From NCBI GenBank assembly GCA_019347715.1, contig JAHWKU010000002.1, positions 118,349-182,348 on the forward strand: a DNA stretch of 64,000 nucleotides, read 5' to 3'. The notes beneath the pieces are model-generated. The model saw nothing but the letters and a program-made list of their open reading frames with translations. It did no database searches and had not been told where the DNA came from. Made by a program: the position numbers and the translations under genes. Shown in pieces: positions 1 to 64,000 of this stretch; within the stretch, counting starts at the first letter, position 1, and the number at the start of each line of letters is the position of its first letter. Source of the stretch: Actinomycetota bacterium. Lineage in GTDB: Bacteria > Actinomycetota > CADDZG01 > JAHWKV01.

Positions 1-353
1 ATCTTCGTGGCTTCACTCACGATCCCTCCGGTGAACGTCTTCCACTTCAGGTTTGGTTCGACCCCGAGCATGAGTACGAAATCGGTCCCATCGTGGCTCG
101 CGAAGAACAGTTCGTTTCGCGGCCAGTCGATTCTCCTCGTCATTCCATCGGAGAGAGTGACGTTCGGACGGGTTACTTGGAAATCGTAGAAGTCCTCCGG
201 ATCGATGTGGGCAAACTTCGAGGCGTCCCACAATCCGATGAGGTGCTCCAGTGCAGTGGTCGTGGCCTGGCCCCCGTCGTTCCACCCCTGGAATGCGGCG
301 ATGAAGATTGGGCGATCCAGCTCTGGATGCTCCTCGTAGGTGATCACGGCCAT
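1..353 (-). CDS. PAC2 family protein (N-terminal part; gene continues past window start)
   Basis: Minus-strand translation from ATG at 351-353 reads MAVITYEEHPELDRPIFIAAFQGWNDGGQATTTALEHLIG..., a typical PAC2 (proteasome assembly chaperone-like) N-terminus. The frame stays open to position 1. Not in the ORF track because it runs off the edge. Confidence 0.6.
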   Translation of the reverse strand, partial: MAVITYEEHPELDRPIFIAAFQGWNDGGQATTTALEHLIGLWDASKFAHIDPEDFYDFQVTRPNVTLSDGMTRRIDWPRNELFFASHDGTDFVLMLGVEPNLKWKTFTGGIVSEATK

Positions 354-419
354 AGTCTGACCGCGGGAAACAGATTTTTCAGGGGTGTCTGCCCCCAGGG
401 TGGGTAGATAATCGAGCTG

Positions 420-1556
420 ATGGAGTTATCCGCGCCTCAACTGAGCCATGCCGAGCCCAAGACGCTGGCGCGTCTCGCCGAGACCACGGCCGAAGGGCCG
501 GTCCTTTCCTTGTTCATGGAGCTTGGTCCTGCTTTCGCTACGCCCCAGGCGAGGCAGAGCGAGCTCAATTCTCTGATGACCCTCGCTCAGCGAGAGATCG
601 AGCAAGACGGAGCCAAAAAGGAACTGAGCGAGGCGCTTCCGGTGCTCAAAGATCATCTTCAAAACGATGAGGACTGGTGGAAGGACGCCAGAGGCGCAGC
701 CGTCTACTTCTCGCCCGACGAAATCTTCGAGGTCGTGAGATGTCTCGAGCCCCTGGAAACCAAGGCCGAGGTTTCAGCTTGGCCGCACATAGAACCCCTG
801 TCGGAAGTTGTGACCGGAGATCTTTGGTGCGTGATGATGATCAGCCGCACCATAGCCCGCTACCTGATGGGTTTTCCGAGGCGACTAAGAGAGGTCGAAT
901 CCATTGAGGATGATGTCCGCGGTCAGCACTCCCAAGGTGGCTGGTCTCAGGCGAGATTTGAGCGCTCGGTAGAAAAGGACGTTCAGGATCACATCAAGAA
1001 GTCCACGGAAGAGTTGCGCGAGCTTCTGGGGAAGACACGATTTGATTGCTTGGTTGTGGTCACGCTGCCGGAGATGTGGCCGGACGTTGAAAGGGAGCTG
1101 CATTCGGATTTGAAGGACCGCCTTGCAGGGGTTTTGGAGCTCGACATCGAGCACTCATCGGTCGACGAAGTACGCAGCGAAGTAGAACAGCTCGCAGAGG
1201 TGCGTGACAACGAGAAAGAGAGGGGACTGCTCGATGCTCTGCAAGAGGGCCTCGGCAGGGGCGAGCGCGCGGCCGGCGGAGTGACGCAGGTGTTCGCTGC
1301 TCTGGCCGAGAACCGGGTGGCCACCTTTCTCGTCGATGAGTCTTTCGAGCGGGATGGAGTCGCCTGCACGTCCTGTGGGTGGGCGGGCCAGCAAGGCAAG
1401 GAGTGTCCTGTCGATTCCAAGCCGCTTCGTCAAGGTGTTGACCTGAAGGATTGGGGGATGCGAAGAACTCTCGCCAGTTCCGGCGACGTGAGGGTTGTGA
1501 AGTTCCATCCCGACCTTCAGTCCCAGGAAGGTATCGGGGCAATACTCCGATACTGA
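420..1556 (+). CDS. baeRF1 / Vms1-Ankzf1-like eRF1-domain protein (putative peptidyl-tRNA hydrolase or ribosome-rescue factor) with C-terminal Zn-ribbon
   Basis: 378 aa. The central motif RGQHSQGGWSQARFERSVEK parallels the eRF1/Dom34 GGQ-loop region (GGQSALRFARL). The C-terminus has CTSCGW...KECP cysteines. Size and architecture match the actinobacterial Rv2629-like family. Confidence 0.6.
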   Translation: MELSAPQLSHAEPKTLARLAETTAEGPVLSLFMELGPAFATPQARQSELNSLMTLAQREIEQDGAKKELSEALPVLKDHLQNDEDWWKDARGAAVYFSPDEIFEVVRCLEPLETKAEVSAWPHIEPLSEVVTGDLWCVMMISRTIARYLMGFPRRLREVESIEDDVRGQHSQGGWSQARFERSVEKDVQDHIKKSTEELRELLGKTRFDCLVVVTLPEMWPDVERELHSDLKDRLAGVLELDIEHSSVDEVRSEVEQLAEVRDNEKERGLLDALQEGLGRGERAAGGVTQVFAALAENRVATFLVDESFERDGVACTSCGWAGQQGKECPVDSKPLRQGVDLKDWGMRRTLASSGDVRVVKFHPDLQSQEGIGAILRY

Positions 1557-1569
1557 AAGGAGGTTCGTT

Positions 1570-2052
1570 ATGGGAAAGGGCAAAGCAAAACGCGAAAGTA
1601 GTGGACTAAAGAAGCTGCTACTGGCGGCGGGAGCGGGGGCCTTGGCTCTCTATCTATTCGATCCCGATCGCGGCAAGGGGCGCCGTGCGAGGGCCCGCGA
1701 CCAGATCATGGGTAAGTTGAGAAGGACCGAAAGAAGAGTGGCGAGAACCGGCCGCCATCTTGCCTCTGACGCAGAGGGACTACGGCAGAGGGTCGCTCAT
1801 TCATCGTCGGATGCCAAGACGTACGACGACGTTACTCTCGCTCAGAAAGTTTCGAGCGAGTTATTCGTTGATCCGCAGATACCGAAGGATCGGATCAACA
1901 TCAATGCTGAAGACGGCGTCATAGTCCTGCGCGGTGAAGTCGATGAACAAAAGGACGTAAAGAAGATCGAGCGACTGGTAAAGAAGATCGACGGAGTCGA
2001 AGACGTAAACAACCTTCTTCACCTGGTTGGGACACCAGCTCCAAACAAGTAA
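1570..2052 (+). CDS. BON domain-containing protein
   Basis: 160 aa with N-terminal hydrophobic segment. C-terminal ININAEDGVIVLRGEVDEQKDVKKIERLVKKIDGVEDVNNLL is a BON (OsmY-like) domain. Strong RBS AAGGAGG before the ATG. Confidence 0.7.
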   Translation: MGKGKAKRESSGLKKLLLAAGAGALALYLFDPDRGKGRRARARDQIMGKLRRTERRVARTGRHLASDAEGLRQRVAHSSSDAKTYDDVTLAQKVSSELFVDPQIPKDRININAEDGVIVLRGEVDEQKDVKKIERLVKKIDGVEDVNNLLHLVGTPAPNK

Positions 2053-2065
2053 TCCCGGAGCGGAA

Positions 2066-4267
2066 CTAGCTCCTGGATGGGACGAGGATCGCTATGGCAT
2101 CCTGCAGAGTATCTACTCCACGGATGTCGATCCTCCCGTTACGCACGCTTTCTAGGTCCTCGACCGGTACGAGAAAAAGTCCGGCGTCTGCGTCTTGAGC
2201 TGAGGATCTTTTCTGAACGAGTCCTCCAACGGCACCGACGTCACCGCCGAGCAGGATGGTTCCAGATGCTGCGATCGTTCTTCCCTGAGCAAGGTCCCGC
2301 TCGTCGAGCATGTCCGCAATGGCGAGGGCGTATGCGAGACCGGCCGATGGCCCCCCGATGTCTTCAGCTTCCTCAAAGGTGATCTCGAAGGGTAAATCGA
2401 CGTTCAAATCTCTTGTCTCAACCCAGACGCCGATCGCCACCAGCCCCTCCTGGTCCTGGAACTGTCTGCTGGCCACCGAGAGCTCGAGCGTCTCTCCGTT
2501 GCGTTCTACTTGAAAGGCAAAATTCGTACCTGCAGGCTTCGAGGTGACTATTCGTCGCAGATCGAGGATGGTTTTGATCGATTCCCCGTTGGCTGCGGTG
2601 AGAACATCGCCGTCTTGAAGGATCCCGTTTGCCGGAGCGTCGGGGAGAACTCCCAAGACTCTCGCTCCCGTCCCCTCGATCGATACGTCGAGGCCCACGG
2701 CCTGACCGGCGGCGGCTGCGGCGATCATCCGACTTTCTCGGAAGATGCTTCTCTGTTGCCGGGTGAACTCGCGTGGCTCTACCCCTTCGGGTATCAGCGC
2801 GGAGAGGGGAATGAGGTTTTGTTCGGGATGAAAGAACGCATAGATCGCCCCGAGCGCACTCGGCTGATCGACTCTAACGGTCACGAGCAGATACTCCCCG
2901 TTGACTTCGCCGGCCGGCACTCCTGTGATCTCGATTCCCTCTGTCACGTTTTCGGTAGGACCGGGCATGATCACTGCTAGAGGAGGGTGATAGAAGGCCC
3001 CAGCGGCCAGGGCGATCGCAAGAAAGACAATTACCCATACCAGCGTTCCTGCGCGCCGGGCCTGTTCCGTCGGTTCGAAGCCCCTGGCCTCCTCCAGCTC
3101 CAGGACTTTGGAGACGTCGGAGGCCGAGACGATCCCAATCAGGCGATCGTTGTCCAGCACGATGCCTCTTCCTGGGGGAGAACGGAGTGCAGCGAAGGCA
3201 TCCATGACCGGCGTTTCCGACGCAAAAGCCGGAGTCTCCTCGCGCGTGAGCATCACGCCGTGAACTCTGATCTCGTCTCGATCTTCCTGCGGAACTTCTC
3301 CTGCCAGCTTGAGCGAAATGAGTCCGACTACCGTGCCCTGCTCGGCAACTGGATAAGCCGAGTGACCTTTGGGTTTCACGACATCGTTTAGGAATTCGTT
3401 GATGGTGAGATTCGGGTCGACCACTACCGGGTCGGGGGTCATGAGGTCTCTCACCGTTAGCCCACGAAATGCCCTGCGGACTACAACGAACGCAGCTTCA
3501 CCCTGCGCCGCCTGCAGCAGGAACCAGCCGAGAAAGATGAACCAGATTCCTCCGGTGAAAGCCGAATTGAACAGACCAAGGATCCCGAAAGCGATGAGTA
3601 CATAGGCAAAAGCCTTGCCGGCTCTGGCTGCCGAGATAGTGGCTGCCGTGAAGCTTTGCTGCCGGTGCCACAGCCAAGAGCGAAGCACCCGGCCCCCGTC
3701 GAGTGGAAGGGCCGGGACCATATTGAACGCCACAACGATCGCGTTGATGCGAGCGAGGTACTCGGCCCCACCCCGAAAGGCGAGGGGGAGATCGAGGCTG
3801 GTGGCGGCGAGCGCGGCCAGATAAAAGACTCCTGCCAGGAGCACCGAAACGATGGGTCCTGCTATGGCGATCCGAAACTCTGCGCCGGCAGAGGGAAACA
3901 TGCCCTCGAATCGAGCCACTCCCCCGAAGAGCCAAAGTGTGATGTCTCCGACCTTCATCCCCTCTCTTATCGCTCTGAAGGAATGACCGAGCTCGTGCAG
4001 GAGGATAGATGCGAAAAAGACAACAGCGGTCACGATTCCCATCACCAGATAGGTGCGTTCGGATAGCCCTGGATAGGTAGATGGGAACAGCCTGTCGGAC
4101 AGCGACCAAGCGATGAGACCGAAAACGAGAACCCAGGTCCAATGCGCTCCGATCCTGATTCCCCGGACGCGCATGATCGTGAAGCTGGGCGCGAGCGGAT
4201 CTTCGGCGCCGGCCCTCTTCCGCCGGGGACGCTTTTCGGTGGAGTTCACTTCAGGCAGCTGATTCAT
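2066..4267 (-). CDS. Fusion protein: M50 site-2 protease with CBS pair, followed by a TM segment, PDZ domain and Lon-like (S16, YlbL-type) protease domain
   Basis: Single 733-aa ORF. The N-terminal half has HELGH (HExxH) and a DG motif in TM helices plus two CBS-like segments (Rip/M50 with CBS). After residue ~400 comes a hydrophobic helix, a PDZ-like region (GDVLTAANGESIKT) and the Lon C-terminal catalytic region (GPSAGLAYALAIADML). No in-frame ATG/GTG/TTG at the junction that would start a separate YlbL-like gene. Confidence 0.65.
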   Translation of the reverse strand: MNQLPEVNSTEKRPRRKRAGAEDPLAPSFTIMRVRGIRIGAHWTWVLVFGLIAWSLSDRLFPSTYPGLSERTYLVMGIVTAVVFFASILLHELGHSFRAIREGMKVGDITLWLFGGVARFEGMFPSAGAEFRIAIAGPIVSVLLAGVFYLAALAATSLDLPLAFRGGAEYLARINAIVVAFNMVPALPLDGGRVLRSWLWHRQQSFTAATISAARAGKAFAYVLIAFGILGLFNSAFTGGIWFIFLGWFLLQAAQGEAAFVVVRRAFRGLTVRDLMTPDPVVVDPNLTINEFLNDVVKPKGHSAYPVAEQGTVVGLISLKLAGEVPQEDRDEIRVHGVMLTREETPAFASETPVMDAFAALRSPPGRGIVLDNDRLIGIVSASDVSKVLELEEARGFEPTEQARRAGTLVWVIVFLAIALAAGAFYHPPLAVIMPGPTENVTEGIEITGVPAGEVNGEYLLVTVRVDQPSALGAIYAFFHPEQNLIPLSALIPEGVEPREFTRQQRSIFRESRMIAAAAAGQAVGLDVSIEGTGARVLGVLPDAPANGILQDGDVLTAANGESIKTILDLRRIVTSKPAGTNFAFQVERNGETLELSVASRQFQDQEGLVAIGVWVETRDLNVDLPFEITFEEAEDIGGPSAGLAYALAIADMLDERDLAQGRTIAASGTILLGGDVGAVGGLVQKRSSAQDADAGLFLVPVEDLESVRNGRIDIRGVDTLQDAIAILVPSRS

Positions 4268-5270
4268 TCAACCTGTCGATCAAAAGGCGAAGTCTTCCCG
4301 CATGCAGTCGGTGGAATTTGATTGCGATGCGCGGAAGATCGGGGACATCATCATCTCTCTTTTCTGCCGGAGATGGTTCCGCCCGCTCGATGGGGGCGGT
4401 AAGCGCGTCCGAAAACTCATCGAAGAGTTCTTTCAAAACGGATTCGGGGGGTTCGACATTTAGTCTCAGGATTAGAGTGCCTCCCACGAATCTCTGAGAG
4501 TGATAGACGCGATAGAAGTTCTCGATCTCCTCGACGGCATCCTCGATCCGGTGGTAGCAGCGATAGAGATTCAGGTCGCTGTCATCGATCATCCTTCGCT
4601 TAAGGAGCTCGTTTCTTAGGTGCTCGTCGAAGGCCTTCCAGTAAGTGCCACCTTCCGGCTCGAGCATCACGATCGGATGAAGGTCGCTTTTGCCCGTTTG
4701 CACCAGCGTCAAGAGTTCGTAAGCCTCGTCTAGAGTCCCGAAGCCCCCGGGAAGAAGGACGAATGCATCGGCCTCTTTCATAAACATGAGTTTGCGCGTG
4801 AAGAAGTATTTGAAGTTGATCAGCTTCGGATCTCCCGCGATCACCGGGTTCGGTTCGGCCTCGAACGGAAGACGGATGTTGACGCCGAAGGATCTCGCAC
4901 CACCTGCCCCCTCGTGACCCGCTTCCATGATCCCGGGGCCTGCCCCGGTGACCACCATCCAGCCGAGGTCGGCGATCAGCTTCGAGAAATCTCTGGCCAC
5001 CTCGTATTCCGGGTCGCCCTTGGCGGTGCGGGCCGACCCGAAGATGCTCACTTTGCGGGTATCGCGGTAAGCGCCGAAGATCTGAAAGGCGTAGCGCATT
5101 TCTTTGAGCGCCGAGTTTGCGAGGTTGCGATCGGTACGGGAGATGGGATCGCGGGCCATGCGCATAACGGTCGCCAGCATCTCAAACATGAGATCGTCGC
5201 CGGGGGCATAGCGCTCCAGAACGCCATGCAGCTCCCGATCCAGTTCCGCATCGCCGCTGCCATACTTCAT
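4251..5270 (-). CDS. LOG family protein (TIGR00730 Rossmann fold, putative cytokinin riboside 5'-monophosphate phosphoribohydrolase-like)
   Basis: 339 aa with the PGGFGTLDE motif and the GSAR...G signature of the LOG/YvdD family. Overlaps the downstream protease gene by 17 nt, so they form an operon. Confidence 0.75.
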   Translation of the reverse strand: MKYGSGDAELDRELHGVLERYAPGDDLMFEMLATVMRMARDPISRTDRNLANSALKEMRYAFQIFGAYRDTRKVSIFGSARTAKGDPEYEVARDFSKLIADLGWMVVTGAGPGIMEAGHEGAGGARSFGVNIRLPFEAEPNPVIAGDPKLINFKYFFTRKLMFMKEADAFVLLPGGFGTLDEAYELLTLVQTGKSDLHPIVMLEPEGGTYWKAFDEHLRNELLKRRMIDDSDLNLYRCYHRIEDAVEEIENFYRVYHSQRFVGGTLILRLNVEPPESVLKELFDEFSDALTAPIERAEPSPAEKRDDDVPDLPRIAIKFHRLHAGRLRLLIDRLNESAA

Positions 5271-5351
5271 CCACCCATCGTAACCGCCTCCCGGGACTTC
5301 CCCCCCGGGAGGCGCGACTCACAAATATTTCCAGTGTGAAGCGGGTAAAGA

Positions 5352-6047
5352 ATGTGCGCCGTGAGGAGATTTGCGATCGGACTGGCCATGCTGGTTCTCA
5401 CCGCGGCCTGCAACATCCCCCGTGACCCCGAAGGAACATTGGAGCGCGTCACTGGCGGAACCCTTCGAGTGGGGATCACCGAGAGCGATCCGTGGGTGAT
5501 CATTAAGGACGAACCAACCGGAGTCGAGGTGACCCTGGTCGAAGGGTTCGCGAAGACCCTCAGCGCGGACATCGAGTGGGTCGAGGGGACCGAGGCCGAC
5601 TTGATAGGAGCTTTGGAGCGACGTGAGCTGGACCTAGTGATCGGGGGTTTTACTTCCAACAGTCCGTGGGGGCAGAAGGCTGCCATCACGGTCCACTATC
5701 ACGAGGTGGTGGTGGTCGTTGCCGTGCCGGAAGGTGATGATCCTCCCAACGACCTAACCGGACAGGAGGTCACGGTCGAATCCCATTCGGAGACCGCCGG
5801 GCTGGTGGAGGACAAGGGGGCCGAGCCCAATCGCGTGCCTGAGATCGAGTCGGTCGAAGGCCCCACCGCGTTGGAGGACTACCGGCTGGAGAACCTCGAA
5901 GCCAAACCCACCGGTCACATATTGACGCGCCATAAACATTCGATGGCGGCCGCTCCCGGTGAAAACGCCTTTCTGGTAAGCCTGGAGAGGTACCTGCGCT
6001 CGAGGCGAGCCGACGTGCCTCGTCTTCTGCAGGAGTTCTCACAGTGA
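5352..6047 (+). CDS. Lipoprotein with substrate-binding-protein family 3-like (amino-acid SBP) domain
   Basis: Signal peptide with lipobox LTAAC. TLRVGITESDPW...VEGF...DLVIGGFT resembles the N-lobe of SBP_bac_3 proteins. Stop overlaps the start of the next gene (ATGA). Confidence 0.5.
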   Translation: MCAVRRFAIGLAMLVLTAACNIPRDPEGTLERVTGGTLRVGITESDPWVIIKDEPTGVEVTLVEGFAKTLSADIEWVEGTEADLIGALERRELDLVIGGFTSNSPWGQKAAITVHYHEVVVVVAVPEGDDPPNDLTGQEVTVESHSETAGLVEDKGAEPNRVPEIESVEGPTALEDYRLENLEAKPTGHILTRHKHSMAAAPGENAFLVSLERYLRSRRADVPRLLQEFSQ

Positions 6048-7015
6048 GCAGCCTTTGGGACGACCACGAACTGCCCCCCGACAAGGATCGGATCAACTCC
6101 AGGGCGGTCAAGATCGAGTGGATCACCATCATCTTTCTCATCTCGGCGATCGTGCTCATGTACTTCGCGCTCGGCTCGTCGCAGGCGATGAAGACGGCAT
6201 GGGTCGAAGACATCCTGAGCCTGATCCCGCCCATCGCCTTCCTATATGCCAACCGGGTCCGGCGTAGACCTCGGAACAAGGACTTCCCTTACGGGTATCA
6301 CCGAGCGGTCTCCATCGCCTTTTTGCTTGCGGCGATCGCGCTCTTCACCTTGGGGGCACTTCTGTTCATGGACTCGCTGATGAAGCTGCTGGCGTTCGAA
6401 CATCCCTCCATCGGAACGGTCGAGCTGATGGGCCGTCAGATCTGGCTCGGGTGGCTGATGATCGCAGTCCTCGCGTACACGACGGTCCCGGCGATCATCC
6501 TCGGCCGGATGAAACTGCCACTAGCTCGGCAGCTCCACGACAAGGTCCTTCACGCCGATGCAGAGATGAACAAAGCCGACTGGCTGACCGCCGTCGCAGC
6601 CATGCTGGGAATCCTCGGGATCGGTCTAGGGTATTTCTGGGCCGATGCCGTTGCCGCCATCGTCATCTCTCTCGACATCCTCTATGACGGTTTCAAGAAC
6701 CTAAAGGGCGTGGTCTGGGATCTGATGGACGCCTCTCCCCGAACCGTCGAGCACGAAAAGACCGATCCTCTTCCGGCCCGCCTGGAGACCGAGCTGGCGA
6801 AGCTGCCGTACGTGAGCGCCGTGAAGATCAGGCTTCGAGAAGAGGGCCACGTGTACTTCGGCGAGGCATGGATCAAATTTCGCGGCGGAGAGGACATCGC
6901 AAAGCGAGCGACCGAGGCGGCCGAGCACGCCCGCTCCCTCGACTGGCGGATGCACGACCTGGCGGTGATGCCGGTGGAGGAACTTCCCGAAGAGTTGCCT
7001 GACCGCGAGCATTGA
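6044..7015 (+). CDS. Cation diffusion facilitator (CDF) family transporter
   Basis: 323 aa with six predicted TM helices and the CDF signature region (FPYGYHRAVSIAFLLAA...), plus a C-terminal cytoplasmic domain. Confidence 0.75.
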   Translation: MSSLWDDHELPPDKDRINSRAVKIEWITIIFLISAIVLMYFALGSSQAMKTAWVEDILSLIPPIAFLYANRVRRRPRNKDFPYGYHRAVSIAFLLAAIALFTLGALLFMDSLMKLLAFEHPSIGTVELMGRQIWLGWLMIAVLAYTTVPAIILGRMKLPLARQLHDKVLHADAEMNKADWLTAVAAMLGILGIGLGYFWADAVAAIVISLDILYDGFKNLKGVVWDLMDASPRTVEHEKTDPLPARLETELAKLPYVSAVKIRLREEGHVYFGEAWIKFRGGEDIAKRATEAAEHARSLDWRMHDLAVMPVEELPEELPDREH

Positions 7016-7062
7016 CGAAGCTCATGCGATCTCTGGGCCGGGCCCCTCTGCACGTCTTCGCT

Positions 7063-8016
7063 TCACGGATCCGTTCGAGAATGGCTGCTCGTTCTTCCCC
7101 TCCCGGCGGCTGCTTCGGTGACCACAAGAGTTTGATCTTCGACACCTAGGCCCTGGACGGCGGCTGCAGAGGCTCCACCTACTCGAGACGGCCCCACCTC
7201 TAAACGACGGGCAAACGTAGACAGAGCGAAATTGATCACGAAGTAGATCACCCCCGCGACGATGAAGGTTTCGATCGGATTGAAGGCCTGCTGCTGGATG
7301 ATGTAGAGCCTGCGGTATAGCTCTGTCACTGTGATGATAGATAGAAGCGAGGTGTCCTTTATCAAAGTGACCAGCTGCGACACCATCGAAGGCACCATCC
7401 GCCGCATCGCCTGGGGCAAGACCACGAAACGAAGCTTTTTCACGTACGACAGACCTATTGCGTCGGCGGCCTCGAATTGCCCCCGATCCAAGGACAGGAT
7501 CCCGGCCCGGATGATCTCGGCGAGCACGCATGACGTGTAAAGCGTGAGAGCAAATATCCCGGCTCGCAGAGCGGTCAGCTGTAGACCCAACTTCGGGGCC
7601 GCAATGAATGTGTAGAGGATCAGAAGAAACAGGGGGGCCGAGCGGATCGTCTGGATTAGCGTTGTGGCTGGAGCGCTCAGAGCGTAGCGCACAACGGTCG
7701 GAGCAGGAAACCGCAGCCTCGGGTTCCGGGTGAGTCGCAAAAGCGCCAGCAGGGTCCCGAAGAACAGAGACAGCAGGATCGAGATGACTGCCGCCTCGAG
7801 CGTAAGGATGAGGCCGCGCCCGACGAAGGTCCAGTAGTTCAAAGCGGTGCCATCGCCGATCCCCTTATAAAAGGGGGCCCACCTTCGCTGGAATCTTTCC
7901 ACTCTCTCGCCGATGTCGCCAGGCCCGTACATCCGATAGCCGGCCCAGACGAACAAAGCTACGAAGGCGGCGCTCCCCCCGATCCCGATGGTCCATCTGA
8001 GGATCCGTTTTCTCAT
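7063..8016 (-). CDS. Polar amino-acid ABC transporter permease (GluD/HisM-like) with N-terminal extension
   Basis: EAA-loop motif EAADAIGLS...LRFVVLPQAMRRMVP. Last gene of a four-gene minus-strand ABC operon. Confidence 0.8.
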   Translation of the reverse strand: MRKRILRWTIGIGGSAAFVALFVWAGYRMYGPGDIGERVERFQRRWAPFYKGIGDGTALNYWTFVGRGLILTLEAAVISILLSLFFGTLLALLRLTRNPRLRFPAPTVVRYALSAPATTLIQTIRSAPLFLLILYTFIAAPKLGLQLTALRAGIFALTLYTSCVLAEIIRAGILSLDRGQFEAADAIGLSYVKKLRFVVLPQAMRRMVPSMVSQLVTLIKDTSLLSIITVTELYRRLYIIQQQAFNPIETFIVAGVIYFVINFALSTFARRLEVGPSRVGGASAAAVQGLGVEDQTLVVTEAAAGRGRTSSHSRTDP

Positions 8017-8663
8017 CGGGCGATCCTCAGTTTTTTCTCTAGACGTGACACCGCGAACGACAGCGGTAGCGTGATGGTGAGGAAGGCGAAGATCGCCCCG
8101 TTGTAAACCTCGAAGGTGGCAAACGTCCTGGAGTCCAGAATCTGGGTCTGATAGAGGAGTTCGGGAAAGGCGATCGATGCCGCGATAGCCGAGTTTTTGA
8201 CCATAGCGATCATGAGGTTGCCGAGGGGAGGGATAACCGTCCGTAGGGCCTGAGGCAGGACGACAAGACGCATGGTCTTTGGAAACGTCATGCCGATGGA
8301 ACGGGCGGCCTCGATCTGGCGGGGTCCGATCGAAGCGATCCCAGAACGCACCGTCTCAGTGACGTAGGCCCCCGTGTACAGAGTGAGCACGATGGCCGCC
8401 GCAGTGAAGGGCCTTAGGCGGATCCCAAGTGAGCCCAAACCGAGGTAGGCGAAGCTCATCTGTAATAAAAGGGGAGTGTTACGAAAGACTTCGACCTCCA
8501 CCCTGGCAAGGCGGGGGAGCATCGGGACCGGCGCGATCCTGAGCACCGCAACGAAGGTGCCGAGCACCAAGCTTCCGCCGAAGGCGACCGCTACCAGATA
8601 GAGGGTGTTGCGATAACCCTCTAAAAGAAAGGGGAGGTTCTCAGTGAGAACCTCCCCAATCAT
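8013..8663 (-). CDS. Polar amino-acid ABC transporter permease (GluC/HisQ-like)
   Basis: EAARSIGMTFPKTMRLVVLPQALRTVIPPLGN EAA motif and 5 TM helices. 4-nt overlap with the downstream permease. Confidence 0.8.
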   Translation of the reverse strand: MIGEVLTENLPFLLEGYRNTLYLVAVAFGGSLVLGTFVAVLRIAPVPMLPRLARVEVEVFRNTPLLLQMSFAYLGLGSLGIRLRPFTAAAIVLTLYTGAYVTETVRSGIASIGPRQIEAARSIGMTFPKTMRLVVLPQALRTVIPPLGNLMIAMVKNSAIAASIAFPELLYQTQILDSRTFATFEVYNGAIFAFLTITLPLSFAVSRLEKKLRIAR

Positions 8664-8680
8664 CGATCAGCGAGACGGTT

Positions 8681-9574
8681 TTAGGCTGGCGGTGCGGGGG
8701 CCTCTGCCTCTACGTCGTCGGGCGGCGGAGTTGCGCTTTCGCCGGTCACCGGCTGGACCCACTTGTTGTAGAGGACCACCCAGGTGCCGTCGGACTTGGC
8801 CTCGCTAATGACCCCATCCACGAACTCCTTGAATCCCTCGCGCCCCTTCTTGATTCCCATCCCGTAGGGCTCCTTGGAGAACGGCTCGCCCGCAATCTGG
8901 AATTGGTCTGGGTCGTTCTTCAGGAGTCCGACCAAGATGACATCGTCAGTGGTGACGGCGTCCGCCTGGCGGTTCTGCAGCAGTTGGAAACACTGCGAAT
9001 ACCCGTCTTGCAGCACTACGTTGGCGTCGGGGGCGGCGATCCGGATGTTCTTCTCAGACGTGGAGCCCTTGGCGGAGCAAACGGTCCCCTTTTGCGAGTT
9101 GAGATCGGAAACCGATTTGATGTTTCCATCCTTTCTCACGAGCAGGCGCTGCTGGGCAACGTAGTAGACGATCGAGAAATCGATCTGCTGCTTGCGTTCC
9201 TCGTTGATTGTCATCGTCGAGATGATGAGGTCGACCTTGTCCTCCGTTAGAAATGGGATCCGGTTGGCGCTGATCGCCTCGACGAACTCAACATCAACTC
9301 CAAGTGCCTCACCGACGAGGTTGCCGAGGTCGACGTCGAAGCCTTCCGGCTGATTGGTGGCGGGGTTCAGGAATCCGAATTGCGGTACGTCGTACTTGAC
9401 GCCGATCACTATCTTGCCGCGCTCTTGGAGCTCGGCCATGTAGCTGCCCGGCTCGAATGATGGGGCGGCCTCCGGCTCTTCCGTTTCGACCGACGGATCG
9501 TCCGTCTGGCAAGCACCCATGATCATCGCAAGCACCGCCAGCACGGCGAGAATCTTGATTAGCCTTCGGCCCAT
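8681..9574 (-). CDS. Amino-acid ABC transporter substrate-binding lipoprotein (GluB-like, SBP family 3)
   Basis: Lipoprotein signal MGRRLIKILAVLAVLAMIMGAC followed by a typical SBP_bac_3 fold sequence. Confidence 0.8.
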   Translation of the reverse strand: MGRRLIKILAVLAVLAMIMGACQTDDPSVETEEPEAAPSFEPGSYMAELQERGKIVIGVKYDVPQFGFLNPATNQPEGFDVDLGNLVGEALGVDVEFVEAISANRIPFLTEDKVDLIISTMTINEERKQQIDFSIVYYVAQQRLLVRKDGNIKSVSDLNSQKGTVCSAKGSTSEKNIRIAAPDANVVLQDGYSQCFQLLQNRQADAVTTDDVILVGLLKNDPDQFQIAGEPFSKEPYGMGIKKGREGFKEFVDGVISEAKSDGTWVVLYNKWVQPVTGESATPPPDDVEAEAPAPPA

Positions 9575-9608
9575 TTTGCCTCCTTTGTTGGATAAGTCCG
9601 GATACTAC

Positions 9609-10355
9609 TCAATGACCGAGGATCTTGGAAAGAAACGCCTTTGTGCGATCTTGCTTGGGCGTGGAGAAGAACGCCTCTGGGGCCGCCTCCTCCACGACCC
9701 GGCCCTCGTCCATGAAGACGACTCGCTTAGCGGCATGTCGTGCGAAACCCATCTCATGGGTGACGACGATCATCGTCATCCCTTCCTTTGCAAGGTCCAG
9801 CATGACGTCGAGGACCTCCTTGATCATCTCCGGGTCGAGCGCAGAAGTAGGTTCGTCGAACATCATCAGTTTTGGATTCATCGCAAGCCCGCGAGCAATC
9901 GCTACCCGCTGCTGCTGCCCTCCCGAGAGCTCCGCGGGATATGAGTCTGCCTTCTCGGGGATGCCGACTTTCTCCAGGAGCTGCTCGGCCATGTTCCTCG
10001 CTTCGGCCTTCGGAACCCTCTTCACTTCGACGGGACCGAGCATTACGTTGTTGATGACGCTCAAATGAGGAAAGAGGTCGAACTGCTGAAACACCATCCC
10101 GATCTCAGACCGAAGTTTATGGATCGATCTTCCGGCCCTGGAGACGTCCTTGCCGTCGAAGTGGACTTCTCCAGAATCGACCGGCTCCAGGCCGTTAACG
10201 CAGCGCAGAAGAGTCGATTTGCCTGAGCCGGAAGGGCCGAGGACTACGACCACCTCTCCCATTCCTACGGAAAGATCGACGTCTTTAAGGACGTGAAGAC
10301 GGCCGAAGCTCTTGTTGACCTTGCTTAGTTCTACTAAAGCGCTGCCCGAGCTCAT
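9609..10355 (-). CDS. Amino-acid ABC transporter ATP-binding protein (GluA/GlnQ-like)
   Basis: Walker [13 protein letters not shown] signature [15 protein letters not shown], Walker [13 protein letters not shown]-loop. Confidence 0.9.
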
Positions 10356-10416
10356 GCGACGATGCTATGCCGAGACTTTCAATCGGCGCTACCATGCTTG
10401 CTCAAGCAGGAGGCAT

Positions 10417-11457
10417 ATGAAAACCCACAGTAAAGACTTCAAGCTCCTCATAGATAAATACAAAGACGATGGATGCGTCGAGCTTTCGGTCGTCCACTCC
10501 CTCGTTGAGCAAAATGACCTCGACGAGAACCAGGCCGCCGAGGTCTATGAGCGGCTCGACGCCGAGGGCATCGACGTCGAAGACGATTGCAGCACGGAAT
10601 CCGAGGAGACACGGATCAACTATGAAGACCTGGGGTCGTTTTCTGCAGACACCCTCGGGCTCTTCCTGCAGGAGATCGGCCGATTCCCCCTGCTCACTCG
10701 CGAAGAGGAAGTTGAACTGGCGGAGCGCATCGACAGAGGTGACCTCGAAGCCAAAAACTTGATGATCAACTCCAATCTTCGGCTCGTCGTTTCTATAGCA
10801 AAGAAGTATCAGGGACAGTTGTCGCTTCTCGATCTCATCCAGGAGGGAGTGCTCGGACTCATTAGAGCCGTAGAGAAGTTCGACCGCACCAAAGGATTCA
10901 AGTTTTCAACTTACGCAACATGGTGGATCCGCCAAGCCATCGGACGCGCGGTCCAAACGCAGGCGCGCACGATTCGTCTTCCGGTTCATCAGGTTGAAAG
11001 GGAGTGGAAGGTCGCACGCGTTGGGTCCGAACTCACCGAGAAGCTCGGGAGAAAGCCCACAGACGAAGAGATTGCAGCTGCCGCCGACCTAACGATCGAG
11101 CAGCTGAAGGACCTGTGGAATTCGCCAAGGATTGTGGCGAGTCTCGATCAGCCGGTTGGAGGCGAGGGAGACACTCCTCTTGGGGAACTGAGGGTGATCG
11201 CCGAACCTATTGACGGAGAGATCGAGCTAAATCTCAAAGAGGAGAGTCTAAGAACCGCATTGGCGCGGCTTACGCAACGGCAGCAAGACGTCATCAATCT
11301 GCGGTTCGGCCTCGACGGAGAGGGGCCGCTCACCTTAAAAGAAATCGGAGAGAGGCTCGGGGTCTCAAGAGAACGTGCTCGCCAAATCCAGTCCGAGGCC
11401 CTGGCGGCTTTGGCGCAGGCGCGAGAGCTTGCGGCGCTGGTACCGGTCGCCAGCTAG
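10417..11457 (+). CDS. RNA polymerase sigma-70 family factor, principal/group-1-like (regions 1.1, 1.2, 2, 3, 4 present)
   Basis: Start refined to ATG 10417, preceded by AGGAGG. The ORF-track start at 10312 would overlap the convergent ATPase gene. Conserved [33 protein letters not shown] (region 2) and [24 protein letters not shown] (region 4.2). The N-terminus resembles RpoD region 1.1. Confidence 0.8.
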
Positions 11458-12111
11458 TTAGCGGGGACCAGCTCTCCGTGCTCGTCGAATCGATCGAGCT
11501 CCTGGGGCCCGTGCTTTCTCAGCTCGTCGATGGCTTTCTCCACGGCAGCAGCGTCGCCGGAATGTACCCCGACCAGAACCCTGCCTTCGGATAGCTCGTC
11601 GCGGTAGCGCATCTTCCAGAAGCCTCCGATCACGGCGCCCCCAGTTGCTCCGGCCGCGGCCGCGCCGGCCGTCGCTCCCCAGATCCCGGCCCCTACGGCG
11701 GGGCCGATGCCGGGAATGCCGAATGCGATTGCCCCCGCGATAAAGCCAAGGGTGGCGCCGGCAGTCCCGCCGATAGCAGACCCCTTTGCAACTCCGCCTC
11801 CTACCTCCGAGACGGTCTCGGCATCCTCCTGGCGCATCCGATCTGGAGGAACGTCATGACCGGCATGCGAGGCAGCCTCCTCTTCGTCGTGGCGCTCTGC
11901 GGGCGTGAAGGTCTCTTCGGTTCCTCGGGCAAGAAACGAGATGGACTTCTCTTCGATCCCGGCACTCTTCAACGAGTCGATTGCATGACGTGCGGTCTCC
12001 GGGTCGGCAAACGAGGCGATGACGTTGTGTTTCTCGAAGCTCTGTTCGGTTTGGTCTGTGGTTTCTTCCTCGCCGGAGGTTTTGACTTCCTTTTCGTCCA
12101 TGAATCGGTGG
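11454..12111 (-). CDS. General stress protein-like (YflT/DUF1269-type) with glycine-zipper membrane segment
   Basis: Start refined to MDEKEVK at ATG 12109-12111 (complement). N-terminal [20 protein letters not shown] and C-terminal [24 protein letters not shown] repeats resemble stress-protein domains. Long Gly/Ala-rich hydrophobic zipper in between. Confidence 0.45.
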
Positions 12112-12156
12112 TACCCCGGTGGCAGGCAAGGCAAACAAAAGGGGTAAATAGCCCTT

Positions 12157-12939
12157 GTGAGAATCCTTCTAGGCACCTCAGGCTGGCAATACCGTGACTG
12201 GAAGAGCACGTTTTATCCCAAGGAAGTTACGCAGAGTGAGTGGCTGGAACACTACGCGCAGAACTTTCGCACCGTCGAGGTCAACAACACCTTCTACCGC
12301 TTGCCCGAGCGCAAAACTTTTGAGGACTGGCGCGCAAGAACGCCTGACGATTTCATCTTCACGATCAAGGCCAGCCGTTACCTGACTCACATCAAGAGGC
12401 TTCAAGAACCGCAGGAGCCGGTCTCGAGATTGATGGATCGCGCCGCCGGCCTTGGGTCAAAGCTCGGGACGGTGCTGCTTCAGCTTCCTCCCACTTTGCA
12501 GAAGGATGGAGCCGCACTCGCAGAGACGCTCGATGCGTTCGGCAGTTCCGTTCAGATCGTGATGGAGTTCAGACACGCCTCTTGGTTCGATGAAGAGATC
12601 CGGCACTTGTTAGAAGACAAGGGTGCTTCATTCTGCATGGCCGACCGCGGTTCCCGTGCGATCACGCCAATCTGGCGGACCGATTCCGTCCTGTACCTGC
12701 GTTTCCATGAGGGCCGTGCAAACCCGCGGCCATGTTACGGGAGGGATTCGCTTGCCGGCTGGGTCGATCGGATCAGCGGGCTCGCCAGGAAAGAAGACGA
12801 TGTCTATGTCTACTTCAACAACGACACCCGCGCCTGCGCGATCAGAGACGCGGGTGTCTTTGCAAAGCTGGCATCGGAGCGCGGCATGGAGGTGACCAGA
12901 GCTCCCGATTCGATCCAGGTTCATGGGGTAACGAATTGA
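12157..12939 (+). CDS. DUF72 (YecE/UPF0759) domain protein
   Basis: GTG start. N-terminal ILLGTSGWQYRDW...FYP...VEVNNTFYRLP is the hallmark of DUF72. Confidence 0.8.
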   Translation: MRILLGTSGWQYRDWKSTFYPKEVTQSEWLEHYAQNFRTVEVNNTFYRLPERKTFEDWRARTPDDFIFTIKASRYLTHIKRLQEPQEPVSRLMDRAAGLGSKLGTVLLQLPPTLQKDGAALAETLDAFGSSVQIVMEFRHASWFDEEIRHLLEDKGASFCMADRGSRAITPIWRTDSVLYLRFHEGRANPRPCYGRDSLAGWVDRISGLARKEDDVYVYFNNDTRACAIRDAGVFAKLASERGMEVTRAPDSIQVHGVTN

Positions 12940-12941
12940 CC

Positions 12942-13562
12942 ATGAGAAAGAATCCCGCTCCCGAGTTGTTGGAAAGGGGAGCCTCCCTCGATGAGGTGGC
13001 GGAGTCAGCCAGAGGATGTACCGCTTGCGATCTCTACAAGAACGCAACTCAAACTGTCTTTGGTGAAGGGTCGGCGCGCGCTGAGGTGATGCTTGTGGGG
13101 GAGCAGCCTGGTGATCAGGAGGACGTGTCCGGCGAGCCTTTCGTCGGGCCAGCCGGCAAGCTGCTCGATCGAGCCCTGGAGGAAGCGGGCATCGACAGAC
13201 GTAAGACCTACGTCACAAACGTCGTGAAGCACTTCAAGTGGATGCCCAAAGGGAAACGCCGCATCCACAAGAAACCCAATCGTGAAGAGATCACCGCGTG
13301 CAGGCCTTGGCTCGAGGCTGAGATCGCTCTGGTGAAGCCGAGAGTGGTGGTTTGCCTAGGAGCAACGGCCGCCCAGGCGCTGTTGGGAGCGTCCTTTCGG
13401 GTGACTAAGGACCGAGGCAAGTTCGTCGAGTGGGATCTCGAGCCAATGGTCACGGCTACGGTGCATCCCTCCTCGATCCTGAGAGCGGACGACCAGCGGA
13501 GGGCCTCCGAATTCGCCGCGCTGGTCGCGGATCTGAAGGGGGTTGCGGGGGCCCTGAAGTAG
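12942..13562 (+). CDS. Uracil-DNA glycosylase family 4, UdgX-like (KRRIH R-loop present)
   Basis: Start refined to ATG 12942, 3 nt after the DUF72 stop. Motif A-like GEGS, VGEQPGDQED, GEPFVGPAGKLL and motif B HPSSILR match family-4 UDG. The insertion WMPKGKRRIHKKPN matches the KRRIH loop that defines covalent-crosslinking UdgX. Confidence 0.75.
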   Translation: MRKNPAPELLERGASLDEVAESARGCTACDLYKNATQTVFGEGSARAEVMLVGEQPGDQEDVSGEPFVGPAGKLLDRALEEAGIDRRKTYVTNVVKHFKWMPKGKRRIHKKPNREEITACRPWLEAEIALVKPRVVVCLGATAAQALLGASFRVTKDRGKFVEWDLEPMVTATVHPSSILRADDQRRASEFAALVADLKGVAGALK

Positions 13563-13737
13563 CTGGGCTGGAAGGAACTGCTGGCCCGTGCCCTGGGACA
13601 AATGGGGTAATCCAGACATCAAGCTTTGTGCTTGCTTAACAAAACTACTGCTTCGCTGATACGCTCCCACATACAAAAGGCAACTGGCGGCTGGGGCCCC
13701 CATGCCATGAGGCGGGGTCGGGAGCCAGGGAGTCCAA

Positions 13738-14313
13738 GTGGCCGAGGCGATCATCGAAAACCGAAGGTTGGGTTCGTCCGAGCCGCAAGCGGCTCCCGTT
13801 GCCATTTCGCCAACCGCATACCGGCCATTCACTAAGAAACTCGTCGCCTCCCTTACTGCCCTTGGAGGAGTCCTCACTTTGGGCGGTGGGCTGGGGACCT
13901 GGATCAGAGTTGCAGAGCAGGAAACTTCTCGCAGCCCGTTCCTCGAAGTTGAAGCCGTCATGGGATACACGGACCCCCTCGGTTTGGCTCTGGCGGCGCT
14001 CGGTGTCCTGGCCATCGCCGGCGCCTTTGCGTGGGGGATGAAGGGCTGGCTGCCGAAGTTGATCCCCACAATCGCGACCCTTGCAGTTGCTGGAATCACT
14101 CTGGTGAAGGTGCCGATCCTCTCCCGAGATGCAGACTCGATGTTCCAGAGAGGATTGCAGGGATTGGAGTCGCTGGAGCAACCGTTTCATTCGATGCACG
14201 CCGGCTTCGGTTGGGGAGTCTGGATGTTGATAGCCGGAGCAGTGGTGCTCCTTCTTGGCATGGTCGCCGGAGTATTGCGCGAGTTGGACCTCAGGAAGGG
14301 GGTCGGAGGATGA
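13738..14313 (+). CDS. Hypothetical small membrane protein (4 predicted TM helices); first gene of a Liv-like ABC operon
   Basis: ORF with hydrophobic segments. Stop overlaps the ATG of the downstream SBP gene (ATGA). Start position uncertain. Confidence 0.4.
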   Translation: MAEAIIENRRLGSSEPQAAPVAISPTAYRPFTKKLVASLTALGGVLTLGGGLGTWIRVAEQETSRSPFLEVEAVMGYTDPLGLALAALGVLAIAGAFAWGMKGWLPKLIPTIATLAVAGITLVKVPILSRDADSMFQRGLQGLESLEQPFHSMHAGFGWGVWMLIAGAVVLLLGMVAGVLRELDLRKGVGG

Positions 14314-15800
14314 AGCGATTTGCGGTGGTGCTCGTCATCCTTAGCATGGTGGCGCTCGCCTGCACCTCGGGAGGAAGAACCGCCATCGTCGAAGTGAAGG
14401 AGGTCGGGGTACAGGCCGGTGCGGCCGCTTCCGACGACGCCAATCTTTCCGAGGGAGGCGCCGGCTCGGTGAGTATCGGCGGGCCGGGTACTATCGGTAC
14501 CCGAACGACTGGAGGCGGGGGCGCAGATCCGAAGTGCGCTACCAACGCCAACGCGGAACAGGGTTTCACGGCCACCACGATGAAATGGGGCACGATTGTC
14601 CCACTGACCGGTGCGCTGCGTCCGCTCGGAGAGCAAACCGCCCGCGTTATGAAGGTGGCGTCGGAGACCTGGCTCAACTCGATCACCAAGATCCCCGGCC
14701 CATACGATCTCGATTGGGGATGTTCTCAGCGGCCCGGTATCTACGGTCGCAAAGTCGAGTTGAAAGTCCTCTCACTGTCTCAGAACAACCAGGACGAGGC
14801 CTTCCAGCAGATGCGAAGGCTGATCGACGTCGAAAATGTCTTTCTCGTCCGTGACTGCTACCTGCAATCGAACCTCATGGGTCCCGCAACCGGCTATCAG
14901 AATCAGAAGGGAGTCCCGGGGGTTTGGTGTTCTTATTCAGAGATGCCGTTGCCTAGACTCGACAAATGGAACTTCTCGCCGGGCGTGGACCCACTCAAGG
15001 TGACCGGCGTCAATGTCGGATACATGCTCCATACGCTGAAAAAGCAACGTCTGGGAATCATCGCGGACCCATCGATCAAAGATCTCCACGTTGCGGTCAC
15101 CAAGAAGATCTATCGCCACATTCATGGCCGGGAAATTCCCGATGGCTGCATCATTTTGAAGCAGGCCCAACAAGCTCAGAACGGCATGGAGACTGAGATC
15201 GCGCAGCTGCGCACCTGCTACAACGGGCAGAGCCCGGACTCGATCGTCGCGATGGATGTTTTGAACGCTGCGTTCGGGGCCTTGGAGGCAAAGGACCAGG
15301 GATGGACTCCCGACCAGGTCCAGTGGGCATGTCTCACCTGTTGGGTCAAAGCTGTCGCTGAACTATGCGGCGACGCCTGTACCAACATGATCACCGATTG
15401 CCAGGCTCTTCCGTGCATCCCGTGGGCCGATCGCGAAAGGTACCCGGCCGCAGGTACTCTGCGCGACACCTGGAGTCAGTACCTGTCCAGGGATCCCGAG
15501 GACATTCTTACTTATGGTCCGGCCGCCATCACCGGGGGATTGGGACTGTGGCTTGGGATGACCGGGCCCGAACTCTCCCGGGAAAAGTTGCGTCACACCC
15601 TGGAGAATCTCAAGAATTGGGATGCCGGGATCGGTCCCGTCCTCAATACCAGTCCTGAAGATCACTATGGGGGTAAAAGTGTGTGGCTCATGAAGTTCAC
15701 CGGCACGGCGAATTCACCCATGCCGTGGTTCGACGACATATCGGGACGATTCGTGCCTCTGTCCGAAGTTAACGTTCCCGAGTCTCTGACGAGGACTTGA
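14310..15800 (+). CDS. Divergent ABC transporter substrate-binding lipoprotein (type I periplasmic-binding fold, Leu/Ile/Val-binding-like)
   Basis: Start refined to ATG 14310 (MKRFAVVLVILSMVALAC lipobox). Gly/Thr-rich linker, then TMKWGTIVPLTGALRPLGEQTARVMKVASE..., like the LivK N-terminus. Paralogous to the 28819-30654 product in its C-terminal region. Followed by LivHMGF-type genes. Confidence 0.5.
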   Translation: MKRFAVVLVILSMVALACTSGGRTAIVEVKEVGVQAGAAASDDANLSEGGAGSVSIGGPGTIGTRTTGGGGADPKCATNANAEQGFTATTMKWGTIVPLTGALRPLGEQTARVMKVASETWLNSITKIPGPYDLDWGCSQRPGIYGRKVELKVLSLSQNNQDEAFQQMRRLIDVENVFLVRDCYLQSNLMGPATGYQNQKGVPGVWCSYSEMPLPRLDKWNFSPGVDPLKVTGVNVGYMLHTLKKQRLGIIADPSIKDLHVAVTKKIYRHIHGREIPDGCIILKQAQQAQNGMETEIAQLRTCYNGQSPDSIVAMDVLNAAFGALEAKDQGWTPDQVQWACLTCWVKAVAELCGDACTNMITDCQALPCIPWADRERYPAAGTLRDTWSQYLSRDPEDILTYGPAAITGGLGLWLGMTGPELSREKLRHTLENLKNWDAGIGPVLNTSPEDHYGGKSVWLMKFTGTANSPMPWFDDISGRFVPLSEVNVPESLTRT

Positions 15801-17218
15801 TGAGAAAGCTGGTAGCGGTAGTCGTCCTTTCCGTCATTCTCGTCATGGGCGCATCACCGACCCATGCCGTGGAAGAGGAACTTACTCACGGAGTGGGGGC
15901 AAGGGCATACGCCTACAAGATCTCCGTGACCAAAGAAGTCATCCAGATCGACGGCCAGGTCCCATGCGATCCGGAAACAGACCCCTACGGATGTGACAAC
16001 CAGCAATACAACCAGACCCTCAATTGTCAGCCGACTATTGCGCTTGGAAAGGGTGGCCTCATTCCAATGGCACCGCCGCCGGGAGGCACCCCGAGAACTG
16101 GCGGTGCGGGGGACGAGGCCGGACAGGCTCCTGAAAACCGGGAGCCCCCCGGTGCCAGCCCGGTAAAGCTCAATGAGCTTTTGGCGGTGGGATCGATCTC
16201 GCGCGCCGGATCCGTCCTCGGTTCCTCAGGGCTTGCCAGCGACACCTACGTCGATCAGTCTGGCCGGTCCAACCCAGAGGCCCATTCGGAAAGCGATGGT
16301 TTTGTTGCGAACAAGAACGAATACGAAGAGCGCTGCGATCCTGCCACCAGCACCAGCTCATACGTTCATCCTTTAACGTGGTCGAAAGAAACCCCGGAGG
16401 CCTTTTCGTTCGTTGAGTGCAAGGGCGACGACTGTTCGCAAAGTGGGGCGGCGGGTATACCTCGCCCGAGTGCTCGGCACGCCCTCGCCGCCGTTCACTT
16501 GAGCGAGTCCGGAGGGAAGGTGACCGGGAAGCTGCGGGCGTTCGTGTCCGAGATGGGTGGGAGTCAGGGGGCCAACTCTCTTTCCGTCGACTACGTCGCC
16601 ACTTACGTTTCATTCGAATCGGACGGAACTCCCGAGGGGATGAAATGGTCGGCCGTGACTGTGGCCTCAGGTGTTCGCATTAACGGAGTGCCGGTTAGTC
16701 TCTCCCAGGGGCAGACGGTCGGGACCGATGCCTTCTTCGTCGGAGTCGCCGGCCCGTATGTAATCTCGAAGAAAGACGGAACCGAGCTGAAGATCTATGC
16801 CCCAGGGATGTTCTACGGCACCGAGACGCAGACTACGTACGTCGGGGGAGCGGAACTCATTGCAGGATTGGGGAGGGCCCCCGTTTTCGATTTCCTGAGT
16901 TCACCATTTGCGAACGAAGGCGAGACCATCTCATTCACCCGCCCCGGCCCCCCCGCTTTTGGAACGAACGAAACTGCACCGGCAGCGGGCCCCGAGGTCC
17001 CACCAGAGGTGACGACCGGGCCCGAAGGCCCTGCATTTGCGGTCAAGGAGATGTCTGCTGGTCCTTGGCCCCTGATCAGTCTGTTAGCTGCGGGGGGACT
17101 GGCATTGACCGTTCTGCTGTTCGGCTGGATCCAGAGGTTCGCGTGGGGCAGACGGTTGTTCGAAGTTCAGCCCCTTAGATCGGCCAACTGGATGTATCGG
17201 GCGTTCGTCAGGACCTGA
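15800..17218 (+). CDS. Secreted Cys-rich protein with C-terminal TM anchor (hypothetical, embedded in ABC operon)
   Basis: TGATG stop/start overlap with the upstream gene. Signal peptide MRKLVAVVVLSVILVMGASPTHA, several Cys in the mature region, Pro-rich linker and C-terminal hydrophobic anchor LISLLAAGGLALTVLLFGW. Confidence 0.55.
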   Translation: MRKLVAVVVLSVILVMGASPTHAVEEELTHGVGARAYAYKISVTKEVIQIDGQVPCDPETDPYGCDNQQYNQTLNCQPTIALGKGGLIPMAPPPGGTPRTGGAGDEAGQAPENREPPGASPVKLNELLAVGSISRAGSVLGSSGLASDTYVDQSGRSNPEAHSESDGFVANKNEYEERCDPATSTSSYVHPLTWSKETPEAFSFVECKGDDCSQSGAAGIPRPSARHALAAVHLSESGGKVTGKLRAFVSEMGGSQGANSLSVDYVATYVSFESDGTPEGMKWSAVTVASGVRINGVPVSLSQGQTVGTDAFFVGVAGPYVISKKDGTELKIYAPGMFYGTETQTTYVGGAELIAGLGRAPVFDFLSSPFANEGETISFTRPGPPAFGTNETAPAAGPEVPPEVTTGPEGPAFAVKEMSAGPWPLISLLAAGGLALTVLLFGWIQRFAWGRRLFEVQPLRSANWMYRAFVRT

Positions 17219-17219
17219 G

Positions 17220-18146
17220 ATGACGCTTGCGATCAACCCCATCGAGGTTGCGAGTTTCGGCATCTCTGCAGGAGCAGTGTTCGGCCTTCTGGCCTTGGGT
17301 CTTGTTCTGATCTACCGCACCACCGGAGTCATGAATTTCGGCCACTGGGCTATCGGATTGGTGGCCGTGGTCTCATACGCTTGGCTGACCGGTGAAGGGA
17401 TGCTGCCCCAGGCCGCGCTGCCTATCTGTCTGCTCTTGGCGATGGGGGCAGGTGTGGCCGCTTACCGTTTGGTTTTCAAGCGGATCGCTCGCTCCAACCA
17501 GATTATCGTGATCCTGGTCGCCGTCGGGATCGCGCAGTTTTATTCATCCCTGGCTGCGCTGGTTCTGGGCTTCCGTCCTTTTACGCGACTGCCTCCGTGG
17601 CTGCCGATGGCCACACTCGAGGTGGCTGGGATGAGACTGCGAATGTCCGACGTTTACACGATTGGGGTTGGACTTGCGATCGCCGTGGGTTTCTTCTTCT
17701 GGTTCAGAGTTTCGCGATCCGGCCAGGCTCTAAGAGCCGTAGCTCAGAACCGTGAAGCCGCAGTTCTTGCCGGAATCGATGATGTCCGGTATTCGTCGCT
17801 TGCGTGGGCAATCGGATCGGGCCTCGCTGCACTTGCTCTTTTGATCATCATGCCCCACTCAGCCGGCCAACAAGGGGGCCTCATCACCACCTTCGACCTG
17901 ACTCCCCTCGGGACGCTTCTCATCCCGGCGTTCGGTGCCGCGCTGGTTGGGGGCCTGGTGAACCTTCCGATGGCCTTGGTGGGGGGGGTTTTCTTCGGAC
18001 TCACCAGGGAGTTCCTGGTGCTGGCTCCCGCTCCGTGGAGTGAACTGAGAACGAGCGTCGCCGCGATCCTCATCGTCGTTCTGCTTCTGCTTCGGACGGA
18101 GCGATTCTTCGCTACACGCCAGGAGCTGGAGGCGCTCGAAGCGTGA
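17220..18146 (+). CDS. Branched-chain amino-acid ABC transporter permease (LivH-like)
   Basis: Typical LivH N-terminus and 8-9 TM helices. ATG 2 nt after the upstream stop. Confidence 0.8.
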   Translation: MTLAINPIEVASFGISAGAVFGLLALGLVLIYRTTGVMNFGHWAIGLVAVVSYAWLTGEGMLPQAALPICLLLAMGAGVAAYRLVFKRIARSNQIIVILVAVGIAQFYSSLAALVLGFRPFTRLPPWLPMATLEVAGMRLRMSDVYTIGVGLAIAVGFFFWFRVSRSGQALRAVAQNREAAVLAGIDDVRYSSLAWAIGSGLAALALLIIMPHSAGQQGGLITTFDLTPLGTLLIPAFGAALVGGLVNLPMALVGGVFFGLTREFLVLAPAPWSELRTSVAAILIVVLLLLRTERFFATRQELEALEA

Positions 18147-19249
18147 GTACCGCCGTCGAGACCCCGGAAGTTCCGGAACAGGTCATAGAGGCGCCCAGCA
18201 CGGTCGCCACGAAAAAGAACCGTCGCAATCAGATCATCGCGCTAGGTGCCCTTGCGGCACTCGGGGCCGTGCCGATTCCCTTCGGGGACTACGGTTTTTT
18301 CATCGGTCAATACGCCGCGGTTTACGCCATGCTCGGTCTTTCGGTCACGATAGTGACGGGTTACGCGGGACTGATCTCCCTCATGCCGTACACCTTCGCC
18401 GGACTTGGTGCAGTTATGACGGGACTGATCATGACCGGGTGGGGCTGGCCATTTTGGCTGGCCGCACCGATGGCGGCTCTAGCGACTCTTCCGGTATCGC
18501 TTGTGGTCGGCATGGCATCGGTGCGTTTGAAGACCCTCTACCTTGCGATTGCAACCCTCACGTTTTCTACCGCACTTGGCGAAACGTTCTTTCGCTGGGA
18601 CCTCGTTACCGGTGGGCGCATCGGTTGGACTGTCGCCTCCCCGCAACTCGGCCCGATCGACTTCGGCACCGACTTGAACTTTTATCTCCTTTGTCTTCTC
18701 GTTGTACTCGGTCTCGTTTGGATGACGGAAGGCCTGCGCACCTCGCGCCTCGGCCGGGCCATGCTTGCGGTTAGGGATAACGAGCTGGAGGCACAGGCGC
18801 TTGGAATCAATGTCTACAAGACGAAGCTCGCCGCCTTCGTCCTGAGCGGCATGATGGCAGGCTTCGGTGGCGCTTTCCTTGCAGTGCTTCTCGGCAATGT
18901 CTCCCCTGGTGGTTACCAGTCTCCGGTCGCTGAGGTAACCTCCATCCTTCTGGTATCCCTGGTTGTGATCGGCGGTATCGACCGGGCTTGGGGCGCCTTC
19001 TTCGGTGCTATCTCGCTTGTAGTGCAGTCACAGGTCTTCCAGGGAGCGAGATTCTTCTTCCCATTCTTCGGGATGTACTCGGCGTTCTTCCTCATCCTGT
19101 TCCTTCTGTTCCGTCCAGGCGGACTGGTGCAGGTATCGAAGATCACTACCGAACTGGTTAAGCGCCGGCCGGTGTTTGGACTGGCCGTAGTGCTCGTAAC
19201 TGTTGCACTGAACCTCGGGATCGCCTACATCTTCATAAGGGCCTCGTGA
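18143..19249 (+). CDS. Branched-chain amino-acid ABC transporter permease (LivM-like)
   Basis: LivM-type permease with N-terminal extension. 4-nt overlaps with both neighbours. Confidence 0.8.
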   Translation: MSTAVETPEVPEQVIEAPSTVATKKNRRNQIIALGALAALGAVPIPFGDYGFFIGQYAAVYAMLGLSVTIVTGYAGLISLMPYTFAGLGAVMTGLIMTGWGWPFWLAAPMAALATLPVSLVVGMASVRLKTLYLAIATLTFSTALGETFFRWDLVTGGRIGWTVASPQLGPIDFGTDLNFYLLCLLVVLGLVWMTEGLRTSRLGRAMLAVRDNELEAQALGINVYKTKLAAFVLSGMMAGFGGAFLAVLLGNVSPGGYQSPVAEVTSILLVSLVVIGGIDRAWGAFFGAISLVVQSQVFQGARFFFPFFGMYSAFFLILFLLFRPGGLVQVSKITTELVKRRPVFGLAVVLVTVALNLGIAYIFIRAS

Positions 19250-20028
19250 TGTCGATTCTCGAGACGAAGGACCTCAGCATCACCTTCGGCGGCATCTCGG
19301 CGCTGGATGAAGTATCGATCAACGTCGAGCCAGGAGAGATCGTGGGCATCCTCGGGCCGAACGGTGCAGGTAAGACGACCCTTTTTAACGTCATCAGCGG
19401 ATTCCTGAAATCCGACCAGGGCAAGGTGATTCTCGACGGGGAAGAGATCCAGAACCTGTTCCCATACGAACGTGTGGCGGCTGGACTGGCTAGAACATTT
19501 CAGCACGTCAAACTGTTTCGCAATCTGACCGTCTACGAGAACCTTCTTGTAGCGCAGCACCGTCATCTCTCCAGCGGTTCATTCGCCGCCATGCTGAGAC
19601 TCCCGAGTTGGCGCAAGGACGAAAAGCTTGCGAAAGACCTCGTCGAGAAGATGCTCGACACCATCAACCTTCGCCCGTGGAAAGATGCGAGGCCATCCGA
19701 GCTGTCGTACGGAACCACTCGTTTCCTGGAGCTCGCGTCGGTCCTTTCTCTGAAGCCGAAGATCCTGCTGCTCGACGAGCCGGCATCTGGTATCCAGCAG
19801 AGGGAGGTCGAGGCACTCGGTCCAATGCTGAAGGGCATAAGAGATGAAACCGGCTGCGCGATCGTCTTGATTGAGCACGACATGGGTCTTCTGTTCTCGG
19901 TTTCAGAACGGGTGTATGCCCTCGACTTCGGACGTCTCATCGCCGAGGGCACTCCCGATGAAGTCGCGAACGACGATCGAGTGCTCGAGAGTTATCTCGG
20001 CAGAACCCGAAGGGATAGCGTTGCTTAG
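19246..20028 (+). CDS. ABC transporter ATP-binding protein (LivG-like)
   Basis: Walker A GPNGAGKTT, LivG-type C-terminal extension, signature LSYGTTRFLELA, Walker B LLLDEPASG. Confidence 0.85.
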   Translation: MMSILETKDLSITFGGISALDEVSINVEPGEIVGILGPNGAGKTTLFNVISGFLKSDQGKVILDGEEIQNLFPYERVAAGLARTFQHVKLFRNLTVYENLLVAQHRHLSSGSFAAMLRLPSWRKDEKLAKDLVEKMLDTINLRPWKDARPSELSYGTTRFLELASVLSLKPKILLLDEPASGIQQREVEALGPMLKGIRDETGCAIVLIEHDMGLLFSVSERVYALDFGRLIAEGTPDEVANDDRVLESYLGRTRRDSVA

Positions 20029-20752
20029 ATTAGAAGGCATACATGCTTTCTACGGGCCGGTGCACGTCCTGTTCGGTACGAACCTCGAGGTTGGCGACGG
20101 AGAGATCGTCGCACTGCTTGGGACCAACGGTGCTGGGAAGACCACGATCCTTCGAGTCATCTCCGGCCTCCTCCCTCCAGCAGAGGGAGACGTCATCTGG
20201 GAGGGGGAGTCGATCCGAGGCCTCCGTCCGGCAGACATATTGAAGAAGGGCATCGTGCAGATGCCAGGGGGCCGGGGGGTTTTCCCGGGAATGACCGTTG
20301 AAGAGAACCTGCAAATGGCTGGGTTTCTCTACGGCAGGGACAAGAAGACCAGAAACGAGATGATCGATCGCGTTTTCGGCTACTTCCCGATCCTTGCCGA
20401 TCGTCGCAAGCAGGTTGCGGGAAGCATGTCGGGGGGACAGCAGCAGCAATTGACGCTGGCGAAGAGCTTCGTCCTCAACCCCAAACTTCTTCTTATCGAC
20501 GAGCTGTCGCTCGGCCTTGCTCCGATAATCGTCGAACAGCTCCTCGAGATCATCAGACGCTTCAATGAAGAGGGAGTGGCAGTCGTGATCGTCGAGCAGC
20601 ACGTCGACCTTGCCCTGGACGTCTCATCGCGTGCTTACTTCATTGAACGGGGAGAGATCCGTTTTTCCGGGCCCGCCGAGGACCTCCGGGGCCGAAACGA
20701 CTTGCTGCGCTCCGTCTTCCTATCGGGGGCCGGAGCAGCCACCGAGGGCTAG
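20021..20752 (+). CDS. ABC transporter ATP-binding protein (LivF-like)
   Basis: TTG start at 20021 (LLRLEGIHAFYGPVHVLFG). Walker A GTNGAGKTT, signature MSGGQQQQLTLAKS. Confidence 0.8.
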   Translation: MLRLEGIHAFYGPVHVLFGTNLEVGDGEIVALLGTNGAGKTTILRVISGLLPPAEGDVIWEGESIRGLRPADILKKGIVQMPGGRGVFPGMTVEENLQMAGFLYGRDKKTRNEMIDRVFGYFPILADRRKQVAGSMSGGQQQQLTLAKSFVLNPKLLLIDELSLGLAPIIVEQLLEIIRRFNEEGVAVVIVEQHVDLALDVSSRAYFIERGEIRFSGPAEDLRGRNDLLRSVFLSGAGAATEG

Positions 20753-22053
20753 GTCTTCAGAGAGTTGGTCTTGGCGATTGAGCCGTACCAGGAGAGGCTT
20801 GGTTTCGGGGTTCTTTCGAACGTCTCTCCGTCGCATGCGATAAGGCCAAACTTCGGGCGGTAGCCCTCGTTCCACTCGAAATTGTCGAGATAGCTCCAGT
20901 AGTAATAACCTCGAACGTCTCGGCCCCGTCCGATTGCTTTGTGGACCTCTTCGAGGTGAAGGCCGACGTATTCGATCCTCTCTTCATCGTCTTCGGTGGC
21001 GATGCCGTTTTCGGTGATGATCATAGGAAGGCCGACTTCCGACACCTCGTCGATCACGGTCCCCAGCCCTTCGGGGTGCCACACCCATCCCATCTGGGTC
21101 GTCCGGTCTTCCTCGGCGGCCCCCCGCCGCAGCGTTCCGGGCCCCAAATCTGCAGGGCCAGACTCCGGGCCTGTATCTCGAGCAGCGGCTTGGGGGAGGG
21201 CGGATGGATCCGCTACGAACTTCGTGTAGTACTGAATGCCGACGAAATCGTCGGTCCCTCCGATCTGCGGCACTTCCTCATCGGGGACCATTAGCCCCGT
21301 GATGCGCCCGTCTCGAAGCGCCGCGTAATAGACGCCCGCCATCGAGTAGTGAGTGAAGTCGCGAAACGACTTCGCCTCATCACTTTCGTCGACAGGAACG
21401 AAGTCGTTGATCGAAAGCGTGATGCCGACTTTAGCTTCACATGTATCGCGGAGCGCCTCGATCGCCGCGGCGTGTCCCTTGATGAGGTTGGCAGTTGCTT
21501 TCTGGGCTCCGTCGATTGTCGTCTTGCGTGGCGGGAAATAGCCGAGGGCGTATCCCATCACCGCTACGATCTGCGGCTCGTTGATTGTGCAGACGTACTC
21601 GAACAGATCGCCGAACATTTCTCCGCACCGCCGGGCGTAGCGTCCGAAAGCTTCGGAAGATTCATCGAGCTCCCACCCGCCTTCTTTGGCGAGCCACAGA
21701 GGGCTGGTGAAGTGGTGCAGGGTGACGGAAGTCGTGAGCCCCCGGTCACGGGCTGACCCGATCACGTCACGGTAGTGGTCGATCTCCTTGGTCGAAAATT
21801 CGCCGGGGGAGGGCTCGATGCGAGACCACTCGATCGAAAACCGGACGCTGTTCTGGCCTGAATCCGCGATGAGCTTCCAGTCCTCTTCGAAGTGCTCGTA
21901 CGAGTTACATGCGCGGCCGCTGGGTTCGACCGCCGGCGTTTCGTCAGCGTGCTCGTGCTCCCACCAGTCGCAGTTGGTGTTGTCGCCTTCCGTCTGATGA
22001 GCGGCCCCGGCCGAGCCCCAGAGAAACTCCTGTGGGAATTGGAGTTCTGCCAG
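20749..22053 (-). CDS. Glycoside hydrolase family 1 (beta-glucosidase-like); N-terminal ~100 codons lack a canonical start
   Basis: Acid/base TINEP and nucleophile ITENG present. The frame stays open upstream of the ORF-track GTG (21765) and encodes the GH1 N-terminus LAELQFPQEFLWGSAGAAHQTEGDN..., with no in-frame ATG/GTG/TTG after the stop. CTG at 22051-22053 (complement) is preceded by GGAGGTG. The N-terminal boundary is uncertain. Confidence 0.6.
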   Translation of the reverse strand: MAELQFPQEFLWGSAGAAHQTEGDNTNCDWWEHEHADETPAVEPSGRACNSYEHFEEDWKLIADSGQNSVRFSIEWSRIEPSPGEFSTKEIDHYRDVIGSARDRGLTTSVTLHHFTSPLWLAKEGGWELDESSEAFGRYARRCGEMFGDLFEYVCTINEPQIVAVMGYALGYFPPRKTTIDGAQKATANLIKGHAAAIEALRDTCEAKVGITLSINDFVPVDESDEAKSFRDFTHYSMAGVYYAALRDGRITGLMVPDEEVPQIGGTDDFVGIQYYTKFVADPSALPQAAARDTGPESGPADLGPGTLRRGAAEEDRTTQMGWVWHPEGLGTVIDEVSEVGLPMIITENGIATEDDEERIEYVGLHLEEVHKAIGRGRDVRGYYYWSYLDNFEWNEGYRPKFGLIACDGETFERTPKPSLSWYGSIAKTNSLKT

Positions 22054-22104
22054 GGTGCACCTCCAGCCAAGTCGTCGGGATCGAGAGCGGCTAACCTACA
22101 ACCT

Positions 22105-22335
22105 ATGTGCAGAAGCATAAAGACCCTTAGAGAGGGAGCTATCCTTGCCACCGACGAGGAGATCGAGGCGGCCGCGCTTCAGTTTGTCCGCAAGATCAGT
22201 GGTTTTCGTCAGCCTTCCAAGGCCAATGACGAAGTTTTCCGTGAGGCGGTGGCCGAGATAGCCGTGTCCTCTAAGCGCCTGCTCGAGTCCCTGGTGGTTC
22301 GGAACGCGACCGCGACTCACTCGCTGCCCACGTAA
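22105..22335 (+). CDS. DUF2277 domain protein
   Basis: Start refined to ATG 22105. MCRSIKTLREGAILATDEEIEAAALQFVRKISGFRQPSKANDEVFREAV matches the conserved MCRNIKTL... small-protein family. Confidence 0.65.
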   Translation: MCRSIKTLREGAILATDEEIEAAALQFVRKISGFRQPSKANDEVFREAVAEIAVSSKRLLESLVVRNATATHSLPT

Positions 22336-23548
22336 AGATTCCCTTAGACATCGTGGAGGCCTCGGCTCCTGCGCGTCTCTCGTAGATCGAGGCTCTGACG
22401 CGGTGAAGGTCGGGGTTATCGGGCGCGACCAGAATCCCGAACTCGATCAGCTCGCACGCGACGTCCAGGCGGCCCTCCTTTGCCAGGGAGGCCGCCCTCG
22501 AGATGATCTTCTCCAGGCCCCCGGACAACGACACGATCTCGGTTGCCAGATCGCGGCGCGCGGCGGGTTTTAAACGCGATGGATCACCTTCGTACCAGCC
22601 CCCGTATAGCCGCCAGATGTTGCGAACGATGAATCCCGGCTCATCGTAGATCGGTCTTAGATAAGGGCGGTCGGCAAGATGGGCGGGAGGGATGACCGAG
22701 CGGACGATCTCCTCCAACGAAGCACCCGAGTTCATCATCTCGAGCGTCTGCTCGACCAGTGATTCCAGGAACTCCGCCGTTTCGTCGAGCGTCTGACGGA
22801 TTCGATCCCTCCCGATCACGGGAAGGCCGTGCCCGGGAAGCATCACTTCGGCCCCGAGCTTGGCCATTTCTCGCAATGCCTGGGACCACTCATGCGCGTA
22901 TCGCTGAACCTTCTGAGGATTCCCTGCATTCGGTGCGGTCCAGATGAAGAGGTCGCCGGTCAGCAGGATCTTGCTATCCGGCACCCAGGTCCAGGTATGG
23001 TCGTCGGTCTCGCCTCTAGCATGGTGCAGCTTTAGTTGGAGACCCCCGTCACTCGTCGTCATGGTCCCGTCGTAAGTTTCATCCGGGTACCGGTAGTCGG
23101 TCGGCCATCTCAATCCTGGGACTTGGAACTGACGCTGATTGATGACGGCGTTGTAACCGGCCGTGAGCCGGTATCGATCGAATCGACGGCCGACGTTTTC
23201 ATGGGCGATCACCTTGAGAGGGCCTTCTTCCTCGAACAGAGCGGCTCCCGAAACGTGGTCGATGTGCCCGTGGGTATAGAGGATCCTGCGAACGGGAGCT
23301 TTCGACCAGGTGCGGATACTGTCCCTAATCATCCTGGCCGTGAATGGGCTCCCGGTATCGACAAGAGTGAGACCGTCGTCGGCTGAAAGCGCTACGGAAT
23401 TGCCGAACGAGGCGACGAATGCGGCTCGAGGGGCTACCTCAACCAAGTCGGCCCCCATCGAGAACGGATGATGATCTTCGATGGAGGCCTCGCCGCGCCA
23501 GAGTCGGTCGGCAAGGTCGATCAAATCGGTCACGACCGGATTATCCAC
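22271..23548 (-). CDS. MBL-fold metallo-hydrolase, alkyl/aryl-sulfatase-like
   Basis: 425 aa with metallo-beta-lactamase motifs (THGHIDH, D, H) and a C-terminal dimerisation/SCP2-like region typical of the SdsA1 family. Its 3' end overlaps the convergent DUF2277 gene by about 65 nt. Confidence 0.6.
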   Translation of the reverse strand: MDNPVVTDLIDLADRLWRGEASIEDHHPFSMGADLVEVAPRAAFVASFGNSVALSADDGLTLVDTGSPFTARMIRDSIRTWSKAPVRRILYTHGHIDHVSGAALFEEEGPLKVIAHENVGRRFDRYRLTAGYNAVINQRQFQVPGLRWPTDYRYPDETYDGTMTTSDGGLQLKLHHARGETDDHTWTWVPDSKILLTGDLFIWTAPNAGNPQKVQRYAHEWSQALREMAKLGAEVMLPGHGLPVIGRDRIRQTLDETAEFLESLVEQTLEMMNSGASLEEIVRSVIPPAHLADRPYLRPIYDEPGFIVRNIWRLYGGWYEGDPSRLKPAARRDLATEIVSLSGGLEKIISRAASLAKEGRLDVACELIEFGILVAPDNPDLHRVRASIYERRAGAEASTMSKGIFTWAASESRSRSEPPGTRAGA

Positions 23549-23613
23549 CCGCGTAAGGAATATAGACTCCCGCCTGACATGGTGAGGGCCGGCCGAGACC
23601 CCCGGAGCATGGC

Positions 23614-25782
23614 GTGCAATTCCTGAAGGATCTCATCGACCGCGACCCGGCCACGTCGTTTTGGACCGGCCTGCTATTCCTCATGGTGGTCACGTCCGCT
23701 CTCTTCGGCTTTCCTGCACCGCTCGGCATCGTGGCTCTTGGCGGAGTGATCGGGGGGCTGATCGCGTTCATCTCTATCGGGCTGGTCCTGGTCTATCGCA
23801 CGAACCGGATCATCAACTTCGCCCACGCCGACATCGGCGCTACAACGGTCATCCTTGCCATTCTTTTGGTTAGGGAAGTCCAGATCAGCTATGTCACCGG
23901 CGTTCTGATCAGTCTTGGGTCTGCATTGCTGCTGGGCGCTCTCATTGAGAAGACGGTAGTCCGCAGGTTCTTCAAGGCTCCCCGTCTCATCCTTACCGTC
24001 GCAACGATTCTTCTCGCGCAGGTGCTCATCGGGTTTCAGGTTTTGATGCCTGCCCTTTTCCGGGCGGACATTGTTAGCCCAAACTTTCCTACTCCGTTTA
24101 CTTGGAGGTTCTCGATCCCGGACCCAACCGGCTCCACTCCCCCGGTGAACTTCGATGGCAACCACTTGCTTGCGATCATCGCGGTGCCGGTCGTGGTGAT
24201 CGCACTCACGCTGTTTCTCAGAAACACCTCGGTAGGAAAGGCGGCCAGGGCAGTTGCAGACAATGCAGAACGAGCGTCACTTCTCGGGATCCCAGTCCGC
24301 AGAGTCTCAACGGTTGTATGGATTGTGGCAGCTGGACTGTCGGCTCTCGGTGCCCTGCTGCGTGCTCCCACAGTCGGTCTCTCGGTAACGGGAGGGGCCT
24401 TCGGCGCATCGCTCTTAGTGAGAGCACTCGCTCCCGCCGTGGTAGCCCGGATGGAGAACCTCAGGACGACCTTCGTGGCTGCTGTGGTCCTTGGGATCAT
24501 CGATCAGGCCGCTTTTTATCGCACGCTCGACGAGTCGGTCAGCAATACCATCCTGTTCGTGATCATCCTTGGCGCTCTTCTACTTCAGAGGCGGGGGTTG
24601 GTTACGAGGGCAGACGAAGTCGAAGCTGGGACCTGGCAATCGGTAAAGGAGATCCGACCGGTTCCCAAGGAACTGAAAAGTGTTCCCGAGGTGAGGTATG
24701 GACTCCCTGCGCTGGTTCTGGGGGCGTTGGCGGCATTAGTCATCTACGGTTTGTTCGCCACCAACTTTCGACTCGAAGGACTCACGCTGATCATGATCTA
24801 CGGGATCATCGGGATCTCTCTCGTGATCCTCACCGGGTGGGCCGGACAGGTTTCGCTTGGGCAGATCGGTTTCGTAGCGGTCGGTGGGGCGATATGCGGG
24901 AGACTCGTGCTCGACAACGAGATGAATCTTCTGCTTGCGCTGCCGATCGCGGGCCTCGTGGGCGCGGTAGTGGCGATAGCGATCGGACTGCCGGCCCTTC
25001 GGATAAGAGGGTTGTTCCTAGCAGTTTCGACCGTGGCCTTCGCGCTGTTCATCGCGACCATGGGCCTCAGCCCGGAGTACTTCGGGTGGATGCTTCCTTC
25101 CGGCAGGATCCCGCGCCCCAGCGTCTTTGGAGTTCAACTCACTTCGAAGCCGCTCTTTTACTTCGTGCTCGTCGTATTGATCCTGGTGATGGCGTCGGTA
25201 CGAAGCCTGAGAAAGAGCCGTACCGGGAGAGTTTTGATCGGAGCTCGGGACAACGAAAGGGCGGTCCGCACCTTCGGCGTAAACGTGACCTGGGCGCGAC
25301 TCACTTCGTTTGCCCTCTCCGGGTTTTACGCCGCGATCGCAGGGGGGCTTTTTGCCATCCACCAAAATGACGTTACCCCGAGCGCCTTCACGGTGCAGAA
25401 AGGTCTCGAGATCTTTGTGATGGTGGTCATCGGCGGGCTGGGATCGGTTCCCGGCGTCCTTCTCGGGGCCACCTTTTACGGCGCGAGCCAGCTGTTCTTT
25501 ACCTCCGTCGTGGCAAGATTGGCCAACGGCTTTTTGGGGCTCACACTTTTGATGATCATCCCAGGAGGTTTGGGACAAGTTCTGTTCGGATGGCGCGACG
25601 CTGTATTGAGGTTCATCGCGAAGCGTAAAGGCGTGATCGTGCCCAGCCTCGTCGCGGACGTACGGGTGGAGGAATCGGTGCTTCTTCCCGGCGCGCGGCG
25701 CTCGGAGACCGAAGAACCCGATTCTATAGAAGTGATCGAGGAGGAGGCTCTCGCGGAGTCCCCGGCTGGAGGTGAGGGATGA
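23614..25782 (+). CDS. Fused branched-chain amino-acid ABC permease (LivH-like + LivM-like domains)
   Basis: 722 aa with two permease modules in one polypeptide. Stop overlaps the ATG of the next gene. Confidence 0.8.
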   Translation: MQFLKDLIDRDPATSFWTGLLFLMVVTSALFGFPAPLGIVALGGVIGGLIAFISIGLVLVYRTNRIINFAHADIGATTVILAILLVREVQISYVTGVLISLGSALLLGALIEKTVVRRFFKAPRLILTVATILLAQVLIGFQVLMPALFRADIVSPNFPTPFTWRFSIPDPTGSTPPVNFDGNHLLAIIAVPVVVIALTLFLRNTSVGKAARAVADNAERASLLGIPVRRVSTVVWIVAAGLSALGALLRAPTVGLSVTGGAFGASLLVRALAPAVVARMENLRTTFVAAVVLGIIDQAAFYRTLDESVSNTILFVIILGALLLQRRGLVTRADEVEAGTWQSVKEIRPVPKELKSVPEVRYGLPALVLGALAALVIYGLFATNFRLEGLTLIMIYGIIGISLVILTGWAGQVSLGQIGFVAVGGAICGRLVLDNEMNLLLALPIAGLVGAVVAIAIGLPALRIRGLFLAVSTVAFALFIATMGLSPEYFGWMLPSGRIPRPSVFGVQLTSKPLFYFVLVVLILVMASVRSLRKSRTGRVLIGARDNERAVRTFGVNVTWARLTSFALSGFYAAIAGGLFAIHQNDVTPSAFTVQKGLEIFVMVVIGGLGSVPGVLLGATFYGASQLFFTSVVARLANGFLGLTLLMIIPGGLGQVLFGWRDAVLRFIAKRKGVIVPSLVADVRVEESVLLPGARRSETEEPDSIEVIEEEALAESPAGGEG

Positions 25783-28700
25783 GCCGAGTTCGTGGATTCG
25801 TAGAGAAGCGCTGGCCGTTCATGGAGGGCCGGGAGATCTTCCCTCTTGGCCTTCTGTTGATCCTGAACGCGGTCGACGAGTTCGATGTCTCCGCATTCAA
25901 CACCCTTGCACCCGAGATCCGCGATGCCTTCAACCTAAGCAATACGCAGTACGGAGTCATAGCCGCGCTGACGACAGTCCTGGTCCTTCTGAGTGGTCTT
26001 CCGATTGGGTTTATTGGAGACCGGCTGCCCAGGGTCAAGTTGGTCGCGGTCGCCGCGGTTCTGTGGGCAAGCATGTCGATCCTCACCGGACTCGCTCCCG
26101 TGATCTGGGTACTCATAATCGCCCGACTCGGAAGCGGTTTCGGACGGGTTGCCAACGAAGCCATCCATACGAGCCTGCTGACCGACTACTATCCGCAGCA
26201 CATCCAGGGTCGGGTCTTTGGCGTCCACCGTCTGGGAAACCCCGCGGGCAGAGTGATTGGCTCGTTCGCGGCGGGCGCCATCGCCGCGCCGTGGCTATTC
26301 GGAGATTGGAGATGGGCGTTCTTCATCGTCTCCATCCCAACCTTTCTCATAGCGGGATTTGCCCTCAAGCTAAGAGAGCCCGTCCGGGGGGAGGCCGAGG
26401 ACTATGACCTGGCCGCGGAGGCTGCCAAAGAATCGTCCATCCCATTTTCTCGCGGGTGGAGATGGCTCTTTTCGGTACCGAGTCTCAAGCGTTTTTACAT
26501 CTCGGCTTTCTTTGGAGGAGGAGTCATCTTCGCCCTCTCTGCGTTCCTGGCCTTGTTCTTCGAGGACGAGTTCGGGGTCAGTGAGTTCGGCCGGGGTTTG
26601 ATCAACGCCGGAAATGGAGCGGCCCAGTTCGCCGGCACGCTGATCGGCGGAATAGTTGCCGATCGGATGCGCCGAGTGGGCCTCGGCAAGATCGCTTTCG
26701 TGGCAGGGCTGGCAGTGGCCGGGATCGGAGTCGGCGTCGTGTTGATCGGGGCCTCTCCGGTTTTGCTTGTCGGGCTGATGGGGAGCTTCGTCGCGTGGTT
26801 CTCGATAGGGTTCTGGACCCCAACCCATACTTCGGTGTTCGTGATCGTCCTGCCTGCGCGTATCCGGAGCCTCGGCATCGGCATCGGGGTGATGTTCTTT
26901 GGAGTGGGCGGATTCGTTTTCACGATTTGGGCCGGTGCCATCAGTGATGCATCGGGAATCCGGGCCGCCATAGCGACACTCGCCCCCGGCATGTTCGTGG
27001 CGGCTGGGGTCTATCTCGCTGCCGCTCGCCACGTGAATGCCGACGGACAAAGAGCGCTAACGGCTTTGGCTCTCGAAGTCGAACTGAGGCAGGAGCGGCT
27101 GACCGCAGGGCAGCAGGCGATGCTGGTGTGTCGTGGGGTGGACGTTGCCTACGAAGGGGTGCAGGTTCTGTTCGGCGTCGATTTCCAGGTGGAACAGGGG
27201 GAGATCGTCGCGCTTCTGGGAACGAACGGCGCCGGCAAATCCACATTGCTGAAGGCCATCTCAGGAGTGGTCCAGCCAATCGGGGGGGCGGTTTTCTTCG
27301 AGGGAGAAAACATCACGTACTACGACGCCCCCGAGGCGGCAAGGGCCGGAATCTCCCAGGTCCCCGGGGGCCGCGGGGTCTTCCCCTCTCTCACTGTGAA
27401 AGAGAACATCGAGCTCGCTTCCTGGATGTTCCGGAAGGACAAGGAGTTCGTGAAGAGCAGTGTCGATGAAGTCCTGGACATATTCCCGATCCTTAGAGAG
27501 CGCTGGGATACGAAAGCCGGCAACCTCTCAGGGGGAGAGCAGCAGATGCTCACTCTCGCCCAGGCCTTCATTGCCAGACCGAAGCTGATAATGATCGATG
27601 AGCTGTCCCTCGGATTGGCACCGAAGCTGGTGGATCAACTGCTGGAGTCGGTGAAGGCCATGCATGCCCGCGGGATGACCATCATCTTGGTGGAGCAATC
27701 TGTGAACATCGCTCTGACGGTTGCCCAGAGAGCTTATTTCATGGAGAAAGGCGAGATTCGCTTCAGTGGGCCTGCCGCTGAGCTTCTGGGCAGAACCGAT
27801 TTGATCCGGTCGGTGTTCCTCGAGGGGGCGGGACGAGACGGAGCGGGCAAACGCACCACAATCAAGGAGAGGAAAACAGCCTCCGTCGATCCATCCGAAG
27901 AGATGGCCCTCACGACCGTTGGATTGTCGGCTTCTTACGGGGGTATCCGCGCTCTCGACGAGGTGAGCCTCAATCTGAAGAGCGGTCATATCCTCGGAGT
28001 GATCGGTCCCAATGGAGCCGGAAAGACCACTCTCTTCGACGTCATATCTGGTTTCCTCAAGCCAGACTCCGGACGCATCTTATTGATGGGAGATGACATC
28101 ACCGAACTCTCGGCAGACGAGCGCGCCAGGAGGGGTCTCGGTCGTTCCTTCCAAGATGCGAGGCTTTTCCCATCTCTCACGGTGTCGGATAACATCGCCC
28201 TCGCCCTCGAACGCCACCTTGATGTTAAGGAGCCGGTAGCAGCTGCCCTAGGACTCCCCGCCGTTAGAAGCTCGGAGAGAAAAGCATCGGGAAAGGTCGA
28301 AGAACTGATCGAACGGATGGGGCTCGAGGCATTCCGGGACAAGTTCGTTCACGAACTCTCCACCGGGAGCCGGCGGATCGTCGACCTTGCCTGTTCGCTC
28401 GCCCATGAACCGAAAGTGCTCATCCTGGATGAACCATCATCTGGGATCGCCCAGGCCGAGACCGATGCCCTCGCCCCTCTGCTGTTGAGGGTTAAGGATG
28501 AGCTCGGATGCAGTCTTCTGGTGATCGAGCATGACATCCCCCTGGTCTCATCCGTTGCCGACGAGCTGATGGCATTGGATCTGGGGCGAGTGATCTCCAG
28601 GGGATCCCCTTCTGAGGTGGTAAATGACCCCAGAGTGGTGACTGCGTATCTGGGCACCAAGGAAGAGGTCATCGCTCGATCCGGGGGCCTGAAGAAAAAA

Positions 28701-28805
28701 GCGGACAAGAGGGCCCCGAGGAAAAAGCCCTCAGGGCGTGTCAAGAAACCGACAAATACCAAAAAGCGCAGAGTGGAGGACAATAGCCACCGGCGGCGAA
28801 CCTAA
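25779..28805 (+). CDS. Tripartite fusion: MFS transporter domain + LivF-like ABC ATPase + LivG-like ABC ATPase, with Lys-rich C-terminal tail
   Basis: 1008 aa. Residues 1-~420 show 12 TM helices with an MFS-like pattern. Then GEIVALLGTNGAGKSTLL..LSGGEQQMLTLAQ (LivF-like). Then GHILGVIGPNGAGKTTLF..LSTGSRRIVDLACS (LivG-like). C-terminus KKKADKRAPRKKPSGRVKKPTNTKKRR. Confidence 0.75.
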   Translation: MSRVRGFVEKRWPFMEGREIFPLGLLLILNAVDEFDVSAFNTLAPEIRDAFNLSNTQYGVIAALTTVLVLLSGLPIGFIGDRLPRVKLVAVAAVLWASMSILTGLAPVIWVLIIARLGSGFGRVANEAIHTSLLTDYYPQHIQGRVFGVHRLGNPAGRVIGSFAAGAIAAPWLFGDWRWAFFIVSIPTFLIAGFALKLREPVRGEAEDYDLAAEAAKESSIPFSRGWRWLFSVPSLKRFYISAFFGGGVIFALSAFLALFFEDEFGVSEFGRGLINAGNGAAQFAGTLIGGIVADRMRRVGLGKIAFVAGLAVAGIGVGVVLIGASPVLLVGLMGSFVAWFSIGFWTPTHTSVFVIVLPARIRSLGIGIGVMFFGVGGFVFTIWAGAISDASGIRAAIATLAPGMFVAAGVYLAAARHVNADGQRALTALALEVELRQERLTAGQQAMLVCRGVDVAYEGVQVLFGVDFQVEQGEIVALLGTNGAGKSTLLKAISGVVQPIGGAVFFEGENITYYDAPEAARAGISQVPGGRGVFPSLTVKENIELASWMFRKDKEFVKSSVDEVLDIFPILRERWDTKAGNLSGGEQQMLTLAQAFIARPKLIMIDELSLGLAPKLVDQLLESVKAMHARGMTIILVEQSVNIALTVAQRAYFMEKGEIRFSGPAAELLGRTDLIRSVFLEGAGRDGAGKRTTIKERKTASVDPSEEMALTTVGLSASYGGIRALDEVSLNLKSGHILGVIGPNGAGKTTLFDVISGFLKPDSGRILLMGDDITELSADERARRGLGRSFQDARLFPSLTVSDNIALALERHLDVKEPVAAALGLPAVRSSERKASGKVEELIERMGLEAFRDKFVHELSTGSRRIVDLACSLAHEPKVLILDEPSSGIAQAETDALAPLLLRVKDELGCSLLVIEHDIPLVSSVADELMALDLGRVISRGSPSEVVNDPRVVTAYLGTKEEVIARSGGLKKKADKRAPRKKPSGRVKKPTNTKKRRVEDNSHRRRT

Positions 28806-28818
28806 GGGAGGGTGACCT

Positions 28819-30654
28819 ATGGGATTCATGGACCGCGTTTTTCAAGCCGGGCGCCGGCTCGACCAAAGCGTCTATCGCAAGCTCGGCCTCGACAAAGCCG
28901 TCGAGGCGATCCGCCCGAAACTTCCCCCGAGTCTGATGCGATTCGGAGCGAGGTACGGCCCCGTCGTGGGGATCGTCACCCTCGTAGCTCTCTACGCCGC
29001 GGCCTTGTCCGGCACGACGGGCGTAACTACCACAGACGATCTCACCGACCAGGAGGCATTGGAGCGTTTCACCGGTCTTCCCGGAGAGGAACTGATCGAC
29101 ACTCCCTCTCCGGGGTCTCCGGAGGAGGCCGCGCAGCAAGCACAACGAGCAGCCAGCGCAGCCGCAGGAGAGATAGCAAAACAATTCGTCGCGCCGCCCA
29201 CCTCAAACGTCTGCGGCAAGAACAACGTTCTCCAAACCGGTTCAACCGTCCAATTCCCCTGGGCGGTGCAGTGTCTTCCGAAATTCAGCGGTGATAACGG
29301 CGGCGAGACCTATCGCGGGGTTTATCGCGACAAGATCCGCATGGCCTGGTATTACTCGAACGACCCGGTGATCGTGGGCGCCACGAAAGCTGCCGGTGGC
29401 TGTGGAAGCTTCGAATGCTCCCAGGATTACATGCAGACCTATGTCGACTGGTTCATGAAGTACTACGAGACTTTCGGCAGAAAGATCGAGCTGGTTCCAA
29501 TCCAGAGCAGCGGTAAGGACGACGATCCCACGGCGGCCCGAAACGATGCTGAGCGGATCGCCGGCTTGAATCCGCCCGTCTTTGGTGTGCTGAACGCGCC
29601 GGGACAGGCTGCTCCCTCGTATGTTGCGCGTTTGAAAGAGGCAGGAATAATGTGCTTTGGCTGCGGGGTCTCTTTGCCTCAGGAGTTCTCGGAGCAGATG
29701 GCTCCGTTTGCCTGGGGAACGCTGCAGTCATCGACTTTCGCCTACATCCATCGGGCCGAGTACGTCGGGAAGCGTTTGGCACCTCATCCGGCGAACCATG
29801 CCGCCGGGTTGCTCAAGGACAAACCGAGGACTTTCGCCCTGGTGTACTTCGATAACACGAATCGCGATTACCAAAGCGGAGTCGACTTCTTCGAGCAGGA
29901 ACTCAAAGAGAAGTATGGGGTGACCCTTAAAGAGAAGATTCGTTACGTGAACATTGAAGGATGCAACATCAATGCCGGCGTAATGGTAAATGCTCTCAAG
30001 GCTGCGGACAACGGCCAGAGCGTCACTTCCGTGATCTTCTCGGGAGATCCGATCTGTCCTATCGAACTTACCAAGCAGGCGGAACTCCAAGGGGCTCAGT
30101 GGGAGTGGATCATCACTGGGTCGGTGCTGACCGACACTAACAACTTCGGCCGGCTATACGACCAGAATCAATGGAGCAGGGCTTTCGGAGTATCAATGCT
30201 CGCCCCGGACGTGAAGAACCAGAACGACTACTGGTTCAAGATGTACAAGGAAATGAAGCCCAACGGTACTCCGCTGGAGGAGGCCCCCGTGGTGCTCGGC
30301 CCTCCGATCATTTTCTTCACCGGAGTGCACCTCGCGGGCCCGAAGCTCGCACCAGAGACCTTTGCGGCAGGTATGGCTAAGGCCATCCCGACCGGTGGGA
30401 CGGTAACCATCGGCCGCCGCTCGTACGGGCCCAAGAAGCTCGGAGGAAGGACCTTCCTCGACTACACCTCGTTCGACGACATGACGGAGATCTGGTGGGA
30501 CCGCAACGCGAGGGACCCAAATAACAGGCAGGGAGCGTACTGGTACGTCGACGGTGGTAGTAGATATGCGTGGTATGGCTGGCCCGACACTAAGCCAAGG
30601 GCATTCGACACGAACGGGGCCACCACCGGTTACGAAAAGGCGCCCGACCAATAG
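28819..30654 (+). CDS. Membrane-anchored divergent substrate-binding protein (type I PBP-like), partner of the fused Liv-type transporter
   Basis: RBS AAGGGAGGG before the ATG. N-terminal TM anchor, low-complexity linker, large extracytoplasmic domain. C-terminal region resembles the 14310-15800 protein. Confidence 0.5.
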   Translation: MGFMDRVFQAGRRLDQSVYRKLGLDKAVEAIRPKLPPSLMRFGARYGPVVGIVTLVALYAAALSGTTGVTTTDDLTDQEALERFTGLPGEELIDTPSPGSPEEAAQQAQRAASAAAGEIAKQFVAPPTSNVCGKNNVLQTGSTVQFPWAVQCLPKFSGDNGGETYRGVYRDKIRMAWYYSNDPVIVGATKAAGGCGSFECSQDYMQTYVDWFMKYYETFGRKIELVPIQSSGKDDDPTAARNDAERIAGLNPPVFGVLNAPGQAAPSYVARLKEAGIMCFGCGVSLPQEFSEQMAPFAWGTLQSSTFAYIHRAEYVGKRLAPHPANHAAGLLKDKPRTFALVYFDNTNRDYQSGVDFFEQELKEKYGVTLKEKIRYVNIEGCNINAGVMVNALKAADNGQSVTSVIFSGDPICPIELTKQAELQGAQWEWIITGSVLTDTNNFGRLYDQNQWSRAFGVSMLAPDVKNQNDYWFKMYKEMKPNGTPLEEAPVVLGPPIIFFTGVHLAGPKLAPETFAAGMAKAIPTGGTVTIGRRSYGPKKLGGRTFLDYTSFDDMTEIWWDRNARDPNNRQGAYWYVDGGSRYAWYGWPDTKPRAFDTNGATTGYEKAPDQ

Positions 30655-32261
30655 AGGGGCCGACAAGAGAAGGCCTCTAGGTGGAGGCGTCCTTTCCGAC
30701 GGTTGCGAAGCAGCGCCATCAGCAGGGCGCCTGCTAGAAGCAGGATCGTTGCTGCTGTCTGAGCCCCTGGCAAGGTCGATTCTCCCGTAGCTGCGAGCTG
30801 ACCTGGCCTCCCGCCCGTTGGCAACGGGAAGGGGACTCCAAGTAGCAATTCGACGTTTTGATCTGCCGCGGTTCCGATCTTGGTGAAGTCTTGCTGGGGG
30901 TCGTTGTAAAGGATCTCTCTCCCCGCGGAGGCCAGCCAGTCCTCGTTGATCTGCCGCGCCCCTGCTGTGATTTCCTCGGTCGGGGTGGGATCGTCGACTA
31001 CCCAGTCGATACCGCTTCCGGCCCTCACGTTCGGATCGACTGCAGCTTCGAAGACCACGGCGAATATGGAGATGGTTCCGTCGAGGTTGTCGGCGATCTC
31101 GATCGTCCTGGAATGCGTCGGGAAGTCCGCGATAGCAGAAGTGTTGACTTCCCAGTACGAGGTTCTCTTCTCCTCGTCCTTGTGCCCCCAGATCTTGTTT
31201 TGATGGGTGTGTCCGTCGGCATGCAGGATCACATTCGGGAAACGAAGCAGCAGCTCTCTCAGATCGTCTCCAAGCTTCACTCCGCCCTCGACGTGGGGCG
31301 GGTGGTGGCCCATCTGTTCGTTCCACGGATAACCCGGATTGACCATGCTTCCCAGCGGATGGTGGGCGAAAATGACGATCAGCCGGTCCTTTCCCGCCGG
31401 GTTTGAAGCTTCCCGGCCTTGAGCGTCGAAGTAACTCGTCGAAGACCTCTTCAGCTGTTCTTCGAGCCAGGCGAACTGGAGCGGGTCTAGGTTGCCGTTC
31501 TCCAGCCCTTCAGTTGCGGTGGTATCGAGCGTGATGAAATGAAAAGGTTCCTCTATCCATTGATAGCACGCCCTTCTCAGAACTGAAGCCGGTGTGGTCG
31601 GAGTGCCCGGCTGAGCCGGACACCGCGTGTTCTCCGGGAGGAAACCATGTCCTTCTGGGATTCCGGTTGTGACGACGTGTTCGTCGATCCATTCTTGGCG
31701 GTCGAAGATCCTTCGGTCTGGGTCTGCCGGTACCGCAGTCGTGTTGCCGACGGTCGGAAGGACGTTCATCCAGTAGTTGGGGTCGGTGAAACCTGCGCAC
31801 GCGTCACCCTGGGACCCTTGAGGAACCCCAACGACTTTGGTACTGCCGACCGCGTGAGCCCGGATGAAAGCCCGCCAAACCGGGTCGTCATCGGGAATGC
31901 TTCCCTGGATCTTCATGTCGTGGTTGCCCATCACCGCGTACCACCGGAGATGGGATCCGGGAGGCTCGCGGAAACTGGTCGCCCAGAATGGCTCGTTGGC
32001 TAGATTTACCAGAGGTACGGAAGCGGGGCCCGGCGCGGTCGGGGCGTTGGCCGGCTTCTGAAGTGGAGGATTTCCTCCAACGGGGTCTTGACCCTGCACT
32101 CCGTTGTATCCATCGCCGGAGCCGAACGGCCCCGGTTTGCCCGAGTCGGAATTGACGAGCTTGCCGCCGTCGAAGAGATCGATCATCAAGCGGGTCTCGT
32201 TGTACTGCTGATTGTTGACGAGATCGCCGAGTGCGACCGCAAAGTCAAACGGATGCTGCAA
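30630..32261 (-). CDS. Metallophosphoesterase (calcineurin-like), C-terminal major part of a frameshift-split gene
   Basis: TTG start in the track. Motifs GDLVNN, GNHD, GHTH. C-terminal hydrophobic tail. The upstream in-frame sequence also reads protein-like up to a stop at 32316-32318. Confidence 0.6.
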   Translation of the reverse strand: MQHPFDFAVALGDLVNNQQYNETRLMIDLFDGGKLVNSDSGKPGPFGSGDGYNGVQGQDPVGGNPPLQKPANAPTAPGPASVPLVNLANEPFWATSFREPPGSHLRWYAVMGNHDMKIQGSIPDDDPVWRAFIRAHAVGSTKVVGVPQGSQGDACAGFTDPNYWMNVLPTVGNTTAVPADPDRRIFDRQEWIDEHVVTTGIPEGHGFLPENTRCPAQPGTPTTPASVLRRACYQWIEEPFHFITLDTTATEGLENGNLDPLQFAWLEEQLKRSSTSYFDAQGREASNPAGKDRLIVIFAHHPLGSMVNPGYPWNEQMGHHPPHVEGGVKLGDDLRELLLRFPNVILHADGHTHQNKIWGHKDEEKRTSYWEVNTSAIADFPTHSRTIEIADNLDGTISIFAVVFEAAVDPNVRAGSGIDWVVDDPTPTEEITAGARQINEDWLASAGREILYNDPQQDFTKIGTAADQNVELLLGVPFPLPTGGRPGQLAATGESTLPGAQTAATILLLAGALLMALLRNRRKGRLHLEAFSCRPLYWSGAFS

Positions 32262-32703
32262 GACGGGGCTTCCCCCTGTGGCGATGCGGTTGGCGGCCCG
32301 GACGTGAGCGTTGATTCAAGTGTGGGACGAAAGCCTCGTGGGGACGAAACGCTCCTTTTGTCCCTACTTGGTCTTCGCAGGCGTCGGCCCATTCACCTCG
32401 TGCCGGAGACTCTTCGTCGGCAAGCTGCAGGTCGGCGATCGTAAAGAATGCCTTGAAGGGTTTTCTTCTCTGATCGCGGCCGGCCCCCGCCTGAGCGAGA
32501 TCCTCTCTAACCGTGATCCCTTCGCCCGGACCGCATTCGAGGGTGCCGTCCTGTTTCCTGACGATGGTTCCATCGAGCGTCGTCTCTCCACAGTCTCGTG
32601 GAACTGCCTGAGACTCGGGGATGAAGGGAAGGTCTAGAGCTCCTGCTGAGAGAACCAGCGCGATAAGCAGCGCTCTTGTAAGAATCTTTGGACCTCCCGG
32701 CAT
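32245..32703 (-). CDS. N-terminal fragment of the same metallophosphoesterase (signal peptide + first metal-binding motif), different frame
   Basis: Signal peptide MPGGPKILTRALLIALVLSAGA and FFTIADLQLADEESPARGEW, like the phosphoesterase motif-I region. Ends 17 nt inside the downstream fragment in another frame, so there is a frameshift near 32310-32320. Confidence 0.4.
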   Translation of the reverse strand: MPGGPKILTRALLIALVLSAGALDLPFIPESQAVPRDCGETTLDGTIVRKQDGTLECGPGEGITVREDLAQAGAGRDQRRKPFKAFFTIADLQLADEESPARGEWADACEDQVGTKGAFRPHEAFVPHLNQRSRPGRQPHRHRGKPRLAASV

Positions 32704-32758
32704 GCGTTTAGGAGTCTATATGAGCCTTTTTGGGTAAGGGCCCAGCGGCCAAGGACAA

Positions 32759-34255
32759 ATGACTATGGGAATCACGAGACCATTTCGTAAGGAAACTAGA
32801 CCCCGAGGACTAGCGAGGCTAGATCTCTGGTTGTTCAGGCGCGTTGCGAAGACCGAGTTGCCCATCGTAGATAACGCGCTTCTTCCTCTCACGCGAGCGG
32901 CTAACAGGTCGAAGCTTTGGGTTGGGATAGCGGCAGTGCTGGCCACATCGGGGGGCCGGTTCGGAAGGCGTGCAGCTCTCAGAGGTCTGATTTCACTGGG
33001 CATAACCTCTGCCTTGGTCAATCTCCCCGCCAAGTGGATCGCGCGACGAGCAAGGCCGTCGATCAAAGGGGTCCCAGAGGCTCGCAGGCTGCGGCGACTT
33101 CCGACCTCGTATTCCTTTCCCTCGGGACATTCCGCCAGCGCTTTCGCTTTCGCCACCGCGGTATCACAGGAGCTTCCGGTACTCGCGGCCCCCATCTTTA
33201 CTCTTGCGAGCGGAGTCGCCTACTCCCGCGTCTACGCCGGCGTGCACTATCCGGGCGATGTCATTGCGGGCGCGGCTGCAGGTTCGGCTTTGGCGCTGGC
33301 AACTCGCAGATTCTGGCCGCGAGCTCCAAAGGATCCCATCAACCACGGGGTGACTTTTGAGACGAACCGGAGGCAAGGGGCCCCTACGGGACGTTCAGTG
33401 ACACTGGTTGTGAATCCATCATCTGGCCCGGCCCTTTCAAGAGATCCTTCGGACAGCCTCGAGACATTGCTTCCTGAAGCCAAAGTGCTGTCAGCCGATG
33501 GGGAGGACATGGCGGAGCTTCTGAAGCAAGCAGCAGCCGGGGCGGACGTCTTCGGCGTGGCGGGGGGCGACGGCTCGGTCAATTGTGCGATAGAAGTCGC
33601 TTCTGAAACCGGTAAGCCGCTCGTGGTGATACCTGCCGGGACGCTCAATCATCTCGCTCGTGACCTGGGGCTCACGAGCGTTCGAGAAGCCGCACAAGCG
33701 GTTGCAAACGGGACGACGTCCACCGTCGATATCGCACGCATCGATGGCAAGCCTTTCGTCAATACCGCAAGTCTCGGAACTTATCCCGAACTGGTCGATT
33801 ATCGAGAGAAGCTGGAATCGAAGATCGGCAAATGGCCGGCCCTTTTTGTAGCTCTGGTCAAAGTTCTAAGAGAGGCGACTCCGATAAAAGTGGAGCTTGA
33901 TGGGGAGCAACGTCAGATCTGGCTCATGTTTATCGGCAATTGCCTATACCAGCCGGCAGGATTCGCGCCGGTCTGGCGCGAGCGGCTGGATGACGGCAAG
34001 CTGGATGTGCGAATCCTCTCTGCAGAGCATCCTTTCGGTCGAACACGCTTCGCTCTTTCGGTATTAACCGGGACGCTTGGTAGGTCCAAGATCTACGATC
34101 AGATGGTTACCGAACAGTTGAAGGTACGTTCGCTCGATGGCCCGCTCCGGCTGGCGTGTGACGGCGAGAGCTTCGATGGCACCGACGAGTTCGTGATCGT
34201 AAAAGCCGGGGAGCAAGTCCAGATTTTCGTTCCCGAGCCGCCGGAGAACGCCTAG
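32759..34255 (+). CDS. Bifunctional PAP2 phosphatase / diacylglycerol-kinase-catalytic-domain (DAGK_cat) protein
   Basis: N-terminal PAP2 motifs (KxxxxxxRP, PSGHSA, SRVYAGVHYPGDV). C-terminal lipid-kinase motif GGDGSVN of the DAGK_cat/YegS family. Confidence 0.75.
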   Translation: MTMGITRPFRKETRPRGLARLDLWLFRRVAKTELPIVDNALLPLTRAANRSKLWVGIAAVLATSGGRFGRRAALRGLISLGITSALVNLPAKWIARRARPSIKGVPEARRLRRLPTSYSFPSGHSASAFAFATAVSQELPVLAAPIFTLASGVAYSRVYAGVHYPGDVIAGAAAGSALALATRRFWPRAPKDPINHGVTFETNRRQGAPTGRSVTLVVNPSSGPALSRDPSDSLETLLPEAKVLSADGEDMAELLKQAAAGADVFGVAGGDGSVNCAIEVASETGKPLVVIPAGTLNHLARDLGLTSVREAAQAVANGTTSTVDIARIDGKPFVNTASLGTYPELVDYREKLESKIGKWPALFVALVKVLREATPIKVELDGEQRQIWLMFIGNCLYQPAGFAPVWRERLDDGKLDVRILSAEHPFGRTRFALSVLTGTLGRSKIYDQMVTEQLKVRSLDGPLRLACDGESFDGTDEFVIVKAGEQVQIFVPEPPENA

Positions 34256-34262
34256 TTGCCCA

Positions 34263-34928
34263 CTAGCTTCCGTTCCGGCGCAGGTATCTGCCAAATACGA
34301 TAGCCGCCGCCGCCAGAGCTACGATCCCTCCCACGGTGATCCATATCCCAGCCTCTTTGTAAGCTGCTCCAAGCAGGAAGCCGGCCCCAACTACCTCGAC
34401 GATCGAGGCCGCTGCCCCGAGGCCGTCTGCGGGCAAATACTCCTTGGATGGCATGTCGCTCGACCCAGCTGCTGCCCCAAGCAGTGCCGACGGAAAAACC
34501 GCCAGCCGCCCAAGGAAGACGAGGCGAGACCCTTTGCGATCGAGCACTTTCTCCAAGTCTTTGATCCGCTTGGACGGGAGGATCTTCGAGCCGATCAGGG
34601 GAAGCCGGTTGTTCTTGATCTCTGTCGAAAACTGACGGCCGAGGTAGTAGAAATGCCACACTCCCAGCACCATGAGAGGAACCGCTGCAATCACGATCTC
34701 AGGCAGCCGAACATTCCCGGCACGGGCGAGGAAGCCAGCGGCCAGCAACACTTCTTTGGTCGGCCGTAGGAGTACGAGGATCAGAAAGTTGTCACGGTAT
34801 AGCAGGGGAGCCAGGGGAATCGCTGCTATACCCAGCACGATCCTTAGCCCTGCACCCCAGAGAAGGGCCCACTTGAGTTTGCTGTTCTTTCGCACGGGCC
34901 AAGTTTTACTCGGTCTTGGGACGGGCAA
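34263..34928 (-). CDS. DedA/VTT-domain family membrane protein
   Basis: 221 aa polytopic membrane protein with a DedA-like FLGRLAVFPSALLGAAAG segment. Confidence 0.45.
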   Translation of the reverse strand: MPVPRPSKTWPVRKNSKLKWALLWGAGLRIVLGIAAIPLAPLLYRDNFLILVLLRPTKEVLLAAGFLARAGNVRLPEIVIAAVPLMVLGVWHFYYLGRQFSTEIKNNRLPLIGSKILPSKRIKDLEKVLDRKGSRLVFLGRLAVFPSALLGAAAGSSDMPSKEYLPADGLGAAASIVEVVGAGFLLGAAYKEAGIWITVGGIVALAAAAIVFGRYLRRNGS

Positions 34929-35695
34929 ACCTGAATAGCATGAAAAGTTTGCTCCCAGGCTTTGTTGCAGACCGACTAGATGCTGAGAAGAGATACGGGC
35001 TCAGGCTGACCCTGTTCGCTTTCTCAATAGTTCTTGCGACTCTCCCGTTTGGACTTCTGCTGAAGGCTGTGGTGGACAAAGACCCTGAGCTGCAATCGTT
35101 CGACACTGCACTTTCCGAACGACTCTACGGATGGACCAGGGGGAAAGAGGCTCTGGTCACGGTTCTGAAAGTGATCAGCTTTATGGGGAAGCCGTTATGG
35201 TTCTACATTCTCATCGGAGCTGTCTCGATCTACCTCTTCAGGTCCAAGCGCGTGAGACTCATGATCTTTCTCATCGCCTCGACCCTGGGGGGAGGCATCG
35301 TCGATACCATCATCAAAGTTGCCGTCAATCGGGGTAGGCCCGAAGTGGAGATCCCGCTGATCCATGCCATAGGGAAATCATTTCCTTCGGGCCATGCCAT
35401 GACCTCGACCATCGCATACGGTGCCCTGCTCTTGATCTTCATGCCGTTGATCGCACGGGCGTGGAGACCCTTGGCCATCGCGGCCACGGCCTCCCTCGTC
35501 TTGCTGATCGGATTCTCACGTTTGGCACTTGGCGTTCACTTCTTAACCGATGTCATCGGAGGTTACGTTCTCGGACTCTCATGGCTTATCGCCTCGACTG
35601 CTGCCTTCAGCATCTGGCGCACCGAGACCGGAAGGAAGCCAGTCGAGGTCGTGGAAGGAGTCGAACCGGAGGCTGCAAAAGACCTGAAGCCATGA
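34916..35695 (+). CDS. PAP2 family lipid phosphatase
   Basis: PAP2 motifs KVAVNRGRP, PSGHA, SRLALGVHFLTDV. Start may be the internal Met at 34940. Confidence 0.7.
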   Translation: MGRANLNSMKSLLPGFVADRLDAEKRYGLRLTLFAFSIVLATLPFGLLLKAVVDKDPELQSFDTALSERLYGWTRGKEALVTVLKVISFMGKPLWFYILIGAVSIYLFRSKRVRLMIFLIASTLGGGIVDTIIKVAVNRGRPEVEIPLIHAIGKSFPSGHAMTSTIAYGALLLIFMPLIARAWRPLAIAATASLVLLIGFSRLALGVHFLTDVIGGYVLGLSWLIASTAAFSIWRTETGRKPVEVVEGVEPEAAKDLKP

Positions 35696-35762
35696 TGGAG
35701 CTAGCGGTTATTGCCTTGCTCTGTTGGGGTAGGCAATAAACAAGCTAGAAGGAGGTATCTCA

Positions 35763-36284
35763 ATGACCAAAGTTGCGTTCATTCTCGATGAGATGTTCGA
35801 GGACAGTGAGTTCAAGGTTCCATACGATCGAGTACGTGAGGCCGGTCACGAGGCCGTAGTCGTCGGACTCGAAAAGGGCAAAACGGTGCAAGGCAAAAAG
35901 GGCAAGGAGTCGATCACTATTGAGATGTCGGCGGAAGAAGCTGACCCTGCCGACTTCGACGCCCTCGTGATTCCGGGGGGATACTCTCCCGACAAGATTC
36001 GCACCAACGAGAAGATGGTGGCGATCACAAAGAACGTGGTGGATTCTGGGAAGCCGGTGGCCGCGATCTGCCATGCCGGATGGATGCTCGCCGAGGCGGA
36101 CGTGCTGAAGGGCAAGACGGTGACCTCGGTGAGATCGATCAAAACCGATCTCGAAAACGCGGGGGCCTCGTGGGTCGATCAGGAGGTTGTGGAAGACGGG
36201 AACTTGATAACTTCCCGCAAGCCGGACGATCTGGAAGCCTTTACGAAGGCTTTGCTTTCGCAGATCGTCCAGTCTTCACGGTAA
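35763..36284 (+). CDS. DJ-1/PfpI family protein (type-1 glutamine amidotransferase-like)
   Basis: RBS AAGGAGG. Nucleophile elbow AAICHAG and overall PfpI-like sequence. Confidence 0.8.
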   Translation: MTKVAFILDEMFEDSEFKVPYDRVREAGHEAVVVGLEKGKTVQGKKGKESITIEMSAEEADPADFDALVIPGGYSPDKIRTNEKMVAITKNVVDSGKPVAAICHAGWMLAEADVLKGKTVTSVRSIKTDLENAGASWVDQEVVEDGNLITSRKPDDLEAFTKALLSQIVQSSR

Positions 36285-36289
36285 TCCCC

Positions 36290-36712
36290 TCACTCGATTA
36301 CTTCACGAAACCCCAGGTCGCCAAGAGCCTTGCGCAAACTGGCGGCCGCCTCCTCCAGGTCCTCCTGCCTCGGATTTGGGTCAGCGTTCGAGAAGTCGAG
36401 GTCGTTGACCCCAGATATGGGCACCACATGGAAATGAACGTGGGGAACCTCGAGGCCGGCTAGCATCAGTCCGACCTTCACCGGGCTGTATGCCTTGTCC
36501 ATCGCCCTCCCTATGGATTGAGCGACTCGGGTCAAATGGCTCAATAGATCTTCGGGGAGGTCGAGCCAGTGGTCGACCTCATCTCTGGGCACGACGAGCG
36601 TGTGTCCGGGGCGGAGGGGATTGATGGATAGAAAGGCCACGCACCGGTCGTCCTTCCAGACGAACCTGCCTGGGATCTCGCCTTCGATGATCTTTGTGAA
36701 GATGCTCGGCAT
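36290..36712 (-). CDS. HIT family protein (histidine triad nucleotide-binding)
   Basis: Histidine triad HVHFHVV and an N-terminus typical of Hint proteins. Confidence 0.8.
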   Translation of the reverse strand: MPSIFTKIIEGEIPGRFVWKDDRCVAFLSINPLRPGHTLVVPRDEVDHWLDLPEDLLSHLTRVAQSIGRAMDKAYSPVKVGLMLAGLEVPHVHFHVVPISGVNDLDFSNADPNPRQEDLEEAAASLRKALGDLGFREVIE

Positions 36713-36784
36713 GGCCGCTCCCTTCGTCTAAAGGCTTCAAGATAGCGTGATCTTCAGTGAAGGCTCTGTTGGGAGGTATTTCTC

Positions 36785-37534
36785 ATGCAAAAGGTAGTGA
36801 TTGGTGACGACGGCGCGGTGAGGGTGATCACCATCAATCGGGCCGACGTCCACAACTGTGTAGATGTCGAGACCGCAGAGTCCCTCGCGGTGGCGATTGG
36901 AGAATTCGCAAAGGATGAATCGCTGAAGGTCTTGGTCCTCACGGGGGCCGGGGACAAAGCCTTTTGCAGTGGAGCCGACCTCAAAGCTTCGGATTCGCTG
37001 ATGAGCCATGATTTCGTCGAAAGCGCCGGGCCCATGGGGTTTGCGCGGCTCGATCCGGGCAAGCCGACCATTGCTGCCGTTAACGGTTACTGCTTTGCAG
37101 GAGGAATGGAACTGGCAGCATGGTGCGACTTTCGCATTGCATCGGCCAATGCCGAGTTCGGAGCGTTGAATCGCCGCTGGGGAGTCCCATTCGTCGATGG
37201 TGGCACCCAGAGGTTTGCTCGCATTACCGGTCTGGGGGCCGCGCTCTACTTGATAGAAACCGGGGTCCGCATCGACGCGTCAGGTGCCAAGGAACTCGGA
37301 TTTGTTCAGGAAGTGGTCCCTGCAGGAACTGCCCTCGATAGAGCGCGCGAGCTGGCTGAACAGATCGCTGGCTATCCTCAGGCAAGCATCCGCGCCGACC
37401 GCAAGGCCGCGATCCAGGGTTTGGCGATGAACCTGGACGATGGCCTGCTGAACGAGAGAAGGGTCGGGTTTGCCACCTTGAGCGATTCCGAGATGGCTGA
37501 AGGTCTGGAGCGATTTCGGAAAGGAGACTTTTAG
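36785..37534 (+). CDS. Enoyl-CoA hydratase/isomerase (crotonase) family protein
   Basis: Crotonase oxyanion-hole motifs AFCSGADLKA and GYCFAGGMELA. Confidence 0.8.
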   Translation: MQKVVIGDDGAVRVITINRADVHNCVDVETAESLAVAIGEFAKDESLKVLVLTGAGDKAFCSGADLKASDSLMSHDFVESAGPMGFARLDPGKPTIAAVNGYCFAGGMELAAWCDFRIASANAEFGALNRRWGVPFVDGGTQRFARITGLGAALYLIETGVRIDASGAKELGFVQEVVPAGTALDRARELAEQIAGYPQASIRADRKAAIQGLAMNLDDGLLNERRVGFATLSDSEMAEGLERFRKGDF

Positions 37535-38892
37535 GTAGCTTGGGAAACCGAGCTCATGTTCCAGTCGGCGACCCTGACCGGAGGAGCTTTGGCGAATGTG
37601 AAATAGTCCCCGAACTCACGCGCGAGCGTCGGCTCAGAGGCCCCCAACTCGTGCGCCTGCGCGAGCATCCCCACGGGGCTCATATTGAAACGGAAATTGT
37701 TGACGGCTCCCTTCACCTCGCCATCCTCGACTAAAAAGACCCCGTCTCGAGTAAGACCCGTTAGAAGCAGAGTCTGGGGATCGACCTCGCGGATGTACCA
37801 AAGGCATGTGACGAGTAATGCCCGCCTGGTGGACGAGATCATGTCGTCGAGGGAGGGCCCGTTGGAAGGAAAGATCAGATTGTCGATGAACGGAACTGCC
37901 GGGCCCTCGGTCTTGTCCGCCCAATAGCGCGGCGTGACCAGGTTTTGGAGGACACCTCGAGAGACCCATTCGGTCCGGTCGCATGCCAGTCCGTTGTCGA
38001 AGACAGATGCTTGACTGTTCGAAGTAGGAACGACCTGGAATGGCGATACCTCGAATCCGGGCTCCGAGGGATCTGAATAGATAGTGACGTGGTCGGGATA
38101 AAGCTGCTCGCCCTTGCGGTTCCCGCCCCCGGGCTTGCTGAAAACGGTGCGTCCTTCATCGGCGTCGCGAGCTAATGAAGTCCAGTACGAATAGAGCAGC
38201 ATGTCGGTAACGGCTGAGGGTTCCAGCAGCACCTCGTAGTGCCCCGGATCGAGATCCAACTTTTTCTCTGCCCATCCAAGCCTCTGTTGCAGGCGTTCAT
38301 AGTGACGAGAGAGATCAATGTCTCTGAATGTTGACGTAGCCTGCCCGACCCAAGAAGACCTGGAATAGTCGGAGGACTTGGCGTTGACCTCGAGTTTTCC
38401 CTCTCCTTGCATGTGACCAAGCCGCATCCCGGACGAAGTGGCCAGATACACCGCGCTGGTTGAATGGTCGGCGAATCCAAACAGCTTGGTGTCGGAAGAC
38501 TCGGCCTCCTTGAAGACCTGCGCGAGTTCAGGAGCGAAATTCGAAAATACCTCGATGCCTATCCGATCGAGTGACTCGCTCCAACCGTCATTTGAGATAC
38601 CTTCGATCAAAGGCGCATAATCCTCCGCTTCCGGCTTGTCTTCGCATGCTGCTTCCGACTCCCGGACAAGATCCTCCAACTGGTCATCGGGAAAATAGGT
38701 GCGCCCAACCACACCTACTCTTTTGTTCTTGGTTGAGATGACGTGGAGCTTGCGAGCCTCCGCAACGCCATTTGTGGTTGTGGTGTTGTTAGCCCATCGG
38801 ACGTTGGCGTTCGAAGACTCCTCGCTTATTACGATGCACTCATCGGCTTTTGATAGTTGGAGGATCTTCTCCATCGTGTCCTGGATCTTCAC
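37531..38892 (-). CDS. TldD/PmbA family metallopeptidase (PmbA/TldE-like)
   Basis: 453 aa, TldD/PmbA fold family. 4-nt overlap with the upstream tldD-like gene. Confidence 0.7.
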   Translation of the reverse strand: MKIQDTMEKILQLSKADECIVISEESSNANVRWANNTTTTNGVAEARKLHVISTKNKRVGVVGRTYFPDDQLEDLVRESEAACEDKPEAEDYAPLIEGISNDGWSESLDRIGIEVFSNFAPELAQVFKEAESSDTKLFGFADHSTSAVYLATSSGMRLGHMQGEGKLEVNAKSSDYSRSSWVGQATSTFRDIDLSRHYERLQQRLGWAEKKLDLDPGHYEVLLEPSAVTDMLLYSYWTSLARDADEGRTVFSKPGGGNRKGEQLYPDHVTIYSDPSEPGFEVSPFQVVPTSNSQASVFDNGLACDRTEWVSRGVLQNLVTPRYWADKTEGPAVPFIDNLIFPSNGPSLDDMISSTRRALLVTCLWYIREVDPQTLLLTGLTRDGVFLVEDGEVKGAVNNFRFNMSPVGMLAQAHELGASEPTLAREFGDYFTFAKAPPVRVADWNMSSVSQAT

Positions 38893-40397
38893 GAGGAGCC
38901 GCCCTCATGCGTCGTGTTGAGCACATTGATCTGGCGGAACAATGCGACGGGGGCCCCATGGCTTACCGGAGCAATCTGGCCGGGCTGGCCTTTGCCGCAG
39001 TTGAAGGCGCCGCCGAGTAGATAAGTCGAAGGGCCCCCCACAGCCTCCATCGAGTTCCAGAAGTCCGTCGTGGTGGCCTGGTAGGCCACGTCCTTCAGCT
39101 GGCCGATGATCTTGCCCGAGCGAATTTCGTAAAAGCGCTGCCCGGTGAACTGGAAGTTGTACCTCTGCATGTCGATCGACCAGCTCTTGTCGCCAACTAT
39201 GTAGATGCCCCGGTCGACTCCGTCGATCAGGTCATCGAGACTCAGATTTTTCTGACCTGGCTGCAGAGAGACGTTCGGCATTCGCTGAAGAGGGACGTGT
39301 AGCGGGGAGTCCGCGAAGGCGCAGCCATTGCTCCGGCCGAACCCCTGTTTTTCAGCCATCTGGCGGTTCAGTTGATAACCGACGAGCACGCCGTCTTTGA
39401 TGATGTCCCACTGCTGGGCCGCCACGCCCTCATCGTCGTACCCGACACTCGCAAGGCCGTTCTCTGCCAAGCGATCGCCGGTGACGTGCATGACGGGAGA
39501 GCCATATTGGAGTTTTCCGAGGTTGTCGATGGTGGCAAAAGAGGTTCCTGCATATGCAGCTTCGTAACCAAGGGCTCTGTCCAGCTCGGTGGCATGCCCT
39601 ATGGATTCGTGGATGGTGAGCCACAGGTTGGTCGGGTCGATGACGAGGTCGTATGGGCCGGGGTCCACCGATTTCGAAGCCATTTTCTCTTCGAGCAGCG
39701 ACGGTATTTCCTCTGCATCGGCCATGAAGTCGTATTCAGAGGAAATGTATTCCCAGCCCTTTCCGACCGGAACCGCGTTGGAGCGCATGGTGTCGAATGC
39801 CCCTGAATCCTTGTCGACGCGTACAGCATCGAAATTTCCCTGGAGTCTTACTCGCTGCTGAGTGATCTTGGAACCGGACAGGGAGGCGAAGAACTTGTTC
39901 TCCAAGACTTGAGATAGCGCGAAGTCGACGTGGTCTGCTTTCTTCGACGCCAACACCTTCTCGTTGATGCCCTTCAAGAAGGAGACTTTCTCCTCGTCGG
40001 GTACCGAAAATGGATCGATGTCGTAACTGGAGACGAAGCTGTCCTCATAGGTGGGTTCGTCGGCAAGTTCAACGGGTTCGCTGTTGAGAGAAGAAAGTGT
40101 CCGAGCCACATCCGTCGCCTGCTCCACGGCCCTAGCGGCAGCCTCCGGAGATAGTTCCACGCTTGCTGCGAATCCCCACGAGCCGTCCTTCACCAACCGC
40201 ACAGCAAACCCTAGGCTCTCAGACGTAACCAGCCCCTCGAGCTGCAGATCCCGCATGTTGATCAATTGCCCTTTGAGCCGCTCGAAACGGAAGTCCGCAT
40301 ACGACACATTCAAGCTCTGCGCCTTAGAGAGAGCCGCGTCGGCCATTGCCTCGTAGGAAAGGTCTGCGAAAGATTGGTCTATATCGGGTCGTGCCAT
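38889..40397 (-). CDS. tldD: TldD family metalloprotease
   Basis: 502 aa. Conserved TldD regions (GFAVRLVKDGSWGFAAS..., HESIGHATELD HExxxH-type motif). Confidence 0.7.
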   Translation of the reverse strand: MARPDIDQSFADLSYEAMADAALSKAQSLNVSYADFRFERLKGQLINMRDLQLEGLVTSESLGFAVRLVKDGSWGFAASVELSPEAAARAVEQATDVARTLSSLNSEPVELADEPTYEDSFVSSYDIDPFSVPDEEKVSFLKGINEKVLASKKADHVDFALSQVLENKFFASLSGSKITQQRVRLQGNFDAVRVDKDSGAFDTMRSNAVPVGKGWEYISSEYDFMADAEEIPSLLEEKMASKSVDPGPYDLVIDPTNLWLTIHESIGHATELDRALGYEAAYAGTSFATIDNLGKLQYGSPVMHVTGDRLAENGLASVGYDDEGVAAQQWDIIKDGVLVGYQLNRQMAEKQGFGRSNGCAFADSPLHVPLQRMPNVSLQPGQKNLSLDDLIDGVDRGIYIVGDKSWSIDMQRYNFQFTGQRFYEIRSGKIIGQLKDVAYQATTTDFWNSMEAVGGPSTYLLGGAFNCGKGQPGQIAPVSHGAPVALFRQINVLNTTHEGGSS

Positions 40398-40423
40398 CGG
40401 GGCCTGAGTATATGGGCTTGAAC

Positions 40424-43366
40424 TTACTTGGCCTTCAGCACAAGGATCGCGATGTCGTCACGAGGACGACCATCGGAGAACTTGACCGCCTCTTTCTCGA
40501 TCGATGCCGCGATGGTGTCGGCGGACTTGCCGGCACATCCGGCAAGGCAGGCCTCCAGTCGATCCTCTCCGAAGATCTCCGCGCCTTCCGGTGACCTGGC
40601 CTCGATCACCCCGTCGGTGTAATAAACGACGACATCTCCCGGCTCAAGGGTGAGGTGTTGCTCTTCCAGCGATATCTCTTCGAACAACCCCAGCATCGTG
40701 CCGGGAAATCCGATGCGTTCGATGGTTCCATCCTTGCGGATAACGATCGGTTGGGGATGGCCGGCGCACACCACAGTCAGGTGCGCTCCGTCCGCAGTGG
40801 GTTCGAGGCGGGTATAAGCCACCGTGCAGAATTGGTCTTGAGCGCTTCGTTCGATAACAGCCTCGTTCAGCGTTGAAAGCATCCTGCGAGGCTCCCTTTC
40901 CTGCATTGCTTCCGCGTACACTGTCGATCTGACGAATGAGGTCAGGGCGGCCGCCGTTGCCCCCTTGCCCGAGACGTCTCCGATGACAATGCCCCATCGG
41001 GTCTGGCCGTATGGGAAGAGATCGTAAAAGTCGCCACCGACTTCGGTTGCTTCTTCGATTCCCCCGGCCGCGCGGTACCGCGCTCCGATCTTCTCGAAGC
41101 CTGGAATCTCGGGAAGCCTTCTCGGCAGGAGGCTCTCTTGGAGAGTTCTGGCGATTTTGCTTCGCTCTTCGTATCGAAGAGCGTTGTCGAGCGCAAGGCT
41201 GACTCTTCTGCCCAGCTCTTCTGCCAGTTGAAGATCTTCCTGGTTGTAACGCCGTCCGGAGCCACTCGAGAAGAAAGAGGCAGCTCCGAGGACTCGGCCT
41301 CGCGCTTGGAGCGGGACTACGATCATCGAATCAAGTCTCAGATCCCTGAGTGCTTCTTGATTCCCAGACTCACCGGTCAACTGGGTGAGGATGTCGTCAT
41401 CGATCTCGGAAAAGACCGTGCTCTTGCCGCTTCGCAAAGTTCTGATGATTGGATGGTCCTCACCAGGTCCTTGCAGGTAAGAGTCCAGAGCTGCCATGGA
41501 ACCCACCTGAAGATCATCGCCTTGCGCGGATGCAAGGCGTCTTGGCAATTGGCCCTCTTCCATGGCATCGACAAGGCAGTAATCGCACAGGAAAGGAGTC
41601 GCTAACTTCATGATGTTGGAAAGCGTCGTCTTGTAGTCGAGCGACGATGCGAGGATCGTGCTTGCCTCAGCCAAGAACATCCGAACCTGCTGAAGACGGC
41701 GCTGCTCGGTGATATCTCTCAGATAGCCAGTAAATAGAGGGTATGCAGATCCTTCGGTCTTAACCGGCGTGATCGCAAGTTCTACGAGTATCTCGGTCCC
41801 ATCAGATCGGAGCGCGGGAAGCTCCAGGCGCTTGCCGGCGAGCCTGGATACGCCGGTTTCCCTGTACCTTCTGAGTCCTTCCCGGTGCTCGTCTCTCAAA
41901 GACGGGGGGACCAGCGTGTCTTCGATCTTCTTGCCGATAATGTCATCACGGGCCCACCCGAAAGTCTTTTCTGCGGCTGGGTTGAACTCGATGATCTTGC
42001 CATCATGGTCCGCGGTGATGATGCAGTCGAGAGCAGACTCGAGGATTGCGGCCTTTCTAGCCTCACTCTCGTGAACCGCCTGTTCGGTCCTCAGTCGGAT
42101 TATTCGCTGACCGATCTCGATACCAACGGAATCCATCAGCTGCATCAGTTCGTTGTCAGGCTGCTCGATCTCTTTGCTGAAGAACTCGACCACTCCCAGA
42201 AATTCAAAGGCGCTGCGTACTGGGATCGCGAAGGCTCCATGAAGGTTTGCCTTTCCGGCCAGGCTTGCTCTAGAGAAGTCGCTGTCGGTTTCTGCGTCTC
42301 GGATCCACAGAGGTCTCTTGGACTGCCAAACCCTTCCGGGCAGGCCTAGGCCCTTCTCCAGACGCAGTCGAAGAGTCTCGGCTATGAATTCCTCCTTTTC
42401 TTCGCCTCCCGTGTGCCAGACCGCGACGCACCTCATGTGACTATTTCTCTCCTCGACGATCCAAAGAGCCCCCATCTCCCAGCCGAGGTTGCTGCAGATA
42501 GCCTCGAGAATTCTGGGGCCGGCCTCCTCCAGGGAATTGACTTCCATCAATGCTTGTGCCGCGGCATGAACTGCGGCAAGCCGCCGTTCCGCTTCCTTGA
42601 GCCGTGTGACGTCGACCATGCGCCCGCGCAGCCTGATCGTCGACCGTGATCCTCTTGGGGAAACCTCCGCTCTGTCACTCAACCAAACGTCCCCACCATC
42701 GGAGCGAACCATCCGATAGGTGAGCTCGTGATCCTTGGCCTCGACGACCGCCTCCTGTCTGGCCCTAACGACAAGCTCTCGATCCTCCGGATGGATGTGG
42801 TTCGCCCAGAAGAATGAATCCTCGTACCAGTGCTCCACCGGGTAGCCGAGAATCCGTTCCGCTCGCTTGCTGACGTAAGTGAAGCGAAGCGGTTCGGTTT
42901 CCGCTTCCCAGACTATTGCGTCGACCGAATCGACCAGACTGCGCAACTCGTCTCTCTCCGAGTCGGCCTGCAGTCGCCGATCGTGTTCTACGTGATAGAG
43001 GACAGACCACTTTCTGAGAAGCCCTGCGCTGACGGCCACCGCCACAGCGGCAAAAGAAACGACTAGGAAGTGCTCTAGGGGCATGTCCTCACGTCCGGTG
43101 ACGAGATAAAAGTAGGCCGCATATATGGCCACCAGGCCTGCCGCAACGAGACCCGAAAGGAGGCCACCCACAAAGCTCGCCAAAGCGATGGCAGCCAGCA
43201 GTACTGAAAAGACGACCACGTCGCTCACGGCGAGAAAAGACAGGACCTCGAAGGAAATCGCCAGGACCACCACCGCTCCTGGGCCGGCCCAAAGCCGCCA
43301 GCCGGTCAGGACCCCGCGCGAAGCCGGGCCAGACGTATCTTTGTGAGATCCCAAGGCAGTTGACAA
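40424..43366 (-). CDS. Membrane-associated PAS-GAF-PAS-GAF sensor fused to PP2C/SpoIIE-type serine phosphatase
   Basis: 980 aa. N-terminal TM helices, two PAS-like and two GAF-like regions. C-terminal PP2C/SpoIIE metal-binding aspartates (GGDFYD..., VIGDVSGKG, YTDGV). The TTG start is the most upstream option; the real start may be internal. Confidence 0.7.
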   Translation of the reverse strand: MSTALGSHKDTSGPASRGVLTGWRLWAGPGAVVVLAISFEVLSFLAVSDVVVFSVLLAAIALASFVGGLLSGLVAAGLVAIYAAYFYLVTGREDMPLEHFLVVSFAAVAVAVSAGLLRKWSVLYHVEHDRRLQADSERDELRSLVDSVDAIVWEAETEPLRFTYVSKRAERILGYPVEHWYEDSFFWANHIHPEDRELVVRARQEAVVEAKDHELTYRMVRSDGGDVWLSDRAEVSPRGSRSTIRLRGRMVDVTRLKEAERRLAAVHAAAQALMEVNSLEEAGPRILEAICSNLGWEMGALWIVEERNSHMRCVAVWHTGGEEKEEFIAETLRLRLEKGLGLPGRVWQSKRPLWIRDAETDSDFSRASLAGKANLHGAFAIPVRSAFEFLGVVEFFSKEIEQPDNELMQLMDSVGIEIGQRIIRLRTEQAVHESEARKAAILESALDCIITADHDGKIIEFNPAAEKTFGWARDDIIGKKIEDTLVPPSLRDEHREGLRRYRETGVSRLAGKRLELPALRSDGTEILVELAITPVKTEGSAYPLFTGYLRDITEQRRLQQVRMFLAEASTILASSLDYKTTLSNIMKLATPFLCDYCLVDAMEEGQLPRRLASAQGDDLQVGSMAALDSYLQGPGEDHPIIRTLRSGKSTVFSEIDDDILTQLTGESGNQEALRDLRLDSMIVVPLQARGRVLGAASFFSSGSGRRYNQEDLQLAEELGRRVSLALDNALRYEERSKIARTLQESLLPRRLPEIPGFEKIGARYRAAGGIEEATEVGGDFYDLFPYGQTRWGIVIGDVSGKGATAAALTSFVRSTVYAEAMQEREPRRMLSTLNEAVIERSAQDQFCTVAYTRLEPTADGAHLTVVCAGHPQPIVIRKDGTIERIGFPGTMLGLFEEISLEEQHLTLEPGDVVVYYTDGVIEARSPEGAEIFGEDRLEACLAGCAGKSADTIAASIEKEAVKFSDGRPRDDIAILVLKAK

Positions 43367-43544
43367 GAAATCCAGACCTATCCTTCGGTAAGGCGGGATT
43401 GTTGGACTCGTCGAGGCGCCGCCTGCCCATGCTTAGGGCAGGTCAAGTATAAAGAAGGGGGAAAGGTAGCCATCCTCTGGAGATTTTCTGCCCTGGGTTC
43501 TGGGTATCAAGAGGGCACAGAGCACACTAGAAAGGGAGGAGCAA

Positions 43545-43796
43545 GTGATCGACCTGATCGTATTCATCATCGTGGGCCTCATTATTGGGGCCCTAGCGCG
43601 CCTGCTAGTTCCCGGCCGTCAGAGCATGGGTCTGCTCGTGACGATCCTCGTGGGCATCGTCGGGGCCATCGTAGGCGGGTATTTGTGGCGAGCGATATTT
43701 GGAGACAGCGGTGGTGTCGAGTGGATAGGTTCGATAATCGTCGCCGTGCTGATCCTCCTGTTGCTTCAACGGATGGGCGGCAGTCGCTCGGCCTAA
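43545..43796 (+). CDS. GlsB/YeaQ/YmgE family stress-response membrane protein
   Basis: GTG start 8 nt after AAGGGAGGAG. Gly-rich TM segments typical of the transglycosylase-associated family. Confidence 0.7.
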   Translation: MIDLIVFIIVGLIIGALARLLVPGRQSMGLLVTILVGIVGAIVGGYLWRAIFGDSGGVEWIGSIIVAVLILLLLQRMGGSRSA

Positions 43797-43826
43797 GTAA
43801 ATGCTAAAAATACAAAGGAGGAAGGA

Positions 43827-44207
43827 ATGAAGAAGACAGCGATGGAGATGGTGGCGGAAGCGAAAAAGCGCGTCGAGAATCTCACTCCCGACCAGGTGGC
43901 TAAAGAGCTAGAGGAGGGCGCAATAGTGATCGACGTCCGCGAGCCTCAAGAGAGGAAAGAGTCAAACATTCCAGGCTCGATCTCCGCACCTCGCGGCATG
44001 CTGGAGTTCTACGCTGACCCTTCTCTTCCGTATCACAAAGAGGAGTTCAATCCCGACCGCCGGCTAATCCTTCATTGCGCATCGGGTGGACGGTCAGCCT
44101 TAGCTGCCGAGACCTTGCAGCAGATGGGTTACACGAATGTGGCTCACCTCGATGGAGGTATCAAGGCTTGGAAGGACGCGGGCCGGCCCACCGAGCCAGG
44201 CGAGTAG
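43827..44207 (+). CDS. Rhodanese-like domain protein (single-domain sulfurtransferase)
   Basis: RBS AAAGGAGGAAGGA. Active-site loop HCASGGRS with catalytic Cys. Confidence 0.8.
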   Translation: MKKTAMEMVAEAKKRVENLTPDQVAKELEEGAIVIDVREPQERKESNIPGSISAPRGMLEFYADPSLPYHKEEFNPDRRLILHCASGGRSALAAETLQQMGYTNVAHLDGGIKAWKDAGRPTEPGE

Positions 44208-44266
44208 GCCGCATAACTACGCCCTTCAAGACTAAGGAGCTCTCTGTCGGGACATGGCCCGACTTT

Positions 44267-44803
44267 GTGAACCTTTTCAGCCAGGGCCATGGCTGGGACT
44301 TCTGCGCGTGCATGCTGTTTCAGCGAGGCCATCATTTGCCCCGCAGTAAGTATCCGACCCGCTCCGAAATGCAGGTCAGGAACCTCGAGGAAAAGAGACG
44401 ATTGGTAGAGAAAGGCCGTGCTCACGGGATCCTTGTCTATGCGGACGGGGAACCCATCGGATGGTGCCAGTACGGTCCGGTGGATGAGCTCCCGATTCCC
44501 GGCCACTCCCGAAAGAATTCGAAGCATCCGGCAGGTTTCATGATCGCCCTCGACGACGCCGGCCGAGCAGTCAAGAGATCTGGAACCGATGGGGTGGACT
44601 GGCGTATCACTTGCTACGTCACGAACAAGGATGTCGGTCAGCGAAACAAGGGGGTCGCAACTGCCGCCTTCCAAGCCGCTCTGGAAGCAATCGCAAAGAG
44701 AGGGGGCGGCCTCGTCGAAGCCTTGATGCCAGGAGCCTGGGCCCCCAAGTGGGCTGCAAAGAATGAGCCGGTCCAACTCATTCAGGTGGAGGGCAAGCGC
44801 TAA
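44267..44803 (+). CDS. GNAT-fold N-acetyltransferase-like protein
   Basis: GTG start chosen after the rhodanese stop. ATG 44312 is an alternative. ITCYVTNKDVGQRNKGVATAAFQAALEAIAK resembles GNAT motif A. Confidence 0.45.
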   Translation: MNLFSQGHGWDFCACMLFQRGHHLPRSKYPTRSEMQVRNLEEKRRLVEKGRAHGILVYADGEPIGWCQYGPVDELPIPGHSRKNSKHPAGFMIALDDAGRAVKRSGTDGVDWRITCYVTNKDVGQRNKGVATAAFQAALEAIAKRGGGLVEALMPGAWAPKWAAKNEPVQLIQVEGKR

Positions 44804-44873
44804 AAAGTCTTTGACACCAAAGGTCCTATCGGGTTTACTCCGGCGACGAGTAATAGTGGAGCGGAGGTAATAG

Positions 44874-45299
44874 ATGAATAAGTCAGATTTGGTCGACCGC
44901 GTGGCTGATGCCACCGGGGAAGCCAAGACCAAGATCTCTCAGGTGGTCGACGAAACGATCAACGCAGTCCAGGGAGCTCTCGCCAAAGGCGAGAAGGTAA
45001 CGATTCCTGGCTTTGGCACCTTCCAGCCAAGGGCGCGCAAGGCGCGTACCGGTCGCAACCCTCGAACCGGTGACACGGTTAAGATTCCGGCTACCACCAT
45101 TCCAGTTTTCAAGGCCGGACAGGCGCTCAAGGACCTGGTCTCGGGCAAAGCGAAGCTGACGGTAACCAAGACCTCTGCGAAGAAGTCGCCGGCTAAGAAG
45201 TCCACCGCCAAGAAGTCCACCGCCAAGAAGTCCACCGGCAAGAAGTCCACAGCAAAAAAGTCTCCGAGTCGTAAGAAGACCGCGGCCCGCAAGCGCTGA
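44874..45299 (+). CDS. hup: HU family DNA-binding protein with C-terminal Lys/Ala/Ser-rich histone-like tail (HupB/MDP1-like)
   Basis: RBS GGAGGT. N-terminal 90 aa is a canonical HU sequence (MNKSDLVDRVA..., GFGTFQPRARKARTGRNPRTGD). C-terminal (S/T)AKKS repeats. Confidence 0.9.
   Translation: MNKSDLVDRVADATGEAKTKISQVVDETINAVQGALAKGEKVTIPGFGTFQPRARKARTGRNPRTGDTVKIPATTIPVFKAGQALKDLVSGKAKLTVTKTSAKKSPAKKSTAKKSTAKKSTGKKSTAKKSPSRKKTAARKR
45177..45266 (+). repeat. Six tandem degenerate 15-nt repeats (GCCAAGAAGTCCACC-like) encoding the (A/T)KKS(P/T) basic tail of HU
   Basis: Direct reading of consecutive units gcgaagaagtcgccg / gctaagaagtccacc / gccaagaagtccacc x2 / ggcaagaagtccaca / gcaaaaaagtctccg. 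Confidence 0.8.
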
Positions 45300-45325
45300 A
45301 CTGCGCCGAGGACTAACCTCGGGTC

Positions 45326-45622
45326 GTGAAGAGAGGCCTATCGGGTCAGACGCGCCGCGGGGGCCCGCCGCTTTCCAGGCAGAGGATCGCTTTGAGGGCA
45401 ATCCAGCTGACTCTTGTCGCCGTCGCGCTCGTCCTCTGGTGGTTTGGCTGGAGCGCGTTTCAGGACATCGGAACCGTCGCCGCGAACGGATCTTCATTCG
45501 ATCCGCAGCCCCCCTCCACTGGAGATGTCGTCGCTCTTGCGATTGGGGGGGCGACGGCGCTGGTAATCGCCGCCCTGATGGGAATCAGAGCGGTCCGAGG
45601 CCCTCGCCCTCCGGAGATCTAG
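45326..45622 (+). CDS. Hypothetical small membrane protein
   Basis: 98-aa ORF with two hydrophobic helices. 3' end overlaps the convergent cofC gene. Weak support. Confidence 0.3.
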   Translation: MKRGLSGQTRRGGPPLSRQRIALRAIQLTLVAVALVLWWFGWSAFQDIGTVAANGSSFDPQPPSTGDVVALAIGGATALVIAALMGIRAVRGPRPPEI

Positions 45623-46229
45623 TCGCCTCCCTTGCAACCTTGACGCTCTCCCTGTCCTCGGAGGATGTGGCTAGCTGCGCTAGATCGCCCGGCTCGTCGA
45701 TATCGAACTGGAGGCCGGGGGAGCGGACCAGCTGAAAGGACCTTCCGTGTTGCCTGGCGCTGGTTTCGTGTAACCGCGCACTCGAGGGCCCGAATGCCGG
45801 GTGGATGACACCGGGTGGACGCCTCAAGAGCGCATTGGTTCCTCCGTCGCTCGAACCTGCGACCGCGACTTCCGTCTCGCACTCGAAGACTGACTCGACC
45901 TCTTGCGCGGTGACGAGAGGCAGATCGGATGCCAGCACGAGCAGCGAGGTCACTCCAAGCGAGATTGCCGCCTCCGTCCCAGCTTCGACCGAAGGATTCA
46001 AGCCTGTACCCGGGTCCGCGACCAATACGCATCCGAACGCCATTCCGACTGCTTCCGCATCTGGATCGTCGGTGACGAGAAGCTTTGGGTTCCAATTGTC
46101 GGTCGCGCGCAAAACGTCGGCGAGCATCGCTAGCCCAAGCCGGCGCCTGATGGCCGAAGGGACGACGTGAGCGAGTCTTGCCTTTGCCAGGGAGAGGCGC
46201 TTGATAGGGATCAGGATGCCATCCATCAT
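45585..46229 (-). CDS. cofC: 2-phospho-L-lactate (or PEP) guanylyltransferase, F420 biosynthesis
   Basis: N-terminus MDGILIPIKRLSLAKARL and G..A....D motifs of the CofC/FbiD family. Confidence 0.75.
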   Translation of the reverse strand: MMDGILIPIKRLSLAKARLAHVVPSAIRRRLGLAMLADVLRATDNWNPKLLVTDDPDAEAVGMAFGCVLVADPGTGLNPSVEAGTEAAISLGVTSLLVLASDLPLVTAQEVESVFECETEVAVAGSSDGGTNALLRRPPGVIHPAFGPSSARLHETSARQHGRSFQLVRSPGLQFDIDEPGDLAQLATSSEDRESVKVAREATRSPEGEGLGPL

Positions 46230-46246
46230 CTTGTAGCCTACGGAGG

Positions 46247-47437
46247 ATGACCGAAGATTCCGAGCCGGGCACTGAAGAAAGAAAGCACTGGAAGCATCTC
46301 CACGCTGAGATAGTTGCCACCGAGATCTGCTGCGGATGCTCCGCCTGCGTCGTGGCCTGCCCTCATCACGTGATCGAGATGGAGAACTTCGATCCCGTGA
46401 TGCAGGATCTCACCCTTGGGCCGGACAACTGCGTTCACGGTGAGAAGAGCTGTTCTCTCTGCGCGATGGCTTGCCTTCGTCTCGATCCGGATTACGACAC
46501 CATCGAGTCGCTCCTGTTTGGGCGACGCCGCAAGCATCCATCGGAGCCATGGGGGATAAGCCGCGAGATGTGGCTTGCACAAGCGGCAGGCGACGGGGTC
46601 CCGGGAGGACAGGACGGGGGAGTGGTAACTGCGTTACTGGCATGGATGCTAGAACAAGGGGAAATCGAGGGAGCGTGTGTGTCCAAACCTAGGCAGGACA
46701 AGCCTTGGCTGGACGAGCCCGTGATTGCTACGACCGCAGATGAGCTCATCGAGGCTGCCGGAAGCCGCTATACCTACTGCTCCACGCCACTCGCCCTGAA
46801 GCAAGCCGCGGAACGAAAGATGAAGGCCGTGGCGATGGTGGGCGTTTCTTGTGAGGCGACCGCGATAAGAGAGATGGGGGCCCAGGGCATCAAGCGCTGG
46901 AGCCGGATGGTCAAGTTCAATGCAGGGCTTATGTGTAACGAAACCTTTCAGTACGAGCCATTCATCTTCGAAATCGTCAAAGGTCGTTACGGGATAGATC
47001 TGGACCGCATCAAAAAGATCAATGTGAAGGGAGATGTCTTCGTAACCCTGGATGACGCGACCGATGTCGTCATTCCCCTCGACGAATGCAAGCCCTATGC
47101 GAATGCCTGGTGTCATCACTGCCCCGACTTCGCTGCAGAGCATGCCGACATATCCTTCGGCGGTCTTGGGATGAGCGGGTGGACGATGTGCGTCGTGCGG
47201 AGCGAATACGGCCAGGATCTCTGGAACCGGGCAGTCTCCGCAGGGGTGGTTGTTACCCGCGCTGCAGAAGAGGAGCCTGTGGCGTTGAAGGTTCTTGACG
47301 CTCTGGCCAAGAAACAACGAAGGAGAGTTGGCCCGATGGAATCCCATGCGTCCGGACGGTGGTCCTCCAACCGGGTCCTCGAGCGAGTGAGATCCGAATA
47401 CCTTGCATCAGGAGGCGATGGTGGTGGGGACGAGTAG
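46247..47437 (+). CDS. Coenzyme F420 hydrogenase/dehydrogenase beta-subunit-like (FrhB/FdhB/FpoF family) with N-terminal 4Fe-4S cluster motif
   Basis: CxxCxxC...CP ferredoxin-like motif (CCGCSACVVACP) followed by FrhB N- and C-terminal domain-like sequence. Confidence 0.65.
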   Translation: MTEDSEPGTEERKHWKHLHAEIVATEICCGCSACVVACPHHVIEMENFDPVMQDLTLGPDNCVHGEKSCSLCAMACLRLDPDYDTIESLLFGRRRKHPSEPWGISREMWLAQAAGDGVPGGQDGGVVTALLAWMLEQGEIEGACVSKPRQDKPWLDEPVIATTADELIEAAGSRYTYCSTPLALKQAAERKMKAVAMVGVSCEATAIREMGAQGIKRWSRMVKFNAGLMCNETFQYEPFIFEIVKGRYGIDLDRIKKINVKGDVFVTLDDATDVVIPLDECKPYANAWCHHCPDFAAEHADISFGGLGMSGWTMCVVRSEYGQDLWNRAVSAGVVVTRAAEEEPVALKVLDALAKKQRRRVGPMESHASGRWSSNRVLERVRSEYLASGGDGGGDE

Positions 47438-48181
47438 ATGAGCCCTCCGCCCTCGGCAGGCTGGGAACCCGGCTACACCGTGGCCAAGAGCCTCCTAGTT
47501 CCCTGGCTGGCGACCTCGTTCAAGTGGCACTTCGAGGGTTTGGAGCATCTTCCCGGCAGTGGACCCGGACTCATCGCATGCAACCACGTCTCTATTTTCG
47601 ACCCCCTGGCCATCGCGTACGCCATTGATGCCAACGGCCGAAGACCGAGGTTTCTTGGTAAGGCCTCTCTCTTCAGGGCACCGGTGGTTGGGTGGGTGCT
47701 CAGAACGGCCGGGCAAATCAGGGTGGATCGCGGCACTGCGAGCGCGCCTTCCTCGCTCTCGATGGCGGAAGAAGCGCTCGAAAATGGAGAGATCGTGGTG
47801 ATCTTTCCCGAAGGCACGACCACCGTAGCCGACGACCTTTCTCCGCTTGAACCCAAAACCGGGATTGCGCGTCTGGCGCTTGCCACCGGGCTGCCGGTGA
47901 TCCCATGTGCCACCTGGGGAGGCCAGTGGATATGGAGCTACCATCTCGGGTTCAAGCCAGGATTCGGCAAGGATGTGTGGGTTCGTTTCGGGGCCCCCGT
48001 TTCGTTCGATGAATACGGCGGTACGGGCCGGGATCCAGACGCATGGCGCGCGGTCGCGAAGCTCACGATGGAAGAGATCTCAGTTCTCCTTGCAGGGTTG
48101 AAAGCTGCGAAGCCATGGGAAACGAGACCACTTCCTGAAAAGACCAAAGCCAAGCTTCGAAAGAAAGGCAAGTTGAAGTGA
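47438..48181 (+). CDS. plsC: 1-acyl-sn-glycerol-3-phosphate acyltransferase
   Basis: Acyltransferase HxxxxD motif (NHVSIFD) and FPEGT motif. Confidence 0.8.
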   Translation: MSPPPSAGWEPGYTVAKSLLVPWLATSFKWHFEGLEHLPGSGPGLIACNHVSIFDPLAIAYAIDANGRRPRFLGKASLFRAPVVGWVLRTAGQIRVDRGTASAPSSLSMAEEALENGEIVVIFPEGTTTVADDLSPLEPKTGIARLALATGLPVIPCATWGGQWIWSYHLGFKPGFGKDVWVRFGAPVSFDEYGGTGRDPDAWRAVAKLTMEEISVLLAGLKAAKPWETRPLPEKTKAKLRKKGKLK

Positions 48182-48200
48182 CCGCCCTGCTCGACGGGAC

Positions 48201-49217
48201 ATGACAGGGGTCGAAGACAAAGTCGCAGTCATTGGAGCCGGAAGCTGGGGCACCGCGTTCGCCAACGCCCTGGCCCACAAAGGACTGAAGGTGACGCTGT
48301 GGGCCAGAAGACCTGAGCTCGCAACAGCCATCCAAGAATCGAACGAGAACCCCGATTACCTGCCCGGGCTGTTCCTTTCGCCGCGGCTCAGAGGCACTTC
48401 AAATCTGGAGGTTGCCCTGGATGGTGCAGCCGTCGTCGTGATGGCGGTTCCATCCCACGGGTTCAGGGAAGTCGTCACGACTGCGGCGAAGCTTGTCGAG
48501 CCCGCTGCACCCTTCATCAGCCTGGCCAAAGGCCTCGAGCCTGATTCTTTGAGAAGGATGAGCGAGGTGATAGCTGAGGAAGTCCCGGCATCGTGGCCGG
48601 AGCGGATAGGAGTGCTCTCTGGGCCAAATCTTGCAAAGGAGGTCGCGCTTGCCCAGCCGGCGGCCTCGGTCGTCGCGTGTGCCAGTGGGGGAGTGGCCGA
48701 TCGGCTTCAAGAGTTTTTCATGAGCCCCATTTTGCGGACCTACTCTGCTTCCGATGTTGTCGGGGTAGAGATCGGAGGTGTCGTCAAGAACGTTATCGCC
48801 ATCGCAACCGGAATCGCGGAGGGGATCGGATTTGGTGACAACACCAAGGCCACTGTTGTGACTAGAGGGCTTGCGGAGATGACCAGGCTAGGGGTGAGTC
48901 TTGGTGCGGATCCGATGACCTTCTCAGGGCTGGCCGGAGTTGGTGATCTCATCTGCACGTGCATGAGCGGCCTTTCTCGCAATCACCACGTGGGGGTGGA
49001 GCTCGGAAAAGGAAGGAAGATAGCGGACATTCTTAGTGAGATGTCGCAGGTGGCCGAGGGGGTCAAGTCTTCCAAGGCGGTGATGGCACTGGCCGAGAAT
49101 TACAACGTGGAGATGCCTATCTCAGAGGGGGTCTACCAGGTCATCCATGAGGGACAAGAGGTGTCGGAGATGATCGGAAACCTCTTGCGGCGCGTGCGTC
49201 AGCGGGAGAGAGACTGA
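48201..49217 (+). CDS. gpsA: NAD(P)H-dependent glycerol-3-phosphate dehydrogenase
   Basis: VAVIGAGSWGTA Rossmann motif and full-length GpsA similarity. Confidence 0.9.
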   Translation: MTGVEDKVAVIGAGSWGTAFANALAHKGLKVTLWARRPELATAIQESNENPDYLPGLFLSPRLRGTSNLEVALDGAAVVVMAVPSHGFREVVTTAAKLVEPAAPFISLAKGLEPDSLRRMSEVIAEEVPASWPERIGVLSGPNLAKEVALAQPAASVVACASGGVADRLQEFFMSPILRTYSASDVVGVEIGGVVKNVIAIATGIAEGIGFGDNTKATVVTRGLAEMTRLGVSLGADPMTFSGLAGVGDLICTCMSGLSRNHHVGVELGKGRKIADILSEMSQVAEGVKSSKAVMALAENYNVEMPISEGVYQVIHEGQEVSEMIGNLLRRVRQRERD

Positions 49218-49224
49218 GGAATAA

Positions 49225-49252
49225 AAAACGGCCCCCAATTGGGGGCCGTTTT
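49225..49252. terminator. Perfect palindromic hairpin, bidirectional intrinsic terminator (12-bp stem, AATT loop, A-tract/T-tract flanks)
   Basis: AAAACGGCCCCC AATT GGGGGCCGTTTT lies between convergent gpsA (+) and the 49273-49572 gene (-). Confidence 0.75.
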
Positions 49253-49272
49253 GGTTCTAGCTGTGCTGGCGG

Positions 49273-49572
49273 TTACGGAGAAGTGGTGTCTCCGGTGCCG
49301 CCGGTATCATCGGTCGTATCACCGGTGGTGTCGCCCGGCTGGTCGATGTTTACGTCCGTGTCTCCCTCGTCTCCCTCGTTCTCTATGTTCGTTACGTCGC
49401 CGTTGTTGTCATCGACGTCGTCGCCACCCCGGATGTTCATGGGGCCGAAGAGGAAGAGCCAGATCAAAAACACGATGAGAAGAGCAACCAAAACCCCGAC
49501 GATCAAGCCTGCCGAGGAGTCACGCTCAGTCTCGACCACCGTGGGGCCGTTCCCGTGGTGATGATCAGTCAT
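49273..49572 (-). CDS. Hypothetical membrane protein with acidic Asp/Thr/Gly-rich low-complexity C-terminal tail
   Basis: Start refined to ATG (MTDHHHGNG) with RBS AAAGGAG 8 nt upstream. One TM helix. C-terminal DVDDNNGDVTNIENEGDEGDTD... Confidence 0.5.
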   Translation of the reverse strand: MTDHHHGNGPTVVETERDSSAGLIVGVLVALLIVFLIWLFLFGPMNIRGGDDVDDNNGDVTNIENEGDEGDTDVNIDQPGDTTGDTTDDTGGTGDTTSP

Positions 49573-49671
49573 ACGTGCCACTCCTTTCTAGAACCGGTCC
49601 TTGCCTCGATACCCTAGCTTGCTCGGTTCTAAACGCCGGTATTGCCCGGCCGTGGAGGGCGAATCAGATGC

Positions 49672-50892
49672 CTATATGTTGCCCCCACGCAGGAGTTGGG
49701 CGAGGTTGTCCATGTCGTGGCACCGCTCGTCGGCGGCGTCCCTGGTGATCTTGCCCGCTTTCACGAGTTCGGCGAGAGCCTTGTCCATCGTTTGCATGCC
49801 TTGGGCCCCACCCGCTTGCATCGCAGAGAAGATCTGATGGGTCTTTCCTTCTCGGATCAGGTTCGAGACCGCCGGAGTGACCGACAGAATCTCGCAAGCA
49901 ACTGCCCTGCCCTTCCCATCGACTGTGGGGATAAGGGTCTGGGTTACGACTCCCTGAAGGGAAGACGCGAGCTGCACTCTGATCTGCTGCTGCTGGTGAG
50001 GCGGGAAGACGTCGATGATTCGGTCGACAGAGCCCGGGGCCGAATTCGTGTGCAGAGTCGCGAAGACGAGGTGGCCGGTCTCTGCGGCAGTAAGAGCCAT
50101 GCCGATGGTTTCCAGGTCGCGCATTTCCCCGACGAGGATGACATCGGGGTCCTGGCGAAGCACGTGCTTGAGGGCCTGGGCGAATGACTTCGTGTCTCCA
50201 CCGACCTCGCGCTGGTGAACGGCTGAAGTCTTGTGCTGATGAAGAAACTCGATGGGATCTTCGACGCTGATGATGTGCTTGGGTTCGTTGGAGTTGATGA
50301 TGTCTATGAGAGCAGCCAGAGTCGTGGATTTTCCAGACCCGGTCGGACCGGTGACGAGCACCAAGCCGCGAGGCAAGTCGGCGAACTGTTTGACGGCTTG
50401 CGGGATTCCGAGGTCGTCGAGGGTCTTTATCTCGAATGGGATCAACCGGAAAGCTGCGCCCAATGCGTCTCTCTGCTTGTAGATGTTGACCCTGTAGCGC
50501 GCTACACCGGGCAGCGCGTAGGAGAGATCGAGCTCCCAGTCTTCTTCGAACCTTTCCCTCTGCTTTTGGGTCAGGATGGCGTAGAGCATCTCTTGGATGT
50601 CGTTGGGCATGAGGCGATCGTGTTCGGTCCTGAGCAGATCTCCGTGAAGCCTGTATAGCGGAGGGTTCCCCGCTGAGATATGGAGATCTGAGGCTTTCGT
50701 CTCCACCATCGTGTGGAGCAGATCCGCCAGGTGAGGTTTGACCTTGGCAGGCTGCTCCTGTTCGGCGGGGGCCTGAGGCTCCCTCTCGACTAGCACCGAT
50801 TCGTTGTACAGGGGTCCTCGCTGTTGATCGGGCGCGTTCGTCTCGGTTATCTCTGTCAACTCCCCAACGAGGGAGCGGTCCTGGCTATCCAT
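49672..50892 (-). CDS. pilT: Type IV pilus twitching-motility ATPase PilT (N-terminal extension of ~45 aa)
   Basis: ASDLHISAGNPPLYRLHGDL, Walker A GPTGSGKST, Asp box, Walker B and His box typical of PilT. Confidence 0.85.
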   Translation of the reverse strand: MDSQDRSLVGELTEITETNAPDQQRGPLYNESVLVEREPQAPAEQEQPAKVKPHLADLLHTMVETKASDLHISAGNPPLYRLHGDLLRTEHDRLMPNDIQEMLYAILTQKQRERFEEDWELDLSYALPGVARYRVNIYKQRDALGAAFRLIPFEIKTLDDLGIPQAVKQFADLPRGLVLVTGPTGSGKSTTLAALIDIINSNEPKHIISVEDPIEFLHQHKTSAVHQREVGGDTKSFAQALKHVLRQDPDVILVGEMRDLETIGMALTAAETGHLVFATLHTNSAPGSVDRIIDVFPPHQQQQIRVQLASSLQGVVTQTLIPTVDGKGRAVACEILSVTPAVSNLIREGKTHQIFSAMQAGGAQGMQTMDKALAELVKAGKITRDAADERCHDMDNLAQLLRGGNI

Positions 50893-50969
50893 ACCATCAA
50901 GGAATCGACCCGGTGGGGGCCGCTCTTTAGGGCTGGCGGGAAGAGATTTCTCAAAAGGAAGGTCTCTAG

Positions 50970-52190
50970 GTGAGTCAGAATGGGCGTATGGAGCCAGAGA
51001 TCCCCGGCGAGATCGGAACGGGCACGGCGTCGACTCACGCCTCCGACGGCGCCCCCCAGGTGAACGAACAGCCGCTTTCGTTTCCCATTTGGCAAGTCGC
51101 CGACTACGCCTACGATTCGGCCGAGCACTATGCCGATGTCATAAACGAACGGCGCGATGGCCAGATCTATGGCCGCTACGGAGGCCCGACCGTGGAGCGG
51201 CTGGCATCGGTTCTGGCCGCGCTCGAGGGGGCCGAGGCTGGATGGGTCTTCTCTTCGGGCATGGGGGCCATCCACGCCGTTTTGATGGCCGTGGCAGGAC
51301 ACGGCGACAGAATCGTCTCGGCCAGGACTCTTTATGGGGGAACCTACGGTCTGTTCACAGAAGGCTGCGAGCGGGTAGGGATCGAAGTCACTTTCGCCGA
51401 CTGCACCGAGGCGGAGAAGGTCGCGGCGTCTATCGAAGGCTCGAAGGCGGTGTTCGTAGAGACCATTGCCAATCCCACATTCGAGATCGCAGACATCGAA
51501 GGTGTTGGACACGCTGCACGCGATGCCGGTGTTCCACTTATCGTCGACAACACCGTTGCAACCCCTGCGCTCTTCAGGCCGATTGACCAGCGAGCTACTC
51601 TCGTCGTGCATTCGACTTCGAAGTACGTCGGAGGGCATCACGACTTGATGGGCGGGGTGGTCCTGGGGCCGGCCGATCTGATTGACGCAACCAGACACCT
51701 CGCCGTTCGGTACGGAACAACCGCATCGGCATTCGAGAGCTGGCTCGCCCTTCGTGGCGTGGCCACTCTGGCCCTTCGAATGTCGAAACACTCCGAGAAC
51801 GCAATGATGGTGGCCGAACTGCTCGAATCGAGCGAAGAAGTCAGACGGGTGATCTATCCGGGGCTCCCCACCCATCCTCAGCACGACCGCGCGCTCAAAC
51901 TTCTGAGCGGGTTTGGGGGCATGATCGCTGCGGACTTTGGCTCGCAGGCAAAGGCATGGCGTTTCATGGATTCCTGCAGGATTGCCAGGGTGGGCTCCTC
52001 GTTCGGAGGGGTGCGAACGGAGCTAACTCATCCGGCAACGACATCGCATCGTCAGTTCAGCCAGCAGGACAGAGATGCCGCTGGGATAACCGACGGCCTG
52101 GTTCGCGTTTCGGTCGGCATCGAAGATGCTATCGACTTGACTCGCGACTTCGAGGCTGCTCTCGAGAAACTCGCTGAAGATGGTTCCTGA
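50970..52190 (+). CDS. Cys/Met-metabolism PLP-dependent enzyme (cystathionine gamma-synthase/lyase or O-acetylhomoserine sulfhydrylase family)
   Basis: PLP-lysine region STSKYVGGH and family-wide similarity. Confidence 0.8.
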   Translation: MSQNGRMEPEIPGEIGTGTASTHASDGAPQVNEQPLSFPIWQVADYAYDSAEHYADVINERRDGQIYGRYGGPTVERLASVLAALEGAEAGWVFSSGMGAIHAVLMAVAGHGDRIVSARTLYGGTYGLFTEGCERVGIEVTFADCTEAEKVAASIEGSKAVFVETIANPTFEIADIEGVGHAARDAGVPLIVDNTVATPALFRPIDQRATLVVHSTSKYVGGHHDLMGGVVLGPADLIDATRHLAVRYGTTASAFESWLALRGVATLALRMSKHSENAMMVAELLESSEEVRRVIYPGLPTHPQHDRALKLLSGFGGMIAADFGSQAKAWRFMDSCRIARVGSSFGGVRTELTHPATTSHRQFSQQDRDAAGITDGLVRVSVGIEDAIDLTRDFEAALEKLAEDGS

Positions 52191-53316
52191 ACGCAGGATC
52201 AGGGTAGCGGTTCTGTTCGGAGGAAGATCGGCCGAGCACCGAGTCTCTTGCATCTCCGCAAAGCACGTGGTCAATGCGATGGATCCGAACAAATATGAGG
52301 TGCTACCGATCGCCATAGGGCTCGATGGCGGATGGCTTCTGCCAGATGCGTCCCGAAAGGTCCTCGAGGGAGGGCCTCTCGAGGTGCCCGACGAGGCGTT
52401 CTCGGCAGAGGGTGAGCCGGTAGCGATGATGGTCGATCCAAGACGCACCGAAATAGTTCCCATCGATCGCACAGGGCCGTTGCAGCCGTTCGATCCGCCC
52501 GACGTGGTGTTCCCCGTCCTCCACGGCCCGTTCGGTGAGGACGGCACCGTCCAAGGGATGCTGGAGCTTGCCGGCATTCCCTACGTCGGCTCCGGCGTGC
52601 TCGGTTCCGCTCTTGGGATGGACAAGGAGAAGATGAAGATCCTTTTTTCGGCCGAAGGACTTCCTATCCCTCGGTTCTTCATCGTCAAAGACCACCAGTG
52701 GGAGATTGGCAGAGACCTGCTGCTCGACGAGATCGAGCCGATGGGATTCCCGATGTTTGTGAAGCCGTCCAATCTGGGTTCTTCGATCGGGATCTCAAAG
52801 GCACTCGATCGAACCACTCTTCAGCTTGGCATCGAGGCCGCGCTGGAATACGACCGGAAAGTGATGGTCGAAGAGGCGATATCAGGACGCGAGCTCGAAG
52901 TTGGAGTCCTTGGCAACGATCACCCAGAGGTCAGCATGGTCGGAGAGGTGATCCCAGGACACGACTTCTACGATTATTCCGACAAGTACCTCGATGATGC
53001 TTCCCAGACTGTCATTCCTGCAGACTTGCCGGTTCCGGTTATGGACTTGATCCGCAATTACGCTCTCAGAGCTTTCAGGGCGGTAGAGGCGGCCGGAATG
53101 GCGAGGGTGGACTTTTTCTTCGAGGAAAGGGGAAGAGGAGTTGTCTGTAACGAGATCAACACTATCCCCGGATTCACCAACATCTCGATGTACCCGAAGC
53201 TTTGGGAAGCCAGCGGTGTCTCTTACAGTGAGCTGATCGACCGGCTCATCGAACTGGCGCTCGAGAGCGACACTAAGAAGCGAAGCTCGCGCATGCGCCC
53301 GCCCGAATCTCTCTAG
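52180..53316 (+). CDS. ddl: D-alanine--D-alanine ligase
   Basis: Canonical Ddl N-terminus RVAVLFGGRSAEHRVSCISA and ATP-grasp motifs. Confidence 0.9.
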   Translation: MVPERRIRVAVLFGGRSAEHRVSCISAKHVVNAMDPNKYEVLPIAIGLDGGWLLPDASRKVLEGGPLEVPDEAFSAEGEPVAMMVDPRRTEIVPIDRTGPLQPFDPPDVVFPVLHGPFGEDGTVQGMLELAGIPYVGSGVLGSALGMDKEKMKILFSAEGLPIPRFFIVKDHQWEIGRDLLLDEIEPMGFPMFVKPSNLGSSIGISKALDRTTLQLGIEAALEYDRKVMVEEAISGRELEVGVLGNDHPEVSMVGEVIPGHDFYDYSDKYLDDASQTVIPADLPVPVMDLIRNYALRAFRAVEAAGMARVDFFFEERGRGVVCNEINTIPGFTNISMYPKLWEASGVSYSELIDRLIELALESDTKKRSSRMRPPESL

Positions 53317-53594
53317 CGAGGCGGAACGATTCTCGGCGGAGTCGAGACGGCCTCGAAGAGATCGAACCCAGCGATCGCTAACCCAATGATGACGAGGAAT
53401 AGGGCTGCAAGTTTCCACGACCTCTGTTTTCGCAGGATGCCGATCACGAGCATGGGGGCCGCGAGAGCGATGCCCCCAAACCCCGCGACCGCGGCAGCCT
53501 GAAGGTAGCTTCGCCGGCTTGGCTCCCCTAAGAAGGGTCCTGTGAGGAGAATGTGGAAGAAGACCAGGTAGCTCGCCAGCATGAGCGCCAGCAC
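53313..53594 (-). CDS. Hypothetical small membrane protein (3 TM helices)
   Basis: ORF with strongly hydrophobic segments. Convergent with ddl. Confidence 0.4.
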   Translation of the reverse strand: MLALMLASYLVFFHILLTGPFLGEPSRRSYLQAAAVAGFGGIALAAPMLVIGILRKQRSWKLAALFLVIIGLAIAGFDLFEAVSTPPRIVPPR

Positions 53595-53673
53595 GACGAG
53601 GATGATGGCCCACAGAACCCGCGTTAGGTTCCACTCCGGCCAGATTGCCGGAGAAGAACCTGAGGGATTGGAC

Positions 53674-53910
53674 TCAGAGATGGACTACGGGGCAGGTCAG
53701 AGTCCGGGTGATTCCCTCGACGGCCTGGATCTTGGCGACGACCAGCTTCCCGAGGTCGTCGACGGAAGGTGCTTCTGCCTGAACGATCACGTCGTATGGG
53801 CCGGTGACGTCCTCCGCGCTCGTTACGCCCGGGATCGCGCCGACTTCACGAGCGACCTGAGCCGCTTTTCCGACCTCTGTCTGAATGAGGATATAAGCCT
53901 GTACTGCCAC
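53674..53910 (-). CDS. Stand-alone Lrp/AsnC ligand-binding (RAM) domain protein
   Basis: 78 aa, GTG start preceded by AAGGAAGGAG. MAVQAYILIQTEVGKAAQVAREVGAIPGVTSAE...GPYDVIV... is the RAM-domain fold sequence, with no HTH. Confidence 0.6.
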   Translation of the reverse strand: MAVQAYILIQTEVGKAAQVAREVGAIPGVTSAEDVTGPYDVIVQAEAPSVDDLGKLVVAKIQAVEGITRTLTCPVVHL

Positions 53911-53922
53911 ACCGGTCTCCTT

Positions 53923-53949
53923 CCTTATGGGCCTTATGGGCCTTATGGG
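53923..53949. repeat. Three perfect tandem copies of CCTTATGGG immediately upstream of the RBS of the RAM-domain gene (minus strand)
   Basis: ccttatggg ccttatggg ccttatggg read directly. On the coding strand this is CCCATAAGG x3, abutting AAGGAAGGAG-accggt-GTG. Confidence 0.8.
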
Positions 53950-54192
53950 AATGAAGGCCCCATCCTAAGAACGAACCGACTACGGTACAAGGGCGAAGCA
54001 GTCTGCGCCTATGATTCAATTTGCTCATGCCCAAGAAAAGGCCCCGAAAAGGGAGCCGGGGCGACTCCCTCAGGGATACATACGCCCGTATCCGCAAGCC
54101 TGTTCCGCCTCCATCGCGGGTAGAAGAAGATCGCCGGCGAGAGATCCTCGAAGAGATCGAGCAAAGAGAGATCGCCAGAAAGCAGGAGGACG

Positions 54193-54825
54193 ATGATGAT
54201 CTTCAGGAATCGTGAGGAAGCTGGCCAGATGCTCGGCGAATCACTCCTGGAGCTATCGCTCGATCCCGTCGTCCTCGCGATCCCTCGAGGCGGGGTCGTC
54301 GTAGCGGCGCAGGTCGCGAGGGTCCTGGGGGCTTCCCTGGACGTCATCGTACCGGCGAAGATCAGAGCCCCATACCAACCGGAACTGGGGATAGGAGCGG
54401 TAGCAGCAGATGGCACACGCGTACTGGACGAAGATGCCATTGCCGTTCTGGGAGTGACTGAGGACTATTTGGCGAGGGAGATAGAACTGCGTCTTCAAGA
54501 GATCCAGAGAAGAGCGGTTGCCTATCGCGGTGACCGGCCAGAGATCGAATTAGCCGGCCGCGACGTTGTGATCGTCGACGACGGTATTGCTACCGGATGG
54601 ACTGCAAGGTGCGCGGCTAGATCGGTGCGCAATCGGAGCCCCAAAAGCGTCATACTTGCCGTTCCCGTCGCTCCGATGGAAGGCGTGAGTAGGCTCGAAG
54701 GCGATTGCGATCGTGTCGTATGTCTCCAATCGCCGGAACCTTTCCTAGCGGTGGGGCGGTGGTACCGAGACTTCGATCAGGTTGGCGATGAGGAAGTATT
54801 GGCGGCGTTGAGGGAGGTAGCTTGA
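54193..54825 (+). CDS. Phosphoribosyltransferase family protein (predicted PRTase)
   Basis: PRPP-binding motif VVIVDDGIATG. Whole-protein similarity to the COG1926-type PRTase. Confidence 0.7.
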   Translation: MMIFRNREEAGQMLGESLLELSLDPVVLAIPRGGVVVAAQVARVLGASLDVIVPAKIRAPYQPELGIGAVAADGTRVLDEDAIAVLGVTEDYLAREIELRLQEIQRRAVAYRGDRPEIELAGRDVVIVDDGIATGWTARCAARSVRNRSPKSVILAVPVAPMEGVSRLEGDCDRVVCLQSPEPFLAVGRWYRDFDQVGDEEVLAALREVA

Positions 54826-56390
54826 GGGACCTTGATGGGCTGCATTTCGAGCCTCAGAAGGACATATTCTTTAATCCTCCGGTCGCAGCCCTTGTCGAGC
54901 ACGCGATAAGCCGAGGTGAGGGAACTCTCTCCAGCACTGGGGCTCTTGTAGCCCGAACCTTCGAGCGGACCGGCCGGTCGCCCAAGGACAAGTTCGTTGT
55001 CCGGGATGCCAAGACTGATCCCAAGGTCTGGTGGGAGCAGAATCAGGAGACCTCACCGGAGCTGTTCGAAGAACTCTGGCAACAGGCCTCTCATCACCTT
55101 GAACAAACCGACGTCTTCGTTACCGATTCATGGGCATGCGCCGATCCGGATCACCGGCTAGGTGTACGGCTGGTATCGGAACTTGCGTGGCATTCGCTCT
55201 TCGCCCGTCAGCTATTTCGCAGACCAACCCCCGACGAGCTGGACACCTTCACTCCTGAGTGGACTGTCCTTGGGGCGCCTAACTTCAAGGCGCGGAACAC
55301 CGACGGGCTCAACTCGAGTGCCTTCGTTGCCGTCGACTTCACAAACACCAGAGTGCTGATCATCGGTACTCATTACGCCGGCGAGATCAAGAAATCCATA
55401 TTCACCGTCCTCAACTATCTCCTTCCCGGCCGCGGCGTCCTTCCGATGCATTGTTCAGCGAATGTCGGCGTCGATGGTGATGTTGCCCTGTTCTTTGGAT
55501 TGTCCGGGACGGGAAAGACCACTCTCTCGGCAGATCCGGAACGAAGTCTCATCGGGGACGACGAACACGGCTGGTCTGATTCGGGAGTCTTCAATTTCGA
55601 AGGAGGCTGCTATGCAAAGTGCATCCGGTTGTCTCCTCACAAAGAACCACAGATCTTCGATGCCATTCGATTCGGTGCAGTGGTCGAGAATGTAGTCGTC
55701 GATCCGGAGACGGCCCAGGTGAATTACGACGACGACTCGATTACCGAAAACACTCGCGCGGCTTACCCCCTCGACTTCATACCGGGAGCGACGCCAAGCG
55801 GGATGGCAGGCCACGCGAAGACCATCATCTTTCTGACCGCAGACGCTTTTGGTGTTCTGCCCCCAATCGCCAAGCTGACCCACGCCCAGGCCGCGTATCA
55901 CTTCCTGAGCGGTTTCACATCGAAGCTGGCCGGGACTGAAGCCGGCCTTGGGGATGAACCCGAAGCCACGTTCTCCACTTGCTTCGGGGCCCCCTTCCTT
56001 CCACTGCACCCAAGCGTTTACGCCAAGATGCTGGTTCAAAAGCTAGACGAGCATGACTCCAACGTGTATCTGGTCAACACCGGCTGGAGTGGCGGCCCCT
56101 ATGGGATCGGCAGCAGAATCGACTTGGCGGCGACGAGAGCCATCGTCGCGGCCGCCGTCTCCGGGAAGCTCTCAGACGCTCCCACCCGAACCGATCCAAT
56201 ATTCAACATCGAGGTCCCACTCGAGGTCGAGGGCGTTCCGCCAAAGACGCTCACCCCTCGCGACACCTGGGACGATCCTGCCGCGTATGACGCCAGCGCC
56301 AAGGAGCTGGCTTCTAAGTTCGAAGAGAATTTCGAGAAATTCAGAGATCACGTTTCTCCCGAGGTACGAGACGCAGGGCCGTCCCTCTAG
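54822..56390 (+). CDS. pckA: Phosphoenolpyruvate carboxykinase (ATP)
   Basis: ATP-type kinase-1a motif FFGLSGTGKTTLS and full-length PckA similarity. Confidence 0.9.
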   Translation: MRDLDGLHFEPQKDIFFNPPVAALVEHAISRGEGTLSSTGALVARTFERTGRSPKDKFVVRDAKTDPKVWWEQNQETSPELFEELWQQASHHLEQTDVFVTDSWACADPDHRLGVRLVSELAWHSLFARQLFRRPTPDELDTFTPEWTVLGAPNFKARNTDGLNSSAFVAVDFTNTRVLIIGTHYAGEIKKSIFTVLNYLLPGRGVLPMHCSANVGVDGDVALFFGLSGTGKTTLSADPERSLIGDDEHGWSDSGVFNFEGGCYAKCIRLSPHKEPQIFDAIRFGAVVENVVVDPETAQVNYDDDSITENTRAAYPLDFIPGATPSGMAGHAKTIIFLTADAFGVLPPIAKLTHAQAAYHFLSGFTSKLAGTEAGLGDEPEATFSTCFGAPFLPLHPSVYAKMLVQKLDEHDSNVYLVNTGWSGGPYGIGSRIDLAATRAIVAAAVSGKLSDAPTRTDPIFNIEVPLEVEGVPPKTLTPRDTWDDPAAYDASAKELASKFEENFEKFRDHVSPEVRDAGPSL

Positions 56391-56394
56391 CGCA

Positions 56395-56988
56395 GTGTGC
56401 ACTCATCTTTCCAGCCCCAAGGCCAGAGCTCTCCAGTTGCTGACTGCAGTGCTTTTGGCGGTTACCGGGTGCGCAGAGCAGCCGTCCGGCAGACAACAAC
56501 CTACGCCCACGCCTACGCCTAGTCCGCAAGAGCCCTCAGGCAAGACTTGCGCATCCCCTCAGGGCGGATACCAAGTGACCTATCCGGACGACTGGTACGT
56601 GAATGATCCAGAAACTGGATCCGCTTGTTCTTGGTTCCATCCGGATCCGTTCGAGCTGCCTCAAAATACTGAGGCGACGAACATAGCCATTCGCATAGCC
56701 GTCGAGAGCGCGGACTTTGAGGATGTGTCCGAAGGAATCACCCGTGGGCCAGGGGTGCGAGAAGTCCTCTCTCAGCGTGAAAGCACCGTGGTCGGCCGCA
56801 AAAGCCTGAGAGTCGAGATCATCAGTTCGGGCGAAGACCTCTACCCGGAGGGCACTCGTCAGACGATCTGGCTGGTTAATTGGGAGGAAAATTCACTTGT
56901 CGCATCCACAACGAGTGTTGCCGAAGCGGAATACTCGGACTCGGTGAGAGTTCTCGATCAAATGATCGATTCTTTGGAGCGGTTGTAA
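56395..56988 (+). CDS. Hypothetical lipoprotein
   Basis: GTG start right after the pckA stop. Signal peptide with lipobox LAVTGC. Pro/Thr-rich linker (PTPTPTPSP). Start position uncertain. Confidence 0.45.
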   Translation: MCTHLSSPKARALQLLTAVLLAVTGCAEQPSGRQQPTPTPTPSPQEPSGKTCASPQGGYQVTYPDDWYVNDPETGSACSWFHPDPFELPQNTEATNIAIRIAVESADFEDVSEGITRGPGVREVLSQRESTVVGRKSLRVEIISSGEDLYPEGTRQTIWLVNWEENSLVASTTSVAEAEYSDSVRVLDQMIDSLERL

Positions 56989-57001
56989 CTCAGTCGCTGA
57001 G

Positions 57002-57208
57002 CTAGCTACCTTCTATCTCAAAGAAGATTCGCACTTCGGTTCGATATTCGGTGATGTTCTTGTCGTTGACCTGGGCGCTGGTGCTGATCACATCCATCTT
57101 GCGGATCCCTCTAATGGTCTTCGACGCTTCCTTGAGAGCTTCTCTCGCAGCCGCTCCCCAGCCATCCTCGGAGACCCCTTCCAGCTCTATCGTGTTGATA
57201 ACCGACAT
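57002..57208 (-). CDS. Dodecin family flavin-binding protein
   Basis: Start refined to MSVINTIELEGVSEDGW...RTEVRIFFEIE, matching the ~68-aa dodecin family. Confidence 0.7.
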   Translation of the reverse strand: MSVINTIELEGVSEDGWGAAAREALKEASKTIRGIRKMDVISTSAQVNDKNITEYRTEVRIFFEIEGS

Positions 57209-57291
57209 TCGTTCCTCCTGGCTGCAACTGCTCAGATGATATTCCAAGATCACCCGATCCGGATCTGCTGCTTGGAATGTAGGCTCGAACG

Positions 57292-58263
57292 ATGCGTATC
57301 TCAGAGACAGGCGAGTTCGGGCTCATCGATCGCCTGCGTCAAATCGTGGGCGAACCCGGCGAAGGAGAAGTGTGGGTCGGAGACGATGCCGCGGTTCTGA
57401 GGGCCCCTGCTGGGACGATCCTTTTCACAACGGATCTCATGATCGAGGGGGTCCATTTCGACCTCGAGATCACCGGCCCCGAAGACCTCGGTTACAAAGC
57501 GCTCGCCGTGAATATCAGCGATGTGGCGGCCATGGGGGGGACCCCAAGAAGGGCGTTGGTTTCGCTGGGCCTCAGGCCTCAGATGGAAACGGAGTGGGTA
57601 GAGCGGCTCTACCGGGGGATGCGGGAGTGCGCGGATCAGTTCGACATGGCCATTGCCGGCGGCGACATCTCGAGAAGTGATTGCCTGCTGCTGAGTGTGG
57701 CTCTGCTGGGCAATCCCGCGGGCAGGCTGGTCATAGAAAGAAAGGGGGCCAGGGTCGGCGATGTCATTTGCGTAACCGGGACCCTGGGGGAAAGCGCTGC
57801 AGGTTATCGACTGCTTCGAGCCGGTATCAAGGAGAGGGCCGACCTGAAAGATCGCCATCTGCGGCCCACTCCAAGAGTCAAAGAAGTCGAGATCCTGCGG
57901 CGGCAGCTTCCAACCGCAATGATCGACGTGTCCGACGGGTTCGCCGCGGACTTGTCTCATCTATGTGAGCAATCGGAAGTTGGAGCGATAGTGCGTTCCT
58001 CCGACCTTCCTTTGGTGGATCTAACCGATGTCGAGCTCGATCGTGACCCCTTGGAACTCGGTCTTCATGGAGGAGAGGACTATGAGCTCATCTTCACTAT
58101 CCCTGCGGATCGAGCAGACGAAGCCCTATCGAAAGTAACTCGAGAGACCAAAACCGCCGTGACAGTCGTCGGTGAGATAGTGGAAGGGCGAGGCATGGCG
58201 CTCGTCATAGACGGAGAAGAGTCGGAGTTAGAGGCACGGGGATGGGATCACCTACGAACTTAA
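57292..58263 (+). CDS. thiL: Thiamine-monophosphate kinase
   Basis: GEFGLIDRL..., AIR-synthase-related fold, ThiL N-terminus. Confidence 0.85.
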   Translation: MRISETGEFGLIDRLRQIVGEPGEGEVWVGDDAAVLRAPAGTILFTTDLMIEGVHFDLEITGPEDLGYKALAVNISDVAAMGGTPRRALVSLGLRPQMETEWVERLYRGMRECADQFDMAIAGGDISRSDCLLLSVALLGNPAGRLVIERKGARVGDVICVTGTLGESAAGYRLLRAGIKERADLKDRHLRPTPRVKEVEILRRQLPTAMIDVSDGFAADLSHLCEQSEVGAIVRSSDLPLVDLTDVELDRDPLELGLHGGEDYELIFTIPADRADEALSKVTRETKTAVTVVGEIVEGRGMALVIDGEESELEARGWDHLRT

Positions 58264-59093
58264 AAGACGTCCGTACTGCTCTTTCGATCGCGGGCAGCGA
58301 CTCCGGCGGGGGAGCAGGCATCCAGGCCGATCTCAAGACCTTTCTCGCTCTTGGAGTCCACGGGATGAGCGCCATCACGGCCCTAACGGCTCAGAACACG
58401 CGGGGGGTGAGCGCGATACATCCAGTACCGCCAGAGTTCGTACGAGAGCAGATCAAACAAGTAGTGGAAGACATCGGGGTGGATGCCGCGAAGACCGGCA
58501 TGCTCTCTGACGCGGAGATCGTGACGGCGGTGGCCGGAGCGGTTATCGAGTTTTCGATCCCAAATCTGGTGGTCGATCCCGTCTTCATTTCGACGAATCG
58601 AGACGTCCTTTTGGCGCAAGACGCGGTGGGGGCCTTGGTGAACAAGCTGTTTCCTCTTGCCGCCGTCGTCACACCAAACCTCTACGAGGCTTCCGCACTT
58701 CTTGACCGAGAGGTGGAGACCACTGCCGATATGGCCGACGCGGCGAAGGCGCTTCACGAGATGGGCCCAAAGTTCGTCATGGTCAAAGGAGGTCACCTCG
58801 AAGGCGGCGACGCTATCGATGTGGTCTACGACGGAGTTTCTGTGATCGAACTAACGGGGCCGAGGATCGACTCTCACAACACGCACGGAACGGGCTGCAC
58901 CCTTTCGGCTGCCATCGCGGCGTATCTCGCCAAAGGTGACCCGTTGCTGGACGCCATCGGCAGAGCAAAGAGCTTCGTGACGGGTGCGATCCGTTACGGG
59001 CTTGATATCGGCGAGGGACACGGTCCGGCGAACGCAGGATGGGATTCGACGCTACCGGGTGAGGTCAGCGGCGGCGGGCGCGGATCTTCTTGA
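58242..59093 (+). CDS. thiD: Hydroxymethylpyrimidine/phosphomethylpyrimidine kinase
   Basis: ALSIAGSDSGGGAGIQADLK and THGTGCTLSAAIAA motifs. Confidence 0.85.
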   Translation: MGSPTNLKDVRTALSIAGSDSGGGAGIQADLKTFLALGVHGMSAITALTAQNTRGVSAIHPVPPEFVREQIKQVVEDIGVDAAKTGMLSDAEIVTAVAGAVIEFSIPNLVVDPVFISTNRDVLLAQDAVGALVNKLFPLAAVVTPNLYEASALLDREVETTADMADAAKALHEMGPKFVMVKGGHLEGGDAIDVVYDGVSVIELTGPRIDSHNTHGTGCTLSAAIAAYLAKGDPLLDAIGRAKSFVTGAIRYGLDIGEGHGPANAGWDSTLPGEVSGGGRGSS

Positions 59094-59265
59094 TGGCGAT
59101 CACACCGATGACCGCAGCCAGGATCGCTGCTCCCACTTTGGTTCCGGTGGTCTTGGCGGTTTCAACGCCCTCTTTCAGCTGACCGGCCAGCGCATCGACC
59201 TTTTCGCCGAGGGCCTCTCTGGTTTCTTCGATCTCTTTTTTTATGGCTTCCGGTTCTTGGCCCAT
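59065..59265 (-). CDS. DUF3618-like small membrane-anchored protein
   Basis: 66 aa, coiled N-terminus and C-terminal TM plus basic tail KKIRARRR. Overlaps the upstream holin-like gene by 25 nt. Confidence 0.5.
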   Translation of the reverse strand: MGQEPEAIKKEIEETREALGEKVDALAGQLKEGVETAKTTGTKVGAAILAAVIGVIAIKKIRARRR

Positions 59266-59654
59266 GCGAGGTCCTCCTTGATCGATTCGATCGTCTCTTC
59301 CGGGAGGGTCTTACCCTTGATTTTCTTCGCCCCAATCACGAAGAGCAGGCCCCCTCCCGCGATCATCATGAGAGTGACGATCAATGCAGCGGCCCAGCGT
59401 TGGAGCCAGATCGCCAGGACCTCCATTAAGGTGAGCAGGGCAAAAGGAAGGATGAGCACTGCGACGACGCCCCCGACTACAAAGAGTCCGACCGCAACGA
59501 GTTTCTCCCTGACGATCTGAGAGACCTCGGCCTTGGCCAGTTCGATCTCCTTGCGCACCAGCGTGGAGACGTCGGTCGTTATGTCTTTTATCAGGGCCCC
59601 AACTTTGTGGTTGGAGTCGGAGTCGATGCGGTCGGTCTTTTCTCCCAGATCCAT
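59241..59654 (-). CDS. Actinobacterial holin-X-like (annotation family 'phage holin family protein') membrane protein
   Basis: 137 aa with two TM helices and a charged N-terminus. Commonly paired with DUF3618. Confidence 0.5.
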   Translation of the reverse strand: MDLGEKTDRIDSDSNHKVGALIKDITTDVSTLVRKEIELAKAEVSQIVREKLVAVGLFVVGGVVAVLILPFALLTLMEVLAIWLQRWAAALIVTLMMIAGGGLLFVIGAKKIKGKTLPEETIESIKEDLAWAKNRKP

Positions 59655-59659
59655 TTAGC

Positions 59660-59851
59660 TCAGGAGGCCCGCTTGACCTTGCCGGCCTTGATGCACGAAG
59701 TGCAAGCCTTGATCCGCTTCGGTGTCCCGTTCACCACGGCCCGGAAGGTCTGGATATTGGGCGTCCAGCGCCGGTTGGTGCGGACGTTTGAGTGGCTGAT
59801 CGATTTTCCAAATTGCGGCTTCTTGCCGCATACGTCGCAAACCGCGGACAT
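59660..59851 (-). CDS. rpmB: 50S ribosomal protein L28
   Basis: Start refined to [36 protein letters not shown]..., canonical L28 with CxxC...CxxC Zn ribbon. Confidence 0.85.
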
Positions 59852-59924
59852 TTGTGCTCCGTTGTATGGGTGAACGGTCGATGGTAGCAGGAGAATCCGC
59901 TTCCTGTCGCAAGCCTCGGGCAGA

Positions 59925-62096
59925 ATGGGCCTGATGAAGGGGACCTCACTTCTGCTGTATGCCCCAGCCGGCAAGCACGTGCCCGTCCAATTCGTGAAGG
60001 GGGTCGGCCCCAAGGGGGCCGAGGTGCTTGCTCAATCCAAGTTCTCCATCGCAAGCGTGGAAGATCTCCTTCAGCACTACCCACGGCGTCACCTGGACTT
60101 CTCCGAGACCACTTCCATCCGGGAGGTGGGAGTAGGCCAGGAAGTCACGCTCATCGGCGAGGTGAAGAAAGTTAAGGCTGCGCCTCCCGGCAGGAAGAAG
60201 TTTCCGACGAAAGTGACGTTGAGCGATGGCACCTCCTCCATCGAGCTCGCCTTTTTCAATCAGCCATGGAGAGCCAAGCAGCTGCGGGCCGGCACCGTGA
60301 TCGCGGCCAAGGGCAAGGTCTCGACCTTCGCCGGGAAGAGGCAGATGACATCGCCGATGGTTGACGTAATCAAAGATTCGGACGAGGTGATCAAGATCGT
60401 TCCGATCTATCCGGCTACCGCGGAGATCCACACGGCCTGGCTCAGAAGGATCATTCGATCAGCGCTGGAGGAGTACAGCCCGCTAGCGGATCCGCTTCCG
60501 CTCGAAATCCGCGACCGGCACAGCCTGCTGGACCGGACGAGGGCCATGACCAGATACCACTTCCCAGGGGAGATGAAGGAAAAGTGGGAAGCAAGGAGAA
60601 GGCTCGTTTTCGACGAGCTGTTCACCCTTCAGATCGGCCTTGCGTTCCGTAAGCGCAGGATCGAGCAGGACACGATCGGGATCTCTCACAAGGTTGAGGC
60701 CGAGCTCGCCGGCCGGATGATCGAAGATCTTCCGTTCGAGCTGACGCAGGCGCAGATCCGTTCGATCCGTGAAGTGGAAGAGGACATGGCCCGATCGATT
60801 CCCATGCATCGTCTGCTGCAGGGCGAGGTCGGAAGCGGCAAGACCGTGGTTGCGCTCTATGCCGCCATGCTTGCGGTGCAAGGGGGATACCAGGCCGCCA
60901 TCATGGCGCCGACCGAAGTCCTTGCGTCCCAGCATTTCCTGACGATCAATTCGTTGCTGACTGGAACGAGCATGGGTGACTTTCCAGAAAATGTGAGTCG
61001 CGCCTCTTTGTTGGGGCCGGAGGTCGTGCTTTTGACTGGAAGCGTGCCGGCTGCCAAGCGACGAGAAGCGATCGCTCGGATCGCAGACGGCAGAGCCGAC
61101 ATCGTGGTTGGAACCCATGCGCTGATCCAGGAAGCGGTGGAGTTCTCGAACTTGGGGCTGGCGGTGGTTGACGAACAGCACCGGTTCGGCGTTCACCAGC
61201 GGATTGCATTGAGGGAGAAAACACAAGGGGGATCAACGCCAGATGTACTGATCATGACCGCCACTCCGATCCCTCGAACCCTGGCCCTCACTCTCTACGG
61301 AGATCTCGATGTGAGCGTCCTAGACGAGCTTCCGAAAGGAAGACAGCCGGTGGAGACAGCGATCGTCGAAGAGTCGAACCGTCAAGAGGCTTACTCGCTG
61401 GTTCGTGATGAGGTTGCCTCCGGCAGGCAGGCCTACGTCATCACTCCGCTGATCGAAGAGTCCGACAAGCTGGAGGTCAAATCCGCCGAAGCGGAAGCCG
61501 AAAGACTTGCCAGCGAGGTGTTTCCCGATCTGAGAGTGGCGAAGATGCACGGCCGCATGCGGCCGGCCCAGAAGGAATCGGTTATGAGCTCCTTTAGGAA
61601 CGGAGATATCGACGTGCTCATCTCCACGACCGTGGTTGAAGTCGGCGTCGATGTCCCCAACGCGACCGTGATGCTCATCGAAGACGCCGACCGATTCGGT
61701 CTGTCGCAGCTTCATCAGCTGCGTGGCCGCATTGGAAGGGGAGCTCACCCGTCGAAGTGCATCTTGTTCGCAAGCTCTCTCGAGGAAGTTGATGAAGAGG
61801 AAAGAAAGATTGCGAGAGAACGTCTCAAGGCTCTTGCTTCGACAACGGACGGATTCGAACTCGCCAACAAGGATCTGGAATTGCGAGGGACCGGCACGAT
61901 CATGGGGGCGAGGCAGGCAGGTTTCTCCGACTTGCGGCTGACTCATCTGATCAAAGACGTGGACATCCTGAAGCGGGCCCGAGACGAGGCTTTCTCGATG
62001 ATTGAGACGGACCCCGAGTTGTCGAAGCACGAGCTGATCAGACTCGAGATGGAAGGCCGATTCGCGGAACGCCTCGAGTGGCTCTTCCACTCTTGA
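59925..62096 (+). CDS. recG: ATP-dependent DNA helicase RecG
   Basis: Wedge domain, helicase motif I GEVGSGKT, DExH (VVDEQHRFG), motif [14 protein letters not shown] motif. Confidence 0.9.
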
Positions 62097-62099
62097 GCC

Positions 62100-62651
62100 G
62101 TGCGAGTCATCGCGGGATCCGCCGGCGGCAGGAAGCTCCGCACCCTGAAGGGGACGGAAACTAGACCAACCTCAGACCGGGTTCGCGAAGCCCTCTTCTC
62201 ATCGATAGGGGAGCTGGTGGATGGTGCCACGGTCCTCGACCTGTATGCGGGCTCAGGCGCGCTCGGGATCGAAGCTCTATCCCGCGGCGCCTCTCACGCC
62301 ACTTTCGTGGAAGGCAACACCGCGGCGGTCGAAGTGATCGAACGGAACTTGGAAGAGCTCGGATTCAGGCCTCGTGCAGATGTGATCCAGGCAGATGCCG
62401 CGGTCTTCGTTGCGGGGCCTTCCGTGAAGTCATACGACCTGGTCCTGATTGACCCCCCTTACTCCGTCGGCCTACCATCGGATGTGCTCGAGGGGCTTCT
62501 CGGCCATTTGAACCAGGACGCTCTGGTGGTGGTGGAAGCCTCGTCCCGTCTAGGTGAAGTCGCAACACCCGAGGGATACCTCCTCGGCCATAGAAAGAAA
62601 TACGGAGATACCATGCTCGTCTTCATGAATCCGCTCGGACCGAAGTCTTGA
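62100..62651 (+). CDS. rsmD: 16S rRNA (guanine966-N2)-methyltransferase
   Basis: MRVIAGSAGGRKL...LDLYAGSGALGIEALSRGA...DPPY signature. Confidence 0.85.
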   Translation: MRVIAGSAGGRKLRTLKGTETRPTSDRVREALFSSIGELVDGATVLDLYAGSGALGIEALSRGASHATFVEGNTAAVEVIERNLEELGFRPRADVIQADAAVFVAGPSVKSYDLVLIDPPYSVGLPSDVLEGLLGHLNQDALVVVEASSRLGEVATPEGYLLGHRKKYGDTMLVFMNPLGPKS

Positions 62652-63133
62652 CGATCGCATTGTGCCCGGGATCGTTCGATCCTCCAACCAACGGTCACCT
62701 CGATGTGGTCGAGCGGGCGAGCCGCCACTTCGAGAGAGTGATCGTCGCAGTGGTTCGCAACCCGAAAAAGCAGGGACTCTTTGAGGAAGAAGAAAGAGTC
62801 GCAATGATGAAGGAAGTCCTTAGCCATCTCGACAACGTCGAGATGATCGTTCATGAGGGCTTATTGGTCGACCTCGCTAAGGAAAGCGGCGCAGGAGTAA
62901 TAGTGAAGGGATTGCGCGCTCTCTCGGATGTTGAATACGAGCTGCAGATGGCTCAAATGAATGCCAGTCTCCTAAGCCAGGTGGACACCGTATTCGTTGC
63001 GACGGATCCAAAGTGGAGCTTCGTGTCATCGAGTCTGGTCAAAGAAGTTGCCAGGCTTGGAGGAGATGTCTCAAAGCTCGTTCCTCCGGTCGTTTCGACG
63101 GCTCTGGCTCGCAAGTTCGGCACGACCAACTAG
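62648..63133 (+). CDS. coaD: Phosphopantetheine adenylyltransferase
   Basis: CPGSFDPPTNGHLDVVERA (T/HxGH motif) and full-length CoaD similarity. Confidence 0.9.
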   Translation: MTIALCPGSFDPPTNGHLDVVERASRHFERVIVAVVRNPKKQGLFEEEERVAMMKEVLSHLDNVEMIVHEGLLVDLAKESGAGVIVKGLRALSDVEYELQMAQMNASLLSQVDTVFVATDPKWSFVSSSLVKEVARLGGDVSKLVPPVVSTALARKFGTTN

Positions 63134-63161
63134 CTCGATCTTCGGGGGATAAGGTATAGCC

Positions 63162-63692
63162 ATGGATTTGATGGACGAACTCGATCAGGTAATCGAAAAG
63201 ATCAGAGGGGCCAAGCCGGTGCCCCTTTCGGCTTCAGCAATGATCAACAAGCAAGAGATCCTCGACCATCTCGAATCGATCAAGCAGTCCGCCCCAGAAG
63301 AGCTCAAACAAGCGCGCTGGGTCATGCGTGACCGAGAAGAGGTTCTGCAATCCACTCAGCGTCAGTCCGAGAAGATGCTCGCCGACGCCCAAGCCGAACG
63401 GGACCGGTTGGTGGCAAAAACCGAGATCGTCGCCGCGGCGAACGCGGAGGCCGACAAGATCATCGACGACGCAAAAAGCCGGGCCAGAGAGATCCGAATG
63501 GAGGCAGAAGACTACGTCGATGCCAAGCTGGCCAGCTTCGAGGTGGTGCTCCAAAAGACACTTTCGGCTGTCGAAAAAGGCCGGGAGAGATTGAGAGGGC
63601 GCCTCGATCTCCCCAAGGAGCCCGAGCCCGAAGTCGAAGAGGAGCAGCCCCAGCCCACCGAGACGGGAAACGTGCGCATTCGGCGGCCGTAA
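63162..63692 (+). CDS. Hypothetical coiled-coil protein (ATP-synthase-b-like / DivIVA-like heptad pattern), between coaD and yceD
   Basis: 176 aa, highly charged, alpha-helical heptad composition. RBS GGGATAAGG upstream. Confidence 0.5.
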   Translation: MDLMDELDQVIEKIRGAKPVPLSASAMINKQEILDHLESIKQSAPEELKQARWVMRDREEVLQSTQRQSEKMLADAQAERDRLVAKTEIVAAANAEADKIIDDAKSRAREIRMEAEDYVDAKLASFEVVLQKTLSAVEKGRERLRGRLDLPKEPEPEVEEEQPQPTETGNVRIRRP

Positions 63693-63765
63693 TCGCCTGA
63701 ACGGCTCGATCCGAGCTGGAAGAATTTACCATTTGTTATCATGGCTCCACCTTAAAAGGAGCCAC

Positions 63766-64000
63766 ATGTCAAGCCTGGTGATCGATGTCAGCGATCTGAC
63801 CGGCGACCCGGGGGCCACCAAGGAGATCAAGACTTCCGAGTCGATCGCCGGTCTTCGCAGCGCCCTGGGATACGTTGACCAGAACAAGCCGCTCCACCTC
63901 GAGCTGCTGGCGGAGTCTGTCGTGGACGGAATCGCCGTCTCCGGGCAGGTCGGGGGGACCATGACGCTTACCTGCTCACGGTGCCTCGCGGAGTTCGAAG
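63766..64000 (+). CDS. YceD/DUF177 family protein (N-terminal part, runs off window end)
   Basis: RBS AAAAGGAG. MSSLVIDVSDL...HLELLAESVVDGIAVSGQVGGTMTLTCSRCL matches DUF177 including the first Cys pair. Confidence 0.6.
   Translation, partial: MSSLVIDVSDLTGDPGATKEIKTSESIAGLRSALGYVDQNKPLHLELLAESVVDGIAVSGQVGGTMTLTCSRCLAEFE

Follow-up and report, generated by a model that had tools for sequence, protein, structure and literature searches.

What does a bacterial homologue of archaeal and eukaryotic release factors do when the catalytic glutamine of its GGQ loop has given way to tryptophan? The question is raised by a 378-aa protein encoded in the window (the whole 64-kb stretch of DNA that was analysed), which a first-pass annotation had described as a Vms1-like and Rv2629-like protein with a release-factor domain, encoded next to a BON stress protein and belonging to a family presumed to act in peptidyl-tRNA hydrolysis or ribosome rescue. 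That functional label is now outdated, since the characterised members of the family are Balon ribosome hibernation factors, which inhibit translation from within the A site (PMC10901736), and ribosome hibernation factor (RHF) is the current NCBIfam naming of these families. From the analysis below we think, with moderate confidence, that the operon product would act as a stress-induced, non-hydrolytic A-site hibernation factor of the Balon type, within baeRF1 family 10.

The operon, its neighbours and its upstream element

The two open reading frames described earlier, 420-1556 and 1570-2052, are both present, and the features on which the following argument draws are these:

1..353, minus strand: 5′ part of a PAC2-family gene, divergent from the baeRF1 gene and continuing beyond the window edge
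402..407, plus strand: GGGTAG, resembling the −10 of a SigF/SigB-type stress promoter; the ATG at 420 lies 13 nt downstream
420..1556, plus strand: baeRF1 gene (378 aa, ATG start; Pfam baeRF_family10, the Balon family in the broad sense)
933..950, plus strand: QGGWSQ loop (aa 172-177), counterpart of the aRF1/eRF1 GGQ loop
1365..1415, plus strand: Cys3-Asp knuckle (C316, C319, C329, D332) within a C-domain insert at aa ~311-338
1557..1563, plus strand: Shine-Dalgarno sequence AAGGAGG, 6 nt ahead of the BON start codon
1570..2052, plus strand: BON gene (160 aa), encoding a membrane-anchored BON-domain protein
1606..1659, plus strand: N-terminal transmembrane helix of the BON protein (aa 13-30)
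1825..2028, plus strand: BON domain (PF04972, aa 86-153; 56.1 bits against a cut-off of 27)
2066..4267, minus strand: M50-CBS-PDZ-LonC protease gene (733-aa fusion), convergent with the BON gene
4251..5270, minus strand: LOG gene, overlapping the protease gene by 17 nt and forming one operon with it

Because only 13 nt separate the baeRF1 stop codon from the BON start codon and no terminator-like hairpin is called between them, we take the two genes to form an operon. The BON protein also has an Arg-rich, weakly YtxH-like linker, and it scores 37.4 against the OsmY equivalog model, under the cut-off of 174, so we regard it as a single-BON membrane protein and not as OsmY proper. Its position beside the baeRF1 gene is borne out beyond the window, as 14 of 78 loci, spread over two separate clades, have a BON homologue directly after the baeRF10 gene, and locus L086 has one as well. 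OsmY-type (BON) genes have also been reported among the recurrent neighbours of Balon (PMC10901736). A 160-aa "ORF" upstream in locus L085 was considered as a further BON gene and set aside as probably spurious, with no Pfam match and no tblastn match by the BON protein of the window.

Beyond the BON gene, the order is protease and then LOG, the opposite of the order first given. The protease, annotated as CBS-M50, does contain these two parts, but its fuller make-up is an M50-CBS-PDZ-LonC fusion; the fusion is no novelty, with at least 120 full-length homologues of the same architecture. The linkage of LOG and CBS-M50 to the baeRF1 gene had been taken as non-random. However, the full block of baeRF10, BON, protease and LOG is kept only in close relatives (L003 and L086), LOG is near none of 83 related loci and was rejected as a conserved partner, and only 5 of the 83 have M50-CBS within 10 kb. 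More distant loci with the same fusion protease (L087 and L088) have no baeRF gene, and the block is therefore best described as lineage-level synteny. The PAC2-family gene is a syntenic neighbour within the window's own clade, and we claim no functional link for it.

The branch to which the gene belongs comprises at least 571 species-level loci, mostly from soil Thermoleophilia and other Actinomycetota. At other baeRF10 loci the neighbours include Usp, Hsp20, ClpB, DUF2267, M50-CBS or FtsH genes, and at L002 Usp genes, FtsH and DUF2267 surround the baeRF10 gene. A tblastn search for HPF/RaiA neighbours in the window and the loci, with E. coli RaiA and HPF sequences as an insensitive probe, gave no match, and an Rfam scan of the window gave none either. 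A 378-aa ORF at 52180-53316 was rejected as a second baeRF copy because it is a D-Ala-D-Ala ligase, and the window holds no second copy.

The same surroundings bear on whether the protein could be part of an anti-phage or inter-bacterial conflict system directed at ribosomes or at their repair, as might be supposed from the proposal that baeRF-1 rescue pathways arose against ribosome-targeting effectors (PMC6514570). We consider this very unlikely, given that the four genes scanned have no match among PADLOC defence models, that no genes for toxins, nucleases or mobile elements adjoin and that the setting is a chromosomal, housekeeping one, with Ddl, RecG, a primary-type sigma factor and ABC transporters.

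Upstream of the baeRF1 gene, the sequence suggests a different kind of control. In 52 of 87 homologous loci, GGGTA precedes an in-frame start codon by 10-13 nt (mode 11), while each of 11 control pentamers occurs at the same spacing in 1-5 of the 87, and GGGTAG is kept in close relatives despite otherwise divergent intergenic sequence. A position matrix across the loci reads G[GT]TT-N16-GGGTA, and the SigF consensus of M. smegmatis is GTTT-N14-19-GGGTA (PMC4694148, PMC6448022). In the window itself the −35 is matched poorly (GGGGTGT at 382-388, with the GGGTA −10 at 402-406). Judged on sequence, the element appears to match a SigF-type stress promoter, and because it is so near the ATG it implies a leaderless or near-leaderless baeRF1 mRNA, with a predicted leader of ~5-6 nt or less. 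No SigF-type sigma factor gene was found in the 64-kb window, a sigma-70 promoter scan of positions 1-2400 gave no match and the M. smegmatis start-site map records no transcription start for MSMEG_1130.

This conserved element, a SigF-type GGGTA and no operator palindrome, also weighs on the proposal of a dormancy cluster under DosR control, in which the protein, as an Rv2629-like factor, would be joined by BON, LOG and an Rv2625c-like M50-CBS protease. Rv2629 is indeed homologous (hhalign probability 98.6%), and the five loci with M50-CBS within 10 kb and the Usp, FtsH and DUF2267 genes of L002 speak for such a cluster, but the DosR box TTSGGGACTWWAGTCCCSAA has no match at up to 3 mismatches anywhere in the window, including 354-419, where a DosR-type operator had been thought worth seeking. 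Rv2629 moreover falls in another Pfam subfamily, and the absence of LOG from the 83 loci and of baeRF from L087 and L088 reduces the block to lineage synteny. The DosR proposal is thus largely refuted, and we hold it to be highly improbable. What survives of the dormancy or stress cluster first suggested is the stress regulation, through the conserved SigF-type GGGTA; the DosR box and the conserved LOG linkage do not.

Family, fold and the loop at the GGQ position

The 378-aa protein scores 74.1 bits with Pfam baeRF_family10 (PF18854), whose cut-off is 27.1, and aa 122-257 align to positions 1-140 of the 143 in the model. Pfam acVLRF1 (PF18859; cut-off also 27.1) is matched too, with 46.2 bits, along the loop and the helix that follows it (model 22-80 of 130), and eRF1_2 reaches 18.6 bits, under its 27.1 cut-off. 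When a profile of 37 homologues was compared with the PDB, the best match was Msmeg1130 (8v9j_z) over the full length (E=3.5e-33), with aRF1 second (E=2e-23) and Rv2629 at E=3.6e-18. The AlphaFold2 model of the protein (mean pLDDT 88.9) likewise has as its best Foldseek match Msmeg1130, in the ribosome-bound (70S) form with EF-Tu (8v9l_z; E=3e-24, TM 0.75), followed by aRF1 (4af1, E=4e-19), Psychrobacter urativorans Balon and Rv2629, with eRF1 and Pelota also matched. Model and Foldseek together give the three-domain fold of the aeRF1 superfamily, with an N domain (approximately aa 1-128), an RNase-H-like M domain (aa 129-262) and a Pelota-like C domain (aa 263-378).

These matches support the annotation as a bacterial aeRF1 homologue (baeRF1), but its two closer comparisons have to be dropped. 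Rv2629 belongs to baeRF_family2, whereas the 378-aa protein and its best match, Msmeg1130, belong to family 10, and the architecture is not like that of Vms1 or acVLRF1 because the N-terminal domain is kept. The NCBIfam models align over the full length but below threshold for the MSMEG_1130 family (NF052288; 53 against a cut-off of 480) and the Rv2629 family (NF052289; 54.6 against 320), and the AOC03_06830 family (NF052287) scores 19.6 against 330; with scores far under all three cut-offs, the protein is no equivalog of these three named RHF families. The NCBIfam acVLRF1 model (NF041024) gives 20.7 against 125. The pattern P-[HFY]-[IVL]-x-P-L is kept (aa 121-127, WPHIEPL), opposite PFIHPL of Msmeg1130, and is a candidate counterpart of the N-domain HP motif by which Balon touches the decoding centre; both versions of the Balon paper give that motif without residue numbers. 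Overall, the protein fits a family already described and is unremarkable within it, except that its catalytic loop is unusually release-factor-like.

With aRF1 as the second-best PDB match and with aRF1-like features in both the loop and the zinc knuckle, the protein might be thought a genuine stop-codon-dependent class-I release factor acquired from archaea. We give this hardly any credence, however, as the class-I release factor model for aRF1/eRF1 (TIGR03676, cut-off 234.7) gives a score of 42.5, there is no GGQ, and the stretch of the family profile opposite the NIKS of aRF1 4af1 is gapped and not conserved, so that NIKS is absent. Furthermore, bacteria with baeRF-1 proteins keep their own RF1/RF2, which baeRF-1 never replaces (PMC6514570).

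In HMMER alignments that contain no gaps, the loop region GQHSQGGWSQARFER lies over GKHKMGGQSQRRYER of aRF1 (3agk) and over KGGQSAQRFARL (4af1). Since both alignments are ungapped, GGW falls exactly on GGQ, which confirms the original placement of the QGGW segment in the GGQ-loop region. The catalytic Gln is replaced by Trp175, and a Gln is retained two residues further on, giving the GGxSQ pattern (GGWSQ, aa 173-177). By hhalign, GGW falls on AGW of Rv2629, which is experimentally a non-releasing factor. The pLDDT of the loop is low in the AlphaFold2 model, as expected of a flexible tip.

Motif counts made earlier with word- or pattern-based searches were biased, so conservation was measured again on the 150 best representatives from a phmmer scan that uses no word index (mean identity ~35%). 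In the resulting 151 rows, G173 is kept in 141, G174 in 144, W175 in 119, S176 in 130, Q177 in 131 and R182 in 135. Position 175 is never Gln among the 150 unbiased relatives, being Trp in 119 and otherwise Leu, Arg, Thr or Met. No other part of the protein is as well conserved as the loop, whose length is exactly that of aRF1 and which keeps GG, SQ and RFxR. Because these residues are conserved at a mean identity of only ~35%, we conclude that the QGGWSQ motif is not due to chance.

Balon in the sense of Helena-Bueno et al. (2024) lacks GGQ, and so does this protein, yet it keeps Gly-Gly and SQxR[FY]xR, unlike the characterised Balons. The C-domain insertion that also counts toward Balon is present, with aa ~311-338 aligning to the Msmeg1130 segment GTVGADGSLYADGEIAPHSHAATKD, and it carries the knuckle pattern C316-x2-C319...C329-P-x-D332 in the place taken by the zinc ribbon in aRF1 and by a beta-hairpin insert in Msmeg1130. 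Cys3-Asp is found in about 102-109 of the ~118 relatives with the insert, and ~30 relatives have no insert. From this co-conservation we infer that the knuckle binds metal. The C-terminal Cys cluster or Zn ribbon noted at first therefore stands as a knuckle insert, but one of three Cys and an Asp and not of four Cys.

Hibernation or hydrolysis

If the protein is a hibernation factor, as we favour, events could run as follows. Under stress, a SigF/SigB-like sigma factor would transcribe the operon from the GGGTA promoter, as its motif suggests, yielding a near-leaderless mRNA for the baeRF1 gene, with the BON gene served by its own strong Shine-Dalgarno site. By homology to ribosome-bound Msmeg1130 and Rv2629, the 378-aa protein would enter the A site as a mimic of tRNA or aRF1, and since its N domain is without NIKS it would dock at the decoding centre but read no stop codon. 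The M-domain loop would reach the peptidyl-transferase centre, where the Gly-Gly turn may offer Trp175 as an aromatic plug and not as a water-activating residue, while the C-domain insert with its Cys3-Asp knuckle could correspond to the part of Balon homologues that touches EF-Tu. Translation would thereby fall silent, and idle ribosomes would have their active sites shielded. The BON protein would be co-expressed with the hibernation factor, most likely for a parallel role in envelope or osmotic stress and not for ribosome contact.

Against hibernation count the scores far under all three RHF cut-offs, the low identity to Msmeg1130 (24%) and the poor −35 of the window. The loop itself can also be read against it, because in the characterised Balons the loop at the peptidyl-transferase centre is variable and without Gly-Gly, and a loop as conserved as the present one also fits catalysis. 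The protein would then be an active peptidyl-tRNA hydrolase or rescue factor, in which GGWSQ reaches into the peptidyl-transferase centre and water is directed by Gln177, a role predicted for acVLRF1/Vms1-type proteins, and it would free nascent chains from stress-stalled ribosomes, possibly before parking. In release-factor catalysis the Gly-Gly backbone counts for more than the Gln side chain, and here 130-144 of the 151 rows retain each of GG, S176, Q177 and R182, within a loop of aRF1's length. The acVLRF1 match in Pfam covers this same loop and the following helix, aVLRF-1 and acVLRF-1 carry GGxSQ, and Burroughs and Aravind considered baeRF-1 family 10 notable for a conserved Gln and potentially an active hydrolase (PMC6514570). 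On the other hand, Msmeg1130 keeps a Gln that aligns with Q177, yet it is described as a GGQ-less hibernation factor that inhibits translation (PMC10901736). A bulky Trp also occupies the classical catalytic position, the NCBIfam acVLRF1 score is far under its cut-off, the N domain that acVLRF1 does without is kept, and no rescue partner of the RtcB, tmRNA or ArfA type stands next to the gene. We regard hydrolysis as a serious rival but place it on the unlikely side, and continue to favour hibernation.

A broader proposal, which we offer tentatively and think unlikely, is that the GGW(S)Q proteins form a mechanistically distinct aRF1-like branch of Balon, an evolutionary intermediate with release-factor loop and zinc knuckle retained, whose loop would enter the peptidyl-transferase centre. 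It would there either hydrolyse peptidyl-tRNA on ribosomes that the onset of a SigF-type stress response finds in mid-translation (release, then hibernate) or push Trp175 into the A-site cleft as an aromatic plug. More speculatively still, the co-transcribed membrane BON protein would tether parked ribosomes to the membrane through its Arg-rich linker.

Balon-type factors are a recently recognised and widespread bacterial means to silence and protect ribosomes, and to our knowledge only three of them have been studied. A large branch whose active-site loop comes closest to that of release factors, and which has a candidate metal knuckle, bears on whether peptide release was lost abruptly or gradually. 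The conserved SigF-type, near-leaderless promoter would in addition be a putative link from the general stress response to ribosome hibernation in uncultured actinobacteria.

Comparison with known systems

The acVLRF1/Vms1-like factors have the GGxSQ loop motif in common with the 378-aa protein, but acVLRF1 is without the N-terminal codon-recognition domain, whereas the N domain here is complete. Archaeal aRF1 (4af1, 3agk) shares the loop H-x-x-GG-x-S-Q-x-R-[FY]-x-R, the metal-knuckle site and the domain order; it differs in having the catalytic Gln and NIKS, in contrast to Trp, no NIKS and a bacterial host in the present case.

P. urativorans Balon (AOC03_06830; 8rd8/8rdv/8rdw) has the same superfamily fold (Foldseek E ~1e-17 to 6e-19, TM ~0.6), but at 12-13% identity it went undetected in the PDB sequence search. 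Its loop is a lasso that is kept out of the catalytic centre, and its insert is a plain beta-hairpin with no Cys knuckle. The gene belongs to a stress operon, and OsmY-type neighbours have been reported for it (PMC10901736). Rv2629 of M. tuberculosis (DosR regulon; PDB 8v9k) is likewise a three-domain baeRF1 protein (TM 0.64), and in the profile-profile alignment its loop Gly-Trp aligns with G174-W175, but it is a baeRF_family2 member of 18% identity, without GG-x-SQ and without the Cys knuckle.

Msmeg1130 (MSMEG_1130; PDB 8v9j/8v9l), which like Rv2629 binds the A site and inhibits translation ~15-fold (PMC10901736), is the closest of these systems, although its identity to the 378-aa protein is only 24%. 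Its loop, QAPQERAGQMREQR, is without Gly-Gly or Trp where the 378-aa protein has GGW, its insert is without the Cys ligands that form Cys3-Asp here, and neither a BON partner nor a SigF-type promoter has been documented for it. The two proteins nevertheless fall in the same Pfam family, baeRF_family10, in which Msmeg1130 scores 124.5 bits, and they have in common the three-domain layout, the lack of NIKS, the length of the loop at the peptidyl-transferase centre and the site of the C-domain insert.

Family assignment and fold

Pfam assigns the window protein to baeRF_family10 with 74.1 bits against a cut-off of 27.1, and its matches to acVLRF1 (46.2 bits) and to families 2, 3 and 12 are weaker. 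The eRF1_2 score of 18.6 bits is sub-threshold, and we consider it unlikely that the protein is a true release factor. Both NCBIfam models for ribosome hibernation factors align over the full length with scores far below threshold, 54.6 versus a cut-off of 320 for the "Rv2629 family" and 53 versus 480 for the "MSMEG_1130 family". When solved structures were searched with a profile of 37 homologues, the best relative was Msmeg1130, which bears the name "ribosome hibernation factor Balon" in its deposition, matched over the full length at E=3.5e-33 and followed by archaeal aRF1 (2e-23) and Rv2629 (3.6e-18). The Msmeg1130 and Rv2629 sequences were reconstructed from the profile alignments and then scanned with Pfam; Msmeg1130 belongs to family 10, as does the window protein, and Rv2629 belongs to family 2, so the window protein is not specifically Rv2629-like, as the first-pass annotation had it.

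The AlphaFold2 model of the window protein has a mean pLDDT of 88.9, and its top structural match is ribosome-bound Msmeg1130 (8v9l_z, TM 0.75), ahead of aRF1, P. urativorans Balon, eRF1 and Rv2629. In a pairwise comparison the window protein and Msmeg1130 are 24% identical. The window protein is strongly acidic, with 45 K+R versus 70 D+E.

The GGW loop and the Cys knuckle

The central claim of the first-pass annotation was that the QGGW segment sits in the GGQ loop, and this is correct: HMMER places the window's GQHSQGGWSQARFER without gaps over aRF1 GKHKMGGQSQRRYER (3agk) and KGGQSAQRFARL (4af1). The length and flanks of the loop are intact, and the sole change is from the catalytic Gln to Trp. 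Searches seeded by words or patterns, as our initial two for homologues were, would overstate motif conservation, so we re-measured it with phmmer without a word index, which gave 1847 matches at E<=1e-3 from 1.84 billion representatives. Conservation was counted over the best 150 of these matches (151 alignment rows, about 35% mean identity), and none of those 151 rows has Gln at position 175.

Loop residues of the window protein and the alignment rows that keep them, best 150 phmmer representatives
G173: 141/151
G174: 144/151
W175: 119/151
S176: 130/151
Q177: 131/151
R182: 135/151

GGWSQ matches GGxSQ, which Burroughs and Aravind give as the pattern of aVLRF-1 and acVLRF-1; they also highlighted baeRF-1 family 10 as retaining a conserved Gln and possibly active (PMC6514570). 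The Msmeg1130 loop, QAPQERAGQMREQR, lacks the Gly-Gly that the window protein has, but one Gln in it aligns with Q177. In a profile-profile alignment the Gly-Trp of Rv2629 pairs with G174-W175. A text search of the searchable literature did not find the string "GGWSQ".

The C-terminal Cys cluster noticed earlier is present, within an insert of the C domain, and is made up of three cysteines and an aspartate (C316, C319, C329 and D332). All four residues are found in about 102-109 of the ~118 relatives that bear the insert, which is missing in ~30. In the alignments, the insert falls on the zinc-ribbon site of aRF1 and on the insert of Msmeg1130, which is Cys-free, unlike that of the window protein. 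Burroughs and Aravind suggested reading this two-strand insert as a degenerate zinc ribbon (PMC6514570), and the window protein's insert looks like the undegenerated state. From the co-conservation of its residues we infer that the Cys3-Asp knuckle may bind metal. According to the Balon authors, EF-Tu is contacted by a conserved C-domain beta-hairpin (Helena-Bueno et al. 2024).

We think it fairly probable that the window protein is a stress-induced factor of the Balon type. Such a factor would be made under stress and would fill the ribosomal A site with the mRNA unread, its GGW loop would plug the peptidyl-transferase centre without hydrolysis, and its knuckle insert would contact EF-Tu. Everything past homology, fold and motifs we infer from work on Msmeg1130, Rv2629 and Balon (PMC10901736). 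No part of the window protein is more constrained than the loop, which has aRF1 geometry, and the characterised Balons differ on both points, which argues for the main rival, a catalytically active GGxSQ hydrolase. This rival, against which the Gln-to-Trp change counts, we consider less likely, and we prefer the Balon-type factor.

Gene order and conserved neighbours

Features at the baeRF10 locus
1-353, minus strand: PAC2-family gene (proteasome-assembly-chaperone-like), beginning at 353 and extending beyond the window edge
402-407, plus strand: GGGTAG, 13 nt ahead of the baeRF10 ATG
420-1556, plus strand: baeRF10 gene, ORF of 378 aa
1557-1563, plus strand: strong Shine-Dalgarno AAGGAGG ahead of the BON gene
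1570-2052, plus strand: BON-protein gene, ORF of 160 aa
2066-4267, minus strand: M50-CBS-PDZ-LonC fusion protease, single ORF of 733 aa, downstream of the operon and convergent
4251-5270, minus strand: LOG/TIGR00730 gene, 339 aa, upstream of the protease on its strand

The baeRF10 and BON genes share a strand, and their 13-nt stop-to-start gap, the strong Shine-Dalgarno and the lack of any called terminator-like hairpin in this gap indicate that they form an operon. The divergent PAC2 gene shares a 66-nt intergenic region with baeRF10 and is syntenic within the window's clade (loci L084 2-733 and L086 10905-11747). The fusion protease joins an M50 site-2 protease, two CBS domains and a PDZ-LonC (SepM-like S16) serine protease. 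In Actinomycetota this architecture is a common one, shared by at least 120 full-length homologues (identity >=49%). The LOG protein has an N-terminal extension of ~70 aa ahead of its Pfam match; given the 17-nt overlap between its gene and that of the protease, co-transcription of the pair is probable, and the two are also adjacent in the close relative L086. The first-pass annotation had placed LOG before the protease, the reverse of the actual order, and had missed the PDZ-Lon half. Elsewhere in the window, one 1008-aa ORF (25779-28805, plus strand) is an unusual fusion in which two ABC ATPase domains are combined with an MFS transporter domain (aa 26-343).

A genome scan found GGWSQA[RN][FY][QE] at no fewer than 571 species-level loci, the best 80 of which are all from Thermoleophilia or other Actinomycetota MAGs (identity <=40%). 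Of the 78 loci whose flanks were long enough, 14 have a BON homologue directly downstream of baeRF10; they belong to two separate clades (that of the window and a Thermoleophilaceae clade), and from this recurrence we conclude that the linkage is real. OsmY-type genes are among the recurrent Balon neighbours (PMC10901736). All of the downstream BON proteins share an N-terminal transmembrane helix, a basic linker and a BON domain. That of the window has a charge of +3 before the helix and +4 in the 20 residues that follow, and since positive charge flanks the helix on both sides, its topology, and hence whether its BON domain faces the cytoplasm, is ambiguous.

M50-CBS genes lie within 10 kb of baeRF10 at 5/83 loci and LOG genes near it at 0/83, and the entire block of CDF, SBP, LOG, fusion protease, BON, baeRF10 and PAC2 is found only in close relatives (L003, L086), so the association of protease and LOG with baeRF10 is lineage synteny. 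More distant loci that carry the fusion protease have no baeRF. The same-strand upstream neighbour is an RNase H/RVT_3 gene at 12/72 loci, in Solirubrobacterales and Thermoleophilaceae (L015, L016, L020, L022, L044, L068 and L072 among them). At 9/70 loci the downstream neighbour is a polyprenyl synthetase gene. Usp, Hsp20, ClpB, DUF2267 and HD genes occur occasionally at baeRF10 loci. That the window protein is a defence component we regard as unlikely. At locus L002 (1-13134; L060 is similar), baeRF10 lies among M50-CBS, FtsH, two Usp, DUF2267, class-3 FBPase and P-type ATPases, a neighbourhood closer to the mycobacterial Rv2623-Rv2629 region than the window's own.

Putative promoter and relation to known systems

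The first-pass annotation advised a search for a DosR-type operator in 354-419, but with as many as 3 mismatches allowed no DosR box occurs anywhere in the 64-kb window, which argues against membership in a DosR cluster, an unlikely reading. GGGTAG is kept in relatives despite otherwise divergent intergenic DNA. At 52/87 homologous loci an in-frame start codon follows GGGTA at a distance of 10-13 nt (mode 11), versus 1-5/87 for 11 control pentamers, and GGGTA is found in 62/82 upstream regions versus 5.6% of background windows. A position matrix adds G[GT]TT at -20 to -17, and the resulting G[GT]TT-N16-GGGTA equals the SigF consensus of M. smegmatis; in the window itself the -35 is poor. That consensus is GTTT-N14-19-GGGTA, it lies 8-11 nt from the start codon in many SigF-dependent genes of M. 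smegmatis, and 56 hypoxia-induced promoters are marked by GGGTA (PMC4694148, PMC6448022). For MSMEG_1130 the M. smegmatis map of transcription starts has no entry. The spacing of GGGTA to the start implies that the baeRF10 mRNA would be leaderless or near-leaderless, and the motif implies that baeRF10 genes across Thermoleophilia would belong to a general-stress sigma regulon.

The window also holds a 980-aa PAS-GAF-PAS-GAF-SpoIIE (PP2C) protein (40424-43366, minus strand). Sensor phosphatases of the PAS/GAF-SpoIIE type feed partner-switching control of SigB/SigF-type sigma factors. At 10312-11457 (plus strand), the gene for a sigma-70 factor of the primary or group 2 type, which has regions 1.1 to 4, adjoins a gene whose product weakly matches YflT, a heat-induced stress protein (11454-12209, minus strand).

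The family, its conserved Gln included, was defined in 2019, characterisation of one family-10 member followed in 2024, and an association with BON/OsmY was noted before. Beyond the searchable literature are a very large branch that uniformly carries GGW(S)Q and the Cys3-Asp knuckle, and the conserved, putatively SigF-type and near-leaderless promoter of this branch.

Follow-up and report, generated by a model that had tools for sequence, protein, structure and literature searches.

A group-III site-2 protease core continued in frame by a YlbL-type PDZ/Lon protease in Acidimicrobiia-related Actinomycetota

In the classical order of events, the membrane-anchored PDZ serine protease DegS acts first and is followed by the site-2 protease (S2P) RseP (PMC9401612). 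Cleavage of SpoIVFA and BofA by two PDZ serine proteases, SpoIVB and CtpB, activates the group-III S2P SpoIVFB (PMC9042235). Group-III S2Ps carry CBS domains and have neither a PDZ nor an extracytoplasmic domain (PMC9401612). YlbL of Bacillus subtilis, an extracellular protease that requires its Ser–Lys dyad, targets YneA, which spans the membrane once (PMC6051672). The usual context of such YlbL-type PDZ-Lon proteins is a stand-alone gene next to rsmD/coaD, and a survey of PDZ proteins gives the combination of PDZ and Lon_C only as a separate family (PMC6411480).

Here, we describe a gene in a 64,000-nt stretch (the window) of contig JAHWKU010000002.1 (GCA_019347715.1) from an uncultured Actinomycetota bacterium, whose product joins, in one chain, a group-III S2P, one more TM helix (the seventh), and an extracytoplasmic serine protease of the YlbL type (PDZ/Lon_C). 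All coordinates are positions in this window. We found no description of an S2P–Lon fusion in the accessible literature, and an earlier mention in the S2P classification of Kinch (2006) is possible.

The protein resembles MjS2P (MJ0392), AfS2P, and B. subtilis SpoIVFB in having a six-TM M50 core with HExxH and NxxPxxxLDG motifs, after which come one or two CBS domains in the cytoplasm. Unlike group-III S2Ps, it continues beyond the CBS pair with one further TM helix, the seventh, and then with an extracytoplasmic PDZ/Lon protease of 308 residues. This C-terminal module shares with B. subtilis YlbL, Streptococcus mutans SepM, and Rv3194c-type proteins an N-in/C-out anchor, an extracytoplasmic location, a PDZ domain inserted in a Lon domain, and a Ser–Lys dyad in the absence of an AAA+ domain; in contrast to the usual YlbL-type context, it is neither stand-alone nor near rsmD/coaD. 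Like the fusion, the DegS–RseP and SpoIVB/CtpB–SpoIVFB systems combine an outside PDZ serine protease with an M50 intramembrane metalloprotease (PMC9401612, PMC9042235), but they do so on separate polypeptides, and their serine proteases belong to classes S1C (DegS), S55 (SpoIVB), and S41 (CtpB), whereas that of the fusion is of the S16 Lon type. RseP-type group-I S2Ps also have PDZ domains on the extracytoplasmic side. The RseP PDZ tandem is noncatalytic and lies between core TM helices, whereas the PDZ domain of the fusion sits in an appended protease, catalytically intact as judged by sequence, past the S2P C terminus.

Architecture of the fusion protein

A first-pass annotation of the window had described a single uninterrupted frame of 733 codons joining an M50–CBS protease to a TM-PDZ-Lon_C module of the YlbL type. 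The frame is present in the sequence, and the in-frame fusion is borne out by Pfam and NCBIfam domains and by full-length homologs. Its features are listed below.

2066..4267 (-): whole fusion gene, 733 codons from ATG 4267, stop codon at 2066-2068 (ORF list; Pfam M50, CBS, PDZ, and Lon_C)
4247..4249 (-): alternative, conserved GTG start at codon 7, giving a 727-aa product
3467..4183 (-): M50 (site-2 protease) membrane core, residues 29–267, with helices TM1 (44–64), TM2 (70–101), TM3 (127–157), TM4 (162–182), TM5 (206–232), and TM6 (237–267) and a membrane β-hairpin (105–121)
3983..3997 (-): HELGH zinc-binding/catalytic motif, residues 91–95 (H91, E92, H95), invariant in 26 diverse members
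3695..3724 (-): NMVPALPLDG, residues 182–191, with D190 as third zinc ligand; N182, P185, D190, and G191 invariant
3083..3454 (-): cytoplasmic CBS pair (Bateman module), residues 272–395 (Pfam CBS, twice)
3116-3136 (-): CBS2 motif GIVSASD, residues 378–384; G378, S381, and D384 invariant
3050..3082 (-): basic linker GFEPTEQARRA, residues 396–406, on the cytoplasmic side of TM7 (alignment; positive-inside count)
2993..3049 (-): TM7 signal-anchor helix, residues 407–425, running from the cytoplasm to the outside (Kyte–Doolittle peak 2.38; AF2 helix)
2069..2992 (-): extracytoplasmic YlbL-type module, residues 426–733, made up of an N-terminal Lon subdomain (426–524), the inserted PDZ domain (525–598), and the catalytic Lon_C part (599–728)
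2474..2695 (-): PDZ domain, residues 525–598 (Pfam PDZ_2, 8.2e-9; DegP and YlbL PDZ matches)
2339..2356 (-): GGPSAG, residues 638–643, with nucleophile Ser641; invariant in 26 members and also kept in relatives that stand alone or are cNMP-fused
2210..2212 (-): Lys686, general base of the Ser–Lys dyad; invariant in the same 26 and in stand-alone and cNMP-fused relatives

Peptidase_M50 (4.3e-19), the two CBS domains (7.4e-14), PDZ_2, and Lon_C (8.8e-6) all score above their Pfam gathering scores, and the HELGH, NMVPALPLDG, and GGPSAG motifs and K686 were confirmed at the residues listed. The N-terminal half has the S2P membrane-core fold, with the HExxH motif inside a TM helix (AF2 helix 70–101), and it belongs to the site-2 protease family with a predicted intramembrane cleavage activity. 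The CBS domains lie C-terminal to the core on the cytoplasmic side, as in group-III S2Ps, and the tandem matches that of AfS2P (5g5r/5g5x; ~30% identity). The CBS pair may bind nucleotide, as suggested by its conserved GxxSxxD motif and the nucleotide-bound AfS2P CBS structure. Group III is described as having no PDZ or extracytoplasmic domain (PMC9401612), and here a PDZ domain and Lon_C follow TM7; the protein is thus noncanonical, a group-III core to which another module has been joined.

At the junction, codons 380–431 contain no ATG, GTG, or TTG, and the earliest candidates, GTG432 and ATG434, both lie past the TM helix. The earlier proposal that the second module cannot be translated separately thus holds for the module with its anchor helix. 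P0123, P0125, P0133, and P0189, all stand-alone proteins, have an N-terminal helix that aligns with TM7; P0123 and P0125 begin exactly at this helix and have in common with the fusion an FY(H/R)PP motif after it. No stop or start codon separates the group-III S2P from this helix, which is the native N-in/C-out signal anchor of a YlbL-type protease. According to predicted topology, the chain as a result carries the PDZ domain and the Lon-like Ser–Lys protease on its extracytoplasmic side. TM topology prediction puts the Lon module outside the cell; the N-terminal tail contains 9 K+R, the 196–218 loop contains 4, and the C-terminal module has 43 acidic and 22 basic residues. The AF2 model (pLDDT 83.1) contains seven TM helices, and its pTM of 0.66 leaves the relative placement of the modules unfixed.

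The C-terminal module combines a Lon protease fold and Ser–Lys dyad, without an AAA+ domain, with an internal PDZ domain that matches the YlbL PDZ structures 2kjp and 2kl1. Residues 410–706 match the NCBIfam model SepM_fam_S16 (NF041438; 2e-31) with 109.3 bits against an equivalog cutoff of 200 bits, and the module is thus a member of the SepM family, not a SepM ortholog. Ser641 and Lys686 are the counterparts of S234 and K279 in YlbL (PMC6051672). Judged by their motifs, both catalytic centers appear intact, and they are invariant across the family.

Family, conservation, and genomic neighborhood

The two modules had been described at first pass as normally separate, and each is indeed found solo in other lineages, M50–CBS in Thermoleophilia/Gaiellales and Rhodobacterales, and PDZ–Lon_C in related metagenomic Actinomycetota and in Rhodococcus. 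The stand-alone metagenomic relatives are 45 to 56% identical to the C-terminal module, whereas the Rhodococcus homolog P0189 is only ~30% identical. No YlbL gene was found within ±8 kb of unfused M50–CBS relatives.

A survey of the M50 plus Lon architecture in NCBI, JGI, ENA, and Logan assemblies revealed a recurrent, conserved fusion. Collinear full-length homologs with 49 to 97% identity occur in >120 protein clusters, a recurrence that excludes chance, and every one of the 120 best matches is full length. Species-representative genomes yielded 33 fused loci, none of which has a stop, start, or break at the junction or shows the two halves split with a start codon there. The family comprises ~22 to 25 clusters at 50% identity, found only in Acidimicrobiia and related MAGs, and all carriers are uncultured MAGs. 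The C-terminal module and the CBS pair are equally conserved, mean identity to the window protein being 0.46 to 0.55 for the former and 0.47 for the latter.

Candidate split versions among relatives were rejected. P0141, on a long-read contig, is called as two genes (181 + 509 aa) with the break inside M50; L025 and L035, from nanopore-type long-read MAGs, have frameshifts away from the junction; and L021 and L060 run off the ends of their contigs. That a sequencing indel or chimeric assembly merged two adjacent genes, as the two-gene call of P0141 might suggest, is scarcely credible given the >120 independent full-length clusters, the 33 unbroken loci, a collinear and nearly gap-free junction alignment (only five insertion columns over residues 380–440 in 26 members), and the position of the P0141 split away from the module boundary; because it is conserved, the fusion is real and not a sequencing error.

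In an NJ tree of M50 halves, the fused proteins form one clade, with one solo M50–CBS form (L052) nested inside, and the C-terminal module is therefore apparently losable. The fusion arose once, in an Acidimicrobiia-related actinomycetotal lineage, and has since been kept, duplicated, and sometimes stripped of its CBS pair. Another architecture with the YlbL-type module, cNMP_binding-TM-PDZ-Lon_C, was found in P0144, P0259, P0263, P0268, and P0279. These proteins share with the fusion the module and its anchor helix and have a cytoplasmic nucleotide-binding domain fused at the N-terminal end, but they lack M50, and their sensor is a cyclic-nucleotide domain instead of a CBS pair. We know of no characterized member.

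The neighboring genes considered are the following.

4251..5270 (-): LOG/TIGR00730-family gene, 339 aa, upstream of the fusion and translationally coupled; TGA stop at 4251-4253
62100-62651: rsmD
62648-63133: coaD
from ~63768: yceD, truncated

The upstream gene has a Lysine_decarbox domain (PF03641, 7.5e-26), scores 106.8 against the TIGR00730 cutoff of 96.35, and carries PGGFGTLDE at residue 174. The 17-nt overlap between this gene and the fusion, proposed at first pass, exists only if the window-specific ATG 4267 starts the fusion gene; the conserved GTG starts 1 nt past the LOG stop. In a DNA alignment, the GTG start in the syntenic loci L081 and L082 aligns with window codon 7, and ATG 4267 is ACG there. 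The proposed operon fared similarly: LOG and the fusion make up a genuine two-gene unit in the window and in L081 (69% identical), and they are cotranscribed in the window, but the pairing is not a general feature of the family. A scan of positions 1500-5500 gave 0 promoter-like sites and 7 terminator-like sites, scattered within genes, versus 3.4 expected. Because a LOG homolog is absent within 8 to 10 kb of every other, more distant fused locus, LOG is a local neighbor and not a component of the protease machine.

As the first-pass annotation had noted, rsmD-coaD-yceD is present at the far end of the window without a YlbL-type gene. This locus lies ~58 kb from the fused module, and no second M50 or YlbL homolog was found in the 64-kb window. 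RseA, SpoIVFA, and BofA are dedicated substrates or inhibitors in the DegS–RseP and SpoIVB/CtpB–SpoIVFB systems, whereas the fusion has no conserved counterpart gene nearby: no conserved substrate, anti-sigma factor, inhibitor, or other family-wide neighbor was found, the best neighbor cluster occurring at 6 of 39 loci. Sigma/anti-sigma Pfam families were absent from three annotated loci, save for STAS genes in one, and sub-clade neighbors have no Pfam family except for a Ser/Thr kinase and Hsp20.

A proposed two-compartment protease and its alternatives

The explanation that we favor, with fair confidence when taken as a whole, is a single-chain, two-compartment protease. Both proteases would act on the same clients, single-pass membrane proteins. 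In a site-1-like step, the outside Ser–Lys/PDZ module would trim or remove the extracytoplasmic part of the client, and in the site-2 step, the leftover TM segment would pass to the M50 core in that molecule for cleavage within the membrane. The CBS pair may tie this proteolysis to the cytoplasmic adenine-nucleotide state. The conjunction of common clients, site-1 then site-2 order, and CBS coupling is put forward more tentatively. By itself, the fusion proves co-localization and stoichiometry, not sequential action. M50 is fused to the same YlbL-type module without CBS in P0319 and P0364 and with degenerate CBS in P0340, and fusions without CBS can reasonably be taken to strengthen the case for the regulated pair of proteases suggested at first pass. 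Linkage of the two functions is also favored by the action of YlbL on YneA and by the DegS–RseP and SpoIVB/CtpB–SpoIVFB precedents.

The same two-step chemistry could serve general membrane or envelope quality control, the outside protease degrading misfolded exported domains and M50 clearing TM stubs and small membrane proteins, with no signaling and no dedicated substrate. Such a role would fit the lack of a conserved partner or regulator gene, as well as the constitutive degradation of YneA by YlbL (PMC6051672) and the reported degradation of small membrane proteins by RseP as well (PMC10470546). One family member adjoins FtsH, ClpB, DnaJ, and GrpE, and Hsp20 lies downstream of the fusion in one sub-clade, but each of these heat-shock links is limited to a few loci, and a CBS sensor with a PDZ domain is typical of regulated rather than bulk proteolysis. 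We consider this explanation, which differs from the favored one in client range alone, unlikely.

SpoIVFB, which belongs to group III as the M50 half does, is activated when SpoIVB/CtpB cleave SpoIVFA and BofA (PMC9042235). By analogy, the target of the PDZ/Lon module might be not an M50 substrate but an inhibitor blocking the active-site cleft of M50, either a membrane protein or the module's own tether, so that its cleavage would turn M50 on. Such derepression seems improbable, since no BofA-like or SpoIVFA-like gene or conserved small membrane protein occurs family-wide, and a 160-aa single-pass protein lies upstream in one sub-clade only. In addition, the carriers are not known to form endospores.

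Still less probable is a polyprotein, made as one chain for coexpression and membrane insertion and then cut in the linker or TM7 to give two independent proteases. TM7 is oriented N-in/C-out, as S2P substrates are, and is tethered beside the M50 core, and solo forms of both halves are viable elsewhere. However, the linker shows no evident cleavage motif that is conserved (mean majority fraction 0.46), the center of TM7 has no obvious helix-breaking residues, and the fusion has long been kept across 37 to 97% identity with conserved linker length, which would be needless for mere coexpression. Finally, a noncatalytic gate like the RseP PDZ tandem, modeled on the extracytoplasmic PDZ domains that act as a size-exclusion filter in group-I S2Ps (PMC9401612), is very hard to reconcile with Ser641 in GGPSAG and Lys686 being invariant throughout the alignment of 26 members as well as in the relatives that stand alone or are cNMP-fused.

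Implications for stand-alone proteases

A conserved natural fusion is a strong hint that the M50–CBS and YlbL-type families cooperate, and it gives a testable prediction for model organisms in which the two genes are separate. Few substrates and activating signals of CBS-type S2Ps are known outside sporulation (SpoIVFB), and just two clients are known for the YlbL/SepM family. If Rosetta-stone logic applies, the extracytoplasmic partners that have long been sought for group-III S2Ps of other Gram-positive bacteria would be stand-alone YlbL/SepM/Rv3194c-type proteases. Rv3194c might then pair with the CBS-type S2P Rip3 (Rv2625c) in mycobacteria, and YlbL with one of the S2Ps present in Bacillus. 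The full proposition, a self-contained site-1 plus site-2 machine under CBS nucleotide control whose stand-alone counterparts are partners of group-III S2Ps elsewhere, is possible, if on the doubtful side. The single chain would be a compact structural target for studying transmembrane coupling between extracytoplasmic and intramembrane cleavage, possibly with CBS gating. The wiring of cytoplasmic nucleotide sensors to proteases acting outside the cell may be a broader theme, as the cNMP-binding–YlbL fusions suggest.

Architecture of the fusion gene and its product

The uninterrupted 733-codon frame described in the first-pass annotation is present on the minus strand, where it forms a unit with an upstream LOG gene. 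The genes referred to in the text are listed below.

Genes at the two ends of the window
420..1556, plus strand: baeRF_family10/acVLRF1 release-factor-like protein
1570..2052, plus strand: YtxH/BON-domain membrane protein, 13 nt after the baeRF gene
2066..4267, minus strand: fusion ORF, 733 codons, uninterrupted
4251..5270, minus strand: LOG ORF, 339 codons, preceding the fusion ORF
5352..6047, plus strand: SBP_bac_3 solute-binding-like gene
6044..7015, plus strand: cation-efflux (CDF) gene, overlapping the SBP_bac_3 gene by 4 nt
63162..63692, plus strand: coiled-coil ORF, 176 aa, between coaD and a truncated yceD, with weak DivIVA/FliJ/ATP-synt_B-like matches

The product contains a Peptidase_M50 domain, a pair of CBS domains, a PDZ domain, and the catalytic Lon_C part, each above the Pfam gathering score, and residues 410–706 match the NCBIfam model for SepM-family S16 serine proteases (2e-31, under the equivalog cut-off), which bears out the proposed joining of an M50–CBS site-2 protease (S2P) to a PDZ/Lon module. 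The LOG ORF encodes a LOG/TIGR00730 protein according to both Pfam and NCBIfam and has the PGGFGTLDE motif. As had been noted for the junction, codons 380–431 of the fusion ORF contain no ATG, GTG, or TTG; the first possible starts downstream of codon 380 (GTG432 and ATG434) lie past the transmembrane helix, and the anchored second module is therefore not separately translatable. The reported 17-nt overlap with the LOG gene holds only with ATG at 4267 as the start. A syntenic relative with 69% identity has ACG at this position, and its GTG start aligns with codon 7 of the window gene (4247–4249), which is 1 base past the LOG stop. The two genes are tightly coupled whichever start is used.

The fusion protein was modeled with AlphaFold (pLDDT 83.1, pTM 0.66), which gave the following segments.

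Segments of the AlphaFold model
Residues 44–64: helix
Residues 70–101: helix holding HELGH (91–95)
Residues 105–121: β-hairpin
Residues 127–157: helix
Residues 162–182: helix leading into NMVPALPLDG
Residues 206–232 and 237–267: helices
Residues 272–395: CBS pair
Residues 407–425: single helix after the CBS pair (TM7)
After TM7, up to residue 728: β-rich module (C-module)

The N-terminal tail has nine Lys/Arg residues, the loop at 196–218 has four (and no Asp/Glu), and the C-module has 22 versus 43 Asp/Glu. Hydropathy and positive-inside counts agree on a predicted topology in which the N terminus and the CBS pair are inside and the C-module is outside. In an alignment of 26 diverse members, H91, E92, and H95, N182, P185, and D190, G638–G643 including Ser641, and Lys686 are invariant (26/26), as are G378, S381, and D384 of the second CBS domain, which we take to be the ribose-phosphate–binding GhhS/TxxD/N motif. 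Ser641 and Lys686 are the counterparts of S234 and K279 in YlbL, both of which are needed for function in Bacillus subtilis (PMC6051672). These data show that one chain holds two protease active sites that are, as judged from their motifs, intact, that the two sites are placed across the membrane from each other, or inside it, and that the cytoplasmic CBS pair is placed between them in sequence.

Spread and origin of the fused family

Searching 5.8 billion protein clusters with the fusion protein produced 798 matches. The best 120 of these covered 95 to 100% of the query, were 701 to 779 aa long, shared 49 to 97% identity and an identical Pfam set, and were drawn from independent NCBI, JGI, ENA, and Logan assemblies. 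When one genome per GTDB species was scanned, 33 fused loci were found, with record titles naming Actinomycetota/Actinomycetes bacterium, Acidimicrobiales, Acidimicrobiia, Ilumatobacteraceae, and Acidimicrobiaceae. In none of the 33 is the module junction interrupted by a stop or a change of frame; contig ends truncate two of the loci, and in two long-read metagenome-assembled genomes (MAGs), frameshifts occur elsewhere in the gene. The concern that the fusion might be a sequencing error is thus settled by its recurrence, and an indel or chimera is effectively excluded. The protein P0141 (L087, 4403–6530) comes from a long-read contig of 375 kb and is split into two gene calls, an M50 protein of 181 aa followed by a CBS–PDZ–Lon_C protein of 509 aa; since the break falls within the M50 domain, it probably reflects a frameshift or pseudogene.

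Only five insertion columns surround the junction in the 26-member alignment. By part, mean identity to the window protein is as follows: M50 core, 0.67; CBS pair, 0.47; TM7, 0.54; Lon N-subdomain, 0.51; PDZ, 0.46; and Lon_C, 0.55. All parts are similarly conserved, and the data show that long-term purifying selection has kept the fused arrangement. A junction-spanning query (residues 270–560), run without a word index on 1.84 billion representatives at 50% identity, had 31 matches at E ≤ 1e-30, approximately 22 to 25 of them across the whole junction, which indicates that the family is real, yet small and limited to one lineage. All carriers are uncultured.

That the two modules are normally separate proteins was confirmed on both sides. 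The nearest relatives of the N-half without a C-module are M50–CBS proteins of Gaiellaceae, Thermoleophilia, Miltoncostaeaceae, and Solirubrobacterales (41–48% identity in the genome scan), followed by those of Rhodobacterales; such proteins stop at the equivalent of residue ~391–395, and no YlbL-like gene occurs within 8 kb of them. In a neighbor-joining tree of the M50–CBS halves, all fused sequences (32/32) fall in one clade. The only solo protein nested within it, a 392-aa M50–CBS protein (L052, 7971–9149), reflects either secondary loss or a long-branch/tree effect. The nearest stand-alone relatives of the C-half (P0123, P0125, P0133, and P0135; 44–55% identity) are separate genes with no M50 gene upstream. 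The closest, P0123 and P0125, start at the anchor helix or a few residues earlier, P0133 and P0135 have a longer basic leader, and all four share with the fusion an FY(H/R)PP motif after TM7. These starts and the common motif identify TM7 as the native signal anchor of the YlbL-type protease. A CBS-type S2P ends in the cytoplasm and the anchor of YlbL runs N-in/C-out, so joining them end to end leaves each half in its native topology. Two diverged paralogues, both fused, are present in each of at least three MAGs (OFTM18, L001 and L014; 0813_bin3, L002 and L060; YX3bin35, L008 and L083), which implies duplication of the fusion gene after its origin.

The YlbL-type module also occurs in two further fused contexts. 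P0319 (604 aa) is an M50–TM–PDZ–Lon_C protein without CBS that aligns collinearly with the window protein, to which its M50 core is 36% and its Lon module 40% identical; P0364 (611 aa) is built alike. P0340 (745 aa) is collinear over its full length (31% identity) and has a degenerate CBS region. The occurrence of the M50–YlbL link with or without CBS indicates that it is the two proteases that are coupled. The second context is cNMP_binding–TM–PDZ–Lon_C, found in P0144 (L088, 5001–6620), P0259, P0263, P0268, and P0279; P0168 and P0190 of this family lack PDZ and retain the Ser and Lys. These fusions show repeated tethering of a predicted outside protease to cytoplasmic nucleotide-binding domains.

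Genomic neighborhood

The SBP_bac_3 gene diverges upstream of the LOG–fusion unit across an 81-nt gap, and the YtxH/BON gene is convergent, 13 nt from the fusion stop. The 69%-identical relative (L081/L082) is fully syntenic (CDF, SBP, LOG, fusion, BON, baeRF), and relatives at 58% and 50% identity, the L083 and L084/L085 loci described below, have unrelated neighbors. The proposed operon with LOG thus stands for the window and its closest relative but does not extend to the 33 fused genome loci, none of which has a LOG homologue within 8 kb. When all flanking ORFs were clustered, no family reached more than 6 of 39 loci. LOG is therefore only locally an operon partner, in a family without a conserved genomic partner.

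The best neighbor cluster (6/39 loci) comprises a single-pass protein of 160 aa that matches no Pfam family. A sub-clade (L004, L008, L011, L014, and L024; e.g., L008, 5129–10778) has a conserved gene order in which genes for a membrane Ser/Thr kinase, the 160-aa protein, and a 323-aa protein without a Pfam match precede the fusion gene, and an Hsp20 gene converges on it; the 160-aa membrane protein may be a client. At L083 (1883–9675; MAG YX3bin35), the fusion follows two cNMP-binding regulators of the Crp type and two STAS genes (anti-sigma-antagonist-like). In one lineage only (L084/L085, 12188–22115; Acidimicrobiales), the fusion lies in a proteostasis neighborhood, beside diacylglycerol kinase, FtsH, ClpB, MerR_2 (HspR-like), DnaJ, and GrpE. 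The baeRF and YtxH/BON pair converging on the fusion gene is conserved in L081 and L082. The SBP_bac_3 and CDF pair, divergent from LOG, is syntenic in L081; it is unusual for a CDF exporter to be paired with a periplasmic binding protein.

The far end of the window carries recG, rsmD, coaD, the coiled-coil ORF, and a truncated yceD, and, as first reported, lacks a YlbL-type gene; the whole 64 kb contains no further M50 or YlbL homologue. The place of the coiled-coil ORF in the coaD–yceD interval is taken in Bacillus by ylbJ–ylbM, including ylbL. The location of the C-half differs from the rsmD/coaD context reported for the YlbL/SepM-type family (PMC6411480).

Relation to known proteases and possible function

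The fusion is built from two known kinds of protease. Its N-half has the defining features of M50 S2Ps and the C-terminal cytoplasmic CBS that is the hallmark of group III, from whose description (“no PDZ domain”) the fusion departs through the appended module. The C-half has the structure that defines YlbL/SepM-type S16 proteases and is not an equivalog of SepM. Source-database names are generic (“site-2 protease family protein,” “CBS domain-containing protein”), and JGI labels the fused proteins [quoted passage not shown]; automated annotation thus already shows the architecture. A full-text literature search, with the 2006 S2P classification outside its reach, found no published description or discussion of it.

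S2Ps typically cleave type-II membrane proteins within the TM segment, after the outside part has been shortened by a PDZ serine protease anchored in the membrane, as in the order DegS then RseP (PMC9401612). The group-III S2P SpoIVFB is turned on by PDZ serine proteases working outside the membrane (PMC9042235). YlbL interacts with the single-pass membrane protein YneA, which it is proposed to degrade; the interaction requires the TM segment of YneA, and purified YlbL without its own TM helix is inactive in vitro (PMC6051672). The two-protease device suggested in the first-pass annotation is plausible from the sequence. As the most economical reading, which we favor tentatively, one fused protein would perform both the outside and the intramembrane cleavage on the same clients, and the CBS pair would tie this proteolysis to adenine-nucleotide status. 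The main alternative, rather doubtful in our view, is that the same two-step chemistry serves quality control instead of signaling. A SpoIVFB-like derepression of the M50 half by the C-module is improbable. Post-translational separation into two enzymes is very unlikely, and an inert C-module is effectively excluded.

The fusion links two protease families, both poorly understood, in Rosetta-stone fashion and offers a compact model of how proteolysis might be coupled across the membrane.

Follow-up and report, generated by a model that had tools for sequence, protein, structure and literature searches.

Our analysis of a 64,000-nucleotide stretch of DNA (hereafter the window) points to a two-gene operon in which a DUF72 gene is followed by a gene predicted to encode a canonical UdgX, and we tentatively read the DUF72 protein, at somewhat less than an even chance, as a damage-processing enzyme working at abasic sites or adducts. 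UdgX is now in wide use for the mapping of uracil, for base editing, and for coupling proteins to DNA, and DUF72 (YecE in E. coli) is a widespread family for which crystal structures have existed since 2004. The physiological role of UdgX is described as largely unknown (PMC10359453; PMC4787834), and the same holds for the resolution or removal of UdgX-DNA complexes (PMC10359453). A coupled operon conserved in one clade, recurrent juxtapositions elsewhere, and DNA-repair neighbours together lead to a hypothesis that joins the role of UdgX and the removal of its adducts with the function of DUF72. Should that link prove spurious, the locus would simply add another UdgX gene with a correct annotation.

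Organization of the locus

The DUF72 (YecE-like) gene (260 aa, GTG start) lies at 12157..12939 on the + strand and the gene of the UdgX-family uracil-DNA glycosylase/uracil-DNA crosslinking protein (206 aa) at 12942..13562 on the same strand. At their junction, TGAccATG (12937..12944, + strand), a 2-nt spacer (cc) separates the DUF72 stop codon TGA (12937-12939) from the UdgX ATG (12942-12944), that is, the ATG begins 3 nt past the last base of the stop codon with two bases between, as in the initial annotation. There is no space for a terminator or a promoter in this junction, and from its 2-nt length we infer one mRNA and probably coupled translation. The homologous junctions in relatives are similarly tight, with overlaps of the form ATGA (L084, L166) or TTGA (L165), a 0-nt gap in TAGATG (L081), and TGAccGTG (L083). 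The co-expression that had been proposed for the pair is borne out by this arrangement: the two genes are, as judged from the sequence, almost certainly co-transcribed and translationally coupled.

Upstream of the DUF72 gene, an intergenic region of 55 bp (12102..12156) separates it from a divergent YflT-like gene on the - strand. We presume that this region carries the operon promoter, an assignment made from position only because the promoter scan found no match to the sigma-70 consensus in 12102..12156. Stress-protein genes (YflT-like, CsbD, DUF892) were seen around DUF72/UdgX loci. A horizontal-transfer island was rejected, as the G+C content of the operon (0.591) does not deviate from that of the window (0.589).

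Identity of the uracil-DNA glycosylase

The window glycosylase scores 283.3 bits against the NCBIfam model TIGR03914 ('UdgX family uracil-DNA binding protein'; cut-off 189.95), and a phmmer search against the PDB matches it to the M. smegmatis UdgX structures (6ajo, 6iod, 6ail) with E=2.5e-66, a similarity that chance does not explain. An identical protein (P0001) carries the NCBI name 'UdgX family uracil-DNA binding protein'. In the residue-level alignment with 6ajo and 6iod, H109 of the window protein falls on H109 of UdgX and the KRRIH stretch matches column for column, which upholds the earlier assignment to the UdgX type. The KGKRRIHKK segment noted initially is present at residues 103-111, and its R-loop core KRRIH (residues 105-109; 13254..13268, + strand) supplies R107 and H109, the equivalents of R107 and of the crosslinking nucleophile H109 in UdgX, both invariant in our alignment A1, which takes in M. 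smegmatis UdgX.

The family-4 motifs of the initial annotation stood only in part. HPSSILR is indeed motif B (residues 175-181; 13464..13484, + strand), with H175 equivalent to UdgX H178 and R181 to R184; it is the commonest form of this motif among UdgX relatives (53/90) and departs from the UdgX pattern HPS(S/A)(L/V)(L/V)R by Ile for Leu/Val at one site. GEGS (residues 41-44) is not motif A and is instead part of a conserved VFGEG stretch upstream of the true motif A, which is GEQPG at residues 53-57 (13098..13112, + strand), where the alignments place E54 on UdgX E52 and Q55 on Q53. GEQPG is the motif A form of UdgX, in which Gln replaces the Ala/Gly of family 4; E52 is the catalytic dyad partner of the crosslinking histidine and Q53 is UdgX-specific (PMC10359453). 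Further residues listed as UdgX-specific (D56, D59, K94, and N91; PMC10776899) correspond to the A1-invariant D58, D61, K96, and N93 of the window protein, which thereby conserves the entire set named as catalytic or class-specific in the UdgX papers (PMC10359453, PMC10776899): E52, Q53, D56, D59, N91, K94, R107, H109, H178, and R184. UdgX is a 4Fe-4S protein (PMC10359453), and C26-x-x-C29 (13017..13028, + strand), a presumed N-terminal pair of 4Fe-4S ligands, occupies invariant columns of A1, as do C120 and H97.

UdgX is a family-4-derived Fe-S glycosylase that flips uracil out of the DNA and cleaves the N-glycosidic bond, after which its R-loop histidine traps the abasic sugar covalently at C1'. 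We take the trapping histidine of the window protein to be His109, activated by Glu54. That the protein is instead a conventional turnover family-4 glycosylase merely resembling UdgX is scarcely credible. It does exceed the cut-off of the family-4 model TIGR00758 (164.8 bits against 125.3), and single substitutions of H109 are enough to turn UdgX into a turnover enzyme (PMC10359453), but the TIGR00758 score is far below that for TIGR03914 and every residue of the above set has its equivalent. A conventional family-4 UDG (UdgA) would carry GE(A/G)PG and no R-loop histidine, whereas the window protein has GEQPG and KRRIH.

Features of the DUF72 protein

The upstream gene is intact and typical of DUF72. 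Its product matches Pfam PF01904 over the full length (E=3.1e-68) and has the DUF72 fold, a xylose-isomerase-like TIM barrel, in line with the initial annotation. Conserved polar residues (E41, K71, Q109, E137/R139/H140, D163, R182/H184, and N221/N222/D223) lie at the C-terminal strand ends of the barrel and form the classical E/D/H/K/R/N cluster at the top of the barrel. Close DUF72 homologues are basic (median pI 9.5), and the window protein has a pI of 7.75.

The DUF72 protein TM1631 has been predicted computationally to be an EndoIV-like DNA-repair nuclease, and the published DUF72 crystal structures contain no bound metal (PMC3828134). In our searches, the closest non-DUF72 structures were sugar epimerases/isomerases, with AP endonucleases matching no better, and the window protein had no match to the Pfam family AP_endonuc_2 (PF01261) or to UvdE even at E<=10. 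It therefore belongs to neither the Endonuclease IV/AP_endonuc_2 nor the UvdE family, and a fold kinship specific to EndoIV or UVDE found no support past the superfamily level. UdgX-linked and unlinked proteins are interleaved in the DUF72 tree, which rules out a specialised UdgX-linked subfamily.

Conservation of the gene pair in a UdgX subclade

The order DUF72 followed by UdgX was kept in all six sampled members of the subclade to which the window UdgX belongs, with a gap of 0-2 nt or a 4-nt overlap and in three flanking contexts. These six pair-bearing members form one clade in the UdgX neighbour-joining tree, and the operon dates back to the ancestor of this one subclade of soil Actinomycetota-type MAGs and has been kept throughout it. 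The window shares its flanks with L081 and L084, and its downstream flank with L083, where the upstream flank is cut by the contig end. With flanks syntenic to those of the window, the adjacency in L081-L084 was rejected as a sign of selection. We take the adjacency as evidence beyond synteny because L165 and L166/167 carry the cassette in different flanks: the order is Bac_luciferase/DUF72/UdgX/PHP in L165 and permease/methyltransferase/RidA/DUF72/UdgX/luciferase in L166.

We also considered an anti-phage or anti-mobile-element module in which UdgX would crosslink to the uracil-containing DNA of an invader, leaving its degradation to DUF72. Some phages have dU genomes, which speaks for such a module on conceptual grounds. 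Equally conceptual is the exquisite specificity of UdgX for uracil in DNA (PMC10359453). Such a role is nevertheless very unlikely, given a housekeeping neighbourhood (sigma-70, ABC transporters, and solute-binding proteins), a G+C content equal to that of the window, and relatives that keep the same syntenic block. PADLOC models match neither DUF72 nor UdgX, which speaks against a known anti-phage defence system.

Association of UdgX and DUF72 outside the subclade

A fixed pairing, from which the initial annotation would have drawn an adduct role for DUF72, held within the subclade (6/6) and failed elsewhere, where 75/80 UdgX loci and 78/80 DUF72 loci were unpaired. A DUF72 gene was found within 5 kb at just five of 80 UdgX loci of other species, which are spread over several phyla and each differ in arrangement, and UdgX was present at just two of 80 DUF72 loci; put the other way, the partner is missing from ~94% of UdgX loci sampled beyond the clade and from ~97% of the DUF72 loci. 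The survey of adjacency that had been suggested thus gave a clade-conserved but not a universal linkage, with several close relatives unpaired. Among five UdgX relatives examined at 70-76% identity, the pair was there in two and absent in three; the genome loci L001 (73%) and L004 (70%) are without it, and three of the closest DUF72 relatives are without UdgX.

Beyond the subclade, independent juxtapositions were found in L080 (UdgX then DUF72, 3-nt gap), L096 (the same order, 34 nt), L161, L052, L054, L073, and L031, and all of the juxtaposed glycosylases carry GEQPG and xRR[IL]H. A search with a concatenated DUF72+UdgX query returned no clean gene fusion. P0242 (DUF72 with a truncated UDG) and P0243 (UDG with DUF72, broken off where the contig stops) have the look of merged or frameshifted gene calls and were counted as further adjacencies only, and P0241 proved to be a tandem UDG-UDG call.

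Chance would rarely produce these counts. Presuming one copy per genome of 3-8 Mb and independent loci, 0.09-0.23 DUF72 genes are expected in 695 kb of UdgX flanks and five were observed (P<5e-6), and at most 0.09 UdgX genes are expected in 273 kb of DUF72 flanks and two were observed (P<4e-3). When neighbour genes in the 80-locus samples were grouped by six-frame ORF clustering, the other recurrent low-copy neighbours (DUF892 and a 151-aa ORF) came entirely or almost entirely from a single phylum, and DUF72 did not. The link between DUF72 and UdgX is facultative yet above chance in both directions, and the two genes also came together independently in other phyla.

Genomic neighbours of DUF72 and possible function of the pair

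At the 80 DUF72 loci, the genes most often found nearby encode a Cof-type HAD phosphatase (9 loci) and, next in frequency, an SDR (8 loci); a place for DUF72 in small-molecule metabolism would suit these neighbours just as well. The neighbours also included the PHP/HhH protein PRK07945 (PolX-PHP-like; 6/80 loci) and UvrC (4/80 loci), and a PHP gene adjoins UdgX in L165 and lies 1.2 kb from it in L040. In published data, DUF72 and SRAP, another abasic-site binder, are enriched near damage-inducible polB2 operons (PMC11791011).

An adjacency without shared function is quite possible, if doubtful. A small-molecule (e.g., sugar-phosphate) enzyme of the DUF72 family would have joined a UdgX operon once in the lineage ancestor and then been passed on, by inheritance or movement, as one unit; the remaining juxtapositions would be noise or a loose clustering of stress-induced genes. 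Such a history would fit the absence of the partner at most UdgX and most DUF72 loci, the HAD phosphatase and SDR neighbours, the structural closeness to sugar epimerases/isomerases, the lack of a distinct linked DUF72 subfamily, and the YflT-like, CsbD, and DUF892 stress genes around the loci. It fits less well with at least eight arrangements, well above chance, in Actinomycetota, Chloroflexota, Acidobacteriota, and others, with an operon that persists despite the change of both flanks, and with DUF72 genes near PHP/PolX-like, UvrC, and polB2/SRAP genes (the last from PMC11791011).

The pairing itself hints, without proving it, at a DNA-repair function of DUF72, and an adduct role gains indirect support from the other DNA-repair neighbours of DUF72, including those in PMC11791011. 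With moderate-to-low confidence, we infer a metal-dependent phosphodiesterase or nuclease of DNA-damage processing whose targets would be abasic sites or the adducts that proteins form with them; a part in AP-site or UdgX-adduct processing is plausible, unreported so far, and drawn entirely from gene context. The basic pI of close DUF72 homologues and the TM1631 prediction (PMC3828134) speak for this reading; against it stand the facultative link, the lack of a UdgX-linked subfamily, the HAD phosphatase and SDR neighbours, the missing Pfam match to AP_endonuc_2 or UvdE, the metal-free crystal structures (PMC3828134), and the non-basic pI of the window DUF72. In the damage-processing reading that we favour, UdgX would flip and cleave the uracil and capture the abasic sugar on His109, DUF72 might nick the strand beside the UdgX-AP-DNA crosslink, and end-cleaning enzymes (e.g., a PolX-type PHP phosphoesterase of the kind found beside the pair at two loci) together with resynthesis could complete the repair. 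Because DUF72 has a much wider distribution than UdgX, it is not a UdgX-specific factor; its role would be general, with UdgX as just one among a number of clients or partners.

DUF72 could also be a partner of UdgX other than an adduct-removing nuclease, either as a stoichiometric modulator that limits toxicity, targets UdgX, or stabilises a complex protecting the AP site, or by acting in parallel on AP sites that UdgX missed. Tight translational coupling, which suggests roughly equimolar synthesis, would suit a modulator, UdgX has been proposed as an AP-site protector (PMC10359453), and its over-expression impairs the growth of E. coli repair mutants when Ugi raises genomic uracil (PMC4787834). 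We consider such a partner distinctly unlikely all the same, as DUF72 retains the full enzyme-like set of invariant residues at the barrel top and occurs in most genomes without UdgX.

Taken to its furthest, the damage-processing reading would make DUF72 the enzyme so far missing, in bacteria and archaea, for the processing of proteins covalently bound to abasic sites. It would be a TIM-barrel nuclease/phosphodiesterase that incises DNA at UdgX-AP (perhaps also SRAP-AP) crosslinks and, together with a PolX-type PHP phosphoesterase, begins to remove them; in this full form we think the reading unlikely. If true, the DUF72-UdgX operon would be a self-contained 'capture and release' module of uracil/AP-site repair, and DUF72, whose first structures were deposited in 2004, would be assigned a function after more than 20 years.

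Comparison with known systems

The closest characterized counterpart of the window glycosylase is M. smegmatis UdgX (MSMEG_0265; PDB 6AIL, 6AJO, 6IOD, 8IIE), with 58% identity over the whole domain and a similar length (206 vs ~209 aa). The two have in common GEQPG, KRRIH with His109, HPSS(I/L)LR, the equivalents of D56/D59/N91/K94/R107, and the conserved cysteines presumed to be ligands; in the window protein, the loop before KRRIH is 2 residues shorter (WMPKG vs FTRAAGG) and 3 residues are absent ahead of motif B. The window gene shares an operon with DUF72; the UdgX papers searched, among them PMC4787834, PMC10359453, and PMC10776899, make no mention of operon or neighbour genes, and no joint mention of UdgX and DUF72 was found in the literature searched.

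The other curated case of a dedicated neighbour is the rSAM-linked UdgX, in which the same UdgX-type domain (TIGR03914) is fused to TIGR03915 and lies beside TIGR03916 ('rSAM_link_UDG'). The window protein consists of the UDG domain only (206 aa), without the N-terminal TIGR03915 domain; a TIGR03916 gene is absent from the window, and tblastn of the window gave no match to the rSAM protein of L014 or to the N-terminal domain from that locus. Within the 80-locus UdgX sample, the rSAM form occurs at three loci (L003, L006, and L014) and DUF72 adjacency at five.

Compared with DUF72/YecE/TM1631 (PDB 1VPQ, 1VPY, 1ZTV), the window DUF72 is not distinctive except for its operon partner. Endonuclease IV/AP_endonuc_2 and UV-damage endonuclease are xylose-isomerase-like TIM-barrel repair nucleases whose kinship with DUF72 found support at the superfamily level only. 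SRAP/YedK/HMCES binds and shields abasic sites as UdgX does, but its fold and chemistry are unrelated: it attaches through a Cys-thiazolidine to AP sites already present in ssDNA. Our analysis turned up no SRAP gene; in published data, the SRAP gene, like that of UdgX, is enriched near DUF72-containing DNA-damage neighbourhoods (PMC11791011).

Identity of the locus and of the glycosylase

From our analysis of positions 12157-13562, the whole of this stretch is taken up by two ORFs running in the same direction. The first (12157-12939, + strand, GTG start) encodes a full-length DUF72/YecE-family protein of 260 aa (Pfam PF01904, E=3.1e-68); its stop codon TGA (12937-12939, +) is separated by 'cc' from the ATG (12942, +) of a uracil-DNA glycosylase superfamily gene of 206 aa (PF03167, E=7e-40) that ends at 13562. 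The observation made in the initial annotation, a UdgX-type glycosylase directly after a DUF72 gene, is confirmed, and the interpretation given there finds support in part.

In a phmmer search of all PDB chains, the best matches of the glycosylase were M. smegmatis UdgX entries (6IOD, 6AJO, 6AIL, 8IIE, and others; E ~2.5e-66), followed by ordinary family-4 UDGs (E=1e-36 and worse), and the UdgX-specific NCBIfam model TIGR03914 gave 283 bits, above its cut-off of 190, where the generic family-4 model gave 165. The UdgX class is defined by motif A (GEQPG), with E52 as the dyad partner of H109 and the UdgX-specific Q53, by D56, D59, N91, K94, and R107, and by motif B, HPS(S/A)(L/V)(L/V)R, with H178 and R184 (PMC10359453, PMC10776899). 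The window equivalents (E54, Q55, D58, D61, N93, K96, R107, H109, H175, and R181) are all there and do not vary across an alignment with twelve relatives, mycobacterial UdgX among them. The window KRRIH lies exactly on UdgX 105-KRRIH-109 in the phmmer alignment, the histidine being residue 109 in both, as the initial annotation had supposed; its 'GEGS', taken for a family motif, is not motif A and belongs to a conserved VFGEG stretch twelve residues upstream. That the protein is a crosslinking UdgX is therefore nearly certain. The identification is correct but not new, because the identical protein in NCBI (P0001, 285-kb contig) is already named 'MAG: UdgX family uracil-DNA binding protein [Actinobacteria bacterium]'; it adds one new, properly annotated protein to a known family, and another UdgX by itself would not surprise specialists. 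A 397-aa NCBI record (P0241, 1427-bp contig) carries two tandem UdgX domains in one gene call, the first of them truncated after the R-loop region; either the duplication is genuine or the contig was misassembled.

Probable operon structure and flanking genes

The DUF72/UdgX junctions are TGAccATG in the window and, in loci fetched for comparison, TGAccGTG (L083), ATGA (L084 and L166), TTGA (L165), and TAGATG (L081), most of them with no obvious Shine-Dalgarno. Such junctions would be the classical signature of co-transcription and translational coupling, and it is highly probable that the two genes form an operon; a promoter/terminator scan was uninformative. Upstream, after a gap of 55 bp, lies a divergent Gly-rich, weakly YflT-like gene (11457-12101, -; 25.4 bits, Pfam cut-off 26.2), and farther out on this side come a sigma-70 gene and genes for an amino-acid ABC transporter. 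The downstream side has genes for a small membrane protein and for a Peripla_BP_6 solute-binding protein. The G+C content of the operon (0.591) equals that of the window (0.589). Within the 64-kb window we found no second copy of DUF72 or UdgX and no radical SAM, TIGR03915, or PHP genes.

General-stress-type genes (YflT-like, CsbD, DUF892) recur around DUF72/UdgX loci, e.g., a CsbD-like gene divergent from DUF72 in L031 (7366-7863, -) and, in five Terriglobia-type loci (L007, L032, L044, L048, L065), DUF892 (YciE/F-like) genes at a distance of 0.3-2.2 kb from UdgX; UdgX may be co-regulated in stationary phase or stress. In the window-syntenic loci L081 (5683-6747, +) and L082 (1534-2598, +), UdgX is directly followed by a ribonucleotide-reductase small-subunit-like gene (PF00268); the equivalent stretch of the window (13563-13737) lacks it. 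Single cases near UdgX include a bacterial type IB topoisomerase (PF01028, E=9e-30; L080, 6791-7600, +), another enzyme with covalent protein-DNA intermediates, ∼430 bp downstream of UdgX->DUF72, and a cytidine/dCMP-deaminase-family gene (PF00383, MafB19-deam; L171, 6417-6890, +), a potential uracil generator 1.8 kb downstream of the uracil-trapping UdgX. A QueG-like epoxyqueuosine reductase gene (PF08331 + Fer4_16; L170, 2950-4651, +) overlaps the UdgX start by 8 nt, another tight operon partner in a different lineage.

Conservation of the DUF72-UdgX pairing

We examined the nearest UdgX relatives one by one (identity to the window UdgX in brackets). DUF72->UdgX is present at the loci of P0003 (L083, 94%; downstream flank as in the window, upstream side ending at the contig end), P0002 (L084, 92%) and P0007 (L081/L082, 78%), both flanked as in the window, P0011 (L166/L167, 71%; flanks unlike those of the window and of L165), and P0013 (L165, 70%; flanks different from the window, a PHP gene following). 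The arrangement is absent from P0012 (L168, 76%), L001 (73%), P0030 (L170, 71%), P0077 (L171, 71%), P0047 (L169, 70%), and L004 (70%), and UdgX was not found at the loci of three of the nearest DUF72 relatives. All fetched UdgX sequences were placed in a neighbour-joining tree, where all DUF72->UdgX operons (window, L084, L083, L081, L165, L166) fall in one clade, every sampled member of which has the operon, and the remaining juxtapositions are dispersed over the tree; in the DUF72 tree, UdgX-linked proteins are intermixed with unlinked ones.

A survey of 80 UdgX loci from GTDB species genomes (54-73% identity; Actinomycetota, Acidobacteriota, Verrucomicrobiota, Chloroflexota, Myxococcota, and others) gave DUF72 within ±5 kb in five and the window arrangement in none: UdgX->DUF72 with a 3-nt gap (L080), convergent (L052), divergent (L054, L073), and on the same strand 3 kb apart (L031). 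Conversely, two of 80 metagenomic DUF72 loci (37-58% identity) carried UdgX, 34 nt (L096, UdgX->DUF72) or 380 bp (L161) upstream of DUF72. Every UDG found adjoining DUF72 has UdgX signatures. A gene-fusion search with the concatenated proteins returned two further cases, P0242, in which DUF72 precedes a UDG with a UdgX sequence of mycobacterial type, and P0243, in which the UDG comes first; both are merged gene calls and probably frameshifted or read-through calls instead of clean fusions.

Assuming one DUF72 gene per 3-8 Mb genome, the 695 kb of UdgX flanks should hold 0.09-0.23 DUF72 genes against the five observed (Poisson P<5e-6), and the DUF72 flanks ≤0.09 UdgX genes against two (P<4e-3). 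As an internal control, every six-frame ORF from the 80 UdgX loci was clustered. Other recurrent neighbours belonged to very large families of paralogues (histidine kinases, ParA-like ATPases, ECF sigma factors, ABC ATPases, SDRs) or, if low-copy, from (nearly) one phylum each: DUF892, restricted to Terriglobia-type Acidobacteriota, is plain synteny, and a 151-aa ORF in Verrucomicrobiota and one Nitrospirota locus (L026) probably is as well. Among low-copy neighbours, DUF72 alone recurred in more than one phylum and in varied arrangements; the family's curated partner, the TIGR03916 radical SAM protein with TIGR03915-fused UdgX, occurred at three loci of the same sample. The pairing is therefore real but facultative. 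The fixed pairing considered in the initial annotation holds for the window's UdgX subclade, where it persists through replacement of both flanks, but elsewhere it is occasional and independent. Verrucomicrobiota loci and one Nitrospirota locus (L006, L008, L014, L026, L036, L057) share a conserved ORF of 133-182 aa that matches no Pfam family; it is convergent to UdgX, on the opposite strand and ∼10-320 bp downstream, and is either a real gene or an antisense ORF.

Possible role of DUF72

The window DUF72 matches TM1631, a family member of known structure (PDB 1VPQ), with E=4.9e-25, and no Pfam family besides DUF72 even at E≤10. Its invariant polar residues (E41, K71, Q109, E137/R139/H140, D163, R182/H184, N221/N222/D223) map in a structure model to the C-terminal ends of strands beta2-beta8, where TIM barrels usually have their active site, because of which DUF72 is very probably an enzyme. 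Purely computational work has predicted TM1631 to be a DNA-repair endonuclease of the EndoIV type (PMC3828134, PMC4939058), and in archaea and bacteria an enrichment of DUF72 and SRAP genes has been reported in the vicinity of damage-inducible polB2 operons (PMC11791011).

Beside UdgX (2/80), the DUF72 loci carried UvrC (4/80), a PRK07945 HhH+PHP protein related to the PolX PHP domain (6/80, four directly adjacent), a Cof-type HAD phosphatase (9/80), and an SDR (8/80). The context signal is mixed, since three different DNA-repair families among these neighbours argue for one kind of role and two abundant small-molecule enzyme families for the other. The PolX-PHP-like gene, some copies of which have an N-terminal HHH_8 domain, directly follows UdgX in L165 (2640-3512, +), giving DUF72-UdgX-PHP in a row, and is also found in L040 (6405-7301, -; 1.2 kb from UdgX), L161 (∼8040-8711, +), L091, L094, L123, and L164. 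In one DUF72 clade from sediment/subsurface metagenomes, a Cof-type HAD-IIB phosphatase gene directly follows DUF72 on the same strand (L117, L118, L125, L127, L129, L131, L132, L137, L153), and in another an SDR gene does so (8 loci); both contexts would fit a small-molecule role. Tandem DUF72 paralogues (257 and 293 aa, 4-nt gap; L173, 4001-5659, +), followed by genes for a HAD hydrolase and AP_endonuc_2 (PF01261), indicate that some genomes have more than one DUF72.

Having flipped out uracil, UdgX breaks the glycosidic bond, and immediate attack of His109 on C1' yields a covalent protein-AP-DNA adduct (PMC10359453, PMC4787834). Tolerance of this complex in E. coli needs RecA, RecB, RuvC, DinB, and UmuDC but not UvrB (PMC4787834), and its resolution by RecA-dependent pathways or proteases has only been proposed (PMC10359453). 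At the window locus, the two proteins would most likely be co-expressed, DUF72 most likely acting as a DNA-damage-processing hydrolase at abasic sites or their adducts, with the PHP phosphoesterase as an occasional third component. It is quite possible that the juxtaposition reflects such a shared pathway; a specific role of DUF72 in incising or releasing the UdgX adduct is unlikely. The main rival, a metabolic enzyme in neutral or loosely stress-related juxtaposition with UdgX, is a possibility we entertain with some doubt.

The literature searched holds no mention of UdgX together with DUF72, itself seldom mentioned there, and neither the cassette nor its conservation within the clade nor the repeated independent juxtapositions appear to have been reported. 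The link offers a concrete experimental handle on DUF72 function and on the fate of UdgX adducts. In essence, the DUF72-linked form adds to the stand-alone and radical-SAM-linked gene contexts of UdgX.
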